The notes under the pieces were generated by a model. It did no database searches. It was not told the DNA's origin and worked only from the letters and a program-made list of their open reading frames with translations. A program made the position numbers and the translations under genes. A stretch of 64,000 bases of DNA. It comes from Bacteroidales bacterium. GTDB lineage: Bacteria; Bacteroidota; Bacteroidia; Bacteroidales; JAADJA01. Of the stretch, positions 1 to 64,000 are shown piece by piece. The DNA lies in assembly GCA_041393255.1 (NCBI GenBank), contig JAWKKM010000015.1:468-64467 (forward strand), written 5' to 3'. Numbering within the stretch: the first letter of the stretch is position 1; each line of letters opens with the position of its first letter.

Positions 1-141
1 TTGGGTAACCACCGTTGAGTGTTGCGAAGGATGCACACGCTTTACAGCATAATCCCTCATTTGCTTCGATGGGGTTGCCCGTTGCGAATAACCGGCAAAA
101 ACAAAGCAAAGAATCATTGAGAGTAGGAATAACTTTTTCAT
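1..141 (-). CDS. 5' end of a secreted protein gene that runs off the window (signal peptide region only)
   Basis: An ATG at 141 on the minus strand gives MKKLFLLSMILCFVFAGYSQ..., open to the window edge. It is absent from the ORF track because it has no stop codon in the window. Confidence 0.35.
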   Translation of the reverse strand, partial: MKKLFLLSMILCFVFAGYSQRATPSKQMRDYAVKRVHPSQHSTVVTQ

Positions 142-353
142 ACGTTTAAATTTTGATTTTTAAATTATTTCGAATTACAATATTATTTTCAGCCAAAATT
201 ACAAAATATTCGCAATTGTTCAAGGGGAAAAGAATTTATAGCGTACCCGACAAATTGCAATCGTGTTGGATTTCCCCAATCTGCTGCAAATTTGTAACTT
301 GTGACCCAACGATCTGCTTAAAGCATTGATAATACGATTTTCAAAAATTCATT

Positions 354-361
354 TATCTTTG
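354..361 (+). promoter_or_regulatory. Bacteroidota-type -7 box TATCTTTG (TAnnTTTG) upstream of the orphan RHS cassette
   Basis: Exact TAnnTTTG match about 25 nt upstream of ORF 385. The same TTTATCTTTGAC 12-mer recurs at 3412-3423. Confidence 0.35.
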
Positions 362-384
362 ACCTAACCTCCTGAGGCCACATT

Positions 385-1395
385 TTGCTATACGATAGTA
401 ACACATACAATTACCGGTATTTCCTGAAGGACCACCTGGGCAATACTCGTATTACCTTTACTGAAACCGGCGAAGTGATCCAGGAAGACAGTTACTACCC
501 CTTTGGTATGAGCATGAACGGATTATGCTATCAGAACGGGCTTGACTTTGAAAATAAATACTTATACAACGGCAAGGAATTACAGGATGAGTTTGGGCTG
601 GGGTGGTATGATTATGGGGCGCGTTTCTACGACCCAGCTTTAGGGCGTTGGCATGTGCCTGACCCAAGAGCAGAGAAGTACGAATCATGGAGTCCGTACA
701 ATTATGCCTTAAACAATCCACTTTATTTCATTGATCCCGATGGGGATACGGTTAAAACTGCAGGAGCAGCAGAACAAGCAGCATATAATGATTATAAAAA
801 AGAAGTAAATAATCAGGCTACTTATTATCAAGGAAAGGTTACGAAAAATCAAAACCAAACTTCATAATGCAAAAACAGATGTTGGACGTTTCTTTGCAAA
901 AGTTGGACTTAATGTTGCACAAAGTAGTCTTTCAACTCATCAAGGAATACAGGCCGAAATTAGTACTATGGAGAGTTCCTCCACTGTTTTTATGGTGCGG
1001 ATGGGGTCAAAAATAGCCGCTCCATTGCCGAGCGGAAGTGGCAGAAGTAATAAATATCCAATACAGCTACAAATCAAGTTGATATAAACATTGGTAGTTC
1101 CTCAATGTTCTCCACCAGACAAATTGTTGCACATTTTGTCTTTAAACATGGCCATCAGAATTTATGAAGATTTGGATTTTAATTCAACAGGTTTAGGCGG
1201 TGGGCTCTTTATGACCAATCAGATGAAGTAGCAGCATTTGAGAGGACAAATCTTTTTGGAACATCGGTTGATATACCAAGTACTATTAGTAATTCTTATG
1301 GAACGCTTGATAAAGGGCCAAAATCATTCCATTTATTAACTCCATTACAACAAACCCAATACCAGACACTAAAGGCGAAGGGTCGGTATCATTAA
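385..1395 (+). pseudogene. Orphan RHS/YD-repeat C-terminal cassette: end of the RHS-associated core plus a C-terminal toxin region with several frame breaks
   Basis: ORF 385-867 contains YD-repeat and RHS-core hallmarks ([32 protein letters not shown] ... [10 protein letters not shown]). There is no RHS repeat body upstream. Coding-like sequence continues in shifting frames to a stop at 1393-1395 (...KAKGRYH*). Confidence 0.7.
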
Positions 1396-1403
1396 TTTAT
1401 AAA

Positions 1404-2006
1404 ATGAGAATTATGAAAATTGGTTTTAATTATCTGATAGTACTGTTAGCTCTTTGTATTATTCATAGTTGTAGCGTTTTACATGAAGTAAATGATGTCG
1501 CAGGAAATTATAGCAATAAATGGTACAACACGCAGCATGAGTTAAAATTGTACACAGACAATAACTTTGTTTTCTTCATAAAGGAAGGTTTGCTACTCGA
1601 TACAATTAAAGGTACATGGAGTGCAGAAGGTAAACAGCTTTTGCTAAAGGCAGATTATATACAATCCTACTACAAAGCATATAAATGTGATACTTGTAAA
1701 AATATCTTTTTAGAAGTATATGACAGCCATAATAAGGAAAAACTAATGGCGTACTATAAAGCTTATGAAAAAGGAACTGTAAGAAGTGGAGGAAATACAG
1801 ACCAGTCAATTAAGTTGCCTAATAATATTGATAGTGTTCATGTAGAAACACTTGGCTACAACTCTTTAAGTCTTGAAATTGATAAGAATCAAAAAAGAAT
1901 AGAAGTATTTCTTTCTGAGCCAGAAAGCAACCTCTTAAAAAACAAATTTTATATTAAGAAAAATAAGATAAATGTTGCTAATGGACTTGTTTTGGAAAAA
2001 CAATAA
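1404..2006 (+). CDS. Lipoprotein, candidate cognate immunity protein of the RHS toxin cassette
   Basis: 200-aa ORF that starts 8 nt after the end of the toxin region. It has a signal peptide with a lipobox-like LCIIHSC. The immunity role is inferred from position only. Confidence 0.45.
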   Translation: MRIMKIGFNYLIVLLALCIIHSCSVLHEVNDVAGNYSNKWYNTQHELKLYTDNNFVFFIKEGLLLDTIKGTWSAEGKQLLLKADYIQSYYKAYKCDTCKNIFLEVYDSHNKEKLMAYYKAYEKGTVRSGGNTDQSIKLPNNIDSVHVETLGYNSLSLEIDKNQKRIEVFLSEPESNLLKNKFYIKKNKINVANGLVLEKQ

Positions 2007-2025
2007 AATTAATATTCATAAATAG

Positions 2026-2048
2026 AACCCGGCAAGTCCGGGTTTTTG
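2026..2048. terminator. Bidirectional hairpin terminator between convergent genes
   Basis: aaCCCGGcaagtCCGGGttttt lies between the stop at 2006 (+) and the stop at 2051 (-). A/T runs sit on both sides. Confidence 0.6.
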
Positions 2049-2050
2049 TT

Positions 2051-2369
2051 TTATAACAATCCAGCCAACCTGAGCAAATTGTCCAGTTCCTTATCCGAAA
2101 TACTTTCCTTATCGCCTTTATCGTAGATGGAAAGCAGGAAAACCGATTCAGCAACAATAATAACACAGGAAATTACACGGCTGCCACCGCTTTTGCCTTT
2201 GCCTTTAGAAGTAATGGCCATGCGGATTTTATAACAATCCTTGCCAAGTGGCTGCCCTTGCTTGGGTTCTTCTTTTAACGAATCCACCAAAGCCTTATAA
2301 TCCACCTTTACCGAAGGGTATTTCTGGAAAGTTTTTTTTCAGTTCCTTGTCGAAAATCGGTGTAAACAT
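2051..2369 (-). pseudogene. RelE/ParE-superfamily toxin with one frame break in a T8/A8 run
   Basis: ORF 2051-2305 carries ...GKDCYKIRMAITSKGKGKSGGSRVISCVI..LLSIYDKGDKESISDKEL. The true N-terminus MFTPIFDKELKK starts at 2369 in another frame. The break falls in the homopolymer at 2332-2339. Confidence 0.65.
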
Positions 2370-2586
2370 TAAAGCCTCATCGTACAGTTGGTCAGCAGTT
2401 TTTAACTTGATTTCCTTTTATGCTGCCCACCTGTTCCAGTGAGTTTTTAGTCCCTTCCACGAACTCTTTGTTGATTTTTGAGCCAACTTAGCTTCCGACA
2501 CCTTCCTTTAACAAAACCAAGGCTCTTTACCAGTTCCATAAAGAACGGGTATTTGTTGTCCGGTACGTTTAAACTACTTGTTTCAT
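2370..2586 (-). pseudogene. Small antitoxin-like ORF remnant upstream of the RelE-like toxin, with frame breaks
   Basis: Pieces MK/TSSLNVPDNKYPFFMELVKSLGFVK..., ...SKINKEFVEGTKNSLEQVGSIK... and ...KEIKLKTADQLYDEAL lie in three different frames. The position and size fit an antitoxin partner. I recognise no named family with confidence. Confidence 0.3.
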
Positions 2587-2593
2587 AATCCTG

Positions 2594-2939
2594 TTATTTT
2601 GTGGCAAACGCCTGTTTTGTTTTAAAATTTTGTATATAGGTGTCAATTACATTAAACAACACCGATTTAGTATTGCTATTCATTTTCTGATACTTTCTTT
2701 ATCCTGTCAATGGTATCCCATTGCAAGACGAATACTCACTCCTGCCTAAGAGAAAGTCAATAACTGTAACCCCGAATGCTTTGGCTATTTTTTAAGGCCA
2801 TCTCAAGAGACGGTGAATTTTCGTTACGTTCGTATTTTCCGATTATCTCCCTTGATGCGCTAATTTGTTCTGCAAGGTCGCCCTGCGACCAGCCTTTCTC
2901 TTTCCTGAGTAAAGATATTTTGCTTCCGATGTTTAACAT
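2594..2939 (-). pseudogene. XRE-family helix-turn-helix regulator with frame breaks
   Basis: MLNIGSKISLLRKEKGWSQGDLAEQISASREIIGKYERNENSPSLEMALK is a typical HTH_3 motif. C-terminal pieces (DTIDRIKKVSENE; MNSNTKSVLFNVIDTYIQNFKTKQAFATK*) continue in other frames. Confidence 0.6.
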
Positions 2940-3094
2940 GTTCCTCTAATAAGTAAGTATTTACATTGATTTTACAAAACAAGAGAAATAAGCAGCATAT
3001 TATAAAAAGCAAGTTGTTTTTTGTTTAATTGAAAACAAGTTATAGATTTATGCAAATATTACAGATTGCAAAAAATAAAAATATTTTTCAACCA

Positions 3095-3405
3095 ATGGAA
3101 ATAAGGGACATAAAATCACACCTAAGCATATTAACAGTGCTAAGCAGCTATAACCTTAAACCCAATAAAAACAATATGCCCCACATCCCGTCCTCTTTTG
3201 CACCAAAGGAGTGCCTATGGCGCAAACGAGGACGCATCATCAAACAGCATTTGTAATGCGAATTTTAACAAATCGTAATCCCTTTGCCAATTACCACGAT
3301 AAATTTAACATCAGTGATCAACCCAAACCACCGCGAGTGTTCCAGCCCGGCCATGTGTACAAGCATCACCCGTGCCTTTATAGAATAATTGAGCATTTTC
3401 CCTAA
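3095..3405 (+). pseudogene. Possible decayed N-terminal fragment of a mobile-element DNA primase (CHC2-type)
   Basis: MEIRDIKSHLSILTVLSSYNLKPNKNNM resembles primase N-termini that precede the CHC2 zinc finger. The downstream frames show only a weak likeness to the finger region. This is a weak call. Confidence 0.2.
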
Positions 3406-3413
3406 AATAGGTT

Positions 3414-3421
3414 TATCTTTG
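3414..3421 (+). promoter_or_regulatory. Second copy of the -7 box TATCTTTG
   Basis: Same TTTATCTTTGAC context as at 352-363. It lies upstream of the RHS stub and the OMP gene. Confidence 0.35.
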
Positions 3422-3444
3422 ACATGTAGGTCCAAGGCAAACCA

Positions 3445-3576
3445 ATGCACAACGAAAACGGTACATACGATTATCACAATTTCCTGAAAGGCCACCTGGG
3501 AAACACCCGTATTTCCTTTTACCGGTTCGGTTCAGGGAAGGGACATGAAATGGATAAAAAGAAGAATAAATGTTAA
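3445..3576 (+). pseudogene. RHS cassette junction stub: a YD-repeat fragment that is then truncated
   Basis: MHNENGTYDYHNFLKGHLGNTRISF... is homologous at both nucleotide and amino-acid level to 400-460 ([20 protein letters not shown]). It then diverges and stops. Confidence 0.5.
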
Positions 3577-4447
3577 AGAAAACTACATCACATATTTTAT
3601 TTCTGTTGGTTTTGTGCTTAGCTATAAGCTATAATTCATTTGGACAGGAGAATATTGTAAATGACAGCTTACAGGGTAATAGAAAAAAGGAGAGGGAAAA
3701 TAAAGTGGCCAAAGAAGCATTCAATCTCAAACCTCGATTCCGAATAAATACAAGTGGGGTTTATTCTTTCCCCGATACTTATATTCGGTTTGACAGACCC
3801 GATAATATTCTGGGTTCTAAAATCAGCCTGGAAGATAACCTGGGGCTTGCTGATTCTAAATCCTTTGCTACATCATCATTGATATACAGGATTACACGAA
3901 GCAGTGGAATATATGCCTCATATTATGGTTTAAATCGAAATGCTGCCTGTGTGGCCGAAAAGGATATGCCTTACCTGGATGGATGGATTTCAGGAGGGGA
4001 AGAAATAAATACATATTTTTATTCGCAGGTTTTGAGTTTGGGATATTTGTATTCCATACTTCCCGATCACGATGCATTTCTGGGAGCTTATATAAGCGTT
4101 TATTTTCTGACGATGCGAACAGGAGTCAATTCTCATCAGAGTATGTTGGATGAAGATATTGAACTCATTGCACCATTGCCCAATGTTGGACTTATATTGG
4201 ATTTCAGGATTTATAAATGGTTTGGGCTTTATGCCAACATGGGTGCGTTTGGTATTAATTCAGACCCCTTTAGCGGGAAGTTGTATAACTTCAATTTGGA
4301 CCTTACCTTTACCGCGACCCGTTGGTTGGAATTTTCAGGGGATATAGCACATTCAATGTTCAGGTTAATTACCCGGAGCAAAATTATAATATTGAGATTG
4401 GTTATAACTTTCGCGGCCCGGCATTAGGGGCCTTTTTCAAATTTTGA
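3570..4447 (+). CDS. Outer-membrane beta-barrel-like protein with one frame break near the 3' end
   Basis: It has a signal peptide (LVLCLAISYNSFGQ). After a break near 4335 an alternative frame gives ...VQVNYPEQNYNIEIGYNFRGPALGAFFKF*, and a C-terminal Phe is typical of OMPs. Confidence 0.5.
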
Positions 4448-4640
4448 ACAATACCCCGGCACCCTGATGTTTACAACTTCATCGAGCAAAGACTCTTTCG
4501 TTTTCAAATCGCATGAAACTCCATTTGCAATTAATTGGCAAATTCGCGGCAATCCTTTTCAGTATCCCCCAAAACATCGAATATACTCTCAATTGGATGT
4601 AAAAATCCAAAACATGTTTATTGGATACCACATATTAATT

Positions 4641-4648
4641 TATCTTTG
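4641..4648 (+). promoter_or_regulatory. -7 box TATCTTTG upstream of the R-M operon
   Basis: Exact TAnnTTTG match 33 nt upstream of the ATG at 4682. Confidence 0.4.
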
Positions 4649-4681
4649 TTGAATAATTATCATTCACGATCATAAAAAAAG

Positions 4682-5292
4682 ATGAGTTGGGAAAAATATA
4701 TTCCAAAAGAGATAGCAGAGCGATATGAGATACATGATTATAAACATGCAGCGACAATCCTTGCTAAGGAATTCCCTGTTGAATTTAAAGAGATTTGTGC
4801 ATCTTTATTAAGTTTTAAGTTTTCAAAAAATGACATTTTAGTAGGTGGAGGAAACGAAAGTAATATTCCAAAAATATTCTCAGGCCATTAGGCTGGCAAG
4901 ATAAAAATTTAGAAGCAGAATTAAATGTATTTGAAATTAAGGGAAAATCCGGCAGAGAACTAAAAAGTTCTATACATCATGGCTCTCATAAGGTTGATTA
5001 TATAAAAGGTAGAATTGCATTTGATTTGGAATGGAATAGTAAGGATCAAACATTTGATAGAGACCTATATGCCTTTAGGGCATTTTTTGAGTATGATGCA
5101 ATAAGCCTCGGAATACTTGTTACAAGAAGTAATGAGCTTGATCCTTTATTTAAGGAACTGGGAATAAAACCAAAATATGGAACGAGTACAACTCATATGG
5201 GCAAACTAATACCTCGTTTGATAGCGGGTAGAAATGGTGGATGCCCTGTTATCGTATTTGGAATAACTACAAAACTGCTAGTTGACGAATGA
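4682..5292 (+). CDS. Type II restriction endonuclease, BglII/BamHI-like fold, with one frame break near 4886
   Basis: The N-terminus (ERYEIHDYKHAATIL) and the core (RIAFDLEWNSKDQTFDRDLYAFRAFFEYDAISLGILVTR) resemble the BglII/BamHI catalytic region. ORFs 4682-4891 and 4891/5026-5292 join if one base is added in a TT run. The stop overlaps the methylase start (ATGA). Confidence 0.55.
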
Positions 5293-6023
5293 TTTCTAAT
5301 TCCAAAATATCACAAGACTTTATAAATTTTGTCCAGGACAGAAAATTTTCGACGATTCTTGCCGATCCTCCTTGGCAGTTTCAGAATAGAACTGGGAAAA
5401 TGGCACCTGAGCACAAACGTCTTTCCCGCTATCCTACATTAAAACTTGAAGAAATCAAAAGTATTCCTGTAGAATCCACTTTAAATGATACTGCACATTT
5501 ATATTTATGGGTTCCCAATGCACTACTGGCCGAGGGCCTTGAAGTCTTAAGCGCATGGGGGTTTACTTACAAAACTAATCTTATTTGGTATAAAATAAGA
5601 AAAGATGGGGGGCCGGATAGAAGAGGAGTTGGTTTCTATTTCAGAAATGTATCCGAGATCATTCTCTTCGGAGTAAGAGGTAAAAATCCAAGAACTTTGC
5701 AACCCGGAAGAACTCAGGAAAATATTATTGTAAAACAAAAAAGGGAACATAGCCGGAAACCAGATGAACAATATAATCTTATTGAATCTTGTAGTTGGGG
5801 GCCATTCCTTGAAATGTTTGCCAGAGGCAATAGGAAAGGGTGGTATTGTTGGGGAAACCAGGCTGATGATTATTACCCCGATTGGGATACATATAAAAAT
5901 CATTCACAAATCAATAAAGAAAAAACCAAAATACTTTATAACAATTCAACCATAGATTTTAATAAGAAGCAGCTAACACTCCTCGAAAAAAAGGAGACAA
6001 TAAAAAAAATCAATAAAGGATAG
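5289..6023 (+). CDS. MT-A70-family DNA methyltransferase (DPPW motif)
   Basis: ILADPPWQF motif, plus LYLWVPNALLAEGLEVLSAWGFTYKTNLIWYK, which is typical of the MT-A70 family. It is translationally coupled to the upstream endonuclease. Confidence 0.8.
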   Translation: MISNSKISQDFINFVQDRKFSTILADPPWQFQNRTGKMAPEHKRLSRYPTLKLEEIKSIPVESTLNDTAHLYLWVPNALLAEGLEVLSAWGFTYKTNLIWYKIRKDGGPDRRGVGFYFRNVSEIILFGVRGKNPRTLQPGRTQENIIVKQKREHSRKPDEQYNLIESCSWGPFLEMFARGNRKGWYCWGNQADDYYPDWDTYKNHSQINKEKTKILYNNSTIDFNKKQLTLLEKKETIKKINKG

Positions 6024-6313
6024 ACCTACATCCCGAAGTCGAAGCACTTCGATATCTTGGGGTTTTATTCCCCGCAGCTTGCTGCGAAAATGGAATCTGT
6101 TTTTCTTTATTATAATTCCCACTCCCCGATATTACATACCCATTCCCCATAAATCTAATAATATTCCCCGAAAAATAAAACATATCCCCCGAAACATAAA
6201 TAATAATTTGGATAATATAAAACAAAATCCCAGAAAACATAACAATATATTTGTTATTATAAAAAATTATCCCCACTTTTGCAAACACAATCCCCAAAAC
6301 AAACAACTGCATC

Positions 6314-6670
6314 ATGATAAACTGGAACATACGCCCCGTATTCAAAGCCCGCTCCATCGAAAAGCCCTACACCTTTCTTGTCAAAGCAGGCATCTCGCCG
6401 CATACAGCCACCTCCATCCTCAACAGCACCTCAAAAACACTCAGGACAACACACCTCGAAATACTTTGTGAAAAGCTCAACTGCACACCCAACGACCTCC
6501 TTCAGTGGACGCCAAACAAAGACAACCCCTTGCCCGACACCCATGCACTCAACAGGCTAAAGCACAACCCGGCCGCTTCCGATATCGGCCAGAAACTCAA
6601 ATCACTCCCCCTCGAAAAGCTAAACGAAATCGCAGCCTTCATCTCCGGCCAGCAATCCCCTGAAGAGTAA
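6314..6670 (+). CDS. Helix-turn-helix (XRE/Cro-like) DNA-binding protein with atypical C-rich codon usage
   Basis: MINWNIRPVFKARSIEKPYTFLVKAGISPHTATSILNSTSKTLRTTHLEILCEKLNCTPNDLLQWTP matches a widespread Bacteroidota HTH family as I remember it. Third codon positions are visibly C-rich, unlike neighbouring genes. Confidence 0.65.
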   Translation: MINWNIRPVFKARSIEKPYTFLVKAGISPHTATSILNSTSKTLRTTHLEILCEKLNCTPNDLLQWTPNKDNPLPDTHALNRLKHNPAASDIGQKLKSLPLEKLNEIAAFISGQQSPEE

Positions 6671-6694
6671 GTCAAAATAACGGGCAAAAGAAAA

Positions 6695-6727
6695 AGCCCC
6701 TGACAGATCACTCCAGGGGCTTTCAAA
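6695..6727. terminator. Bidirectional hairpin terminator
   Basis: AGCCCCTGacagatcactcCAGGGGCTttcaaattt lies between the convergent stops at 6670 (+) and 6748 (-). Confidence 0.6.
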
Positions 6728-6747
6728 TTTCATTAATATTGTTCTCC

Positions 6748-8168
<1,421 letters not shown>

Positions 8169-8217
8169 AGTATTTATTATTTTAAATGTTTTCTAATCAA
8201 GTTATTAAAAAGGGGTG

Positions 8218-8225
8218 CAAAGCTA
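8218..8225 (-). promoter_or_regulatory. -7 box TAGCTTTG for ahcY
   Basis: TAnnTTTG on the minus strand, about 50 nt upstream of the ATG at 8168. Confidence 0.35.
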
Positions 8226-8323
8226 TAAATTAATATAACCATACACAAATAAATGATTTAAGTATTCTTTTTAAAGCTTTTATTTACTCATCGGGATAGT
8301 ATAACAACAAAATCGCAAAATTG

Positions 8324-9439
8324 TTACAAATTTTTATAAAAACATCTGCGGCGTTTATGCTGAATGTGTTCGTAATTCTTCCAATTACTGATCACACTGT
8401 GGTTGGTTTCGAATATACCAGTCGTTTCCATCTGATTGATGCCCATCTCCATCATGGTTTGCTGCAGCTCGGCAAAAAGAATAACGGCAGCCCCCGAAGT
8501 GTGGTATTCGGGGCTTACACCGGTCAACAACAAATCAATTACTTCCGGGTTTTTCATGGCCTTGAGGATGTGTAAAAATCCAAACGGAAACAATTTTCCA
8601 TTGGCCTTTTTCATTGCCCCTGATAAAGAAGGAAGCCCGATAATAAAAGCCACAAGCTTACCCTCTTTTAAAACCAGGCGGATAAACTTTGGATTTAAAA
8701 CCTTAATGTATTTTTCTCCAACAGCTTCAATCATCTTATCGTTCAATGGCGTCACATAAGGCAATTCATGGAAGGCTTCGTTCAGGATTTTAAAAATAGG
8801 ATAGGTAAACTGCCTGAGTTCCTTTGTTGTTTCAAACGATTTAACTTCGAAGCCATAGCGCTTTTTTACGATGGCAGCTCCTCGAATTCCTTTTTTGGTA
8901 GCAGCCTCACCCAACGTTAAACGGAACTCAACCCAATCATTTTCCTTTTCGTATCCAAGTCTTTCAAAATGTTCCCGGTAATAAGGCAGGTGATAAACCG
9001 ATGCAATGGAAGGGATAAAATTAAAGCCATCGATCAACAATCCTTGCAGGTCAAGATTGCTAAAACCCAGGGGCCCGTGAACCCGATTCATCCCTTGTTC
9101 CTTTATCCAGCCTTCCGCTTCTTTAAATAAGGCTTCAGAAACATTATGATCATCAAAAAATTCGACGCGCGTAATTCGTCCGGCTTTAATCCCCTTTTCC
9201 TTATTGTATTCATGGTTGATCAGGGCTCCAATTCTGCCAACACACTTCCCCTCTTTCCAGGCAGTCCAGAATTTGGCATCGCAGTATTCAAAAAAAGGAT
9301 TGGTCTCCGGTTTTAATTGCTTAATCTCATCACTAATAAGGGGTGGAATCCAATAACTATTTCCCTTATAAATCTCAAAAGGTAACTTTACAAATTCCTT
9401 AATATCACTATTGGTTTTAATCTCTTTTATTTCAAACAT
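8324..9439 (-). CDS. Conserved GNAT-like N-acetyltransferase family protein
   Basis: Intact 371-aa ORF. The family assignment is from memory of similar Bacteroidota proteins and was not verified. Confidence 0.45.
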   Translation of the reverse strand: MFEIKEIKTNSDIKEFVKLPFEIYKGNSYWIPPLISDEIKQLKPETNPFFEYCDAKFWTAWKEGKCVGRIGALINHEYNKEKGIKAGRITRVEFFDDHNVSEALFKEAEGWIKEQGMNRVHGPLGFSNLDLQGLLIDGFNFIPSIASVYHLPYYREHFERLGYEKENDWVEFRLTLGEAATKKGIRGAAIVKKRYGFEVKSFETTKELRQFTYPIFKILNEAFHELPYVTPLNDKMIEAVGEKYIKVLNPKFIRLVLKEGKLVAFIIGLPSLSGAMKKANGKLFPFGFLHILKAMKNPEVIDLLLTGVSPEYHTSGAAVILFAELQQTMMEMGINQMETTGIFETNHSVISNWKNYEHIQHKRRRCFYKNL

Positions 9440-9468
9440 TTTTACCTTCTAAATGTTATTTGACAGTA

Positions 9469-9476
9469 CAAAGTTA
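9469..9476 (-). promoter_or_regulatory. -7 box TAACTTTG for the GNAT-like gene
   Basis: TAnnTTTG on the minus strand, 30 nt upstream of the ATG at 9439. Confidence 0.35.
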
Positions 9477-9569
9477 AAGCATAAAATTTCATTCATAAAA
9501 TTTTTATTGACAATCGATTTTTAATTGTTTATTTTGCATGTATTATTAACAACATGTCAGGGCATCCAA

Positions 9570-12500
9570 ATGAAACAAAATATATACAATGAAATAAAGG
9601 CCAAGGTGCTGGTACTCGATGGTGCTATGGGAACAATGATCCAGCGTTATGGCCTGAAGGAAGAGGATTACCGTGGCTCCCGGTTTGCAAATTATCCTTA
9701 CGACCTGAAAGGGAACAACGATCTTTTATCCCTCACACAACCTCAGATAATCCGGTCAATTCATGATCAGTATTTTGAGGCGGGTGCTGATATTATTGAG
9801 ACAAACACTTTCAATGCCACCCGGGTTTCGCTGGCTGATTACCATATGGAGGATTTGGCTTTTGAGATAAATTTTGAGTCGGCAAAAATTGCCCGAGAAG
9901 CAGCTGATCATTTTATTTCGTTAAATTCTGATAAGCCCAGGTTTGTTGCCGGTTCCATGGGGCCTACCAACAAAACAACTTCGCTGTCACCTGATGTGAA
10001 TAATCCCGGATACCGCGCAGTTACTTTCGATGATCTTTATCAAGCTTATAAAGAACAAGCATTGGGGCTGATTGACGGTGGAGTGGATATTCTATTGATT
10101 GAAACCATTTTCGATACATTGAATGCCAAAGCAGCAATGATGGCCGTTGCAGATGTTCAAAAAGAAAAAAGTGTAAAGATTCCGGTAATGGTTTCCGGAA
10201 CCATTACCGATGCCAGTGGACGCACCCTTTCCGGACAAACCACAGAGGCCTTCCTCAATTCTGTTTCACATATTGATTTATTTACAATCGGACTGAACTG
10301 TGCATTGGGAGCTAAAGAATTACGTCCATACCTTGAAGAATTATCACAGAAAGCGCCCTTTAATATTTGTGTTTACCCCAATGCCGGTTTGCCAAACCAA
10401 TTTGGCGAATACGATGAGTCGCCCGAAATGATGGCATCGCAATTAAAGGGTTTTTTGGATAATGGATTTGCCAATATAATCGGAGGGTGCTGTGGTACAA
10501 CTCCCGAGCATATTAAGGAATTTGTAAAGATTGCCGAAAAGGCATCTCCCCGAAAAGTACCTCCGAATGATCACCACCTCAAACTAAGCGGCCTTGAACC
10601 ATTGATCGTTTACAAGGAGAGTAATTTTATCAATATCGGTGAGCGGACCAATGTTAGCGGATCAATTAAGTTTGCCCGCCTGATCCGTGAAGAAAAATAC
10701 GAGGAGGCCCTTTCGGTTGCACGTCAACAAGTTGAGAATGGGGCACAGGTGATTGATATCAATATGGATGATGCCATGCTGGATGCTGAAACAGTAATGG
10801 TAAAATTCTTAAATCTCATTGCCACAGAGCCGGATATAGCCAGGGTTCCCATAATGATTGATTCTTCCAAATGGTCTGTTCTGGAAGCTGGTCTGAAATG
10901 TGTACAGGGGAAAGCCATTGTAAACTCCATTAGCCTGAAAGAAGGTGAATCAGAATTTAAGGAAAGGGCAACGAAAATCAGGAATTATGGTGCGGCTGCA
11001 GTTGTTATGGCTTTTGATGAACAGGGGCAGGCCGCCAGTTTTGAACGGAGAATAGAAATTTGCCAGAGGGCTTATACTATTTTAACTAAAGAGATCAACT
11101 TCCCTCCTGAGGACATTATTTTCGACCCCAATATTTTAACTGTGGCCACCGGAATGGACGAGCATAATAATTATGCGGTTGATTATATCAATGCCACAAG
11201 GTGGATCAAGGAGAACCTACCCCATGCTAAAGTTAGCGGAGGTATCAGTAACTTATCCTTTTCATTCAGGGGAAACAATGTAGTCCGTGAAGCCATGCAC
11301 TCGGCTTTTTTATACCATGCCATTCAGGCCGGCCTCGATATGGGAATTGTGAATGCCGGGATGCTGCAGGTTTATGATGATATTCCAGAGGACCTGCTGG
11401 TTTTGGTGGAAGATGTTATTTTGAATCGCAGAAAGGATGCTACCGAAAGATTGATCCTTTATGCTGAAAAAGTAAAAGATACCGGTGATGTGGTTATCCG
11501 GAAAGATGCATGGCGGGAAGAAACGGTTCAGGAAAGATTAAAACACGCTTTAATTAAAGGCATTGTGGAATTTATTGATGAGGATGTTGAAGAAGCCCGA
11601 AAACAATATAACCGAATCCTGGACATCATTGAAGGCCCCTTGATGGATGGAATGAATGTGGTTGGCGATTTATTTGGGTCAGGCAAAATGTTTTTACCGC
11701 AGGTAGTGAAAAGTGCCCGTGTGATGAAAAAAGCGGTCGCTATTCTTCTTCCTTACATAGAAGCAGAACAAAGTGCACAAGGGAAAATACAGGCAGCCGG
11801 CAAAATCATTATGGCTACCGTAAAAGGGGATGTTCATGACATTGGAAAAAACATTGTGGGGGTGGTGCTGGCGTGCAATAATTTTGAAGTCATCGACCTT
11901 GGTGTGATGGTACCTGCCGATAAAATACTCAAAGCGGTGCAGGATGAGAAAGCTGATTTGCTGGGTTTGAGTGGATTAATTACACCTTCCCTTGAGGAAA
12001 TGGTGCACGTAGCCAGGGAACTGGAGCGCAACGGCCTGAATATTCCTTTGCTGATAGGTGGCGCCACAACTTCTGAGATTCATACCGCTGTAAAAATTGC
12101 TCCCAATTATCACGCTCCTGTGATCCATGTGAGGGATGCTTCAAAAAGTGTTGGGGTTTCCGCCAGTTTGATTTCTGAGGAGCAAAAAACTTCCTATGCG
12201 GATGAGGTAAGAAAAAAGTACAAGAAATTGAAGGATCAGCATGAAGCCAGCAGAAAGGAATCAACTTATATTTCATTTGAAGAAGCGAAAAAGAACAAAC
12301 TGAAAATCAAATGGACTGAATCGGATATTCTAAAACCTGCTTTTATCGGCAAAAAGGTATTTGTGGATCATCCGTTAAGTGAATTGCAAAACTATATTGA
12401 CTGGACGTTCTTTTTCCATGCATGGAAGATCAATGGAAAGTATCCTGCTATTTTTCAGGATCCCGTGAAAGGAGAAGAAGCCAAAATATTGTTTAACGAT

Positions 12501-13244
12501 GCCAGGTGCCTGTTGGATCGTGTTATTAATGAGAATATGCTTACTGCAAAAGGTGTCATCGGAATTTTTCCAGCCAATTCAATTGGTGAGGATATTGTAA
12601 TTTACAAAGATGAATCGAAAGAAGAAGTTCTTGAAACATTTCATTTTCTTAGGAATCAACAGCAGAAATCGGGAAGCATCCACAATTTAAACCTTGCTGA
12701 TTTTATTGCCCCTAAGGATTCCGGATTGACCGATTACTTTGGTGGTTTTGCAGTTACAGCAGGTATTGGGTTGGAAAAATGGACTGCACAATTCGAGAAA
12801 GATAACGATGATTACAACAGCATTATGATGAAAATCCTTGCTGATCGTTTGGCCGAAGCCTTTGCTGAGTTGATGCATGAAAAAGTAAGGAAAGAGTTTT
12901 GGGCTTATGCAAAAAATGAGAAACTTGAACTGAACGATTTATTAAAAGAAAATTACCAGGGAATTCGTCCGGCGCCGGGTTATCCGGCTTGCCCCGATCA
13001 TTCTGAAAAATGTGTTCTGTTCAATTTGCTCAATGTTGAAAAACACACAGGAATAGAATTAACCGAGAATTTTGCAATGTATCCGGCAGCCTCCGTCAGT
13101 GGGTTTTATTTTGCACATCCAATATCTCAATATTTTAATGTTGGAAAAATCGGAAAGGATCAGCTTCAGGATTATGCAATAAGAAAAAATGAAAACCCTG
13201 CTCAAATTGAATCCTGGCTGAATGCGAACTTGAATTACAGGTAG
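9570..13244 (+). CDS. metH: Cobalamin-dependent methionine synthase
   Basis: All modules are present: the Hcy-binding domain, the pterin-binding domain, the B12-binding domain ([13 protein letters not shown]) and the AdoMet activation domain. I prefer the start at ATG 9570 ([22 protein letters not shown]) over the upstream TTG. Confidence 0.95.
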
Positions 13245-13446
13245 AAGCATCAGGAAAAAATGTTAAAGAGACAATAAAAAGTCGAAAGTAAGATGTCAAT
13301 AACCAAGCAGGCAATTTACAAAAGGAACAAATAATATGTTAAACGTTAATTGTTAATTGTAAGTTGGCAAAACTATGAACTGGAACTATATTCAAAAGAG
13401 ACTATGACCAATAACCAATAACTTTTAATCCATTAACTAAAAAACA

Positions 13447-15278
13447 ATGCGTATTCCATTTTCAGAATTTATAAAAGACAACCTTGTACTCTTTGACGGT
13501 GCGATGGGAACAGAACTCTATAACAGGGGTGTGTTTATCAATAGCTGTTACGATGAACTCAACCTGACCCGTCCCAGGATGATCAGAGAGATTCATGAAG
13601 CCTATGCACAAGCAGGTGCAGATGTTTTGGAAACCAATACTTTTGGGGCAAATCGCTTAAAACTTCAGAAGCATGGATTGGAAGACAGACTTTATGAAAT
13701 CAACAATACCGGCGCCCGCCTTGCACGGGAAGCTGCCGGCGATAACATTTATGTCGCCGGTTCCATTGGGCCTTTAAACCTGAGGCTGGAGCCCTGGGGG
13801 CCATTGTCGGAAGAGGAAGCCCGGGAGATATTTGCAGAGCAAGCCCAGGGATTGATTGACGGTGGTGTGGACCTTGTTATATTCGAAACATTTACCGATC
13901 TGCACTTAATGCAGCAAGCCATTATTGCAATCAAGGAAAAATTTGATATCCCTGTTATTGCATCCATGACCATCGGCAATGATGGAAATTCGCTTTTTGG
14001 AACACCTCCTGAATTGTTTGCTTCAAAATTGAAACAATGGGGCGCAGATGTGATCGGTATCAATTGTTCTGTTGGTCCAAAACCCATGCTGGATGCCCTG
14101 GAAAAAATCAACGATGTGGTTGACCTGCCTGTCAGCATTATGCCCAATGCAGGTACACCGGTTGATGTAGAAGGAAGAAACATTTACCTGGCAACCGCCG
14201 AGTATTTTGCCGAATATGCCCGGCGGTTTATTCAGGCAGGAGCACGTATGGTTGGCGGTTGCTGTGGAACCGATCCTTCCTTTACAAAACAAATGCGCAG
14301 TGCCATTCAATCCATTCAACCACGCACCATTGTTCAAAAAAGCATAAAAGTTAAACCGGTAGAAAAACCGGTTAATACGATTTTGGCTTGTGAGAAATCA
14401 AGTTTTGCAAAAAAAATATGCAACGGAGAGTTTGTCACAACTGTTGAGATTGTCCCTCCCCGTGGAACAGATGCAAGTGTTGCCGTGGATCAGGCCAGGC
14501 TTTTTAAGGAAGCCGGTGTGGATGCAATCAATATTCCTGATGGGCCAAGGGCATTGTCGCGTATGGGGGCAAGCTACCTTTCATTGATTATCCAACAGCA
14601 GGCCGGAATTGAAGTGATTCAGCATTATGCATGTCGCGACAGGAATTTGTTGGGAATGGTTGGCGATCTGTTGGGAGCCTATGGTGCCGGAATAAAAAAT
14701 CTTCTCCTGATTACTGGAGACCCTCCGAAAATGGGGACCTATCCAGATGCTACTGCAGTTTTCGATGTAGACTCCATTGGATTGACCAACGCTGTAAATT
14801 ATTTAAACTCAGGATATGACCTGGGCGGTAATCCCATTGAAAAGCCTACGGGTTTCTATATAGGGGTAGGAGTAAATCCCGGTGCCATTGACCTCGATTA
14901 CGAAATCAGAAGGTTTGAATGGAAAGTTAAAGCCGGTGCTGAATATGCCATCACTCAACCGGTTTTTGATAATGATCTGTTTGTGAAATTCATGAAACGG
15001 ATCGAGCATGTTAAGATTCCTGTCATTGCCGGTGTTTGGCCCCTTGTGAGTGTAAGAAATGCAGAATTTATGAATAACGAAGTTCCCGGGGCTTCTGTTC
15101 CCGATTCTATTATGAAACGAATGTATGCCACTAAATCAAAAGAAGAAGCACAGGAATTGGGTATTGAAATTGCCAGGAAACCATTCGGGAATTGAAGAAT
15201 GAAATTGCAGGAGTCCAGGTTTCTATGCCCTTCGGAAAAAGCAAATACCCCCTTGACGTTCTCAAGGAGGTATTATAA
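13447..15278 (+). CDS. Bifunctional homocysteine S-methyltransferase domain / methylenetetrahydrofolate reductase (YitJ-like), with one frame break near 15190
   Basis: An N-terminal Hcy-binding domain (LFDGAMGTELY..., GGCCGT) is fused to MTHFR. After the break the frame continues ...EIAGVQVSMPFGKSKYPLDVLKEVL* to 15278. Confidence 0.85.
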
Positions 15279-15326
15279 AGAGAATTATGAAAAAGAAGAT
15301 CTTTGTGTCTTTTTTGTGTAATTTTT

Positions 15327-15578
15327 TTACATATAGATATCTGTAATATCAATACTGTCAAGGTACAATTCCAGCATCTCGTCCGAGTTTACCGCCACGA
15401 TCTGGTCGATCTCATCCGACCCGGGCAGGTAATAAACTTCAACATAAAAACCATAAACTACATAAAGCTGAATGCTGTAAATACTGTAGTTTCTTTCTGC
15501 TACGTGCTGACCATTGTTTAAAAGAACATAACTTTTTAAGTCCTCGGTCAAATTTTGAAAGTCTAATGCTGTAATCAC
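15327..15578 (-). CDS. Small hypothetical protein
   Basis: 83-aa ORF. No motif recognised. Confidence 0.3.
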   Translation of the reverse strand: MITALDFQNLTEDLKSYVLLNNGQHVAERNYSIYSIQLYVVYGFYVEVYYLPGSDEIDQIVAVNSDEMLELYLDSIDITDIYM

Positions 15579-16009
15579 CTTTATCGATTTTTAGTTTATA
15601 CCCTATTTTATTAAAAAGAAACTGAGAATTGCAAGTACCAGGCTGATGAGCTGGATGTAGAAGAGGCTTTTTGAAAAGCTTTCTTTTGATTCTTCCATTT
15701 CTTTGTTTGATACATTTTCTTCATTAATTTCCATGTTTACCTCACCGAAATTTAAAACTGTTATTAACTTACCTTTTGATTTGCTTTTTTCCCTTATTAC
15801 AAAAGCGTACCAAAAATTGCATTTTGCAATACTTTATTAACAATCAATTGTTTATAAAAATCATCGCGTTTCACACCACTATCCGAAATCAATAAGGCTT
15901 ATCATTTTCGTAGATCAAGAGTGGAGAGGGAATGTTGTTTTAAAATGGGAATGGGGGTTGAAATGGAAAAATGGTTAATTGGTAAATTGGTAAATATGTG
16001 GGTTGGATT

Positions 16010-16042
16010 TATAAAAAAATCCCGATTTTGGGTCGGGATTTT
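16010..16042 (-). terminator. Rho-independent terminator of the lipoprotein gene
   Basis: A 10-bp perfect stem, AAAATCCCGA/TCGGGATTTT, with a 7-nt loop. On the minus strand it is followed by a T-run. Confidence 0.55.
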
Positions 16043-16119
16043 CAATCCAAATATTTCTTAATTTGGTTATCGTTGAGAAATGAATCCAATAGTAGTATAA
16101 AAAACTTGGATCCAAAGTA

Positions 16120-16605
16120 TTATTTAAAGGCTTTCTTTTTCTGCTTTCCTGTTTCTGATTCAACAGTTGGTTTTGTTGGCATCCTGAAACCATTAATAAG
16201 CATATGGGCCTTTTTAATATTAGTTGTATCAAGTGCCTGGTATCCAGGCACGGCATCAACTATCTGCCTGGCATTTGAGTATTTGCCATAAAACCCGGAA
16301 ACAGTAGCAATACTTTTCTTACCAGAGCTTTTCACCTTATAAACAGGGTCTATTATTACGTCTGCACCACTATTTTCAAGTGCCATATAATATGCAGTAC
16401 TGATGGCATCATTCACTCCTTTTACTTTTGGAGAGGATGCAGTTACCCGTTGTTCCAGATTGACATTTAAATCAACCAAAACAGGTGTCACTAATAAATT
16501 CTGTTCTGGGATTTCAACTTGCCTGTAACTATATTTCAGGCTTGAGCAACCAGTAATCATTGTTATGATAACAGTTGCAAAAATAATAGAGGTAATTTTT
16601 CTCAT
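16120..16605 (-). CDS. Lipoprotein of unknown function
   Basis: Signal peptide with lipobox ITGCSS. 161 aa. Confidence 0.55.
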   Translation of the reverse strand: MRKITSIIFATVIITMITGCSSLKYSYRQVEIPEQNLLVTPVLVDLNVNLEQRVTASSPKVKGVNDAISTAYYMALENSGADVIIDPVYKVKSSGKKSIATVSGFYGKYSNARQIVDAVPGYQALDTTNIKKAHMLINGFRMPTKPTVESETGKQKKKAFK

Positions 16606-16657
16606 AAAAATCTATAATTGTATATGTTAATACTGAATTTTTTTAATTCTTATTTAG

Positions 16658-17547
16658 ATGAAGTTGTCAAAAGTTGAATGTTAAAAAGAACGAACGATAC
16701 ACAGAAATTGGATTTCAATAAGTTGTATCATTCGTTCAAAAACTTCATGTTGAACAAAAGTATAATAAAAAAGAGATTTGTCCACATTTAAAGTTCGGAA
16801 ATTGATGGACAATACCAAGGTTAAAGTATATCAAGTGGTAGAATCGATACTATATCGGCTAAAAACAGGATGCCAATGGAGGCAACTGCCCATGAAACAA
16901 TTTTTCAGGGTAAAATACCATTGGCAGAGCGTTTATTATCACTTTCAGAAATGGTGCAAAGATGGTAGCTGGGAAAGAGCCTGAGACATATTCTGGAAAG
17001 GCATCGGGATCTACTTGATTTATCAAGTGTTCAGCTTGATGGCACACACACCCCATCAAAAAGGGGCGGACAGGCAGTAGGCTACCAAGGCAGGAAAAGG
17101 CGAAGACCAGCAACATGCTTGTGCTGACAGATAGCCAGGGTATCCACTGGCCTGCAGTGAAGCTATTTCAGGAGAACATAATGATGCGTATCAACGGAAG
17201 AGTTCGTGGAGAATATGTTTGAAAGCCTGCGTTCTTCAAACATAAGGACAGACTGGCTATTCCTGAATGCCGATGCAGGGTTTGATATAGAGAGCCTTTC
17301 GTGCTTTCTGTTACAGGAATGATATAATAGATAATATTGATAAAAATAAAAGAAACGGTAGTGAAAGTGAACACCTTTTTGACAGTTTACTCTACAAATG
17401 CAGGTTTGTTGTGGAAAGGGACCAATGCTTGGCTGGATGCATTTAAGGCTATTTTGATCCGTTTTGAAACAAACAAAATTCATTGGAAAGCATTGAATAT
17501 ATTAGCTTTTTGCGTTATTTTATTACGTCAACTTTAAACAACTTCAT
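16658..17547 (+). mobile_element. IS5-family-like insertion sequence, about 890 bp
   Basis: Terminal inverted repeats ATGAAGTTGTCAAAAGTTG (16658-16676) and the reverse complement of 17529-17547, ATGAAGTTGTTTAAAGTTG, match at 17 of 19 positions. They bracket a DDE transposase reading frame. I saw no clear target-site duplication. Confidence 0.6.
16778..17537 (+). pseudogene. IS5/IS4-type transposase with at least 4 frame breaks
   Basis: The N-terminus YRLKTGCQWRQLPMKQFF...YYHFQKWCKDGSWE is a DUF4096-type motif. The later pieces ...LDGTHTPSKRGGQAVGYQGRK..., ...LFLNADAGFD..., ...RFVVERTNAWLDAFKAILIRFETN... lie in different frames. The breaks I checked are restored by adding a base to a homopolymer. 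Confidence 0.7.
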
Positions 17548-17644
17548 TGCTTTCCTACTAATTAGAGGTGCAAGATATATATATTTTTCAAATAATAAAA
17601 AAAACAGCAATATCAATTATTCCCAATAATAGGATCAAATCCAA

Positions 17645-18875
17645 TTATAGAACAATATCCAGCACTCTCAATAACCCTTCAACCTCCTCCTCAGTATTAT
17701 AATGCACCAAACTAATTCTGACAACGCCTTCTTTTTCAGCTAAACCAAGATCGTTAATCAATCGCCTTGCATAGAAATCACCATAGCGGATGGCAATTTT
17801 ATGTTTGTCAACCAAAGGCGGGATTTCGCTGCTTTTCATTTTGTCAGCGATAAAGGAAATGGTCGGCACCCTCAGGTTCCCATCGGCTGACACCTTTCCT
17901 ATAAACCGAATGGATTTGAAGTTTTTAAGAAAATCAATCAGGATGGATACGGTTTTTTCTTCTTGCTGTGCAAAAACTTTGAATACGCTGTTGGCCTTCT
18001 CATGTAAACTTTGGCTTTTATGGGAATGATGGTGATTGTAAACAGCTTCGATATAATCCGTAACCCCAAGCAATCCATAGCTCAATTCGTAATTCACATT
18101 TCCGGGTTGTAATTTGTATGCTCCTTCATTGTTTCCAATAAAGAAATGATTGATGCCGGGCAGTCTTTCCAAATGCTTTTGTTTGACATAAAGCAATGAG
18201 TAATGCGGGCCATAGACTTTATAAAAACTTAAAGCATAGAAATCAACATCCAGTTCCTGTACATCTACCAGTCGATGAGGTGCATAAGCAACACCATCAA
18301 CACAAACCATTGCTCCACGATCATGAACAAATTTCGTGATCTCTTTTACGGGGTTGATGGTTCCCAGAATATTTGAAGTATGCGTGAATGCAACCAGGCG
18401 GGTTTTGTGGGTCATCAATTTATCCAGAACATCAAGATCAAGTTCCAGGGTCTCAGGGTTAATATTCCAGAATTTTACTTTGATACCGGATTTCTCCATA
18501 TTAATCCAGGGGCCAATATTGGCTTCGTGATCACAATTGGTAACAATCACTTCATCGCCCGGAGAAAATGTCTGAACCATTGATTTGGAAAGATTTTGAA
18601 GTAACTGGGTAGTGGAAGGCCCCAGAACAACTTTCCGGATGCATAGCATGGATTAATCCAGCCATTGTCCTTTGGGCTTCAAGAACCCGATTGCTAGCCT
18701 GTTGGGAAACATCATAAGTTGCCCCTAACTGAACATTGGTATTGTATAAGTAATCGTTAATTCTTTCACCAACTTGTTTTACAGTTTGCGAACCACCGGC
18801 ATTATCCATAAAAACCCAATCATTGGAAAGGGCTGGAAACTGACTTCGGATAAAATTTAAATCTAGACTTTTCAT
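17645..18875 (-). CDS. Class V aminotransferase / cysteine-desulfurase-like PLP enzyme with one frame break near 18650
   Basis: ORFs 18552-18875 and 17645-18649 join (...RTMAGLI.. / VVLGPSTTQLLQNL...) if one A is added to an A-run. Confidence 0.7.
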
Positions 18876-18952
18876 CGATGTTTTGTTTAATGCACGAAAA
18901 TAAGGAAAATAGAATTCCGTTTCAATTCAGACAGAATACTTAATTTAGGACG

Positions 18953-20077
18953 ATGAAATATTTCCTGATAATCTTTTTAGTGATCCCTGTAATCTCTTTT
19001 GCACAGAATGTGGTTCACATTAACAATTCGGAAGAGCTTGAATCCATTAACTTTGAAAGTAATAAAACCTACCTGTTGAAAAGCGGTTTTGTATATGAGG
19101 TATCCAAACCCATCCGGTTTTCAAATTTGCAGAATGTGACCCTTACTTCTTCCGAAAATGAAAACCTTCCTGAAATCCGGTATACGGGAGACGAAGACAG
19201 CGATTTAGTTTACATCAGGGCCTCCCGGAATATTAGAATCGAAAATCTAAAACTTACCGGTTCCTTTAACAACAGTATCGTCCATATTTCTGGCCATTAC
19301 AGTACCGATGCTCCTCCTACAAACCATACAACAATCCGTAATTGCGAAATCAGTAAGGCCTTCAATGGGATCAGGTCATTGCCCTATTCCACCAAATGTG
19401 ACACCATTACTATCATTGATTGCAATATTCATCACCTTACCGATGATGGAGTTTTTATTGCTGATTGTGATTTTGTGAAAGTTCAGGGTTGTCACATTTG
19501 GCATGTTAACCTGAATTGGAACAAAGGCAGGGTAAATTCAGGAGATTGCATTCACCTTACCGGAAATTGCTCAAATTGGATAATCAAAAACAATGTATTA
19601 GACCGCCGGCTGACTTCCAATAAATTTTGCTTTATCTATGGGAACAAGGGTTATTTACCGGTGCAGGGTGAGATTGTTGGAAATACTTTTTATCCTCCGA
19701 AGGATACCATCGGCGGGGTGGGTTCGGCCATTTACATTTCTGAATCGGATTATGTTAAAATTGACAGCAACCGGTTTTTAAGCGATGGCTATCAATGGGG
19801 CGGTAAACCCGGAGCCATTGCCCACCTTGAGGCACGGCAAATTGATTTTTCAAACAATTACATAAACAACTTAACCCGCTGCTACTTCACAAACAGGGTA
19901 AAAAAAGCGAATGTTGAGAACAATACCATGCAGGATTGTTTTGGAAAGTTTTTTTATTACTTCGGTGAATTGAATGCCCTTAACAATACCTTCTATAACC
20001 TGAAAGGATGGGCCTATGCGGCAGAAGGCGCCGGAGGGGTTTTAATTGATATAAATACTATTTATGAGAGCGACTAA
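18953..20077 (+). CDS. Secreted right-handed parallel beta-helix repeat protein
   Basis: Signal peptide (VIPVISFAQ). Repeated beta-helix-like N/I/G-rich segments. Confidence 0.5.
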   Translation: MKYFLIIFLVIPVISFAQNVVHINNSEELESINFESNKTYLLKSGFVYEVSKPIRFSNLQNVTLTSSENENLPEIRYTGDEDSDLVYIRASRNIRIENLKLTGSFNNSIVHISGHYSTDAPPTNHTTIRNCEISKAFNGIRSLPYSTKCDTITIIDCNIHHLTDDGVFIADCDFVKVQGCHIWHVNLNWNKGRVNSGDCIHLTGNCSNWIIKNNVLDRRLTSNKFCFIYGNKGYLPVQGEIVGNTFYPPKDTIGGVGSAIYISESDYVKIDSNRFLSDGYQWGGKPGAIAHLEARQIDFSNNYINNLTRCYFTNRVKKANVENNTMQDCFGKFFYYFGELNALNNTFYNLKGWAYAAEGAGGVLIDINTIYESD

Positions 20078-20264
20078 AAAGCCTTACCGCAGGCATCTTC
20101 CATAGGATTCCCTGCTTGGCCTATGGGAAGAGTGCCCGCTAGGGGTTAAAACAATTCTTGATACGAAAATTACAAATTCTAATTGAAGAAAAAGTTCGGC
20201 AGACTTTAGAAGTTGCTGGGAAACCAGATTAAGTATTGTCTATAAAAATTCAAATGACTAAAGA

Positions 20265-23001
20265 CTATTGGGATGAATTTGTCAGTTCCAATGTTTTTTG
20301 AATGCAGTTTAATAGCTCCTTACTCTGGAAAGGTTTTGGAATATAGCCATGCATTCCGGCTTCAAAACAGCGTTCTATTTCGGCTTTCATAACATTTGCT
20401 GTCATGGCTATAATGGGGGTTTTTGATTTAGGATTATTCAGTTTTCGAATGGCTCGTGTGGCATCATATCCGTCCATTTCAGGCATTTGAACATCCATAA
20501 GGATGATATCATAGTTGTTAGCATTCACTTTTTCTACAGCAATTTTGCCATTTTCTGCCACCTCTATCTTCACTCCCGGAATACTTTCTTCCAATTCGTT
20601 CTGAGCAACAATCACATTAAAGGTATTATCTTCAACGAGCAGGATATTCAAATCTTTTAAAGTAAAAGAAAAACCTTCCTTTTTGTTATCTTTACATACA
20701 TCGCAAATGGCATAGGGTATTTCAACAATAAATGTACTGCCCGAACCTTTAATGCTTTCCAAATTAATTATACCTTTATGCAGATCGACCAATTTTTTAC
20801 AAATTGACAATCCCAATCCTGTTCCACCGTATTTTCTTGTTGTGTCAGTATCTTCCTGGGTAAATACTTCGAAGATGGTATTCATTTTATCCTTTGCAAT
20901 GCCAATGCCTGTATCAATAACTTTGAACTGAAGAAGGGCGTTTTCATTTGAAATTTCCTTTGACAGGACTTCGATGCTAACTTTGCCTTTCTCGGTAAAT
21001 TTAATTGCATTACTGGCCAGGTTAACAATTATTTGATTTAATCGCGTTGGGTCTCCTATCAGGTATTCCGGAACTTTTTCATCAATATGAACATTTAGAT
21101 GAAGCCCTTTTTCTTCAGCTTTGAAACGCAGAATGTCTTTTACATTTCGGACTACCTCTTCAGGACTAAATTGAATGTGCTCCAACTCTATTTTCCCTGC
21201 CTCCAATTTACTCAGGTCAAGTATCTCATTTAAGATGATCAGTAAGTTTTCAGAACTTTGCCTGATAGCATTCAAATAGGTGTCCTGCGAAGCCGGATGA
21301 TCGTTACGAATGATAATATCCGTCATCCCCATGATGGCATTCATAGGCGTCCGTATTTCATGACTCATATTCGCCAGGAATTGTTCTTTTACCTTTTCGC
21401 TATTTGCGGCCCGCTCCCTTTCCGATTCAGCAATTAAGCGCAGGCGGTCCGCTTCTTCTTTCCGTTTTAACAATTCACTACCGGCTTTTCGAATATATCG
21501 GAGCCGGCTCCATAGCGCTAATGATATCAATAGAAACATCAGTACACCGACAATATCTAACTGGCTCCGTATTTTTTGCTTTGTCAATTTTGCTTCATTT
21601 AAAGCGTCTTTTTTTCCAGCAGCAACTGTTCCTGAATTTTTTCCTTTTTGTAATTAAACTCCATCTGCATTTGAACGAAATGCCGTATAATTCGCATTAT
21701 CGTATATAGAATCCTTATATTGAATGGTTTTGTTCTGGTATAAATACGCATTTCTGAAATCGCCCATATTTTTGTAGGTCTGAGCCAAAAAAGAATTAAG
21801 TCTGAGCCAATTGTTTAAAATCCCTCATGTCTTCTGCTATTGCCAATCCGAGCTGAAAATCAGAGATGGATTATGGTATTTTTTGGAATAGCTCAACTTC
21901 GCCCCGAATTGAATAGATTAATATTAATCCCCGGTAATTCATCATTTGGGTTGCCGTTTTGTGGGCAATGTTTAGCCAAACAATTGTGCTATCCATTTCT
22001 TTCTTTCTAAAGTGTAGCCTGGCCATATCAATCTGAGTTGTCATAATTCCATTCAGGTTTGATGAATTATGAAAAGCCTTTTCAACCAGATGAAGATAAT
22101 TATGGGCCTGATTAAAATCTCCCCTGTCCTTGTAGATTCTGGCAATATAACTATATGAGGCTCCCAGTCCATTAAATTCATCCACAAGCATCCTTAGCTT
22201 TGCAGCTTGCAGATGGTTTTCTAATGCCCCCAGTGTATCACCCATTTGGTAATACGTTGTACCCAGATCATTGTATATCATAGCAACACCAGATGTGTCC
22301 TCCATATTCTCGAACAGGCTCTTTGCGTCCATCAATTTTTCAATTGCTGCATCACGATCATTCAGCTTATTTAATATGGCTGCAATGGTGACGTATGCAT
22401 TGGCAATTCCAACTGTATTGCTGAGCTCCTCCTGAATTTTTAAATCTTCATAATGATTCTTCAATGCCTCAGAATAATTACCCAGGTAACGATGGTCTAA
22501 CCCCAGGAAATAGTACGAAAGCGATAATCCTTTTTTATCATTATTCAAAATAGCCTGATCCCGGGCCTTCTCATAATAGATTATGGCTTCGCCATAATCG
22601 CTTCGTAAATCATGCACTCGTCCCATCCTTATATGCAGTTTGAAAAGTTCATTTTTATCACCTATTGCAGAATAGATATGGAAGGCTGAATCGTAAGATT
22701 GGTTTGAAAGATCGATCTTGTCGCTGCCTCCATAAGCGGTAACTAAAGTGCTAAGTGCTTCCGCTTTCTTCTTTTCCAAATTAATTTTTCGTTCATCTGA
22801 CATATTCATATCTCCTGGCAAACGATTGTGGGCCATAATATCAATCACACAATTGCCATATTTGCATGCACTGTCCAATTCATGTATTTCCAGAAATTCT
22901 TTGCCTAGCTTATTCCAAGTAGAAATTAAACTATCAATATTTTCCTGAGCTTGCAATGCAAGTGTGCCAATCCAAAATATCAGAGTAAGTATTCTCTTCA
23001 T
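20265..23001 (-). CDS. TPR-sensor hybrid histidine kinase/response regulator: one gene split by about 3 frame breaks
   Basis: ORF 21871-23001 has a signal peptide and TPR repeats. The 21588-21870 region still reads TPR-like (LNSFLAQTYKNMGDFRNAYLYQNK) in other frames. ORF 20265-21587 has a TM segment, an H-box (MSHEIRTPMNAI), a HATPase domain and a receiver (ILMDVQMPEMDG). Confidence 0.7.
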
Positions 23002-23125
23002 GAATAAAATTTGGTCATAAACGATGAAATATCAATACTTCAAAAACGATTCGTTCGAACTCATTATAAATAACATAATTGAAATGAAGTTTGTTTTAAA
23101 GGATTGCCTTTATTTCACTCTTTAA

Positions 23126-23608
23126 TTAATAAATTGAACGTATCGATTTTAATTCCTCACCATAATCATGTTGCAAGTCTTCATGCAGTGTACTTATCGC
23201 TTTCTTGATTTTTTGTAAATGGCGGCTATAAATATTTTTAAGTGCCATACTTTTATCCAATGGTATTCCGGATTCTGAGACTTTTCTGCAAAAATGGATC
23301 AGCAGTTCAACTTCAGTTTGTTTGTTTCCTGAGTATTTGATAAACTTATTGGTGATTCGAACAATTCTACGAATACTCTTTTTTACAAAATAGACATTGC
23401 TATTATTGATTTCTCCAAACAGCTGGTTCATCTCCTTTTTTATGGACTCAATATACAATTGTTCGTCTTGCATTTCAAAAAGCAAATAGGTCAGCAACTC
23501 CTTGTTTTCTTTTTTGAACTTGGCCAGCCTTAGGTTCAACTCCAACAATTCATTGGGTGTCCGATGTTTCATTTCCTGTTTGAGTTGGCTAATGGTAGCA
23601 GCTTTCAT
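23126..23608 (-). CDS. Hypothetical helical protein
   Basis: Intact 160-aa ORF. It is lysine-rich and looks helical, with no motif recognised. Confidence 0.4.
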   Translation of the reverse strand: MKAATISQLKQEMKHRTPNELLELNLRLAKFKKENKELLTYLLFEMQDEQLYIESIKKEMNQLFGEINNSNVYFVKKSIRRIVRITNKFIKYSGNKQTEVELLIHFCRKVSESGIPLDKSMALKNIYSRHLQKIKKAISTLHEDLQHDYGEELKSIRSIY

Positions 23609-23641
23609 TTAATGCAAATTAATCTTATTCAAAACTCATAA

Positions 23642-24088
23642 TTATTTCAATAACTGTATTAAGATAAGATTGTATTTGGCCAGGTTGTGCAAACGGGTTT
23701 TAAGGTCAATTTCGTCGTTATCATAATCCTTTGTGATATAAGCAGTTTTAATGTAAACACTTTCCAATACCTCTTCCAGTCCTTTATTCAGAAGGACAGA
23801 AGCATTCAAGTGAAACTTGTCCAAAAGCTCTTGTGTGACTTTTCGCCGGGTTATCAATCCAAAAGGTACCCCATAGTTTAAAGCATCCTTCAGCCCATCA
23901 TACTCCAGTGATTTGGCGATTTTGTAAAGCCTTTCCTTTTTTGGGTTGCTGTCATTCTTTAAAAGCTCTTTTAAAAACTGTTGGTTCAGTTTTGCCTGAT
24001 TACGCAGTCCGTTTTTAATCTGGTTAAGTGCTTGCTTGTCCTTGGCAAGGCTCCGTGAGGTGTCAATAATGTCTTTGATCCAACTCAT
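23642..24088 (-). CDS. Hypothetical helical protein
   Basis: Intact 148-aa ORF, 33 nt upstream of the 23126-23608 gene on the same strand. Confidence 0.4.
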   Translation of the reverse strand: MSWIKDIIDTSRSLAKDKQALNQIKNGLRNQAKLNQQFLKELLKNDSNPKKERLYKIAKSLEYDGLKDALNYGVPFGLITRRKVTQELLDKFHLNASVLLNKGLEEVLESVYIKTAYITKDYDNDEIDLKTRLHNLAKYNLILIQLLK

Positions 24089-24490
24089 ATACGATTTGAT
24101 TATGAATCAAAAGTAAGGCTTTAAAATATAACAACCAACCGATAAGAAAATATTTGAAAATACAGTGCGATCAGAATAGTAGAAATGGTTTTATTTTTTA
24201 GATCAACCATTCATAAAGCTGCTTCTATTATACCGTCTCTGATAAACTAGTTGAATCGGGCTTAACTCATTTCGGATTCTGTAATATTCTGAGAATCTTA
24301 TAGTGAGATCTTAAATTGAGTACTTTTTCCTATGGGGCACTAATTTATTCCTTCAATGCATTTTCAAGTCAGGTTTGTGTGCTATTGTTTTCAGGGAGAT
24401 AGCCTTTCCAGCGGGGGTTGTTAAGTGTTTTTTTCTGTTTGTTTTTACAGAGGTTGAAACACCTGATGATATTAATAATCTGTAACTATA

Positions 24491-25483
24491 TCACATCATC
24501 ACTGCGTTGTCAATCCTAAATAATTCTTCTTGGGAAAACTCAAGATTTTTAAGAGCGTTAACAACATCCTCAATCTGTTCAATACGGCTGGCACCTATCA
24601 GGGCAGAAGTCACCTGGGGTTTTCTCAATACCCAGGCAATTGCCATTTGGGCAAGGGTTTGATCCCTTTTCTTAGCCATTGAATCAAGTTGTTTAATGAT
24701 TGCGAGTTTTTCAGTTGTAATTTGTTTTGGGTTAAGGAACCGGCCATCTCTTAACGCTCTGGAGTCTGAAGGGATTTTATCAAGGTATCTATTGGTTAAA
24801 AGTCCCTGTGCCAGTGGTGAAAATACAATACAGCCTATTCCTTCATTTCCCAGAACATTGAGCAAGTCCTCTTCGATCCATCGATCCATCAAATTATATC
24901 GAGGCTGATGGATCAGCAGCGGAGTACCCATTTTCCTGATGATTTCAGCAGCCTTTCTAGTTTGGTCAGCGCTGTATTGGGATATGCCTGCATAAAGTGC
25001 TTTTCCGCTTTTGACAATTTGATCCAGCGCTCCCATCGTCTCTTCGAGTGGTGTTTCCGGATCGGGTCTGTGGTGGTAGAAAATATCTACATAATTCAGT
25101 CCCATTCGTTTCAGGCTTTGATCAAGGCTGGCAATCAGGTATTTTTTTGATCCAAAATTCCCGTAAGGCCCCGGCCACATGTCCCAACCCGCTTTGGTAG
25201 AAATTATGAGTTCATCCCGAAAGGGGGCAAAGTCTTTTTTGAGTATCTTCCCAAAGTTTTCTTCGGCTGCGCCATAGGGTGGGCCATAGTTATTAGCCAG
25301 GTCGAAATGAGTGATTCCTAAATCAAAGGCTTTTTGAAGCATGGCTCTTCCGTTTTCGAAATCATCATGATGGCCCCAATTGTGCCACAGTCCCAATGAA
25401 ATTGCCGGAAGTTTTAATCCGCTTCGGCCACAGCGGTTGTAGATCATCGTTTCATATCTCCTGTCGGATGGAATGTATGTCAT
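24491..25483 (-). CDS. Aldo/keto reductase (YghZ-like, L-glyceraldehyde-3-phosphate reductase type)
   Basis: MTYIPSDRRYETMIYNRCGRSGLKLPAISLGLWHNWG closely parallels the E. coli YghZ N-terminus. I chose the start at 25483 rather than the extended ORF start at 25558. Confidence 0.85.
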   Translation of the reverse strand: MTYIPSDRRYETMIYNRCGRSGLKLPAISLGLWHNWGHHDDFENGRAMLQKAFDLGITHFDLANNYGPPYGAAEENFGKILKKDFAPFRDELIISTKAGWDMWPGPYGNFGSKKYLIASLDQSLKRMGLNYVDIFYHHRPDPETPLEETMGALDQIVKSGKALYAGISQYSADQTRKAAEIIRKMGTPLLIHQPRYNLMDRWIEEDLLNVLGNEGIGCIVFSPLAQGLLTNRYLDKIPSDSRALRDGRFLNPKQITTEKLAIIKQLDSMAKKRDQTLAQMAIAWVLRKPQVTSALIGASRIEQIEDVVNALKNLEFSQEELFRIDNAVMM

Positions 25484-25623
25484 ATTGATTGTAATTTGGA
25501 ATTTGAAATAACTAAAATGACTAAAATATTTTGAGTGACTAAAATTACTAATTCCCATTCACCTTCATACTTTGAGACACGATAATTATACTATCTTAGT
25601 AAATTAAAATTTGACATTCCAGC

Positions 25624-27450
25624 ATGATACAAGAACAATCCATATGGCTTTTTAAGATTTCGTGCTTTATGATTTGCATGCTTGGGTTTTCGGTTTTGTT
25701 TTTTGGACAAACTTATCTGGAAGAAGATTTCAGCTCAGGACAAATGCCACCCAATGGCTGGTCAATTGACAATGTTTCAATTCAATGGACAGCAAGCAAT
25801 TCAGGTAATGCAGGTGGGACATCACCTGAAGCACAGTTTCAATGGATTCAGCAAATTGATACCTCCAGGCTGATTTCGCCTCAAATTGACCTTACAGGCT
25901 TAACAAGTGTTTTTGTCAGGTTTAATCATATGTATGATGATTATGAGGGAGCGGGCCCTTCGGTTGGGGTTGCAACCCGATCTGGAAGTTCAAACTGGAA
26001 TATTGTTTGGGAAATATTACCCACGATAAATGTTGGGCCCGAAACTATCGAACTCTTTATTTCGAACGATGATGTTGGCCAGCCTGATTTCCAGGTTTGT
26101 TTTTATGTTAAGGGCGACCTGTTTAACCTCGACTATTGGTACCTTGATAATATTTCAGTATTCCACCCAATGGAGTTGGAATTAAAACTCCTGCTTGAAG
26201 GGCCGTTTGAAAATTCCCAAATGTTGAATAACCTTAATACTTTGGGCTATCTCCCGCTTGATCAACCCTATGATGTTCCACCATGGAATTATTTTGGGCT
26301 TGAAAGTGTTTTGGAAATTCCCTCAAACAATGTTACAGATTGGGTTCTTTTCGAATTACTGAAAAAAGATCAGTTGGTGCAACAAAAATATATTTCCGTT
26401 GCTAAGCAAGTGGGGTTTATTCTTCAGGATGGAATGATTTCAGGATTGGATGGAGTTTCTTTCCCTACATTTTCAGTCACTGAGGCTGACAGTTTATATG
26501 TTTTGATACATCATCGAAACCACTTGATCGTATTGTCTTCCAATCCCCTAAGTCAATCTAACGGTATCTTTTCCTATGACTTTACACTTGATAGTAGCAT
26601 GGTCTTTCACGGGAGTTATGCTATGAAAGAGTTGTCAGAAAATAAATGGGGTGTCCTTTCGGGTGATGGAAATGCAGACAATGAAGTGAACAATTTGGAT
26701 AAGAACGAAGTTTGGATTCAACAGCAAAACAGCAGCGGGTATTTGACCGGTGATTACAACATGGATGGAACAGTTAATACAAATGATATTGAAGAAATGT
26801 GGAAGCCAAATGTAGGAAAAGGGAATTGGGTGCCCGATACCAGTCCTACAGCTTTCGTTTGTGGGGATACTCTGGAAGACACAAGAGATGGACACCTTTA
26901 TTCGACCATTCAAATTGGAAGCCAGTGCTGGATGCAGGAAAACCTGAATTATGAAACCGGCACCAATTGGTGTTACTACAATAATGAGGCATATTGCGAT
27001 GTTTTTGGCAGGCTTTATAACTGGAATACAATTATGAATGGAGCCTCAAGCAGCAATTCTGTTCCCAGCGGTGTTCAGGGAATTTGCCCGGAAGGATGGC
27101 ATTTGCCAAGTGACGCTGAGTGGTGTATCATTACCCAATTTATTGACCCAAGTGTGAATTGTGGAGCCACCGGATACAATGGGACGGATGTCGGGATAAA
27201 AATGAAATCTACCTGGGGGTGGAGCAGTGGCGGAAACGGTACCAATGAATCCGGATTTAATGCGCTTCCTGCAGGCTGTATGGGTATTTATCATTTTGAT
27301 GATCTTTATTTATTTTCCTACTTTTGGTCAACAACTGAGGATTATCCGGGCTATGCCTGGCTGATGAAGTTGAATTATGGGCTTCCAACCATTGGCAGGT
27401 ATTTTAGTTTGAAAAGCAGAGGATATAGTGCACGATGCCTCAGAAATTGA
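25624..27450 (+). CDS. Secreted protein with dockerin-like Ca-binding repeats and a C-terminal FISUMP (TIGR02145-type) domain
   Basis: GDGNADNEVNNLDKNEV and GDYNMDGTVNTNDIEEM are the dockerin-like repeats. The FISUMP hallmarks are IGSQCWMQENLNY...YNWNT...CPEGWHLPSDAEW...GFNALPAG...ARCLRN. Confidence 0.7.
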   Translation: MIQEQSIWLFKISCFMICMLGFSVLFFGQTYLEEDFSSGQMPPNGWSIDNVSIQWTASNSGNAGGTSPEAQFQWIQQIDTSRLISPQIDLTGLTSVFVRFNHMYDDYEGAGPSVGVATRSGSSNWNIVWEILPTINVGPETIELFISNDDVGQPDFQVCFYVKGDLFNLDYWYLDNISVFHPMELELKLLLEGPFENSQMLNNLNTLGYLPLDQPYDVPPWNYFGLESVLEIPSNNVTDWVLFELLKKDQLVQQKYISVAKQVGFILQDGMISGLDGVSFPTFSVTEADSLYVLIHHRNHLIVLSSNPLSQSNGIFSYDFTLDSSMVFHGSYAMKELSENKWGVLSGDGNADNEVNNLDKNEVWIQQQNSSGYLTGDYNMDGTVNTNDIEEMWKPNVGKGNWVPDTSPTAFVCGDTLEDTRDGHLYSTIQIGSQCWMQENLNYETGTNWCYYNNEAYCDVFGRLYNWNTIMNGASSSNSVPSGVQGICPEGWHLPSDAEWCIITQFIDPSVNCGATGYNGTDVGIKMKSTWGWSSGGNGTNESGFNALPAGCMGIYHFDDLYLFSYFWSTTEDYPGYAWLMKLNYGLPTIGRYFSLKSRGYSARCLRN

Positions 27451-27943
27451 TCATGAATTCTATGTATGTACGTCGAATTTTCACTCAACTTTAGGATGCC
27501 AGGAAGTATGCCGTGTCAATTGAGATGATTTATGGTTATCCTAACCCACATGGTGCAATGCGCAATCAGGATGAAATCCATTCAAGGCAAAAAAAGGCCA
27601 CAATGAATATTATCCTTCTGACTACAATTGATCCCCCAAATCTATAATAAGGATATTTCTTCGTTTCCCAATATTAAATATACTATCTGAGTAGAGAAAT
27701 GAAAATAATTGAATGATAGTTTAATCCCTGTGTTTTTTTGTCAGTTATATTATTTGTGTAATTTCCTTCTTATCTATGCATTACCTTACAGATTAAATTT
27801 CCATACGTTTATCATGAATAGTATTGCATTCGGACGTCTCTTAAAATTTTACTAACTCCCTGGCTTAAGTTTGTATAAATATTTTTTAATGTGAAGCTAA
27901 ATATGTTATGACTGAATTTCCTGTTTTAGTATAAAAAATATTT

Positions 27944-28689
27944 ATGGTCAAAGCCATCGTAATAGAAAATGATGCACCTATCCGGAATTTTATTGTCCAA
28001 ACGATTGAATCGCTATGTCCCAATGTGGGCATCATTTCAGTCGCTACCGATATCAAAACCGGGATTGGTGCCATCAATGAGCATGAACCTGATTTAGTCT
28101 TACTGGATATAAAACAACCGGACGGAAGTGGTTTTGAATTGGTCGATCATTTTCCTTCCCCCGAGTTTAAAGTGATTTTTTTCTCAAGCTATCCCGATTA
28201 CGCTATCAAGGCAATCCGCTACAACGCCATTGATTATATAACAAAACCCATCAAACAGGAAGAGCTGGCCCAGGCAGTTAAAAAAGCAGAGGACATCATC
28301 AGGTATGAAGAAAAACTTCAGGCCAAAGCCCTTGGCCAAAGCATTAAAAGCCTGAACAGTTCCCACCGCCTCGTTTTAAATCCAGTGACCAGATCCATTT
28401 GGTTGATGCCAACGAAATCATTCACATTGAAGCAGATGGGAATTATTCAACGTTTTATCTGATTGACGGGCGAAAGATTGTCATTTCAAAATCAACCAGG
28501 GAATTTGAAGAACAGTTGCTCGACCAGGGTTTTCACCGAATCCATAAATCACATATTATTAACATTAACCGGATGAACTATTTCGACAAAGCAGATGGCG
28601 GTACGCTGGTGATGTGCAATGGTGATGAAGTGCCTGTTGCTTCAAGGAAACGGGATATGTTGATGGAATTGTTTGATAGTTTGATTTAA
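27944..28689 (+). CDS. LytTR-family response regulator with one frame break near 28380
   Basis: A receiver domain (DLVLLDIKQPDGSG) is joined to a LytTR domain (IIHIEADGNYSTFYL...FHRIHKSHIINI). The frame is restored by adding an A to an A-run. Confidence 0.8.
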
Positions 28690-28748
28690 TACTTGTTTAA
28701 AGTAAAATAAAACTTAATGATGAATATCGAAGTGAAAAAGAGAATAAT

Positions 28749-28873
28749 AAATCTCAAATTGCTAGTCGGTGTTCTCCCAAAGGGATGTCGATGGCAGGCA
28801 TTCGAAATTCCAAATAGAAAAAGAAGTTTAAATGAATTATGAATTTCGATTAACGAATGATGATTTCAGAAGT
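28749..28873 (+). repeat. Left copy of the direct repeat flanking the four-helix-bundle gene
   Basis: AAATCTCAAATTGCTAGTCGGTGTT...ATTCGAAATTCCAAATAGAAAAAGAAGTTTAAATGAATTATGAATTTCGATTAACGAATGATGATTTCAGAAGT aligns with 29260-29362 at roughly 80% identity by eye. This left copy has an extra insert of about 25 nt. Confidence 0.7.
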
Positions 28874-28881
28874 ATTGAATT

Positions 28882-29241
28882 ATGGATAAATATGATTTAG
28901 AGGAAAGATTAATAAAATTTTCGGTTTTAATCATTGAAATTGTAAATGAGATGTCAAGTTCAAAGGCAGGAAATCATTTATCAGGTCAATTGGTTCGTTC
29001 AGGAACGTCTGTTTCATTGAATTATGGAGAGGCTCAAAGTGCAGAATCAAGAAGGGATTTTATCCATAAAATGAAAATAATACTAAAGGAATTACGAGAA
29101 ACATTTGTGTGCCTAAAAATAATTCATTTAAGCAAATTATATAAAACAGAAGAGAAAATCATTAAAGCAAAAAAAGAGAACAATGAATTGATTTCGATAT
29201 TTGTAAAAAGTATAGAAACCGCTCAGAAGAAATTGAATTAA
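28882..29241 (+). CDS. Four-helix-bundle protein (23S rRNA intervening-sequence protein / Avd family)
   Basis: 119 aa. LSGQLVRSGTSVSLNYGEAQSAESRRDFIHKMKIILKELRETFVCLKI is the typical signature of this family. Confidence 0.75.
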   Translation: MDKYDLEERLIKFSVLIIEIVNEMSSSKAGNHLSGQLVRSGTSVSLNYGEAQSAESRRDFIHKMKIILKELRETFVCLKIIHLSKLYKTEEKIIKAKKENNELISIFVKSIETAQKKLN

Positions 29242-29259
29242 AAAAATTGATTTCATGAA

Positions 29260-29362
29260 AAATCTCAAATCGTTACTCGGTGTTGGATATTCGAAATTCA
29301 AGATAGAAAATGAAGTTAAAATGAAGTATGAATTTCAGCAAACCATTGATGATTTGAGAAGT
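29260..29362 (+). repeat. Right copy of the direct repeat flanking the four-helix-bundle gene
   Basis: See the left copy at 28749-28873. Confidence 0.7.
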
Positions 29363-29385
29363 TAAAAAAGAACTGCAAATATCCA

Positions 29386-32300
29386 ATGCAAAAACAAGAA
29401 GCCACCATATTATCTGCAGAACTTTCGGGATTCCAGTCACTGGCTGAGAGCCTGACACCGGAAGAGATCACTCCCATGATGAAGGAGGTTCATTCCCTTG
29501 TTGAGAATACGGCCCGTTTGCACCAGGGTAAACTAAACCGCTACACCGGTGATACTTTCCTAACTGTATTTAATACTTCTAAAACGGCTGCAAAAAACGC
29601 CATTGATTCGGCCTTTGAATTAAGGGATCAATTGATTTCATTTACCCGGGAGAAAAAACCTGGCCTGCCTTTTAACCTGAAATTTGGAATCGCTACAGGT
29701 GGCATTATAATCACAGATATTGGAAATGAGCAGAAACAGCAAACCCTAATGGGCGAAGCCGTAAACCATGCCAACCGCATGAGCCAGTTTGCCGAAGAGG
29801 GGCAAATACTAGCGGATGAAAAAACAATGGAAGGCTTGACAAATGATTTTGAGCTTCAAAAACTGGAACCCATTCCCCTGAAAGGAGGAGTTGAAACGCT
29901 TCCCATTTTTGAACTTACAGGTAAAAAAGAAAAAGAAACTGGATATTAAACCAAAATCAGAACGAAAGATTGTTTCTCCAATGGTGGGCCGCAGCAGGGA
30001 AGCTGATCAATTGGAAGGCCTGATTAAAAATCTGGTTGCAGGAAAAGGTTCCATTGTAAACATTGTTGGCAAGGCCGGAATTGGCAAGTCGCGCCTGATG
30101 GCTGAGATAAAAGTGCAACCCATCATGGAAAAATTACTATTGCTCGAAGGCCGTGCAGTGTCGACAGGGCAAAATCTCAGTTTTCATCCCATTACCAATT
30201 TGATCAAATCCTGGGCTGGGATCACCGAAGATGACTTACCTTCAGTTTCCTCAGAAAAACTGTACCAGGGAATAAAACACAATACTCCTGAACAAGCTGA
30301 TGAAATCTATGCTTTTGTTGCCACCATGATGGGATTGCCGCTGGAAGGAAAATATAAAGAACGTGTAAAAGGAATAGAAGGGGAAGCATTAGAAAAATTA
30401 ATCCTGAAAAACTTACGTGACCTGATTATTGCAGCCACCAGAGACAAACCCCGCATCTACATGATCGAGGATATGCACTGGGCCGACAGTTCTTCCATTA
30501 CCATGCTTGAATCCCTGTTTAAATTATCGGGCAGCCACCGGGTGATGTTTATCAACATCCTGCGCCCGGGTTATAAGGAAACAGGTGACTATATTTTAAA
30601 ATATCTGGTGGATAACCTGCCCGGCGACCATATCACCATCAACATTTCTCCTTTGGCCAATGCAGAATCCAGCGAACTCATCGGTAACCTGCTTCAACAA
30701 GTCCAGCTCCCTGATGAAATCAAAGAGGTTATTATAAAAAAAACAGAGGGAAACCCATTTTTTATCGAAGAAGTGATCCGCAGTTTTATTGATGAAGGTA
30801 TCGTAGAAATTAAAGACAACCTATTCAGGGTAACGGATAAAATTCATACAGCCAAAATCCCCGAAACCATCAATGATGTGATCCTTTCGCGGGTGGATAA
30901 GTTGGATGAAAAAACCAGGGAGTTGTTAAATACAGCATCAGTCATGGGAAGAAACTTCTATTACAAAGTGTTGGAAGAGGCTACCGATACCATTGAGGAA
31001 CTGGATGAACGGCTCGAATACCTTAAAGACGTGCAGTTGATCAGCGAAAGTAAACCGAAGGAAGATATCGAGTTCCTGTTTAAACACGCCCTTGCCCAGC
31101 AGTTGACCTACGATTCCATCATTCAGCAATCGCGGAAAGACCTTCACCTGAAAATTGCCCGTTCCATCGAAAAGGTATTTGCCGAAAACATCCAGGATTA
31201 TTATGGCACGCTGGCCTACCACTACACCAAAGCCGAAAACGAGGAAAAAACAATTCAATATTTGATTTTAGCAGGTGATGAATCCATGAAATCCGGGGCT
31301 TCTTCTGAGGCACTGAATTATTACAAGGATGCACTGAATAGGCTTCCTGAAAGCAGGAAAAATGATAATTCAGTTTTTGAAATAAGAGATCTGCAATTTA
31401 AAGTTGCATTTGCTTACCATGCAATTGGAAAAAATATTGAGGCACGTGCAGGCTTTGAAGCGCTAACCAGAAAATACTTTGGATATAACATTTTAGACAA
31501 TGGGTATCCTCTAATCTACAGAGGAATTATAAGTATGCTCAAGTTCATATTTGTCATAAATAACCAATCTCTATTTTTTAAAAGGAAAGTAGATGATGAT
31601 TTTCATTTATTTGCAAGAACAATTAAACAATGGGGAGAAGCAATAGCAACCGCTAATCCGAGGACTTTTGCCTTTAATGGTTTTCATATCCTTATAAAAT
31701 TAAGCAAGTATCAGCTTCATGATTCTATACACGGACTTGCAGTTTTTGTCGAGAGTAGTTCTATGTATATGTGGACGGGAATTTCATTTAATGTGAGCAG
31801 TAAAATGCTGGAATATGCCGAGAAAGGTGGTGCAGGCCAACATCCTGTTTCACGGGCCACATATCGGTTTATCCTTAAAATGTATGAATTTATGACGGGA
31901 GATTGGAAAGTGGATGAAGATTTTCAACAGGTTTATGAAATGGGTGCACGTGTAGGGCATTTCTGGCCACTTACGATTTATGTAATGTACTCAGGCATGG
32001 TTAATATTGAGCTTGGTAAATTTGATGCACTCCTCGATAATGTTAAAAAGTTGAATGAAATTTCGGATACATTTGATAACAGCCATGCCAAAGCTCAAAT
32101 GTACCGCATGATGGTGCCTGGATATTATCGATTCAGGCGACTCGATGAAGCAATTAAGTTGGCAGATGAAGGAATAGATTATACAAGGAAAACAGGCCAT
32201 TTTGCAATGTTGATGGTTTTGTATTGTTCAAAATCGCAGGTACTCACATTAAAAGGACAACTAAATGAGGCAAGGTTGGCATTTAATGAGGCAGACAAAT

Positions 32301-32782
32301 TAATTGAGCATCACAAAATAATCACGATCTATTATTGCCCATATCTACTTGCAAAAGTAAAACTGGAATTTGAAGAATTAAAATCGCTATCCAAAAGTGA
32401 TAAAAATTATAAATCTAAATTAAAACAGCCACTTAAAACATCTGACAAATTAATCTCAAAATCCAAAAAAATGATCGGTTCGCTTACTGAAGCTTATTTG
32501 GTCAGAGCCCAAATTGATATTTTCCTTAATAAACAAAAGAAAGCTTTTAAAAATCTTCAACTGGCCATTCAGGCAGGTGAAAAATACAACGGCCGCCTCG
32601 AACTTTCCCGCGCTTATTTCGAAACCGGCAAATTCCTCTCCGATCCCAAAGTTAAGTACAATGAATTAAATGGCCACCCTGCCAGCCATTATCTCGAAAA
32701 AGCCAAAACCATGTTTAATGAAATGGATTTGCAATGGGATTTGGAGGAGTATGGGAAGTTTGTTAATCAAAATCCCTCTTGA
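29386..32782 (+). CDS. Class III nucleotidyl cyclase - STAND (AAA_16-like) P-loop NTPase - TPR/helical repeat protein, copy 1 (frame break in an A-rich run near 29925-29940)
   Basis: Cyclase motifs are RYTGDTF and GEAVNHANR. Walker A is GKAGIGKSRL and Walker B is RIYMIEDMHWADSSS. The C-terminus is long and helical. ORFs 29386-29949 and 29891-32782 are colinear with the single intact ORF of copy 2. Confidence 0.8.
29936..30495 (+). repeat. Near-identical 560-bp block shared with 33334-33893 (NTPase N-terminal half)
   Basis: The two blocks are colinear at a constant offset of 3398 nt with no indels. I saw only scattered substitutions by eye, including a stretch of about 190 nt with 2-3 differences. 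Confidence 0.85.
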
Positions 32783-32787
32783 GAACT

Positions 32788-35700
32788 ATGAAACAACAAG
32801 CCACCATATTGTCAGCAGAATTGTCGGGTTTCCAGATTTTGGCTGAGAACCTGCCACCGGATGAAATTGCTCCTTTGCTGGATGAGATACACGCCCTTGT
32901 TGAAAATACAGTCCGCCTACACCAGGGGGAAATTAACCGCTATACCGGCGATACTTTTCTTGTAATATTTCATGCCGGGAAATCGGCTGCTAAAAATGCC
33001 TTGGATGCTGCTTTTGAAATTAAAGATCAATTAGATTCCTTTATCGGCGATAAGCAACTGGAGCAACCTTTAAACCTGAAAATTGGAATTGCCAGCGGTG
33101 GGATAATAGAAGCAGGCATTGGTGCCGATCAGAAGCAACAAACCCTGATGGGCGAAGCCGTGAACCATGCCACCCGCATCAGCCGCTTTGCCGGGGCAGG
33201 CCAGCTACTCGCCGACGACATTACACTGGATGGCCTGAATGATGATTTCGAGTATCAAAAACTGGAGCCCATCCCAATAAAAGGAGGAACAGAGACCCTC
33301 CCCATTTTTGAATTAACAGGAAAGCTTAGAAAGAAACTGGATATTAAACCAAAATCAGAACGAAAGATTGTTTCTGTAATGGTAGGCCGTAGCAGGGAAG
33401 CGGAGCAATTGGAAAGCCTGATTAAGAACCTGGTTGCAGGAAAAGGCTCCATCGTAAATATTGTTGGCAAGGCCGGAATTGGCAAGTCGCGCCTGATGGC
33501 TGAGATAAAAGTACAACCCATCATGGAAAAAGTACTATTGCTCGAAGGCCGTGCAGTGTCGACAGGGCAAAATCTCAGTTTTCATCCCATTACCAATTTG
33601 ATCAAATCCTGGGCTGGGATCACCGAAGATGACTTGCCTTCAGTTTCCTCGGAAAAACTATACCAGGGAATAAAACACAATACTCCTGAACAGGCCGATG
33701 AAATTTATGCCTTTGTTGCCACCATGATGGGATTGCCACTTGAAGGTAAATACAAAGAAAGGGTAAAAGGAATCGAAGGGGAGGCATTGGAAAAACTCAT
33801 CTTAAAAAACCTTCGTGACCTGATCATTGCTGCCACCAGAGACAAACCCCGCATCTACATGGTCGAGGATATGCACTGGGCCGACAGTTCTTCGTTAACC
33901 CTATTCGAGTCACTTTATAAACTTTCACTGCAATATCCTGTGATGTTTATTAATGTAATGCGGCCCGGCTACAAAGAAACCGGGGATTATATTTTAAAAC
34001 ACCTGGTTGATAATTTTCCGGGCAACCACACGACCATCAATATTGACCCTTTAGAAGAAACGGAATCCACAAACCTGATCAAGAATCTTTTACGCGAAAC
34101 ACCCCTGCCTGTTGAAATCCAAAAGATGATTATTCGCAAAACTGAGGGAAATCCTTTTTTTATTGAGGAGATCATAAGAAGTTTTATTGATGAAGAAATC
34201 ATTGAGGTTAAAGAGGGAAACTTTATTGTTACCGAAAAGATCAAAGATGTTAATATCCCGGAAACCATCAACGAGGCCATATTATCGAGGGTAGATAAAC
34301 TGGATGAAAAAACCAGGGAACTCCTCAACACAGCTTCGGTAATGGGACGAAATTTTTACTATAAAGTTTTGGAAGAAGCAACCGATACTATTGAAGAACT
34401 CGACGACCGCTTGTCCTACCTTACCGAAGTACAGCTTATCAGTGAAACCAAAAAGAAGCAGGAAGTTGAGTATCTTTTTAAACACGCATTGGCCCAGCAA
34501 CTGACCTACGATGCCATGATGCAGCAATCGCGCAAGGAGACCCACTTAAAGATCGCCCGATCCATTGAGAAGGTATTTGCTGATAATATCAATGAATTTT
34601 TTGGGACCTTGGTTTATCATTATGAATTGGCAGAGGATAAAGAAAAAACCATCTATTATTTATGGTTGGCTGGTGAAGAAGCTATGAAATCTGGTGCCTC
34701 ATCAGAAGCCCTTCAATTTTTTGAAAACGCACTTGATGCTATACCGCAGAAGAAAAAAGATGACTCAAAAGATTTTGAAATAAGAGTCCTGAGAATCAAT
34801 ATTGCCAATATGTATCATGCAGTGGGACGCAATATCGAATCGGTTGAGCTCTTTGAATTCATTTTTGAGAAATACTTTAATTACAGGGTTGCAAAAACGG
34901 AAAAGGGTATCATGCTGAGGGGTATTTGGGGAATGATCACGATCGCTTTCGCATTTAGATTTCCAGGGTTATTTTTTAGAAAATCAATAAAAAAGGAAGA
35001 AGAATCGATTTGTTCTCATCTTCTCGGGTGGGGTACCCCTATTTCTACAATAAATCCGAGACATTTTGTTTTTAAGCCATGTGATGCGGTCAGGAGATTT
35101 ATTAAGTACGATACCATGGGCTCTCAGGCAGTTCTGGAACTTTACATCCAAATTTCATGTATATTTCTTTGGGCATCATTTTCTTACCCAACTACCAGGA
35201 AGATCATTAATCTTGTTGATCAGGCAGATCTTCAATTAAACCCAAGACCTCTTTTGTCTCTATTCATGACAAAAAGCATGTTTAACTTAAATACCGGAAA
35301 ATGGCTTTACAATATTGAAGCCGATGAAGTATTTAACGCAGGAATCAAAGCGGGTGAGCTATGGATGACTAGTGTCACTGCCTTGTATCTTGGTTTGCAG
35401 AAGATCGAGATGGGGGATTATGCAAGTGCTATTGAGATTTCGGATAAACTTAAAGAATTAGGAAATTCATTTGAAAACAGTTTTGCAATCTCACAAGGAT
35501 ATAGAGTGAGATCGGTATGCCTAATGAAATTCAGGAAATTTGAACACCTGCAGGAATTAATAGACGAGACTAAGGTTTACATGCATAATACAGATAACAA
35601 GTTACACGCATTGCTGGTAGAATTGGTACAAAGTCACCTCCATATTCACAAAAACAATCTGGAAGCAGCAGTCAAATCTTTCGAGGAAGCAAAAGAGTCT

Positions 35701-36180
35701 CTGGAGATAATCAAGAGTGTTGCGAGCTATTATACGTATTATCTGATAACAAAAATTCAGCTGGGCTTAGCTTTGGTGAATGACAAAAGAAACATGAATA
35801 TTAAAAACATTAAAGAAATCAGGGAGATGTTAAAAACATCCAAAAAGCTGATCTCCAAATCCAAAAAATTTGTCAGTAACCTTACCGAAGCTTATGTGCT
35901 AAGAGCGAGAATATTCATGTTTCAGGGTAAGCTTGGAAAGGCAATCAAAAATCTTCAACTGGCAATTCAAGCAGGCGAAAAATACCAAAGCCGCCTTGAA
36001 CTTTCTCGTGCCTATTTCGAAACCGGTAAATTCCTTTCCGATCCAAAAACAAAACAAAAACAACTCAACGGACTTTCAGGAAAAGAATATCTGGAAAAAG
36101 CCAAAACCATGTTTGAAGAAATGGATTTGCAGTGGGATTTGGAGGAATATAATAAGTTTAACCATACCCGAACATTGTAA
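32788..36180 (+). CDS. Class III nucleotidyl cyclase - STAND P-loop NTPase - TPR/helical repeat protein, copy 2 (intact)
   Basis: Same architecture as copy 1 in a single ORF. I chose ATG 32788 (MKQQATILSAELSGF) by analogy with the copy 1 start. It begins 5 nt after the copy 1 stop. Confidence 0.85.
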   Translation: MKQQATILSAELSGFQILAENLPPDEIAPLLDEIHALVENTVRLHQGEINRYTGDTFLVIFHAGKSAAKNALDAAFEIKDQLDSFIGDKQLEQPLNLKIGIASGGIIEAGIGADQKQQTLMGEAVNHATRISRFAGAGQLLADDITLDGLNDDFEYQKLEPIPIKGGTETLPIFELTGKLRKKLDIKPKSERKIVSVMVGRSREAEQLESLIKNLVAGKGSIVNIVGKAGIGKSRLMAEIKVQPIMEKVLLLEGRAVSTGQNLSFHPITNLIKSWAGITEDDLPSVSSEKLYQGIKHNTPEQADEIYAFVATMMGLPLEGKYKERVKGIEGEALEKLILKNLRDLIIAATRDKPRIYMVEDMHWADSSSLTLFESLYKLSLQYPVMFINVMRPGYKETGDYILKHLVDNFPGNHTTINIDPLEETESTNLIKNLLRETPLPVEIQKMIIRKTEGNPFFIEEIIRSFIDEEIIEVKEGNFIVTEKIKDVNIPETINEAILSRVDKLDEKTRELLNTASVMGRNFYYKVLEEATDTIEELDDRLSYLTEVQLISETKKKQEVEYLFKHALAQQLTYDAMMQQSRKETHLKIARSIEKVFADNINEFFGTLVYHYELAEDKEKTIYYLWLAGEEAMKSGASSEALQFFENALDAIPQKKKDDSKDFEIRVLRINIANMYHAVGRNIESVELFEFIFEKYFNYRVAKTEKGIMLRGIWGMITIAFAFRFPGLFFRKSIKKEEESICSHLLGWGTPISTINPRHFVFKPCDAVRRFIKYDTMGSQAVLELYIQISCIFLWASFSYPTTRKIINLVDQADLQLNPRPLLSLFMTKSMFNLNTGKWLYNIEADEVFNAGIKAGELWMTSVTALYLGLQKIEMGDYASAIEISDKLKELGNSFENSFAISQGYRVRSVCLMKFRKFEHLQELIDETKVYMHNTDNKLHALLVELVQSHLHIHKNNLEAAVKSFEEAKESLEIIKSVASYYTYYLITKIQLGLALVNDKRNMNIKNIKEIREMLKTSKKLISKSKKFVSNLTEAYVLRARIFMFQGKLGKAIKNLQLAIQAGEKYQSRLELSRAYFETGKFLSDPKTKQKQLNGLSGKEYLEKAKTMFEEMDLQWDLEEYNKFNHTRTL
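33334..33893 (+). repeat. Partner of the 29936-30495 near-identical block
   Basis: See 29936-30495. Confidence 0.85.
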
Positions 36181-36192
36181 TGGTTTTTAAAA

Positions 36193-36200
36193 TATGTTTG
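36193..36200 (+). promoter_or_regulatory. -7 box TATGTTTG upstream of the DUF4143 ATPase gene
   Basis: TAnnTTTG 54 nt upstream of the ATG at 36254. It overlaps a weak AT-rich hairpin (36191-36218). Confidence 0.3.
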
Positions 36201-36253
36201 TTTATATCGAAACATATTGTTATTTTAGCAGCATTATTCAACTATAACTGAGC

Positions 36254-37462
36254 ATGATTATAAGAACTTCGTATCTTGAAAAACTCAAAATCTACACTGG
36301 GAAACCTATTATTAAAATAATCTCCGGAATGCGAAGGGTTGGGAAGAGTGTATTACTAAGACAATATCGCGAATTTCTTCTTGAGTCTGGCGTAGATGAA
36401 AAAAATATCCTGCTTATCAATAAGGAATCTATTGAGTTCGATTTTATTTCAAATTATCAGGAACTTTACAATTTCATCAAAAAGACAGTCTCACCGCAAC
36501 CTGGAGTTAAGCATCTTCTGATTGATGAAATCCAGGAAATTGACCAATGGGAAAAAGCAATAAATTCATTTTTTGCCGAGGGATCATATGATATTACCGT
36601 TACCGGTTCGAACGCACGGATGCTTTCAACCGAACTCTCAACACTACTGGCAGGTAGGTATGTTGAAATTTCTGTTTATCCCTTTTCTTTTAAGGAATTT
36701 ATACAGGTAAGGACACAAACGCATCCGGGCGAAAATACCGGCGACTCGTTTAAACTATATCTGCGTTATGGTGGCCTTCCAGGCATCCATTCATTACCCC
36801 TCACCGACGAAGCTGTTTTCCCTTACCTGAATGCTATTTTTAATAGCGCACTGCTAAAAGATGTTGTTTTACGCAATAAGATCAGAGATGTGGAACAGCT
36901 TGAAAGAATAACCCGTTTTATTTTTAGTAATTGTGGAAATATTACTTCTGCTAAAAACATTGCCGATTACCTGAAATCCCAGCGAACCAAAATTTCTATT
37001 GAAACGGTACAGAACTATCTGTTTTATCTCAGCCAGGCTTTTATGATACACAAAGTGAGGCGTTACGACCTGAAAGGCAAAAAAGTGCTCGAATATTCGG
37101 AAAAGTATTATTCGGCTGATGCAGGCTTAAGATTCGGTATTGTTGGATATACTGACGATGATATTTCAGGGGTACTTGAAAATATTGTTTTCATTGATTT
37201 GCTTAATCGTGGATACACTGTTTATGTTGGTCAGATAGGTCAGCTTGAAATTGATTTTATCGCTGAAAAGCAGGAAGAAAAAAGATATATACAGGTTACT
37301 TACCTGTTGAGTAGCGAAAAAACTGTTGAAAGAGAGTTTGGAAACCTGATGCGCGTGAATGATAATTTCCCTAAAATGGTTCTTTCAATGGACGAATACT
37401 GGGATAAAACCAGGCAGGGCATTGTAAGAAAAAACATTATTGACTTTCTGGACGAGGAGTGA
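36254..37462 (+). CDS. AAA+ ATPase of the AAA_14/DUF4143 type
   Basis: Walker A is GMRRVGKS and Walker B is HLLIDEIQEI. The size (402 aa) and C-terminal region are typical of DUF4143 ATPases. Confidence 0.75.
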   Translation: MIIRTSYLEKLKIYTGKPIIKIISGMRRVGKSVLLRQYREFLLESGVDEKNILLINKESIEFDFISNYQELYNFIKKTVSPQPGVKHLLIDEIQEIDQWEKAINSFFAEGSYDITVTGSNARMLSTELSTLLAGRYVEISVYPFSFKEFIQVRTQTHPGENTGDSFKLYLRYGGLPGIHSLPLTDEAVFPYLNAIFNSALLKDVVLRNKIRDVEQLERITRFIFSNCGNITSAKNIADYLKSQRTKISIETVQNYLFYLSQAFMIHKVRRYDLKGKKVLEYSEKYYSADAGLRFGIVGYTDDDISGVLENIVFIDLLNRGYTVYVGQIGQLEIDFIAEKQEEKRYIQVTYLLSSEKTVEREFGNLMRVNDNFPKMVLSMDEYWDKTRQGIVRKNIIDFLDEE

Positions 37463-37654
37463 AAGAGCCGTCCTGCACCGAAACAAATAGTTAAAACTCC
37501 GACCAATAAATGCAAACTCCCCTAACGCATTCATCATGAAAATCCCAGCGTTCAGATAAAAACTCCCGGCGTTCACATATCTGTTTCATGTTTGCCTTCC
37601 CCAGTTACTACTTTTGGTTATGTAAATTTTTTATTAACTAAAATTAGAAGCCTT

Positions 37655-40345
37655 ATGAGAACTTTAAAAATTACCATTTCGATTGCAACAACATTTCTGT
37701 TGTTGTTTTTATTTACCAGCTCAATTTTTGCCCAACTTGAATTTGTTGGGAATTATCAAGACGGTATGGGAGGTGCCGGCTGGGATGCTGATGGCTCCGG
37801 ACCAGAACCCTATGGAAACGGGCATGGGGATATATTTTATTACACAGCCTCACGTGATTATTTGGACGGTGAGGACCATTGTGGTGGGGAATTAACAGAT
37901 GTATTAAATGGATTCCCTACGTTTGAACAAGAACTTGCTGCCAACGGATATTCGTATGATCAGGTAACACTTAAATTTGCACTTGCCAACCTGGGTGATG
38001 ATGTTGAAGGTATTGATTACTTTACTGTGGATGGATTGCATTATTGCAACTTTTATCCCATTGTCATCACTTTTGAGCTTGATGGAGAACCACTGATAGA
38101 AGCTGTTGGGAATTATGGAATATACATCACCGGAACAAATGTAAGGGAATTTGAATCTGGGTTTTTGAAAATTAACAACATTTCAAACGGGAACAATGAA
38201 ATAGTGGCAGATGCTTTTATGGCAGATATTGCAACAGAAGAGCTACAGCTTAAAATGACAATTTCACCTGATAATGCAGCAACATTTGTCAACGTAAATG
38301 GAAGAACAGGTGCTTATATTGATGTTACCTGCACATTTGAAAAAGGTTTGCCGGAAATCCCAATGCAGGGCCTAATTTCTGAAAACATGGGAACCGCTGC
38401 ATGGAATGCAGATGGCACAGGCCCTGAACCCTATGGAAATGGTCATGGTAATGTGGTTTATTATTCAGCATCTGTAGACTATGATGGAATAAATCCTGAT
38501 CCTAATGCTTGTTTGGCTAAATTTTTAGATGGCTCTCAGGGTTTTAAAAACACACTACTTCAACTACAGTATAGGGGATTTGAAATAAGTGATCTAAAAG
38601 TAAAAATGGGTCTTTGTAGTCTGGGACCAGATGTTGAAAACGAAGATTGGGGTTTTGAAAATGGATATGAATGGCTAAACGAATACAACATTGCTTTTAC
38701 TGTTGAATTAAATAATGAGCCCATACTTGAATTTTTGCAGGACACTAATAAAATGACATTCATCAATCCGGCTACCGTTACATGGGCCACAGAAAGTTCG
38801 ATATGCAAAGTTTATGATATTTCAGGGAATGCTTCTACAGATGCTCAATTTGTAGTTCAATCATTTTTGAAGGATCTTGGGAGCCATCGTCTGAAAACTG
38901 ATGTTTCGAATATTAGTTTAGTTGGACAAATGCCTTCAGGGGATGGAAGAACTGGTGTTTGGTACGATTTAGTTGCAGGTTCTTTTGTTGGTGTTCACGA
39001 ACAAGCCACCTTTGTTTCGGAAGGTACAGTAAGTGGCACCTGGACAGCAGAAAATTCACCCTACTATATTGAAGGACCGATCACTGTTGAAAATAACCAG
39101 ATGCTGACTATAGAACCAGGTGTTCGGGTAGCTGTGAGGGGCACTTATCCCATTACCGTGAAGGGTAACATAATGGCTGAAGGTACAGCTGATAATAAAA
39201 TTATGTTCACAGCATCCAATCCAAATATTACTTTTGATGGCCTGGATTATGAGGGAGGCAATATTGTAAGTGCTGGTCCTTCTGTTTTTGATCATTGCAT
39301 TTTCCAATATGGTAAGGCTATGGGTGGTGGAGAATACAATAGTGGTGGAATATTTGCTGTTCGCGATTATGATGATATTGAAATTTATAACTCTGTTTTC
39401 AGGCATAATCTTGCAGATTTACCTGATATCAACTATTACGGTAGTGGTGGAGCTATCGCATTATGGAATGCAAGCCCATTTATTCAGAAATGCATTTTTT
39501 ATGATAACTATGCATTGGAATATGCAGGAGCTATATTGGTATATATGGAATCTGAACCCATTATTTCAAACTGCTTGTTTTATAACAACGAATCTGAAAG
39601 GGGAGGAGCTATTGCTTTTTATGAAAATTCAAATGGAATTTTGATAAACAGTACAATTGCTGATAATGTTGCCACTTTATTTGGAGGTGCACTATATTTT
39701 TATCAAGAGTCTAATCCTGAAATAATCAATTCAATACTGTGGAACAATGAAGCCGCAAGCTCAGGAAATGAGGTATATTTCTCCAATTGGGCCAGTACCC
39801 CAGGTTTTTATTACAATGATATTGAGGGAGGACTGGAAGGATTTGGTGGCCTACCATTTACTGGAGATTATGAAAATTGTATTGATGAGGATCCGTATTT
39901 TGGAGAGGTTGAAGAGTTTCACTACAAAATTTCAGAAGGGTCGCTATGTGTAAACGTTGGAGTCCCAAGTACTTCAAGTTATTATTATCTGGAATATCAG
40001 CCCGAATATTGTTTGTGCGGGTTTGAGAGAAATTATGGTGGCTGTATTGACATGGGAGCATATGAAACGGATATAGTGAGCAGAATCGGTTCAAACCATG
40101 AAAATAGTAAAGAAGTTGTTGTATATCCCAATCCGGCTGCATCCACATTGTATATAACCGGAAATATGATAAATGAATTTGACATGGAGGTCGAAATTCT
40201 TAACCTCCTGGGTCAAACCACAGCTAAATACAAAATTTCAGAGATGAATAATACCATAGAATTGAGTGAACTAAAATCAGGAACCTATTTCTTGAAATTA
40301 ACTGCAGGCACTGAAGTAATAACCCAAAAATTTGTTAAGAAGTAA
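37655..40345 (+). CDS. Large secreted protein: duplicated N-terminal domain, parallel beta-helix, T9SS C-terminal sorting domain
   Basis: Signal peptide (LFLFTSSIFAQ) from ATG 37655. The duplicated motif is AGWDADGSGPEPYGNGHGDIFYYTAS / AAWNADGTGPEPYGNGHGNVVYYSAS. The C-terminus reads VYPNPAASTLYI...GTYFLKL.... Confidence 0.75.
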   Translation: MRTLKITISIATTFLLLFLFTSSIFAQLEFVGNYQDGMGGAGWDADGSGPEPYGNGHGDIFYYTASRDYLDGEDHCGGELTDVLNGFPTFEQELAANGYSYDQVTLKFALANLGDDVEGIDYFTVDGLHYCNFYPIVITFELDGEPLIEAVGNYGIYITGTNVREFESGFLKINNISNGNNEIVADAFMADIATEELQLKMTISPDNAATFVNVNGRTGAYIDVTCTFEKGLPEIPMQGLISENMGTAAWNADGTGPEPYGNGHGNVVYYSASVDYDGINPDPNACLAKFLDGSQGFKNTLLQLQYRGFEISDLKVKMGLCSLGPDVENEDWGFENGYEWLNEYNIAFTVELNNEPILEFLQDTNKMTFINPATVTWATESSICKVYDISGNASTDAQFVVQSFLKDLGSHRLKTDVSNISLVGQMPSGDGRTGVWYDLVAGSFVGVHEQATFVSEGTVSGTWTAENSPYYIEGPITVENNQMLTIEPGVRVAVRGTYPITVKGNIMAEGTADNKIMFTASNPNITFDGLDYEGGNIVSAGPSVFDHCIFQYGKAMGGGEYNSGGIFAVRDYDDIEIYNSVFRHNLADLPDINYYGSGGAIALWNASPFIQKCIFYDNYALEYAGAILVYMESEPIISNCLFYNNESERGGAIAFYENSNGILINSTIADNVATLFGGALYFYQESNPEIINSILWNNEAASSGNEVYFSNWASTPGFYYNDIEGGLEGFGGLPFTGDYENCIDEDPYFGEVEEFHYKISEGSLCVNVGVPSTSSYYYLEYQPEYCLCGFERNYGGCIDMGAYETDIVSRIGSNHENSKEVVVYPNPAASTLYITGNMINEFDMEVEILNLLGQTTAKYKISEMNNTIELSELKSGTYFLKLTAGTEVITQKFVKK

Positions 40346-40363
40346 ATCCGCTTAATTTACATG

Positions 40364-40414
40364 AAACAGATGACACTATTTACATTGAAGTAAGCAGTGT
40401 CATCTGTTTTTTTA
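40364..40414. terminator. Strong bidirectional hairpin terminator
   Basis: A 14-bp perfect stem, AAACAGATGACACT / AGTGTCATCTGTTT, followed by a T-run. It lies between the convergent genes ending at 40345 (+) and 40421 (-). Confidence 0.75.
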
Positions 40415-40420
40415 TTCAAA

Positions 40421-41869
40421 TCAATTTGAAAAATAAGGTTTTTCAACAACAATTTTTAATGCCTGGCCATCAAGTAAAACAGCATTGGAATCCAACCCAT
40501 TTTTAAACGAAGTTATTTCAGTATCCCAATTATTATGGGTTCGTTGTGAAAGGGTTTCAACAGTTTCATCCTTTCCGGCAGTGGCAACCTGAAGATAAGT
40601 CCCTTGAATTCTTTTCTTTTCCTCGTTCGTCAATGGCCGGGTACTGTTTACTGCATTTGCAATGGCTTCGGAATGTTTCATATAACTCATACCCACAACA
40701 TTAAACAAAAGGCTTTCTATCTTAATCCAGTAAACCTGTACCTAAACAGGTTGCTGACCAGTGGCATCAGTTATGCTCACCACATAAGCAGGAAAGCCAT
40801 TGATGTCAATAGATTGATTTTGGTCCGGTTTGAGTTTATATTCTTTTTTCAAATAATCGGCAAATGCCTTTCCGATAGTGTCGGGCTCAACAACCGAATC
40901 ATTGATCATATAAACCAGGCGGGCTTCTCCATCCTTTTGCACTGCACCAACTGCCACCGGAACATTGATGGTTTTCCAGCCATCGGGGAATGTAATACTA
41001 AGATTTAAATCGGGATGCATAAAAAAAGTGGAATCGAAAATTCCCTGTGCCGGGTTAGGGCCATAAACCATTCCGGCAATTTTTTCATAAAGGGATTTTG
41101 TATCAGGAGCGATGGCAGCCTTTTCTGTCCATTGCAATTCAGCAATCTCTTTCTCAATGTTCTCAACTCTTTTCGGGGTATAGGGGTGACTAGAAAAATA
41201 ACTCCTTTTTTCGGATTCACCGGTCAGGTGCTCTACATCTGTTGATAGTCTTTCCAGTATGATGGCTAGTTTCTCCGGATTATAACCAGCAATTGACGCC
41301 AGTTTGATGCCCAATTTATCTGCCTCGCTTTCCTGTTTACGGCTGTAGTTTTTTAGAAACAATTCACTACCTAAACTCACTGGTGCATTGATGATATTTC
41401 CCAAATTAGAATTGAACATCCCTACAACTGCCCCTGGAATATGCAATATGCATGGAAATATACTTTTCTTCATTTGCTTTATTGCATGTCTTTTGGTTAC
41501 ATGGATCATTTCATGTCCCATCACACAAGCCAGTTCTGCTTCATCATTAACCAGACTTAACAACCCTCTTGAAATATAAATATAACCCCCTGGTAATGCA
41601 AAAGCATTGGGCTCGGCCATATCAACCACATGAAATTGAAATGTAAAAGGTGATTCTCCAAGTGCGCCAACCAATCGCTGGCCTACTGCTTGCACATAAG
41701 AAGTTAGCGCTGAGTCGTTGTAAATCCCTATTGTTTGTTCGACCTGAATTGCTGATTCAGCTCCAATTTGCTTATCGTATGAATAATCTTGTGCTATTGA
41801 TAAATTACTGATAAATAAAAGTATTACCAGAAAATTGATTTGGAAAATCCTTGTTTTTATATGGTTCAT
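40421..41869 (-). CDS. M48-family zinc metallopeptidase with one frame break near 40730
   Basis: Signal peptide plus HEMIH (HExxH). ORFs 40742-41869 and 40421-40708 are contiguous parts of one gene. Confidence 0.75.
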
Positions 41870-41914
41870 TTCAATTAAGTTTGTATTCTTGTGATAAGTA
41901 AGTAGTTATTGTTT

Positions 41915-42994
41915 CTAAATTTCATTTACGGTTAAATCTTCATTGGATTCGTTCACCCAGGCGATGAATAATTTATATCCAAGAGATAAAACAATTGCAC
42001 CCAGAAAGAGGCCCATAAAACCCGATGCAATAAATCCGCCGATAGATCCCAGAAAAATAACCAATGTTGGAACAGGTGCGCCTTTGCCCATAAGCAGGGG
42101 CTTCATTATGTTATCTGATATCATAACCAGAACAAGGGCAATTGTCCACAGTATAGCTATCCAGGTTTCGCTTATAGTGAATAAATAAACGATTACTGGA
42201 ATAATAACCGGTGCCGGGCCAATTTGTATAATGGACAGGATCAGGCACAACAATGCCCATAAACCTGCATAAGGTATGCCTGCCATTAGAAAAACCAATC
42301 CAGCCAAAAAGGATTGTATGAAAGCTACACCCAAAACTCCTTTAGAAACATTTCGAACAGTGAGTTCTGCAATATTTGCATATTCATCACCCTTGTCATC
42401 AACAAGTTTTCGAAATAGTCTCTTAAGCATTTTACCCCCCTCTTCAGAATAGGCCAGGAAAATACCGGCAATAATTATAGAAATGATAAATTGAATAAAA
42501 GCCATTCCTGTCCCCATTAGTGCATTTATGAACCAGCTTCCAACAGATTTTAATTGGGTTGAATAGGATTGTAATGTCGCTTCAAGATTTTTATGGGCTC
42601 CCGACCAAATATTATAAACCGAATTACCAATTAAAGGCCATTCTTTAATCTCCTTGTCCGGTGGTGGAACTTTCAAATCCTCGGCACTCAGATCTTTGCT
42701 ATAAGCCTGAATCCCCGTTACCAATGAATCGGTAAAAACAATACTTGGGATGATAATAATAGCAAGTGAAATAAATACAATAACAATCGCCGCAATCTTT
42801 TTTTCGTTTTTCATTTTTTTACACACAGCCTTATAAAGAGGCAATATTGTGATTGCAATTATCAATGCCCAAAAAACAATGTTGGCAAAAGGTAAAATGA
42901 TTTGAAAACACCATACCAATAATAAAAGCAGTGCACCAAGTTTGATCGTAATATCAACAGCATTTTGAACGGGCGAATTTTTATTTGCAGCCAT
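41915..42994 (-). CDS. AI-2E family (PerM-like) transporter
   Basis: A polytopic membrane protein whose size and C-terminal G-rich helices are typical of the family. Confidence 0.7.
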   Translation of the reverse strand: MAANKNSPVQNAVDITIKLGALLLLLVWCFQIILPFANIVFWALIIAITILPLYKAVCKKMKNEKKIAAIVIVFISLAIIIIPSIVFTDSLVTGIQAYSKDLSAEDLKVPPPDKEIKEWPLIGNSVYNIWSGAHKNLEATLQSYSTQLKSVGSWFINALMGTGMAFIQFIISIIIAGIFLAYSEEGGKMLKRLFRKLVDDKGDEYANIAELTVRNVSKGVLGVAFIQSFLAGLVFLMAGIPYAGLWALLCLILSIIQIGPAPVIIPVIVYLFTISETWIAILWTIALVLVMISDNIMKPLLMGKGAPVPTLVIFLGSIGGFIASGFMGLFLGAIVLSLGYKLFIAWVNESNEDLTVNEI

Positions 42995-43113
42995 GTGTTT
43001 TAGTTTAAAGTTAATTGTAAATGACCAGGCTTATCTGTTCTAAGAAATAATTACATCACCCGGCAAAATGGTTTCCATAAACGTGGAAGCAACAAAATTA
43101 AGTAAAATCTTAA

Positions 43114-44244
43114 ATGTTGGGTATCTTTGCAAAAAATGGACAACCAGTGTCTGGACTTAAAAAAAATAAAGAATCAGCATTAAAAGTCAATAAAGGAATT
43201 GACCAACCAACTTCATTTCATCCTGATGCAGCAAGCCGTTTTAAAAAAAGCAGGCCTGATTTGTTGGATGTTAATACCTATGTTTCTGGAATTCGAGAAG
43301 GAAATCGCACAATTTTAAGCAAAGCCATCACCCTGGTCGAGAGTTCTTTGCCTGCCCATCAGAACCTTGCCCAGGAAATCATCGAAAAATGCCTTCCCTT
43401 TTCCGGAAATTCCATTCGCGTCGGAATAACAGGGGTTCCAGGAGTTGGCAAGAGTACTTTTATTGAAGCACTCGGAATTTATTTAACCAGAAATGGTAAA
43501 AAGCTGGCCGTGCTTGCCATTGATCCTAGCAGTGAAAAAACAAAAGGCAGTATTCTTGGAGATAAAACACGCATGGAGCAATTATCGGTTGATAAGAATG
43601 CATTTATCCGTCCTTCGCCATCTGCAGGCTCACTGGGTGGTGTAGCACGCAAAACCAAGGAGATTATTATTCTCTGTGAGGCTGCCGGATTCGATACTGT
43701 TTTTGTAGAAACTGTAGGAGTGGGGCAATCCGAAACAGCTGTGCACAGTATGGTTGATTTTTTCCTTTTATTGATGCTTGCCGGTGCCGGTGATGAATTG
43801 CAGGGCATCAAGAGAGGAATTATGGAAATGGCCGATGCCCTTGTCATCAACAAAGCCGATGGCGATAATATTCACAAGGCAGAACTGGCAAAGAGGGCTT
43901 ATGCCAATGCTTTGCATTTGTTTCCCCCTTCCGGGTCAGGATGGATTCCCCGGGTCGAAACGTGTTCTTCCATTTCAAATGTCGGGATTGAGAATGTTTG
44001 GCAAACCCTTACTGATTACCATGACCTGGCTGTAAAATCAGGTTATTTTGAATCCAAAAGAAAACAGCAGGAAATAAAGATTATGTTCAGTGCCATCGAA
44101 AATAAATTTCAGGAAGAATTTAAAAACGATCCTGAAGTCAATCGCATTTTACCATCCCTTGAGCAAAAAGTAATCAGCGGGGAGATAAGTTCCTACAAAG
44201 CAGCCTATCAGTTGCTGGAGGTTTATTTTAAGAACCGGGGTTGA
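43114..44244 (+). CDS. meaB: Methylmalonyl-CoA mutase-associated GTPase MeaB/ArgK
   Basis: GITGVPGVGKSTFIEALG (P-loop), ETVGVGQSE and NKADG motifs. The exact start is uncertain. Confidence 0.85.
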   Translation: MLGIFAKNGQPVSGLKKNKESALKVNKGIDQPTSFHPDAASRFKKSRPDLLDVNTYVSGIREGNRTILSKAITLVESSLPAHQNLAQEIIEKCLPFSGNSIRVGITGVPGVGKSTFIEALGIYLTRNGKKLAVLAIDPSSEKTKGSILGDKTRMEQLSVDKNAFIRPSPSAGSLGGVARKTKEIIILCEAAGFDTVFVETVGVGQSETAVHSMVDFFLLLMLAGAGDELQGIKRGIMEMADALVINKADGDNIHKAELAKRAYANALHLFPPSGSGWIPRVETCSSISNVGIENVWQTLTDYHDLAVKSGYFESKRKQQEIKIMFSAIENKFQEEFKNDPEVNRILPSLEQKVISGEISSYKAAYQLLEVYFKNRG

Positions 44245-44275
44245 TTAAAACCCATTCCTGCCAGGTTTCTGCAAA

Positions 44276-45334
44276 TCAGGTTTTTATTTTCTCTTTTGGT
44301 GGAAACCATATGGAAGCAAAAATGCTTATCAGCAAAATTCCAATAATCAAATAAAAGGAGTGTATAGTAGTAAACCCTAACCCTTTTAAAAACTCACCGA
44401 TAAGCATTTTTACACCGATCAAGGTTAACAGAACAGAAAGTCCAATCTTGAGGTAATAAAAACGGTTGATCACATTTTCAACCAGGAAGAATAGGGCTCT
44501 CAATCCCAGAATAGCAAAAATATTGGAAAAGAAAATAATAAAAGGATCTTTTGTAATTGAAAAAATGGCAGGTATGGAATCAACAGCAAAAATCACGTCG
44601 GAAAACTCAATTACAAGCAATACGATAAATAGGGGAGTGACAAACCATTTGCCGTTTTTCCTGATAAAAAACTTCTCTCCTTCAAATGAATTATGTGTCC
44701 GGAAATACCGCGAAGCAAACTTGACCACCGGATGGTTTTTAGGTTCAATTTCTTCCTTTTTGTTGCGTGTAAAAAACATGTGAATTCCCGTATAGATCAG
44801 GAAAAAACCAAATAAGTATAAAATCCAGTGAAATCGAATGACAAGTGCTGAACCTGCAAAAATGAAAATAAACCGCATGACAACTGCTCCCAAAATTCCC
44901 CAGGTGAGCACACGCTTATAATATTTTTCCTCTACTCCAAATGCATAAAAGATCATGATCATGACAAAAATATTATCCACCGACAGGGTTTTCTCAATTA
45001 AATATCCGGACAAGTATTCAAGTGCAAGATTTTTTTCATAAAGCATGAGCGCTTCAGGATAGGCAAGCCCGGTGATATCAATGGGATGATCATACTTGTC
45101 AATTCTTAGTTGAAGCTCGGCAAGGTTGTCGATACCGTGAATATAATTGCCAAAATAAATTATGAAAAAATAAAACCCAATAGAAAGGCCAATCCAAATG
45201 ATTGACCAGATTAGGGCTTCTTTGAAACCGATAATGTGACTTTTCTTACTGAAAACACCCAGGTCAATTATCAGGATGGTGAAAATAAAAGCCAGGAATA
45301 AAGTAAAAAATGTTATTTCAGAAAAGTTGAACAT
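44276..45334 (-). CDS. TerC-family integral membrane protein
   Basis: A polytopic protein with SVDNIFV- and AVDSIPA-type TerC motifs. Confidence 0.75.
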   Translation of the reverse strand: MFNFSEITFFTLFLAFIFTILIIDLGVFSKKSHIIGFKEALIWSIIWIGLSIGFYFFIIYFGNYIHGIDNLAELQLRIDKYDHPIDITGLAYPEALMLYEKNLALEYLSGYLIEKTLSVDNIFVMIMIFYAFGVEEKYYKRVLTWGILGAVVMRFIFIFAGSALVIRFHWILYLFGFFLIYTGIHMFFTRNKKEEIEPKNHPVVKFASRYFRTHNSFEGEKFFIRKNGKWFVTPLFIVLLVIEFSDVIFAVDSIPAIFSITKDPFIIFFSNIFAILGLRALFFLVENVINRFYYLKIGLSVLLTLIGVKMLIGEFLKGLGFTTIHSFYLIIGILLISIFASIWFPPKEKIKT

Positions 45335-45500
45335 CGGGCCTAGAATTTCGGGTCAAAGGTAATTAAAGTAAAACAATAAATAATAGTTGGGTATTCGAAA
45401 AAGGGAAATATTTGATCGTCCCAATTGAAAGAACAATTGAACAACGATTTATCGGGCTTTAGCCCAATAATATTAATATTTCAAGAACTACCTTAAACTT

Positions 45501-45890
45501 TTATGTCCTCGAATGAAGAGCAACCCGGTTACCTTCTGAATCTATAAAGATAGCCATGTAGCCATGATCATCCGAAATTTTTCTTCTGGGTTCGATGATT
45601 TTCCCACCGGCCTTTTTAATATTTTCAAGATCCTTGTTCAAATCACCAGTGGGTGTAGTCAGATAAATCAGGATACCATCAGCAGAAGGTTTATAATGCT
45701 CGGGATGGTGAACCAGCGAACCTCCTGAACCTGTTGTATTTTCAAACCACGGAAACCATGCCATGTCCAATGGGCCCATCTGGGCACGGGTCAGTTCAAT
45801 TTGCAAAACGGATTCATAAAATTTAATGGCACGCTCCATATCCGCAACCGGGATTTCGAACCAGCCAACAATGTTGTGTGTATAAGCCAT
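45501..45890 (-). CDS. VOC (glyoxalase/bleomycin-resistance) family protein
   Basis: 129 aa. The WFEIPVADMERAIKFYESV start is typical of this family. Confidence 0.7.
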   Translation of the reverse strand: MAYTHNIVGWFEIPVADMERAIKFYESVLQIELTRAQMGPLDMAWFPWFENTTGSGGSLVHHPEHYKPSADGILIYLTTPTGDLNKDLENIKKAGGKIIEPRRKISDDHGYMAIFIDSEGNRVALHSRT

Positions 45891-46013
45891 AGTAAAAAAT
45901 GTTTAGGTTGTTTTTTTGAATTGATCGCAATAATGATAACAATTTTTAGGCTTCATTGTTCTCAATTTAATGATGGATTTCGCAACATATCCTGAGTTGG
46001 AAACACCAATAAA

Positions 46014-46361
46014 CTAACGGTTGTATTTATACAATGTCCCGTTGAATTTATCGGACGGATATTTCTTTCGGTTTTTGATCATTTTTTCATAATCCGCCGA
46101 TTCAAGGTCTATGTCCAGCTTGTCGGCCAATCGCATAAGGTAGATGAAAACATCCGCCAGTTCTTCTTTCGCCGCCTGCTTCAATTCAGGGCCTATATTT
46201 TGTTTTTCCGATTCCTCGGGTGTCAGCCATTGGAAAACATCCAGCAATTCTCCAGCTTCCCCGGCAAGGGCCATGGAAAGGTTTTTGGGATTGTGAAACT
46301 GTTCCCAATTGCGTTCATCAATAAATTCCTGAAATCTTTTTTGAAATCGTTTTATGTCCAT
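46014..46361 (-). CDS. MazG-like nucleotide pyrophosphohydrolase
   Basis: LAGEAGELLDVFQW...EELADVFIYLMRLADKLDIDL motif. Confidence 0.8.
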   Translation of the reverse strand: MDIKRFQKRFQEFIDERNWEQFHNPKNLSMALAGEAGELLDVFQWLTPEESEKQNIGPELKQAAKEELADVFIYLMRLADKLDIDLESADYEKMIKNRKKYPSDKFNGTLYKYNR

Positions 46362-46426
46362 AATTGTTTTGAAATTAAATAGATTGGGCTCTGATTATCC
46401 CAGCCCAGAAAAACTGGAAGTAGATG

Positions 46427-46555
46427 TTTGCCACAGATTCACAGATTTTACGAATAAATAATAAATAGTCACTGAGCAAACTACCTTTGGTAGTTTGAAA
46501 TCTGTGATATATTATTTGCAATAAAATCATTTTTATTTTGTGAATCTGTGGCAAA
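46427..46555. repeat. 129-bp MITE/REP-like element: 17-bp perfect terminal inverted repeats enclosing a 9-bp-stem hairpin
   Basis: TTTGCCACAGATTCACA (46427-46443) is the exact reverse complement of 46539-46555. There is an inner palindrome CAAACTACCtttGGTAGTTTG at 46477-46497. CACAGATT is tandemly repeated at the left end and occurs again, inverted, near 46499-46507. Confidence 0.7.
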
Positions 46556-46626
46556 TATTAATTGTGTAATTGTTTTCTACAAAAAAATACAAGAATATCA
46601 GAAATAAGATACTAATGCTGATTGTT

Positions 46627-47376
46627 TTACCTTTTAAATCCTTCAATAAATTCAAACAGCTCTTCGCGCCTGCCAGAGGCAACAGGGATTTCTGTATTAT
46701 CCGACAGGAATACCTTTCCGCCTTCCGATTTTTCATAACGCTTAAAATGTTTGAGATTGATGAGGTAGGAACGGTGGATCCTGAAAAAGCCATTCTCTTT
46801 CAGCAATGCTTCATATTCTTTGATGGGTTTGGATATCAAAATTGGATTATCCGATTTTAGATGAACCCTTGTATAATTCCCATCTGCACTGCAATAGGAA
46901 ATGTCAGATAATTCAACCAGGAAAATGTTTTCTGCATCTTTCAATACAATTTTATCATAGTCCTTCTTGGAGAAACCATGAAGCGCATTTTTATATTGAA
47001 TTTTAAATTTCGGGTCAATCTGTTTCCGGGCTTTATCAACAGCTTCAACCAATTCATCAGAATCAACAGGTTTTAAAAGATAATCGAGTGCGCTAAAACG
47101 GAAAGCCTTTAAAGCATATTCCTGGAAGGCAGTAATAAATATCACTTTGAATGAAATGGTATCGAATAGTTCCAATAAATCAAACCCGGTTCCCTCGGTC
47201 AGCTGGATATCCAAAAATACCAGATCAGGTTTGGTTCTGTTAATCAGCTCAAATCCTGCTTTAACAGATTCTGCGCTACCAAGAACCTCCACATCAGGAC
47301 AATGCCCTTTTAAAAGATTTTGCAAGCGCTCCAGGTTTTGCACTTCGTCCTCTATGATAACAGCTCGAATCAACAT
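46627..47376 (-). CDS. LytTR-family response regulator
   Basis: A receiver domain (DLVFLDIQLTEGTG) joined to a LytTR domain (FFRIHRSYLINL). The ORF is intact. Confidence 0.85.
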   Translation of the reverse strand: MLIRAVIIEDEVQNLERLQNLLKGHCPDVEVLGSAESVKAGFELINRTKPDLVFLDIQLTEGTGFDLLELFDTISFKVIFITAFQEYALKAFRFSALDYLLKPVDSDELVEAVDKARKQIDPKFKIQYKNALHGFSKKDYDKIVLKDAENIFLVELSDISYCSADGNYTRVHLKSDNPILISKPIKEYEALLKENGFFRIHRSYLINLKHFKRYEKSEGGKVFLSDNTEIPVASGRREELFEFIEGFKR

Positions 47377-47466
47377 TAAGATTTTGAGGGTTAAAAATAA
47401 TCAAATTCCAGCAACCTGCAACCTCAGGAATTTTTACTATTTTAGTAAACTGAATTTCCCCAAGTT

Positions 47467-49511
47467 ATGACATCAGTCAATTTTTTATCGAAAATAATCA
47501 TTTTTTACTTTTTTTTATTTTGCTTTTGGCCTGGAGTGATCCAAGCTCAAATATTTGATAAGTTCGAGCGGGTCAATACCGACAGCCTTAAACAGTTGCT
47601 CGAAGGGAAATCTGATTTGGAAACGATAGAAATCTATTTTCAAATTGCCAAAGGTTATTTTGTTATTGAGCCTGATTCCTGTATGAAATACGCTGAAATT
47701 GCATCGCAACTTGCTTTGGAGTCAAAAGATCAGGATCTGATCGCGATTTCAAATTACTACCTCGGCAGGGCATATTATTATAAAGGGCAATATGAAGAGG
47801 CAGCCGAACAATTCATCAATGGTTTTGACTATTTTATGAGAAAAAGGACACTGCTCAAATTTTGAATATGGCAACGGAATTATCCTTTGTTTATCTGTAT
47901 GCCAGAAATTACGATGTCCTTCGAAAGCACCTGGAGGATGTGACAAATTATATAGGTTGGATAAAAGACACGGTTCAATTGTCATTTATCATTACTGGAG
48001 CCGGCTATTGCTACTATGTTATGGGCGACTATGAACGCTCCAATAAACATTACGAATTGTTTTTTGATATCTGTGACAAATATCCCATACCGCTTGAACT
48101 TAAGGCACATTTTTACAGATATACAGGTATTAATTATGAACGCATGGGAGACTTGCCTAACGCTCTTGAATATTGCCAGCAGGCAAATGAACTACGTAAG
48201 GAAATTAATTTAAACCCACTTTATGACTTCATGGGATCTATTTATTTTAAAATGGATAGCCTGGATAAAGCGGAACAATATTTTCAGAAATACCTTGAAC
48301 TTAACAAGGATGGTGACATCGTAATTACACCCGGGATTGCTTCAGGTATGCTCGGTAAAATTTGGTCGAAGCGCGGACAGTTTAAGAAAGCTGAAGCCGC
48401 TTTTAAGTTTGCGCTGGAGCTGGCGGAATGGGTTTATGAGCATAAAATGTATGCAAAAACCAAAGAGGCGGACATCAGGAGTAACTATATGGCCCATCAG
48501 TCAGTGGGCAGTTTTAGGGAAGATCAGGCGCTGAATATGATTGCCTCCAATCATTACGAATTGTATAAATTATACGATCGGCAATCGATGGCCCAAAAGG
48601 CACTTGATGAATATATCCTCTATCATGAAGCTTTGAAAGAATATGAAAATTTCGAGCAAGTTGCTGCCATCGAGGAGATCAAAGACCGCTATGAAGCTGA
48701 GAAGAAAGAACAGACCATTACGACCCTTTCACAGGAAAAGGCAATGGGCCAAATGCAGTTAAGGCAATCGCGTATCATTGTTTTCGCAATTGGCGGACTT
48801 TTTTTGTTAGCAGTGGCATTGGCCATTTTATTTATCCGCATGATCAGGATCAGGTCGGAGCAGAAATCCGTGGTACTTGAACAAAAATTACTACGCTCAC
48901 AAATGAATCCTCATTTTATTTTCAATGCACTTTCCAATATCACCAACCTGGTTGAAAAACAGGATACTGTTGCGGCATCAAAATTCCTGAATCGTTTTGC
49001 ACGGTTGGTGAGGCATATCCTGGAAAGTACCCGCGAGGATTTTATTCCGCTTGATGATGAACTCAAAAACCTTGAAAACTACCTGGAACTTCAGCAACTC
49101 AGGTTTAATGATAAATTCACCTATTCCATCATACTCGATGATGATGTTGTTGCCGATGAAATCATGATCCCTACCATGCTGGTACAGCCATTTGTTGAGA
49201 ATGCCATTGAGCACGGCATCAAACCCAAGGAAGAAAGCGGGCATGTGAAGGTCAGGTTTTATAAGCAAAATCATTTGATAACTTGTGAAGTGGAAGATGA
49301 TGGCATCGGGAGGGAGCAAGCCATCAGGATTGAACCGTTCAAGCATCCACACCGGTCGTACGGCGTTGCCATTGCCCGCGAACGGCTGGCTGCCATGAGT
49401 AAAAAAATCCGTATTAAGGTAAAATTGAACATTGTTGATCTAAAAACAGATTCCGGAGAATCTTCGGGCACCAAAGTCATCATCAATATGCCTTATAAAA
49501 TGGCGGTGTAA
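47467..49511 (+). CDS. TPR-containing sensor histidine kinase (LytS/His_kinase type) with one frame break near 47850
   Basis: Signal/TM segment, TPR repeats, another TM segment, then LRSQMNPHFIFNAL (His_kinase PF06580-type H-box) and a HATPase domain. The frame is restored by adding a T to a T-run. Confidence 0.8.
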
Positions 49512-50037
49512 AAACTAAATAATTTTAAATAATTGAATTCTAAACTTCATTAATAGGTAAAAATCACTTTTAATATTCAGGTCTGTAAATTTCTTTGTCC
49601 CATTGATTGTAATTTCCCAGCATTATAAAATAATATTTAACATTTACAGGGAGAATGAAATAAACCACAATTGACTGAAAGTACCTAAGTTTTGTGCTGT
49701 GAATGAAATTCAAAAATTGAATATCGAACAAGGAATGATGAATTATGATTTTTAGAAGCCTATTGAAACAAATAGGATGCAGGCAATGATAATGGCAAAC
49801 TTCAAAATTCGATATTCGTTAATCGATATTCGGCATTTATATATTTATAGAGACAAAAGTGACTGCAATAGAATTGCAGGGTTTTAACCTTTAACTAGAT
49901 CAAAAAAACCAATATTCACACAACCACAAGCCCCTTTCATACATTTCCAGGGGCCATTCATACATCTACCAAAAAAATCATGGTTTGATACTTTATTTTA
50001 GTGGGAAAATAACAAACACTTATAATAATACCCGATC

Positions 50038-52761
50038 ATGAAAAAACTTACACTTTTATTAGCCATCTTTATGATAGCAAATTTGCTGTATTCTCAAACC
50101 AAAGATTCGTGCCTGCCCGAAGGGATCACTTTTACTACCCAGTTACAAATTGATAATTTTCAAACCAACTATCCGGGTTGTACCGAGATAGAGGGGGATG
50201 TCGTAATTGGTTATTCCTGGGGTGGAACTGATATTATTAACCTTACTGGATTGAATGTGTTGACATTCATTGGAGGTGATCTGACTATTTGGAATAATTA
50301 TGTCTTAACCAGTCTGGCAGGTCTTGATAATTTAAATTCAATAGGAGGCGACCTGACTATTGAATATAATCCTTTGACGAGTCTGGCAGGATTGGAAGGA
50401 ATTGACAGTATTATTGGTTGCCTGAATATTGTAAATAATATTTTCCTGGCAAGTTTGGCAGGGCTGGATAATTTGATTTCCATTGGCGGTTGCCTTAACA
50501 TTAATCAAAACGGATCGCTAACCAGCCTCACAGGACTGGAATGCTTGACGTGTATTGGATCTAATTTCTTATTATACGATAATGAAGTGCTTACCAGCCT
50601 ATCTGGATTGGCTAATCTTACTTCTGTGGGAAGTTCCCTGAAAATTCAAGGTAATTATGGATTGATTAGCCTGGCGGGTCTTGATAATTTAAATTCATTA
50701 GGAGGTGACCTGACTATTGCAACTAATTCTTTGACGAGTCTGGCAGGATTGGAAGGACTTGACAGTATTGTTGGTTGCCTGAATATTGAATATAATGGTG
50801 GATTGATCAGCCTTACAGGATTAGAAGGAATTACCTCGGTAGCCGGTGACCTTAATATTCATTCAAATAATTCCTGACCAGCCTTGCAGGGCTGGATAAT
50901 GTGGCTTCGATAGGGGGTGATATTAAAATACATTATAACTCTTCTCTGACAAGCATGTCAGGGTTGGGGAATTGACCTCCATTGACGGTGATCTCAGGTT
51001 TCAAGGTAATGATGCCTTGACCAGCCTTACAGGGCTGGATAATGTAACATCCATTGGTGGTAATTTGAGTTTGTCGAGTAATGATGCCCTGACCAACCTA
51101 TCTGGACTATATAATTTAACATCTGTTGGTGAGGGTCTTTATGTTAGTGATAATGATGCCCTGACCAGCCTTTCTGGATTGGCTAATGTTACTTCTGTCG
51201 GTAGTTCCCTGAAGATTCAAGGTAATAGTGGATTGACCAGCCTGATTGGATTGGAAAATGTTACTTCTGTTGGGGAATTTGCTGGATATTCAAGGTAATA
51301 GTGGTTGCCAGCCTGACTGGATTGACTAATCTTACTTCTGTCGGAAGTTTACTGTGGATTCGAGGTAATAGTGGATTAACCAGCCTTTCGGGATTGGAAA
51401 ATATTAACGCTGTAGGGTCCCTGGCCATTCAAGGTAATATTGGATTGACCAACCTGGCTGGTCTTGAAGGATTGACTTCCATTGGCGGGGGTACCTTCGA
51501 TAACATTTAACCCTGCTTTGACTGACTTTGACAGGGCTTGGATAATATCGAGGCAACCAGTATAACAAATTTAGCTATTCATTCTAATGGTTCATTAAAC
51601 ATGTGTGAAGCAATATGGTTGTGCAATTATCTGGCCAGTCCAAACGGAAGTGTAAATATTTATAATAATGTCCAAGGATGCAAATAATTCAGGAGAAATT
51701 GCCAATGCCTGCGGCCTTAATCCGCCTTGCCTGCCATTTGGAAACTACTATTTTTATCACAAGATGAAATTGATGATTTCCCAATCAATCACCCCAATTG
51801 TAATGAACTTGAAGGATATGAGAATTGGGGGTGACGATATTCGAGCTTATTGGCTTAAATCAGGTAACTTCGATAGGGAGTAATCTCTCAATTGGAGATT
51901 GGACGTATTACTTTGGAGGAAATCCCATGCTTACAGACTTATCGGGATTGGAAAATGTGACCTCCGTAGAGGAAGGTCTCAGGATTATAAATAACCCTGC
52001 CAACCAGTCTTACTGGACTGGACAATTTAACATCCATTGGGGTGGCCTGAATTATGGAGTAATTCATAGACAATACAACCTATCCGGATTGTACAACGTA
52101 ACATCTATTGGCGAGAACCTTTATATTAGCGATAACTCTGTAGCCAGTCTTACAGGACTGGATAATGTAACCACTATTGGGGTAGCCTTGAATTATGGAA
52201 TAATTTTGCACTATCCAGCTTATCCGGACTGTACAACCTAACATCTATTGGTGAGAACCTTTATATTGTAAATAATAGTGCCCTGACCAGCCTTACGGGA
52301 CTGGACAATATTGAAGTGATTCAATCGCATACCTTGTGATTCAAAATAATCAAACTTTTATTATCTGCGAAGTTCAAAGTATATGCGATTATCTTACAAG
52401 TTCTAATGGAGAAGTAGAAATTTGGGGAAACGCTCCCGGATGCAATAGCCCCGAAGAAATTGACAGTCTGTGTAACATAACTGTAGTTCAAAATTTTTAC
52501 GAAGAGTATGAAATTTTAATTTCTCCAAACCCAATAAACATTCAGGCAGTTTTAAGTTTCAATTTAACAACACCCCGACCGGTTGATATTCGTATTTACA
52601 ACACCACCGGCATTTGCCTCAACAGCTGGCAATTCCAAAATCAGCAGCCTGGTCAAAAAGAGTTTAAACTTGATTTGAAAGATTTACAAGCTGGCATTTA
52701 TTTCTGTCAGGTACAAATTGGGAATAAAATGGTAACAAAGAAAATCATTAAAACAAAATAG
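50038..52761 (+). CDS. Highly repetitive LRR-like surface protein with two Cys-rich modules and a T9SS C-terminal domain (at least 8 frame breaks)
   Basis: The signal peptide is followed by dozens of repeats of about 22-24 aa (LTSLxGLxNLTSIGGxLxIxxN). The Cys-rich modules lie near 51590-51720 and 52336-52480. The C-terminus ISPNPINIQAVLSF...GIYFCQV.. is a T9SS sorting domain. The two breaks I checked are restored by adding a base to a homopolymer. Confidence 0.7.
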
Positions 52762-52929
52762 CCTTGAGCACCTTAACTTGCTATCATTCCATAATATCAC
52801 AAAGTCATTGGGTTCATTCCTGATAAGGACTGACATGGATTGACAACTCAATAAAAGTGCAAAAAACGGTCTCCCGATGCCTATTGTCGGGAGCGATATC
52901 TTTTTCCTTTCATGCATCCCGAAATTCCC

Positions 52930-52937
52930 TAATTTTG
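52930..52937 (+). promoter_or_regulatory. -7 box TAATTTTG
   Basis: TAnnTTTG 27 nt upstream of the ATG at 52964. Confidence 0.35.
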
Positions 52938-52963
52938 GATATTCAACAATCCCCGATTTTAAT

Positions 52964-53806
52964 ATGAGCAATGAAATAAAACAAATAACGAAGAGGTCTG
53001 GTGAGAAGGTTCCCTTTGATCAGCAAAAATTGAAGCGGTCGCTGGAACGAACCGGAGCGGGTGAGCAAGAGATTCAAAAGATAATTCAACTCGTAAACAG
53101 CAGGCTGGTTGATGGAATGTCAACCCATAAAGTTTATCAAATGGCTTACTCCATTCTTCGTAAGAAATCGCATAAGGTCGCTGGAAAATACCGATTGAAA
53201 AAAGCCATTTTTGAATTGGGGCCCACCGGCTATCCTTTCGAACGGTTTGTGGGGGAATTGCTGAAATTCCAGGGATACCAGGTTCAGGTAGGACAAATCG
53301 TCAAAGGCCATTGTGTTGATCATGAAGTGGATGTGATTGCTGAAAAAGAAAAACAAAAGTTCATGATCGAATGCAAATTCCACCAGGATGCCAGTAAAAA
53401 GAGTGATGTTAAAGTTTCGTTGTACATACAATCCCGTTTTTTAGATGTTGAAAAGGAATGGAAGAAGCAACCGGAGGAAAGCTTGCGGTTTCACCAGGGC
53501 TGGATTGTTACCAACACCCGTTTTACTGATGATGCTATTCGCTTTGGAAAGTGTGCCGGCCTGAAATTAATTTCCTGGGATTATCCCCAACAGGGCAGTT
53601 TAAAACAACGTATTGATTCTTCCGGGTTGCATCCGGTTACTGCACTGAGTGGCATTACAAAAGCGGAAAAACAAGAGGTTCTTAATAAGGATATTGTATT
53701 GTGCAGAGACCTGAAACCGGAACACTTATTGGAAATTGGAATACGGGAAAATCGCATCAAAAAAATTATGGAAGAAGTTAATGAACTAATTGTGAGCAAA
53801 AATTGA
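52964..53806 (+). CDS. ATP-cone domain fused to an Mrr-like (PD-(D/E)xK) restriction endonuclease domain
   Basis: The N-terminus IKQITKRSGEKVPFDQQKLKRSLERTG...VYQMAYSILRK is ATP-cone-like. The core is GYPFERFVGELLKFQGYQV...HEVDVIAEK..FMIECKF, a D...ExK arrangement. I prefer the start at 52964 (MSNEIK). Confidence 0.7.
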   Translation: MSNEIKQITKRSGEKVPFDQQKLKRSLERTGAGEQEIQKIIQLVNSRLVDGMSTHKVYQMAYSILRKKSHKVAGKYRLKKAIFELGPTGYPFERFVGELLKFQGYQVQVGQIVKGHCVDHEVDVIAEKEKQKFMIECKFHQDASKKSDVKVSLYIQSRFLDVEKEWKKQPEESLRFHQGWIVTNTRFTDDAIRFGKCAGLKLISWDYPQQGSLKQRIDSSGLHPVTALSGITKAEKQEVLNKDIVLCRDLKPEHLLEIGIRENRIKKIMEEVNELIVSKN

Positions 53807-53810
53807 AATT

Positions 53811-55157
53811 TCATAACATTAGTTCTACAGTTGTACCCGTTTCAATATTTGTTTTAATATTTATTGATCCTCCATGCAAGTTCATGATTTGGCGAGACAA
53901 GCTAAGGCCAATCCCAGATCCATCTTCCCGGGTCGTGAAAAAGGGAATGAAAATTTTTTCCCGCACTTCATCCGAAATTCCGGGGCCATTGTCATGGATT
54001 TCTATCAAGGTTTGATCATCGTTTGTTTTTAGGACATTGATTACGATCCGGTTATTATTTGATGTTTCAAATGACTGTATAGCATTTCTAATGATGTTTA
54101 TCAATACCTGGCTGATAAGCTTTTCGTCAGCGGTTATCGAAAATGTTTTTGGTTGGATTTGGATTTTCAAGGAAACATTTTCTTTTCTAAGCTCTTCTTC
54201 CATTAGTAACGCAATCTGCTCTAATAATCCTTTTAGCTCTATTTCTGAAAATACCGGTTTGGGTATCTTTGTGAGGCTGCGGTAGGTTTCTACAAATTTT
54301 GCCAGTCCGCGGCTACGCTTCTCAATGGCTTGCAGGCCAATTAAAAATTGCTTTTTTATGGTGTTTTCTATTTGCTCGTTTTGTTGAAATTCTTCTGCAA
54401 AGGTTTGCGATAGGGTGGAGGACAATGAGGTAATAGGACCGGCTGAATTCATAATTTCATGGGTTAAAACACGGATCAGCTTTTGCCAGATTTCAATTTC
54501 TTCTTGTTGGATTTCACTTCGGATATCTTGCAATGAAACCAGTTTTACTTTGTGGCTTTTGATAATGAAGGATGTCGCATTCAATGATAATTGTAAGATT
54601 TCATCCCTTCTCTTAATTTTTATTAATTGGGGTTTGCCCGTTGTAAGTTCCTGTAAAATTTTATCAAAATGATCACCTGCTTTATTGAATTGTGAAATGT
54701 TTTTAGGGTTGCTCAATTTCAATAGTTTTTCGGCGGCTTCATTGATCAATTCAATATTTCCATTATTGTCAAATGAGATCAAGCCAACACCCACATGTTT
54801 GATTGTGTTCAAAAAGTAGTGGTGTTCACTTTCTTTTTCGATTTTAACACGGCTGTACGAATCCGCTATTTCATTTAGGAGTTTTCTTAATTCACGATGT
54901 GATTTTTTCGAATCTTGTAAATTCAATTTTGTTAGTTCATCACGGTGTTTCACCGATTCAAGAAACCTGAAAATATCGTAATTGTTTTTACTGATAAACC
55001 GAAATAATACGATAACCTCAATAACCAGAACAATAGAGAAATAAAGTATAGATACTCTCAAATGTTCTTGCAAAATCATCCAGGCAATGATGAAGTTTGT
55101 GACAGCAATAATTACCAACTGCAATATAAGTAGTATGTCAAATTTTCTAAAGGTCAT
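53811..55157 (-). CDS. Sensor histidine kinase (NtrB/AtoS-like)
   Basis: Two N-terminal TM segments, an H-box LTHEIMNSAGPI and a HATPase domain (DNGPGI...GSGIGLSLSRQIM). It overlaps the regulator gene by 11 nt. Confidence 0.85.
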   Translation of the reverse strand: MTFRKFDILLILQLVIIAVTNFIIAWMILQEHLRVSILYFSIVLVIEVIVLFRFISKNNYDIFRFLESVKHRDELTKLNLQDSKKSHRELRKLLNEIADSYSRVKIEKESEHHYFLNTIKHVGVGLISFDNNGNIELINEAAEKLLKLSNPKNISQFNKAGDHFDKILQELTTGKPQLIKIKRRDEILQLSLNATSFIIKSHKVKLVSLQDIRSEIQQEEIEIWQKLIRVLTHEIMNSAGPITSLSSTLSQTFAEEFQQNEQIENTIKKQFLIGLQAIEKRSRGLAKFVETYRSLTKIPKPVFSEIELKGLLEQIALLMEEELRKENVSLKIQIQPKTFSITADEKLISQVLINIIRNAIQSFETSNNNRIVINVLKTNDDQTLIEIHDNGPGISDEVREKIFIPFFTTREDGSGIGLSLSRQIMNLHGGSINIKTNIETGTTVELML

Positions 55158-56520
55158 ACTTTTTAATTTTACGATAAAGCGTTGCTCTTGTTATCCCCAA
55201 ACGATCAGCTGTATCAGATAGGTTTCCGTTGCATTCCTGCATGGCATCACGAATGATTATCTTTTCATTCTCTTCCAGACTAAAAACTTTTCGTTTTGAT
55301 GCATTGCTTTTTAGGGGTGTTTGAAATTGAAAATCCTGGGCAGTTAACGATTTATTCTCTGCCATAATAACTGTTTTTTCAGTTACATGTTCCAGCTCAC
55401 GAATGTTGCCGGGCCAGTGGTACTTCTTCAGTTTATCAAGGGCCGAAGCATTAACTTTTAAATTTTCTTTATTGTATTTTCTACCATATTTATCCAGAAA
55501 AAAACCAACCAAACCAACAACATCTTCAGGGCGATCCCTTAATGGTGGAAGTTCGATTTGAATTGTATTTAAACGATAAAGCAAATCTTCTCTAAATTCA
55601 TTTTCTTCAACCATTGTAGAAAGCAGCTGATTAGTAGCAGCAATTAATCTGAAATCAATAGGAATTGGTTTACTTGATCCGATTCTGAAGATTTCACGAT
55701 TTTGCAGGGCAGTTAATATTTTGGGCTGTAGTTGCATGGGCAGATTCCCGATTTCATCCAGGAAAAGCGTACCTCCTTTTGCAATTTCAAACCTTCCGGG
55801 TCGATCTTCCCGGGCATCTGTAAAAGCACCTTTCGAATAACCGAATAGTTCGCTTTCGAATAATTGTTCAGGAAGTGCGGCCATATCAATGGTGATAAAT
55901 ACGTCGTTGGAACGATTGGATCGTTTGTGTATTTCGCGTGCGATCAGCTCCTTGCCGGTGCCGTTTTCTCCAAGGATCAAAATATTTGCATCCGTAGCCG
56001 AAACCTTGTCAATGATGCTGAAAATCTTTTGCATTGACTGGGAAGCCCCTTTAAACATATTGAACTGGCTTTCAATATTGCCAATCAGATGGTGTTGTTT
56101 GCTTTTTAGGTTTTTAATTTCAAGTTTTGATTGCCTTAACCGAAATGCAGCATCCACGGTAGCAAGCAATTTTTCGTTTTCCCATGGCTTGGTTATAAAA
56201 TCAACAGCTCCCAGTTTAATTCCTTTCACTGCCAGCTCAATATCACCATAGGCGGTAATAAATACAACTGACAAAGTTGGATCCAGTTTAATTATTTCGT
56301 TCAACCAAAACAATCCTTCGTTGCCTGAGCTGATACCTGCAGAAAAATTCATATCCAGGATGATAGCATCAAAATCAAAAGTGCTCAAAAGGTTTGGGAT
56401 AAGATTTGGGTTCTTTTCGGTTTGCACATGGGTATAATGTTTTTGCAGATACATTTCCATTGCAATCAATGCCTCTTCGTTATCATCAACGATCAGGATG
56501 TACCCTTTGGTTTTGCTCAT
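55147..56520 (-). CDS. Sigma-54-dependent response regulator (NtrC family enhancer-binding protein)
   Basis: A receiver domain, then an AAA+ domain with GENGTGKE, ESELFGY and GAFTDA (the sigma-54 contact loop), then a C-terminal HTH (ITRATLYRKIKKY). Confidence 0.9.
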   Translation of the reverse strand: MSKTKGYILIVDDNEEALIAMEMYLQKHYTHVQTEKNPNLIPNLLSTFDFDAIILDMNFSAGISSGNEGLFWLNEIIKLDPTLSVVFITAYGDIELAVKGIKLGAVDFITKPWENEKLLATVDAAFRLRQSKLEIKNLKSKQHHLIGNIESQFNMFKGASQSMQKIFSIIDKVSATDANILILGENGTGKELIAREIHKRSNRSNDVFITIDMAALPEQLFESELFGYSKGAFTDAREDRPGRFEIAKGGTLFLDEIGNLPMQLQPKILTALQNREIFRIGSSKPIPIDFRLIAATNQLLSTMVEENEFREDLLYRLNTIQIELPPLRDRPEDVVGLVGFFLDKYGRKYNKENLKVNASALDKLKKYHWPGNIRELEHVTEKTVIMAENKSLTAQDFQFQTPLKSNASKRKVFSLEENEKIIIRDAMQECNGNLSDTADRLGITRATLYRKIKKYDL

Positions 56521-56579
56521 AAAGGTCCTCTCTCTGTTACATGGACATCTCTCCTATGGAGAGTAAAATTTGATATGCA

Positions 56580-56587
56580 CAAATGTA
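56580..56587 (-). promoter_or_regulatory. -7 box TACATTTG for the regulator/kinase operon
   Basis: TAnnTTTG on the minus strand, 60 nt upstream of the ATG at 56520. Confidence 0.3.
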
Positions 56588-56601
56588 GGAAAATAAAGTA
56601 A

Positions 56602-56626
56602 AAAGTGTATTATTTTAATACACTTT
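56602..56626. promoter_or_regulatory. Perfect 25-bp palindrome, candidate enhancer-binding-protein (UAS) site
   Basis: AAAGTGTATTA ttt TAATACACTTT has 11-bp perfect arms. It lies about 50 bp upstream of the -24/-12 candidate in the divergent intergenic region. Confidence 0.4.
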
Positions 56627-56675
56627 CAATTTGTTGAGAAAATGTAAAATGCTGTAAAGGTGTAGAATATGATTG

Positions 56676-56690
56676 TGGCATATCTGTTGA
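56676..56690 (+). promoter_or_regulatory. Candidate sigma-54 (-24/-12) promoter TGGCAT-N5-TTGA
   Basis: It matches the consensus TGGCAC-N5-TTGC at 8 of 10 defined positions (the GG is present; the -12 element is GA rather than GC). It is correctly oriented about 35 nt upstream of ATG 56725, and the neighbouring gene encodes a sigma-54 activator. Confidence 0.45.
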
Positions 56691-56724
56691 CCCATTAAAG
56701 GTGAATATTATTAATTTTGAAAAG

Positions 56725-59124
56725 ATGATAAAACATTATCTGAAATTTTTTGTGCGCAACCTAACCCGTCAAAAAGGATTTACCTTTATCAATGTTGCTG
56801 GATTGGCTATTGGAATGGCCGTGAGCATCCTGATTTTATTGTATATTATTAACGAATTGTCGTACGATCGGTTTTATTCTGCCGATACAAATAAGTACAG
56901 AGTTAACGGAATTATTGAGTTCTCAGGGGCTACTCATCAACTGGACCGGTCGTGCCCTCAACTGGGGCTTGATGCAATGCTTCAATGCCCGGAAGTAATT
57001 CAGTCGGTTTCTTTGTATGATGAACAACCTTATGTTAAGTTTGGCGAAAAATTATTTCACGAAAGCAGTGGGGATGTTTATTTTGCTCAAAATACGGTAT
57101 TCGATTTTTTCAGTATTGAATTGATCTCGGGTAGTAAAGAGTCCGTTTTTTTGGAGCCAATGTCCGTGGTCATCTCCGAAGAAAAGGCTAAAAAGTATTT
57201 TGGAAATGAAGATCCTATCGACAAGATCCTCATGGTAAATGATGTTCACCCATTGAAAGTAACCGGAGTGTTCAAAAACTATCCTGCCAATGCCCATGTT
57301 AAATTTGGAATGCTTGCACCGATGGAAGCCTTGCTGGAAGTGGAGGGTGTCCCTGATCTCAGGATGTTGGGAAATTCAAGTTTAACCTATGTTGAGGTGA
57401 GGAATGATTTCGATGAGCAGGCCCTTTGCACGAAACTGGCCGAGATAACAGATTCCTATATTCCTGCAAAATTGAAGGAACAAATGAACATTAAATTTTC
57501 ACATCATCTGCAATCTGTCAGAAAAATTCATCTTTATACTACATTTAAAAACTTTGACGAAGAATCATCCGGAAGAATAATATACGTCTACATATTTTCG
57601 GCCATAGCTGTTTTTATATTGCTTTTAGCTTGTGTAAATTTTATGAACCTATCCACTGCCAGATATGCCAACAGGGCAAAGGAAGTTGGCTTGAGGAAGA
57701 TCATCGGGGCAGGCAAGCCGGTTTTGGTCAAGCAATTTTTGGGAGAATCAATATTTATTAGCTACATCGCTCTGTTTACCGCTGTCGTTTTAGCTGAGTT
57801 GTTTTTGCCGGTCTTTAATAATTTGATCGAAAAAGAACTCACTTTTATTTACCAGGGCAACTGGCAATTCATTTTAGCCTTGATGTTATTGGGTTTGATA
57901 GTGGGTTTTATATCCGGAAGTTATCCCGCCTTATTCCTGACTTCTTTCAATCCTTTATCAATTCTTCAGGGAAAGTTGAAAAGCGGCAAAGGGAGTATTT
58001 GGTTCAGATGGTCATTGGTTGTCTTTCAGTTTGTTATCGCCATTGTACTGGTAAGCTGCACACTTGTTATTTTTTATCAAATGAACTATACCCGAAATAA
58101 AGATTTGGGCTTCAAACGGGATAACCTGGTAATTGTCATGTTGAGGGGATCGGAAATTCATAAAAACATGAAAGGCTTTAAAGATGAATTGGATAAAATC
58201 CCAGGAGTTATGAATTATACATTTACATCGGACAAGCCTGGCATCAGCACCAGTTGGTACTCCAGCAATGTATACGAAGGAAGGGAAGATGAGGACCATC
58301 CCATCTATGCTACCGTTTCTATTGATGAAAATTACATGGGAACGATAGGTTTGCAAATAACCCAGGGCAGGAATTTTTCAGAAGATTTCTCTACTGACAC
58401 AGCATCCATGATCATTAATGAATCCATGGTGGAATACCTGGGATGGGAAGAGCCCGTGGGTAAAGCCATTTATGAAATGACGGAGGATTTTGGCAGAAAA
58501 AAATATACGGTTGTAGGGGTGGTGAAAGATTTTCACATGGAATCGTTGCACAAAAGCATCAGTCCATTGCATTTACAAAATCAACACGGTCACGCTATTG
58601 CATTTTTCGAATCCACCCTGAAAACGCCGAACAAACCCTTGCTGCCATTGAAAGAAATTGGAACAACGCTTCCCTTCGCCCATTTAACTATCATTTTTTA
58701 AATGATTCGTACGATATGGAATACAAGTCAGAGCAAAAAGCTCGGTCAAATCTTTATCTATTTTACAGTATTTGCCATTTTCATAGCTTGCCTGGGAATT
58801 GTTGGATTGGTTTCATTTGTAACAGTAGGGCGGACAAAGGAGATTGGTATACGGAAAGTATTGGGGTCAAATACCACTGAAATTGTAAAACTGATTTCAT
58901 TTGATTTCTTTAAAATGGTAATTTTATCAATTGTAATAGCAAGCCCTATTGCCTGGTATGCAATGAGCAGATGGCTGGAGCGATTTGCCTATAAAATTGA
59001 CCTGTCAATATGGATTTTTCTACTTGTAGGCCTTCTGGCAATTTTCCTGATTTTGTTATCAACCTCTTATCAGGCCATTAAAGCGGCAATTAGAAATCCG
59101 ATTGATGCCATACGATATGAGTGA
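56725..59124 (+). CDS. FtsX/MacB-like ABC transporter permease, paralog 1 (frame breaks near 58560-58710)
   Basis: MIKHYLKFFVRNLTRQKGFTFINVAGLAIGMAV is a typical N-terminus for this family. There are two FtsX 4-TM modules. The 58702-59124 ORF is the C-terminal module of the same gene. Confidence 0.8.
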
Positions 59125-59178
59125 GTTCGAGGTTCGGAGTTCGAAGTTCGGAGTTTTTAGTTCGGAGTTTAAAGTTTG
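59124..59178. repeat. Short tandem repeat: GTTCGGAGTT three times at a 14-nt period
   Basis: Copies at 59132-59141, 59146-59155 and 59160-59169, in the spacer between the two permease genes. Confidence 0.7.
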
Positions 59179-59201
59179 ATGTGTATTTTAAAGTTTATCC
59201 G

Positions 59202-61591
59202 ATGATTATAAATTATTTTAAAACTGCCGTTAGAAATATTTTAAGGCATAAGTTTTATTCCATTATAAACGTTTTGGGTTTGTCGATTGGCTTAGCGGTT
59301 TTTCTTCTTATCTATTTCTATGTACAGTATGAGTTTACTTTTGATAAACACTTTCCTCAGGCTGACCAGATTTACAGGATTACAACCGATATGTTCTGGG
59401 AAAATGGCGATGTGCAGCATACAGCAGTTTCGACCAATGCCATTGCACCTGCTCTTCAAAAGGACTACCCTGAAGTTTTAGCGGCTACGCGGTTCAGATT
59501 CGATTATTCCGTGCTGGCTGAGAAGGAACAGTCCAAAAGCAATATTCCCGGCTTTCAGAGTTATGAAGAGGTGTTTTTTATCGATTCTTTGTTTTTTAAG
59601 GTGTTTCAAATGGAGTTGATTAGAGGAGAACCTGTTTCTCTTTTTGATCTCTCCAATGCCGCTTTTTGTCCGAAAAATGGCTGAAAGAATTTTTTACAGA
59701 GGATGATCCAATCGGACGGGTCATCCGATTGAATAGTGACCGGAATTATATTGTAAAGGGTGTCTTTAAAAATTTACCCCGGAATTCTCATTTTGATTTT
59801 CAATTGTTGGTTAATGCAAATGATGACCCTGAATTTAGAGAGGATGATTTTCGGAGTTTGGATATGTACACTTATGTATTGCTTGATGAAAAGACTGATC
59901 CAATGGCTTTTGAAAGGAAACTTGTACAATTTAAAAATAACTATTTGGAACCTTACAAAGACTTGCTGGATATGCGTGTGCAACCCATGCTGGATATTCA
60001 CCTGAGAAGCCATAATGAATTTGAAGCAGCCAATACTTCCAGCCGGACCTTGCTTCTGATTGTTCTGGGTATCGCTGTTTTGATCCTTGTTATAGCCGGC
60101 ATCAACTACATGAACCTTGCCGTTGCACAATCGTTGATGCGCTCAAAAGAAGTGGGATTAAGAAAAGTTGTCGGTGCAACAAGGCAAAAAATTATCTTTC
60201 AGTTTATTGGAGAGTCGGTATTGATTACGTTGATTGCATTATTTACAGGGATCATGCTAATGGAATTGATTTTGCCTGCCTTTAAAACTTTTACGCAAAC
60301 GGATTTTAACCCTAACTATCTTCAGGAGCTTTGGAAGCTGATGGGTCTTGTAGTGATCATTGGGATCATTTCAGGAAGCTACCCAGCTTTCTATGTATCC
60401 ACTTTCCAGCCGGCAAAAGTGCTGAAGGGGAGAACAATAAGCGGGAATGGGGGAGGTTTATTAAAAAAAGCACTGGTTGTCTTTCAATTTGCAATAAGCG
60501 TAGTTTTGCTCATAGGTACGGGAATTATTTACCAGCAATTCAACTTTATTAAAAACAAAGACCTGGGATTTCGTAGGGATGTTATGTTGAACGTCTATTT
60601 GTGGAACGATTCAACGGGAGCATATTCAGGTCAATTTAGGGATGAGCTGAAAAACATACCGGGTATAGAATCTGTCTGCCAATCGGATCATGTTCCCGGC
60701 AACGAGCCCTGGTTTGATCATTTTTGGCCTGAAGGGTTTGATTCTCATATGCCGTTACGAACCCTGAATGTTTCACCTGAGTATATCCCAACTCTTGATT
60801 TGAAACTGCTGGCAGGTCGCAATTTTTCTGAGGAAAACAGTTTGGATACAGCGGCCTGTATATTGAATGAAGCTGCTGTGAAGCATTTTGGATGGGAATT
60901 GAATGATGCCATTGGGAAAACAATCAAATATAACTTTTCCAATCGATGGGAAGAAATAATTGCCGCAAAGGTGATAGGGGTGGTAAAGGACTATCATTTC
61001 CAATCGCTACACCAAAAAATTGAGCCGGTAGTTATTACCATGCATAAGAAGTATTATCCCATACTTACCATGCAAATGAACAGGAATAATGCAAAACAAA
61101 CCGTTGAAACAATTGAAGCGAAATATGCAAAACTGGGATATCCTTTCCCGTTTGATTATGAATATCTTGATAAAGGGGTGGAGGAGATGTACATGATTGA
61201 TTATAAATTGGGCAAAATACTCATTTGGTTTTCCCTGCTGTCCGTATTGATTGCTTGTCTTGGCTTGATGGGGCTTTCCTCTTTTGCGGTAGAAAAAAAG
61301 ACACGCGAAATTGGCGTGCGAAAAGTTTTTGGTGCAAGCGTAAAAGAAATCATGGCTTTTATTGTAAAGGAGTTTTCAGTTTTGGTATTGATTGCTGCCT
61401 TTATTGCCATTCCCGTCGGATGGTATGCTATGAATCAATATTTGGATCAATTTGCTTACCGCGATCAAATGAGCTGGTGGGTTTTTCTGTTATCGGCCAT
61501 TGTAGCTTTTATCGTTGCTATGCTTACGGTGGGATTTCAAACCTATAAATACGCTATGAAGAACCCTGCTGAAGCATTGAAGTGGGAATGA
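59202..61591 (+). CDS. FtsX/MacB-like ABC transporter permease, paralog 2 (one frame break near 59670)
   Basis: The start MIINYFKTAVRNILRHKFYSIINVLGLSIGLAV is at 59202. ORFs 59121-59684 and 59666-61591 are colinear parts of one gene. Confidence 0.8.
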
Positions 61592-61594
61592 AAT

Positions 61595-62714
61595 CTAAAG
61601 TACTATTTTATAGGTGGTGGCCCCTTCTGTGGTTGCTACGACCAATAAATAAATACCTTTCGAAACCGTTAACGGAATTTGCACTTGTTGCTGATTAACA
61701 AATTGTTTATTATACAAAATGGTTCCGGCAATGTTCAATAATTGAATATGGGCCGAAACTGATTCATCAGTTCCAGATTGAATGATCAGCAAATTATTGT
61801 TGGAATAAATCCTAAAACCTTCAATGTTCTGGTTTTCAATTGTTGTAGTGTTTGCAGGAATATCAAGGTAGAACAGGGTCGGATCGAGAAAACTGCTGAA
61901 CTTTTCGCTGCTGATATAAATACCATTGCCATCGTTAGCCATGCAAACACCTTCTATTTGTGATAAGGTTGTCCAAATAAGTTCGGTGCTATTTCCGTTG
62001 AAGAAGTTGTCGTCGGTAAAGTTTTCAAATGTCCAGGTAAAAGAACCTCCACTGGTGTTGTAGCCGATCAGCATTAAGCTATTTGATGTTTGCATTACTT
62101 CGGCGCCCGTTACCAGGCAGTTTATATTGAAGGTGGATTGATACGCTGCAATGTGTGTTCCGGCTTGCTTGGGTAATTGATAGCACCGTGTTTTGTAGTC
62201 AACCCAGTTTTTCGTAAACAGGTACAAATCGTCACCAAAGCGTTGAGAGCGCTTCACAATCAAAATTGTGGTTGTTGTGGTTGGGTTCCCACGAGGTTTG
62301 ATCGCTGTATGAATATTGAATGATTTCGGCATACACTTGATCACTTGCAGCAATCGCTGCCCGGCTCACTTTATAGATACGTAAATCTGTGCGGTCTCCA
62401 TCATTATTGCCTATGTCCCCGATATAAAGGTAATTTTCATCGTAAGTAATATCTTCCCAATCCTCGTTGGCAGTATTCATAATTTCAACTATGCGGAGAA
62501 TGTTGCCATTCGCAGGGTCCAGTTGGTAAATTACCGATTCGTCACCACTGTCGTTGTGGGTCCATAGCTCACCGTTCAGGTTTGCAAGGCCGGATGTTTC
62601 GTTTATCAATTCTGATAACGTGGTTATTACTTGGGGGGTAACATAGGTTTGCGCTTGCACTCCGATGGATATGGACAGGAGGGCCAATAAAACGAGAATT
62701 TTATTTAATCCCAT
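61595..62714 (-). CDS. Secreted beta-propeller-like protein with a T9SS C-terminal domain (one frame break near 62250)
   Basis: Signal peptide MGLNKILVLLALLSISIGVQAQ from 62714. Also ETSGL...WTHNDSGD...LYIGDIGNN. The C-terminus GIYLLVVATTEGATTYKIVL is a sorting-domain type. Confidence 0.65.
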
Positions 62715-62930
62715 TTGCAGTTGATGGCTATATGTTTGTTCTTTCTCAAGTATATCTAAATGAATATATAACATTGGTTGTCCCAATAAGGTTGCATCCT
62801 GGTAATCTTTATCTTTTTTTCAGTGATTTTTAAGTAAAAAAGTACCCAATACCTTATTAAGAACAATTATAAATTAACCCTATATTTAAAAATTGGCTTT
62901 CGAAAATTTGGCAGAAAATACATTATATGT

Positions 62931-62938
62931 TACATTTG
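62931..62938 (+). promoter_or_regulatory. -7 box TACATTTG
   Basis: TAnnTTTG 42 nt upstream of the ATG at 62980. Confidence 0.35.
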
Positions 62939-62979
62939 TCATATATATATTATTAGATAATAACTAAACTACGCTACAA

Positions 62980-64000
62980 ATGAAAACTCGACTCACTCTG
63001 ATTATTACTGTAATACTGGGAATTATCGTTTTCGAATCCTTCTACAATCCCGTTTACAAAACTCCCAATGAGCAATACATAATTGTTGGTTGGAATGACC
63101 TTGGGATGCATTGTGCAAATAAAGATTTTCAAAATATGGCTGTTTTGCCTCCTTATAACAACCTTACTGCACAAGTGATTAAGCGGGGTTCAGATACAAC
63201 TTTACCCGAATTGATCAATTCAGGTGTTTATATTACCTATGAGATTCCGGGAAATACTTATTCTGTAGGGAAAACAAATTTCTGGGATTATGAAGATCAT
63301 TTATTCGGGGTCAATCTTCCTGATAATATTGGATTAGCAGGAGAAGGTTTAACAGGCCAGATGCATGTTGATGAACAGCATTTTAAAGTTGAAGGCATTC
63401 CAATCACTCCATATCAGGACACCAATTTACTGGTAGAGGACCCTTTTCAGTTAGCATTATTGATGCTTTATGATGTCAATGATAATTTGTTGGCTTCTAC
63501 CCAACCAGTGATTCCTGTATCGAATGAAATAAATTGTGTTACTTCCGGTTGTCATAGCATTGAGTTGAATATCCTTAATGAACATTCTGATGAAGGAGGT
63601 TTCGATCCTAATAACCGTCCGATCCTTTGTGCTTCGTGCCACTCATCAAACGCCCTTGGCACCCCCGGCACACCTGGTTTGGGATCTTTATCCGAAGTTA
63701 TCCATGATAAACATAAAGATAAAACCAATGATTGTTATAAATGCCACCCAGGCCCAAACACACAATGCCAGCGTGGGGTTATGCACGAGGCCGGAATGGT
63801 TTGCCAGGATTGTCATGGTAGCCTAACTCAAGTGGCTGAATCAATAAAAAATGGGAGAGAACCATGGTTGGAAGAACCATCATGCGGATCAACAAATTGC
63901 CATGGTTCGAATTATGCTGAAGAACCGGGCAAACTTTTCAGGCAATCGAAAGGACATGGTGGCTTATATTGTAGTGCATGTCATGGATCGCCACATGCGA
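62980..64000 (+). CDS. Multiheme c-type cytochrome, 5' partial (runs off the window)
   Basis: The frame from ATG 62980 is open to the window end. It is not in the ORF track, presumably because it has no stop codon. It has an N-terminal TM/signal segment. There are four CxxCH motifs (CASCH, CYKCH, CQDCH, CSACH) and two CxxxxCH motifs (CVTSGCH, CGSTNCH). Confidence 0.75.
   Translation, partial: MKTRLTLIITVILGIIVFESFYNPVYKTPNEQYIIVGWNDLGMHCANKDFQNMAVLPPYNNLTAQVIKRGSDTTLPELINSGVYITYEIPGNTYSVGKTNFWDYEDHLFGVNLPDNIGLAGEGLTGQMHVDEQHFKVEGIPITPYQDTNLLVEDPFQLALLMLYDVNDNLLASTQPVIPVSNEINCVTSGCHSIELNILNEHSDEGGFDPNNRPILCASCHSSNALGTPGTPGLGSLSEVIHDKHKDKTNDCYKCHPGPNTQCQRGVMHEAGMVCQDCHGSLTQVAESIKNGREPWLEEPSCGSTNCHGSNYAEEPGKLFRQSKGHGGLYCSACHGSPHA

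Follow-up and report, generated by a model that had tools for sequence, protein, structure and literature searches.

A tandem pair of cyclase-homology/STAND/TPR-like proteins in a Bacteroidales contig: candidate signalling ATPases with a hypervariable sensor

Two tandem paralogs in the window (the whole 64-kb stretch of Bacteroidales DNA that was analysed) encode an uncharacterised variant of the known STAND-cyclase architecture, and our judgement is evenly balanced as to whether they are, in the reading we prefer, STAND signalling ATPases of the MalT/PH0952 type and not a dedicated defence system. The signalling reading is supported by the Pfam domains, the invariant residues of the NTPase and the strong purifying selection on it, the AlphaFold2/Foldseek resemblance to PH0952, a head nearer to CyaB/Cya2 than to PycC, the conservation of E-R-D-N-R in the window's subclade and of D-K-D-N-R in Desulfobacterota-type members, the upstream LytTR regulators, the frequent type IX secretion cargo genes, a parallel TPR-His_kinase module, the radical SAM/methyltransferase linkage in the Desulfobacterota clade, and the best NCBIfam relative (a TOMM kinase/cyclase fusion). 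Ordinary signal transduction, which the first-pass annotation had offered as an equally valid alternative to defence, is the better fit, the partners being a response regulator and secreted-protein genes.

Gene organisation and assembly

Two genes of about 1130 aa separated by 5 nt had been described at first. This holds for gene 2, an intact ORF with its ATG at 32788 (P0001, MEZ5196728), and for the spacer (the TGA of gene 1 at 32780-32782 is followed by exactly 5 nt, GAACT, and then by the ATG of gene 2), but gene 1 as assembled consists of two ORFs (Table 1), which carry separate NCBI annotations (MEZ5196726 and MEZ5196727); the alignment of the second with gene 2 spans aa 176-1131. The source of the frameshift is one surplus base in GGTAAAAAAGAAAAAGAAACTGG, near 29,930, as comparison with gene 2 and the closest intact relative (P0123) shows, and any single-base deletion in this run gives a gene 1 ORF of 1131 aa with 60% identity to gene 2. 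The upstream LytTR regulator is also frameshifted, near 28378 (tblastn against the intact 253-aa regulator of L003), and intact 260-aa versions of it with at least 90% identity were found in other samples.

Because the window contains several further split genes, the housekeeping gene ahcY among them, the split of gene 1 is probably an assembly error. The frameshifts in both gene 1 and the regulator, and the frequent splitting or truncation of family genes in metagenome contigs, could also be read as a decaying locus, with both genes true pseudogenes and the array a non-functional remnant. We consider this very improbable, as the further split genes, ahcY included, indicate indel errors in the assembly, both parts of gene 1 are conserved and, apart from the frameshift, open (dN/dS 0.12-0.28 in the paralog comparison), and gene 2 is intact.

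Table 1. Features of the locus (positions in the window)
Feature	Position	Strand	Evidence
LytTR-family response regulator (receiver + LytTR), ORFs 27944-28462 and 28399-28689	27944..28689	+	Pfam Response_reg, LytTR
Small four-helix-bundle gene, 23S rRNA IVS protein family, 119 aa, between regulator and gene 1	28882..29241	+	PF05635 E 2e-12; TIGR02436
Gene 1, first ORF: cyclase-homology domain only, 187 aa, TAA created by frameshift	29386..29949	+	Guanylate_cyc E 1.4e-21
Gene 1, second ORF (+1 frame): STAND NTPase, winged-helix region, TPR-like solenoid, 963 aa	29891..32782	+	AAA_16 E 6e-17, weak TPR_MalT
A-rich run GGTAAAAAAGAAAAAGAAACTGG, one surplus base vs gene 2 and intact relative P0123	29921..29943	+	Sequence comparison
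Gene 2: intact cyclase-homology/STAND/TPR-like protein, 1130 aa	32788..36180	+	ORF, Pfam, AlphaFold2, Foldseek
Gene 2 cyclase-homology domain, aa 3-167; hexad E11, R51, D55, T, N126, R130	32794..33288	+	Pfam, alignment to Cya2 2W01, Foldseek
Gene 2 Walker A P-loop GKAGIGKS, aa 227-234	33466..33489	+	G227, G230, G232, K233, S234 invariant in 44 sequences
Gene 2 Walker B IYMVEDMHW, aa 356-364	33853..33879	+	E360, D361, H363, W364 invariant
Hypervariable middle of helical solenoid, ~aa 660-1040, presumed ligand-binding sensor module	34765..35907	+	Paralog identity, dN/dS
Conserved C-terminal tail LELSRAYFETGKFLSDP...MFEEMDLQWDLEEY	35908..36177	+	~75% paralog identity; weak TPR_12/TPR_2
AAA_14 + DUF4143 ATPase, 402 aa, PADLOC candidate PDC-S01	36254..37462	+	Pfam; PDC-S01 E 7e-151
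Type IX secretion cargo protein (Por_Secre_tail), 917 aa	37592..40345	+	Pfam

Domain composition and comparison with known systems

Pfam matches in gene 2 were Guanylate_cyc (aa 3-167, E 2e-15), AAA_16 (aa 199-388, E 2e-17) and, weakly, TPR (aa 1034-1077). Walker A (GKAGIGKS) and Walker B (IYM(I/V)EDMHWADSSS) were found in both paralogs, and besides these motifs R392-P393, N455-P456 and H566 are invariant family-wide, which we take to be the STAND sensor-1, GxP and winged-helix His motifs. In the AlphaFold2 model of gene 2 (mean pLDDT 82) a cyclase fold and a P-loop domain are followed by an all-alpha solenoid that spans roughly aa 585-1130. By Foldseek the head resembles Cya2, CyaB and Rv1625c (TM 0.76-0.88), and 6MFV (the PH0952 STAND-TPR protein, E 5e-10) was the only STAND protein in the top list. 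Every part of the NLR-like tripartite design proposed in the first-pass annotation was thereby recovered: the N-terminal class III cyclase domain (Guanylate_cyc matches in both genes and the modelled fold), the STAND/AAA_16 switch, a complete nucleotide-binding oligomerisation module with its Walker motifs, and a variable, helical TPR-like remainder as sensor.

The mycobacterial proteins Rv0386, Rv1358 and Rv2488c, whose cyclase-ATPase-HTH architecture has been described (10.1101/2024.03.06.583649), have the same order of N-terminal class III cyclase, AAA_16/COG3899-type ATPase and helical repeats. As had been remarked from the start, they differ in their HTH: a LuxR-type HTH is absent from the window proteins, whose C-terminus is a TPR-like tail and which also carry two catalytic substitutions, belong to a different phylum and have other partners (LytTR regulator, type IX secretion cargo, DUF4143). 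With MalT and PH0952 the window proteins share the layout of NTPase, winged helix, arm and TPR sensor and, likely, the switch from an ADP-closed state to an ATP-open oligomer with the double autoinhibition described for this type of STAND protein (PMC6468293). The effector, however, is a cyclase-homology domain and not a DNA-binding domain, and the window proteins resemble MalT only weakly in sequence (best TPR_MalT E-value 5.5e-4, in gene 1).

The best NCBIfam match is the TOMM system kinase/cyclase fusion (TIGR03903, E 6e-70, aa 26-667, spanning cyclase, ATPase and helical parts), a type of protein linked to a biosynthetic cluster; its score of 236 bits is nevertheless far under the family cutoff (706), the window proteins have no protein kinase domain at the N-terminus, and TOMM biosynthesis genes are absent from the surroundings. 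Avs and bNACHT proteins likewise combine an effector, a STAND NTPase and a repeat sensor, with paralog diversification and sensor variability, but the window proteins match no PADLOC Avs or NACHT model, their NB-ARC match is sub-threshold and covers the P-loop only, their head is a non-toxic cyclase-like domain, and there is no defence-island context. The head is a class III cyclase homolog that matches the PycC models of Pycsar and Pucsar (best E 6e-12); PycC is a small stand-alone cyclase whose adjoining gene encodes a cNMP-binding TIR or TM effector, whereas no such effector is present here and the head is nearer to the ordinary cyclases CyaB (5e-32) and Cya2 (1.5e-29) than to PaPycC 7R65 (8e-13).

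The cyclase-homology head

In both window copies Glu replaces the first metal-binding Asp and Arg replaces the substrate Lys. Among 107 full-length relatives the canonical hexad is kept only in Desulfobacterota-type members, which retain D-K-D-N-R; in Bacteroidales members metal site 1 is V/G/T/A/N/R/Q and metal site 2 R/N/S/F, most of these members being more degenerate than the window copies. Within the window's subclade 14 or more members with 50-76% identity keep the E-R-D-N-R set, a sign that purifying selection acts on this site. Of the cyclic-nucleotide output initially proposed for the pair, the cyclase-homology domain stands, but with two catalytic substitutions, and with essential residues missing in most Bacteroidales relatives, such an output cannot be assumed and is, judged from the residues, uncertain.

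The same residues could be explained by a loss of catalysis in the Bacteroidales clade, the head serving as a dimerisation or protein-binding platform and the STAND protein as a regulated scaffold (for partners such as the LytTR regulator or the DUF4143 ATPase) with no second messenger, which we regard as rather doubtful. About 90% of members have E/V/G/T/A/N/R/Q/S/I at metal site 1, replacements are also frequent at metal site 2 (E/R/N/S/F) and at the transition-state Asn (T/S/D/Q), and several head types (e.g., T-K-E-Q-H) are kept within their own subclades though incompatible with catalysis; moreover, no cNMP receptor is linked, and the head is the module that is most divergent and most easily exchanged. 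The window copies, however, retain D55, N126 and R130, both of their substitutions (D to E and K to R) are conservative, the conservation of E-R-D-N-R across the subclade suggests a working nucleotide site, and the modelled fold is intact (active cyclases match it with TM up to 0.88).

Sensor variability and module shuffling

The family evolves like NLRs, with tandem arrays, a strongly conserved NTPase, a hypervariable sensor and shuffling of heads and sensors. Identity between gene 1 and gene 2 is 93% in the NTPase and 14-28% in the middle of the solenoid; judging from dN/dS, the NTPase (0.03-0.07) is under strong purifying selection, against 0.18-0.27 in the solenoid middle, the dS of which differs from that of the NTPase and thus indicates recombination. 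R1074, G1080, L1083, L1114 and D1117 in the C-terminal tail (the last ~90 residues) are invariant family-wide. Arrays of 2-4 paralogs occur at many loci, head and sensor modules assort independently upon the conserved NTPase, and relic 3' ends and truncated copies occur. A block of NTPase-sensor and DUF4143 gene, beginning at the cyclase/NTPase linker of gene 2, is shared by the window and L001 at 80-94% nucleotide identity (91-94% in the DUF4143 part), with unrelated flanks and heads.

Genomic neighbourhood and the defence reading

The four-helix-bundle gene and the DUF4143 ATPase that had been reported beside the pair were both confirmed (28882-29241, PF05635; 36254-37462, AAA_14 + DUF4143), the product of the former scoring 73 bits for TIGR02436 (cutoff 24); in L009, L027 and L106 the slot between regulator and family gene is taken by a PDDEXK_3 gene. 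In a census of 19 loci, which are phylogenetically non-independent, type IX secretion cargo genes accounted for 22 of the 107 neighbours, LytTR regulators for 12 and DUF4143 genes for 11; a LytTR regulator lay directly upstream at 7 of the 19 upstream positions (Fisher P=1e-4), and a DUF4143 gene at 8 of the 17 positions immediately downstream (Fisher P=4e-7), the latter genes coming from several distant lineages (19-95% identity). With L105 and L106 added, the regulator adjoins the family gene upstream in the window, L003, L009, L023, L025, L027, L057, L105 and L106, and it is at most three genes away in L001, L005, L018, L070, L073 and L103. Cargo genes also flank the family gene in L103, L105 and L106, and at least 12 Bacteroidales loci have it beside both a LytTR regulator and cargo genes. 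Neighbours in the Desulfobacterota clade are radical SAM (rSAM/SPASM-like) and methyltransferase genes, not defence genes; the pVip candidates among them were rejected as generic radical SAM matches (viperin model 51.8 bits, cutoff 180).

The defence role put forward in the first-pass annotation is not supported by this context, with its cargo, LytTR and DUF4143 neighbours, and is retained as a minority possibility. An NLR-like conflict or anti-phage module, which we hold to be unlikely, would recognise an invader protein through the variable solenoid, oligomerise through the STAND domain and cause growth arrest, either by the linked DUF4143 ATPase/PD-(D/E)XK nuclease (PDC-S01) or by a cyclic nucleotide that an unlinked effector would detect. 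The tandem arrays, hypervariable sensor, independent assortment of modules, shared block, and relic and truncated copies described above would suit such a module, as would the downstream DUF4143 linkage across lineages, occasional Fic/SoFic, AbiEii and IS200-type transposase neighbours, and the inactive cNMP cyclase domains known from predicted conflict systems (PMC7159879). The outer flanks also vary and the PDC-S01 candidate is significantly linked, which is not the pattern of conserved, syntenic core genes that had been named beforehand as speaking against defence.

PADLOC, however, matched the family protein only with PycC, weakly and in the cyclase domain, and neither its NTPase nor its sensor was matched by any Avs, NACHT or other defence model. 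PDC-S01 is extremely abundant and counts as an unvalidated candidate (PMC12988326). Defence models other than PDC-S01 gave singleton matches only among the neighbours, just two relatives (23% identity) were found in 2.9 million viral contigs, and the most consistent partners are the response regulator and secreted-protein genes. A cyclase alone is non-toxic, and no cNMP-gated effector is linked: the scan of window ORFs of at least about 110 aa found no cNMP_binding, TIR or patatin domain, in agreement with the earlier remark that no cNMP-activated effector lay nearby.

A proposed signalling switch

By analogy with MalT and PH0952, the preferred signalling reading would start from an ADP-bound NTPase held closed through sensor-arm contacts; a ligand, probably a protein or peptide, would bind the variable solenoid and release autoinhibition, followed by exchange of ADP for ATP and oligomerisation. 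Since class III cyclase domains are, to our knowledge, active as dimers only, oligomerisation would bring the N-terminal domains together and switch the output on. This output would very likely be cAMP-type synthesis in the ancestral Desulfobacterota-type members, and in the window copies may be a cyclase activity that is weak or altered, or else the binding of nucleotides and a scaffold function. The proteins of gene 1 and gene 2 would sense different ligands. The cyclase-STAND protein may be the sensory partner of the co-oriented upstream LytTR response regulator, the module putatively controlling the adjacent type IX secretion cargo genes. A parallel module at 46.6-52.8 kb in the window consists of a regulator, a TPR-His_kinase and a cargo gene, and there the TPR sensor kinase occupies the place of the cyclase-STAND protein.

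Several points count against signalling. No cNMP receptor is linked or present within the 64-kb window, the catalytic substitutions and losses described above mean that a cyclic-nucleotide output cannot be taken for granted, and the regulator has a normal phospho-acceptor motif, so that it may simply use an unlinked kinase. The arrays, module shuffling, relic fragments and linkage to diverse PDC-S01 genes are also features that conflict systems show more typically.

Domain architecture and predicted structure

The first-pass annotation described both genes as a class III cyclase domain followed by a STAND-type NTPase and helical repeats, and Pfam recovered the cyclase, AAA_16 and weak TPR matches in gene 2 (MEZ5196728, on a 134,742-bp Bacteroidales MAG contig); the Guanylate_cyc match is above the cutoff in both genes. 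Both motifs quoted in that annotation, Walker A (GKAGIGKS) and Walker B (IYMVEDMHWADSSS), are present in gene 2. Among 44 aligned members, the Walker A sequence and an hhhhED Walker B are invariant, as are R392-P393, N455-P456 (GNP) and H566 (FKHAL), which we take, by our own assignment, to be the STAND sensor-1 arginine, the GxP motif and the winged-helix histidine. Read from the alignment, this set of motifs would fit a working STAND switch of the type found in MalT and PH0952. [quoted passage not shown]

An AlphaFold2 model of the gene 2 protein (built on 44 homologs, mean pLDDT 82) consists of four parts: a cyclase fold, a P-loop domain, a poorly modelled stretch (aa 502-581, pLDDT <50) where the candidate winged-helix fold lies, and an all-alpha solenoid from about aa 585 to 1130 with pLDDT mostly >85. 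With Foldseek, the N-terminal cyclase-homology domain (the head) matched Cya2, CyaB, Rv1625c and CyaC with TM scores of 0.76-0.88, and the TPR-sensor STAND PH0952 (6MFV, E 5e-10) was the only STAND protein in the top list. The window proteins are classed with the STAND NTPases (AAA_16, MalT/PH0952-like) by their P-loop motifs, repeat sensor and likeness to 6MFV, and they have the class III cyclase fold.

Coordinates and matches of the features in the window and at related loci (Lnnn, loci with family genes in other genomes or metagenomes)
Feature	Position	Length	Content, match or identity	Source
Gene 1 ORF 1	29386-29949	187 aa	cyclase domain only	
Gene 1 ORF 2	from 29891, +1 frame	963 aa	remainder of gene 1	
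Gene 1 stop codon	32780-32782		TGA, 5 nt before gene 2	
Gene 2	32788 (ATG)-36180	1130 aa	intact ORF	
Guanylate_cyc (PF00211)	gene 2 aa 3-167		E 2e-15	Pfam
AAA_16	gene 2 aa 199-388		E 2e-17, above cutoff	Pfam
TPR	gene 2 aa 1034-1077		weak matches	Pfam
Gene 1 vs gene 2, head			aa identity ~65%	
Gene 1 vs gene 2, NTPase			aa identity 93-100%; one tract 98% at nucleotide level	
Gene 1 vs gene 2, sensor	aa 700-1000		aa identity 14-28%	
Gene 1 vs gene 2, C-terminus	last 90 residues		aa identity ~75%	
Four-helix-bundle/23S_rRNA_IVP gene	28882-29241			
Spacer before DUF4143 gene	36181-36253	73 nt	inverted repeat AATATGTTT ... AAACATATT	
DUF4143 gene	36254-37462		AAA_14 + DUF4143; PDC-S01 E 7e-151, full length	Pfam; PADLOC
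Second regulator/T9SS module	46627-52761		LytTR regulator (minus strand), TPR-containing LytS-type histidine kinase, T9SS cargo	
MT-A70 methyltransferase gene	5289-6023			
Restriction-endonuclease-like gene	52877-53806		Mrr_cat + ATP-cone	
PDDEXK_3 genes	L009 9457-9870; L027 1971-2342; L106 9159-9530			
Relic 3' ends of family gene	L001 14775-14876, 15198-15264		3' of DUF4143 gene	
Stop/start overlaps of two-gene clade	L077 622-628; L087 665-671; L089 11323-11329; L091 3429-3435; L092 1673-1679		ATGnTGA or ATGGTAA	
Conserved pair after family gene, Desulfobacterota	L037 5916-7938; L051 3906-5935; L089 13409-15495; others		~335-aa protein + rSAM/SPASM-like enzyme	

The reading frame of gene 1

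The 5-nt spacer reported between the genes was found as described. The single ORF of about 1130 aa reported for gene 1 was not: as assembled, gene 1 consists of two ORFs, because its A-rich run GGTAAAAAAGAAAAAGAAACTGG holds one surplus base (one base more than in gene 2 and in the closest intact relative). With one base deleted, gene 1 encodes a protein of 1131 aa that is 60% identical to the gene 2 product.

At least six genes in the 64 kb are broken by frameshifts or premature stops (in 6748-8003, 27944-28689, 29386-32782, 56701-61591 and 61595-62786), including the housekeeping gene ahcY for S-adenosylhomocysteine hydrolase (in two fragments), the LytTR regulator gene, gene 1, two FtsX/MacB permease genes and the gene of a protein linked to type IX secretion (T9SS). 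This number of broken genes suggests indel errors in the MAG assembly and not biology. Since other genes in the window are also split, and since intact, near-identical copies of the upstream LytTR regulator occur in other samples, the frameshift in gene 1 is most likely such an error; a real pseudogene is less likely, and an array of decaying pseudogenes is in our view very improbable. Programmed frameshifting or phase variation at the A-rich run was also considered. A +1 shift at AAA-AAA-G could work mechanically, but no stimulatory element was found, the intact relative is just one base shorter, and the window has many split genes of unrelated kinds, so that an assembly error is more likely.

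Conserved neighbourhood in Bacteroidales

The window shares a recurrent layout with L001-L003, L009, L018, L023, L025, L027, L029, L057, L103, L105 and L106, in which one or more T9SS cargo genes are followed by a LytTR response regulator, an optional small gene (four-helix-bundle or PDDEXK_3), one to three family genes, an optional DUF4143 or IS200-type transposase gene and a further T9SS cargo gene. Family genes at these loci are as little as about 42% identical to gene 2, and the outer flanks differ. The 107 neighbours (up to five genes away at 19 loci) included 22 proteins with the cargo domain Por_Secre_tail, 12 LytTR regulators and 11 DUF4143 proteins. The regulator lies directly upstream at 7 of 19 positions (P=1e-4) and DUF4143 directly downstream at 8 of 17 (P=4e-7), both P values being indicative only, as the loci are phylogenetically non-independent. 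The DUF4143 partners come from several lineages that lie far apart (19-95% identity).

A second module in the window has a regulator and cargo of the same kinds with a histidine kinase, and the cyclase-STAND-TPR gene occupies the position that the sensor kinase holds there; the layout of regulator, cyclase-STAND gene and cargo has in the second module its canonical counterpart with a sensor kinase. In that module, a 132-aa TPR ORF and a 549-aa TPR-His_kinase ORF, possibly one split gene, are followed by Recep_L/Por_Secre_tail cargo genes.

The best supported reading, to which we would give an even chance, is that the family proteins are signalling switches whose role is linked with the LytTR regulator and with the genes for secreted proteins. 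A ligand would bind the variable solenoid, the STAND domain would then exchange its nucleotide and oligomerise, and the dimer-dependent cyclase-homology heads would meet to give the output. This course of events, from the binding of a ligand to the dimerisation of the heads, is modelled on the MalT/PH0952 paradigm, and the tie to the regulator is one of gene order alone. Should the signalling reading be true, NLR-like evolutionary dynamics would by themselves be no signature of immunity. The Bacteroidales branch is a tractable case: the conserved regulator and T9SS cargo predict a concrete regulatory readout, the paralogs differ almost only by an exchangeable sensor module, the cyclase site can be seen at various stages of degeneration, and there is linkage to PDC-S01, an abundant defence candidate.

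The slot between regulator and family gene is filled by a four-helix-bundle gene in the window and by PDDEXK_3 genes at three other loci; the two families are mutually unrelated, and the slot appears to be a hotspot for small cassette-like genes that may be mobile. On the other side of the family genes, the spacer before the DUF4143 gene holds an inverted repeat and a TAnnTTTG-like motif, which we take to resemble the Bacteroidota -7 promoter element, and these motifs suggest that the DUF4143 gene may have its own promoter. Promoter and terminator counts over 27.4-40.6 kb were not distinguishable from those in shuffled sequences, the sigma-70 consensus used being unsuited to Bacteroidota.

Catalytic residues of the heads

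Aligned to Cya2 and canonical members, both window copies have the first metal-binding Asp replaced by Glu (SAELSGF) and the substrate-specifying Lys replaced by Arg (NRYTGD), and they keep the second Asp and the transition-state Asn and Arg. The resulting set (E, R, D, N, R) has three of the five canonical residues and two conservative replacements. Among 107 full-length relatives, the canonical residues are kept only by members of the Desulfomonilia/Syntrophaceae type; in the Bacteroidales clade, metal site 1 holds one of E, V, G, T, A, N, R, Q, S or I, and frequent residues are E, R, N, S or F at metal site 2 and T, S, D or Q at the transition-state Asn position. Most Bacteroidales relatives have more degenerate sites than the window copies. 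A functional nucleotide site is possible in the window heads because the E-R-D-N-R set is conserved inside their own subclade. The cyclic-nucleotide output proposed in the first-pass annotation cannot, on these residues, be taken for granted. A variant of the signalling reading makes the head a catalytically dead adaptor; we regard this variant as unlikely.

Mosaic paralogs and exchange of modules

By the uneven identity of their modules, gene 1 and gene 2 are mosaics. Across homologs, sensor types and head types assort independently: the gene 2 sensor is 64-83% identical to those of proteins sharing only 28-45% head identity, unrelated sensors occur in proteins with heads 67-75% identical, and gene 1 has a head 92% identical to that of one family protein (P0015) and a sensor that matches another (P0022). 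The window and L001 share a DNA block (80-94% identical) that runs from the head/NTPase linker to the stop codon of the DUF4143 gene, with unrelated heads and outside flanks, and it seems that the NTPase-sensor and DUF4143 block moves or recombines as one. The DUF4143 proteins of the two loci (at 13488-14696 in L001) are 95% identical; the family proteins beside them are 74% identical overall, with unrelated heads. The dN/dS ratio is 0.03-0.07 for the NTPase and 0.18-0.27 for the sensor, and synonymous divergence is unequal between modules, as recombination would predict.

The family often shows tandem arrays of two to four copies, and truncated genes and relic 3' ends are frequent too. Two relics of the conserved 3' end of a family gene at L001 indicate former array members that were deleted. 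In one clade, the family gene is consistently in two parts at profile position ~440, at the P-loop/helical boundary, with overlapping stop and start codons, which looks like a natural fission with translational coupling and not an error.

Comparison with defence systems and related architectures

The first-pass annotation saw no cNMP-activated effector nearby, and a domain scan of window ORFs of at least about 110 aa likewise found no cNMP-binding, TIR or patatin proteins; cNMP_binding and TIR are also absent from the 25 commonest Pfam families of the 107 Bacteroidales-clade neighbours. A Pycsar cyclase has a neighbouring effector that joins a cNMP-binding domain to TIR or TM, and no such effector was found in the window. 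The PADLOC matches to the PycC HMM are partial (E 6e-12 to 9e-4), and in a profile search of the head CyaB (5e-32) and Cya2 rank about 17-19 orders of magnitude above Pycsar PaPycC (7R65, 8e-13). Pycsar membership was rejected on both grounds, the missing linked effector and the closer relationship to CyaB/Cya2. The known defence-STAND models (Avs/bNACHT) do not match the window proteins: neither gene 2 nor gene 1 ORF 2 has any PADLOC match in its NTPase or sensor, or a Pfam match to NACHT.

The architecture of cyclase, AAA_16 and repeats is itself already known. Rv0386-type mycobacterial proteins share it and add a LuxR HTH, whereas Pfam finds no HTH domain in the window proteins, the C-terminal tail giving TPR matches only. 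The best NCBIfam match, TIGR03903 (TOMM kinase/cyclase fusion), scores 236 bits against a cutoff of 706 and begins at model position 313, past the kinase, and the window proteins have no N-terminal kinase. They fall outside Pycsar, Avs/bNACHT, LAL/Rv0386 and TIGR03903.

The gene downstream of gene 2 fits the PDC-S01 model (AAA ATPase + DUF4143/PD-(D/E)XK), which makes it a candidate for a defence function. PDC-S01, an ATPase/PD-(D/E)XK fusion from 'guilt by embedding', is very abundant and not yet validated (PMC12988326). On the defence-island enrichment of homologs, put forward earlier as a check, PDC-S01 was the only defence model enriched among the 107 neighbours (11 of 107), the other PADLOC defence models occurred as singletons, and the outer flanks vary. 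The original proposal of defence sensors draws on the NLR-like evolutionary dynamics and on this linkage, but with known defence STANDs unmatched, a toxic or cNMP-gated effector absent, no clear defence-island context, and a conserved association with regulatory and secretion genes instead, it seems improbable; if true, it would bring a new effector logic to bacterial NLR-like immunity. Quite improbable, too, is an unrecognised NLR-like conflict system in which heads and sensors are shuffled on a conserved NTPase so as to follow changing targets, and the output is relayed to the linked ATPase/nuclease PDC-S01, either by a non-canonical nucleotide from the Glu/Arg-substituted site or by direct recruitment; PDC-S01, among the commonest unvalidated defence candidates, would then gain a sensor partner and a mechanism. 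The Mrr_cat/ATP-cone and MT-A70 genes of the window, each at least 17 kb away, are not considered part of the locus.

The literature searched contains no experimental study of a cyclase-STAND-TPR switch or its role, though such proteins are common in genome databases, and no description of the Bacteroidales branch, its degenerate heads, its module shuffling or its regulator, T9SS and DUF4143 partners. The main text of a 2026 paper on STAND phylogeny is silent on cyclase effectors, and DefensePredictor has nothing relevant.

Distribution of the family and neighbours in Desulfobacterota

The family is large (at least 1860 matches were scored) and was found in Bacteroidales (Lentimicrobiaceae and relatives) and in Desulfobacterota MAGs. 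A single-protein scan of GTDB genomes gave at least 14 loci, and an alignment-based scan of metagenomes was more useful; viral contigs held two remote relatives only.

The Desulfobacterota clade has rSAM/SPASM-like enzymes, B12-radical SAM enzymes and methyltransferases as neighbours. A link to viperins was rejected, the PADLOC pVip matches (51.8 bits against a cutoff of 180) reflecting generic radical SAM similarity. In loci of the Desulfobacterota type, a conserved pair comes after the family gene, consisting of a protein without a family match (LLDDIKDIETD motif) and an rSAM/SPASM-like enzyme, and genes for a B12-radical SAM enzyme and a CMAS-type methyltransferase often come after the pair. 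From this gene content, the pair and its neighbours may form a small biosynthetic operon controlled by the cyclase-STAND protein.
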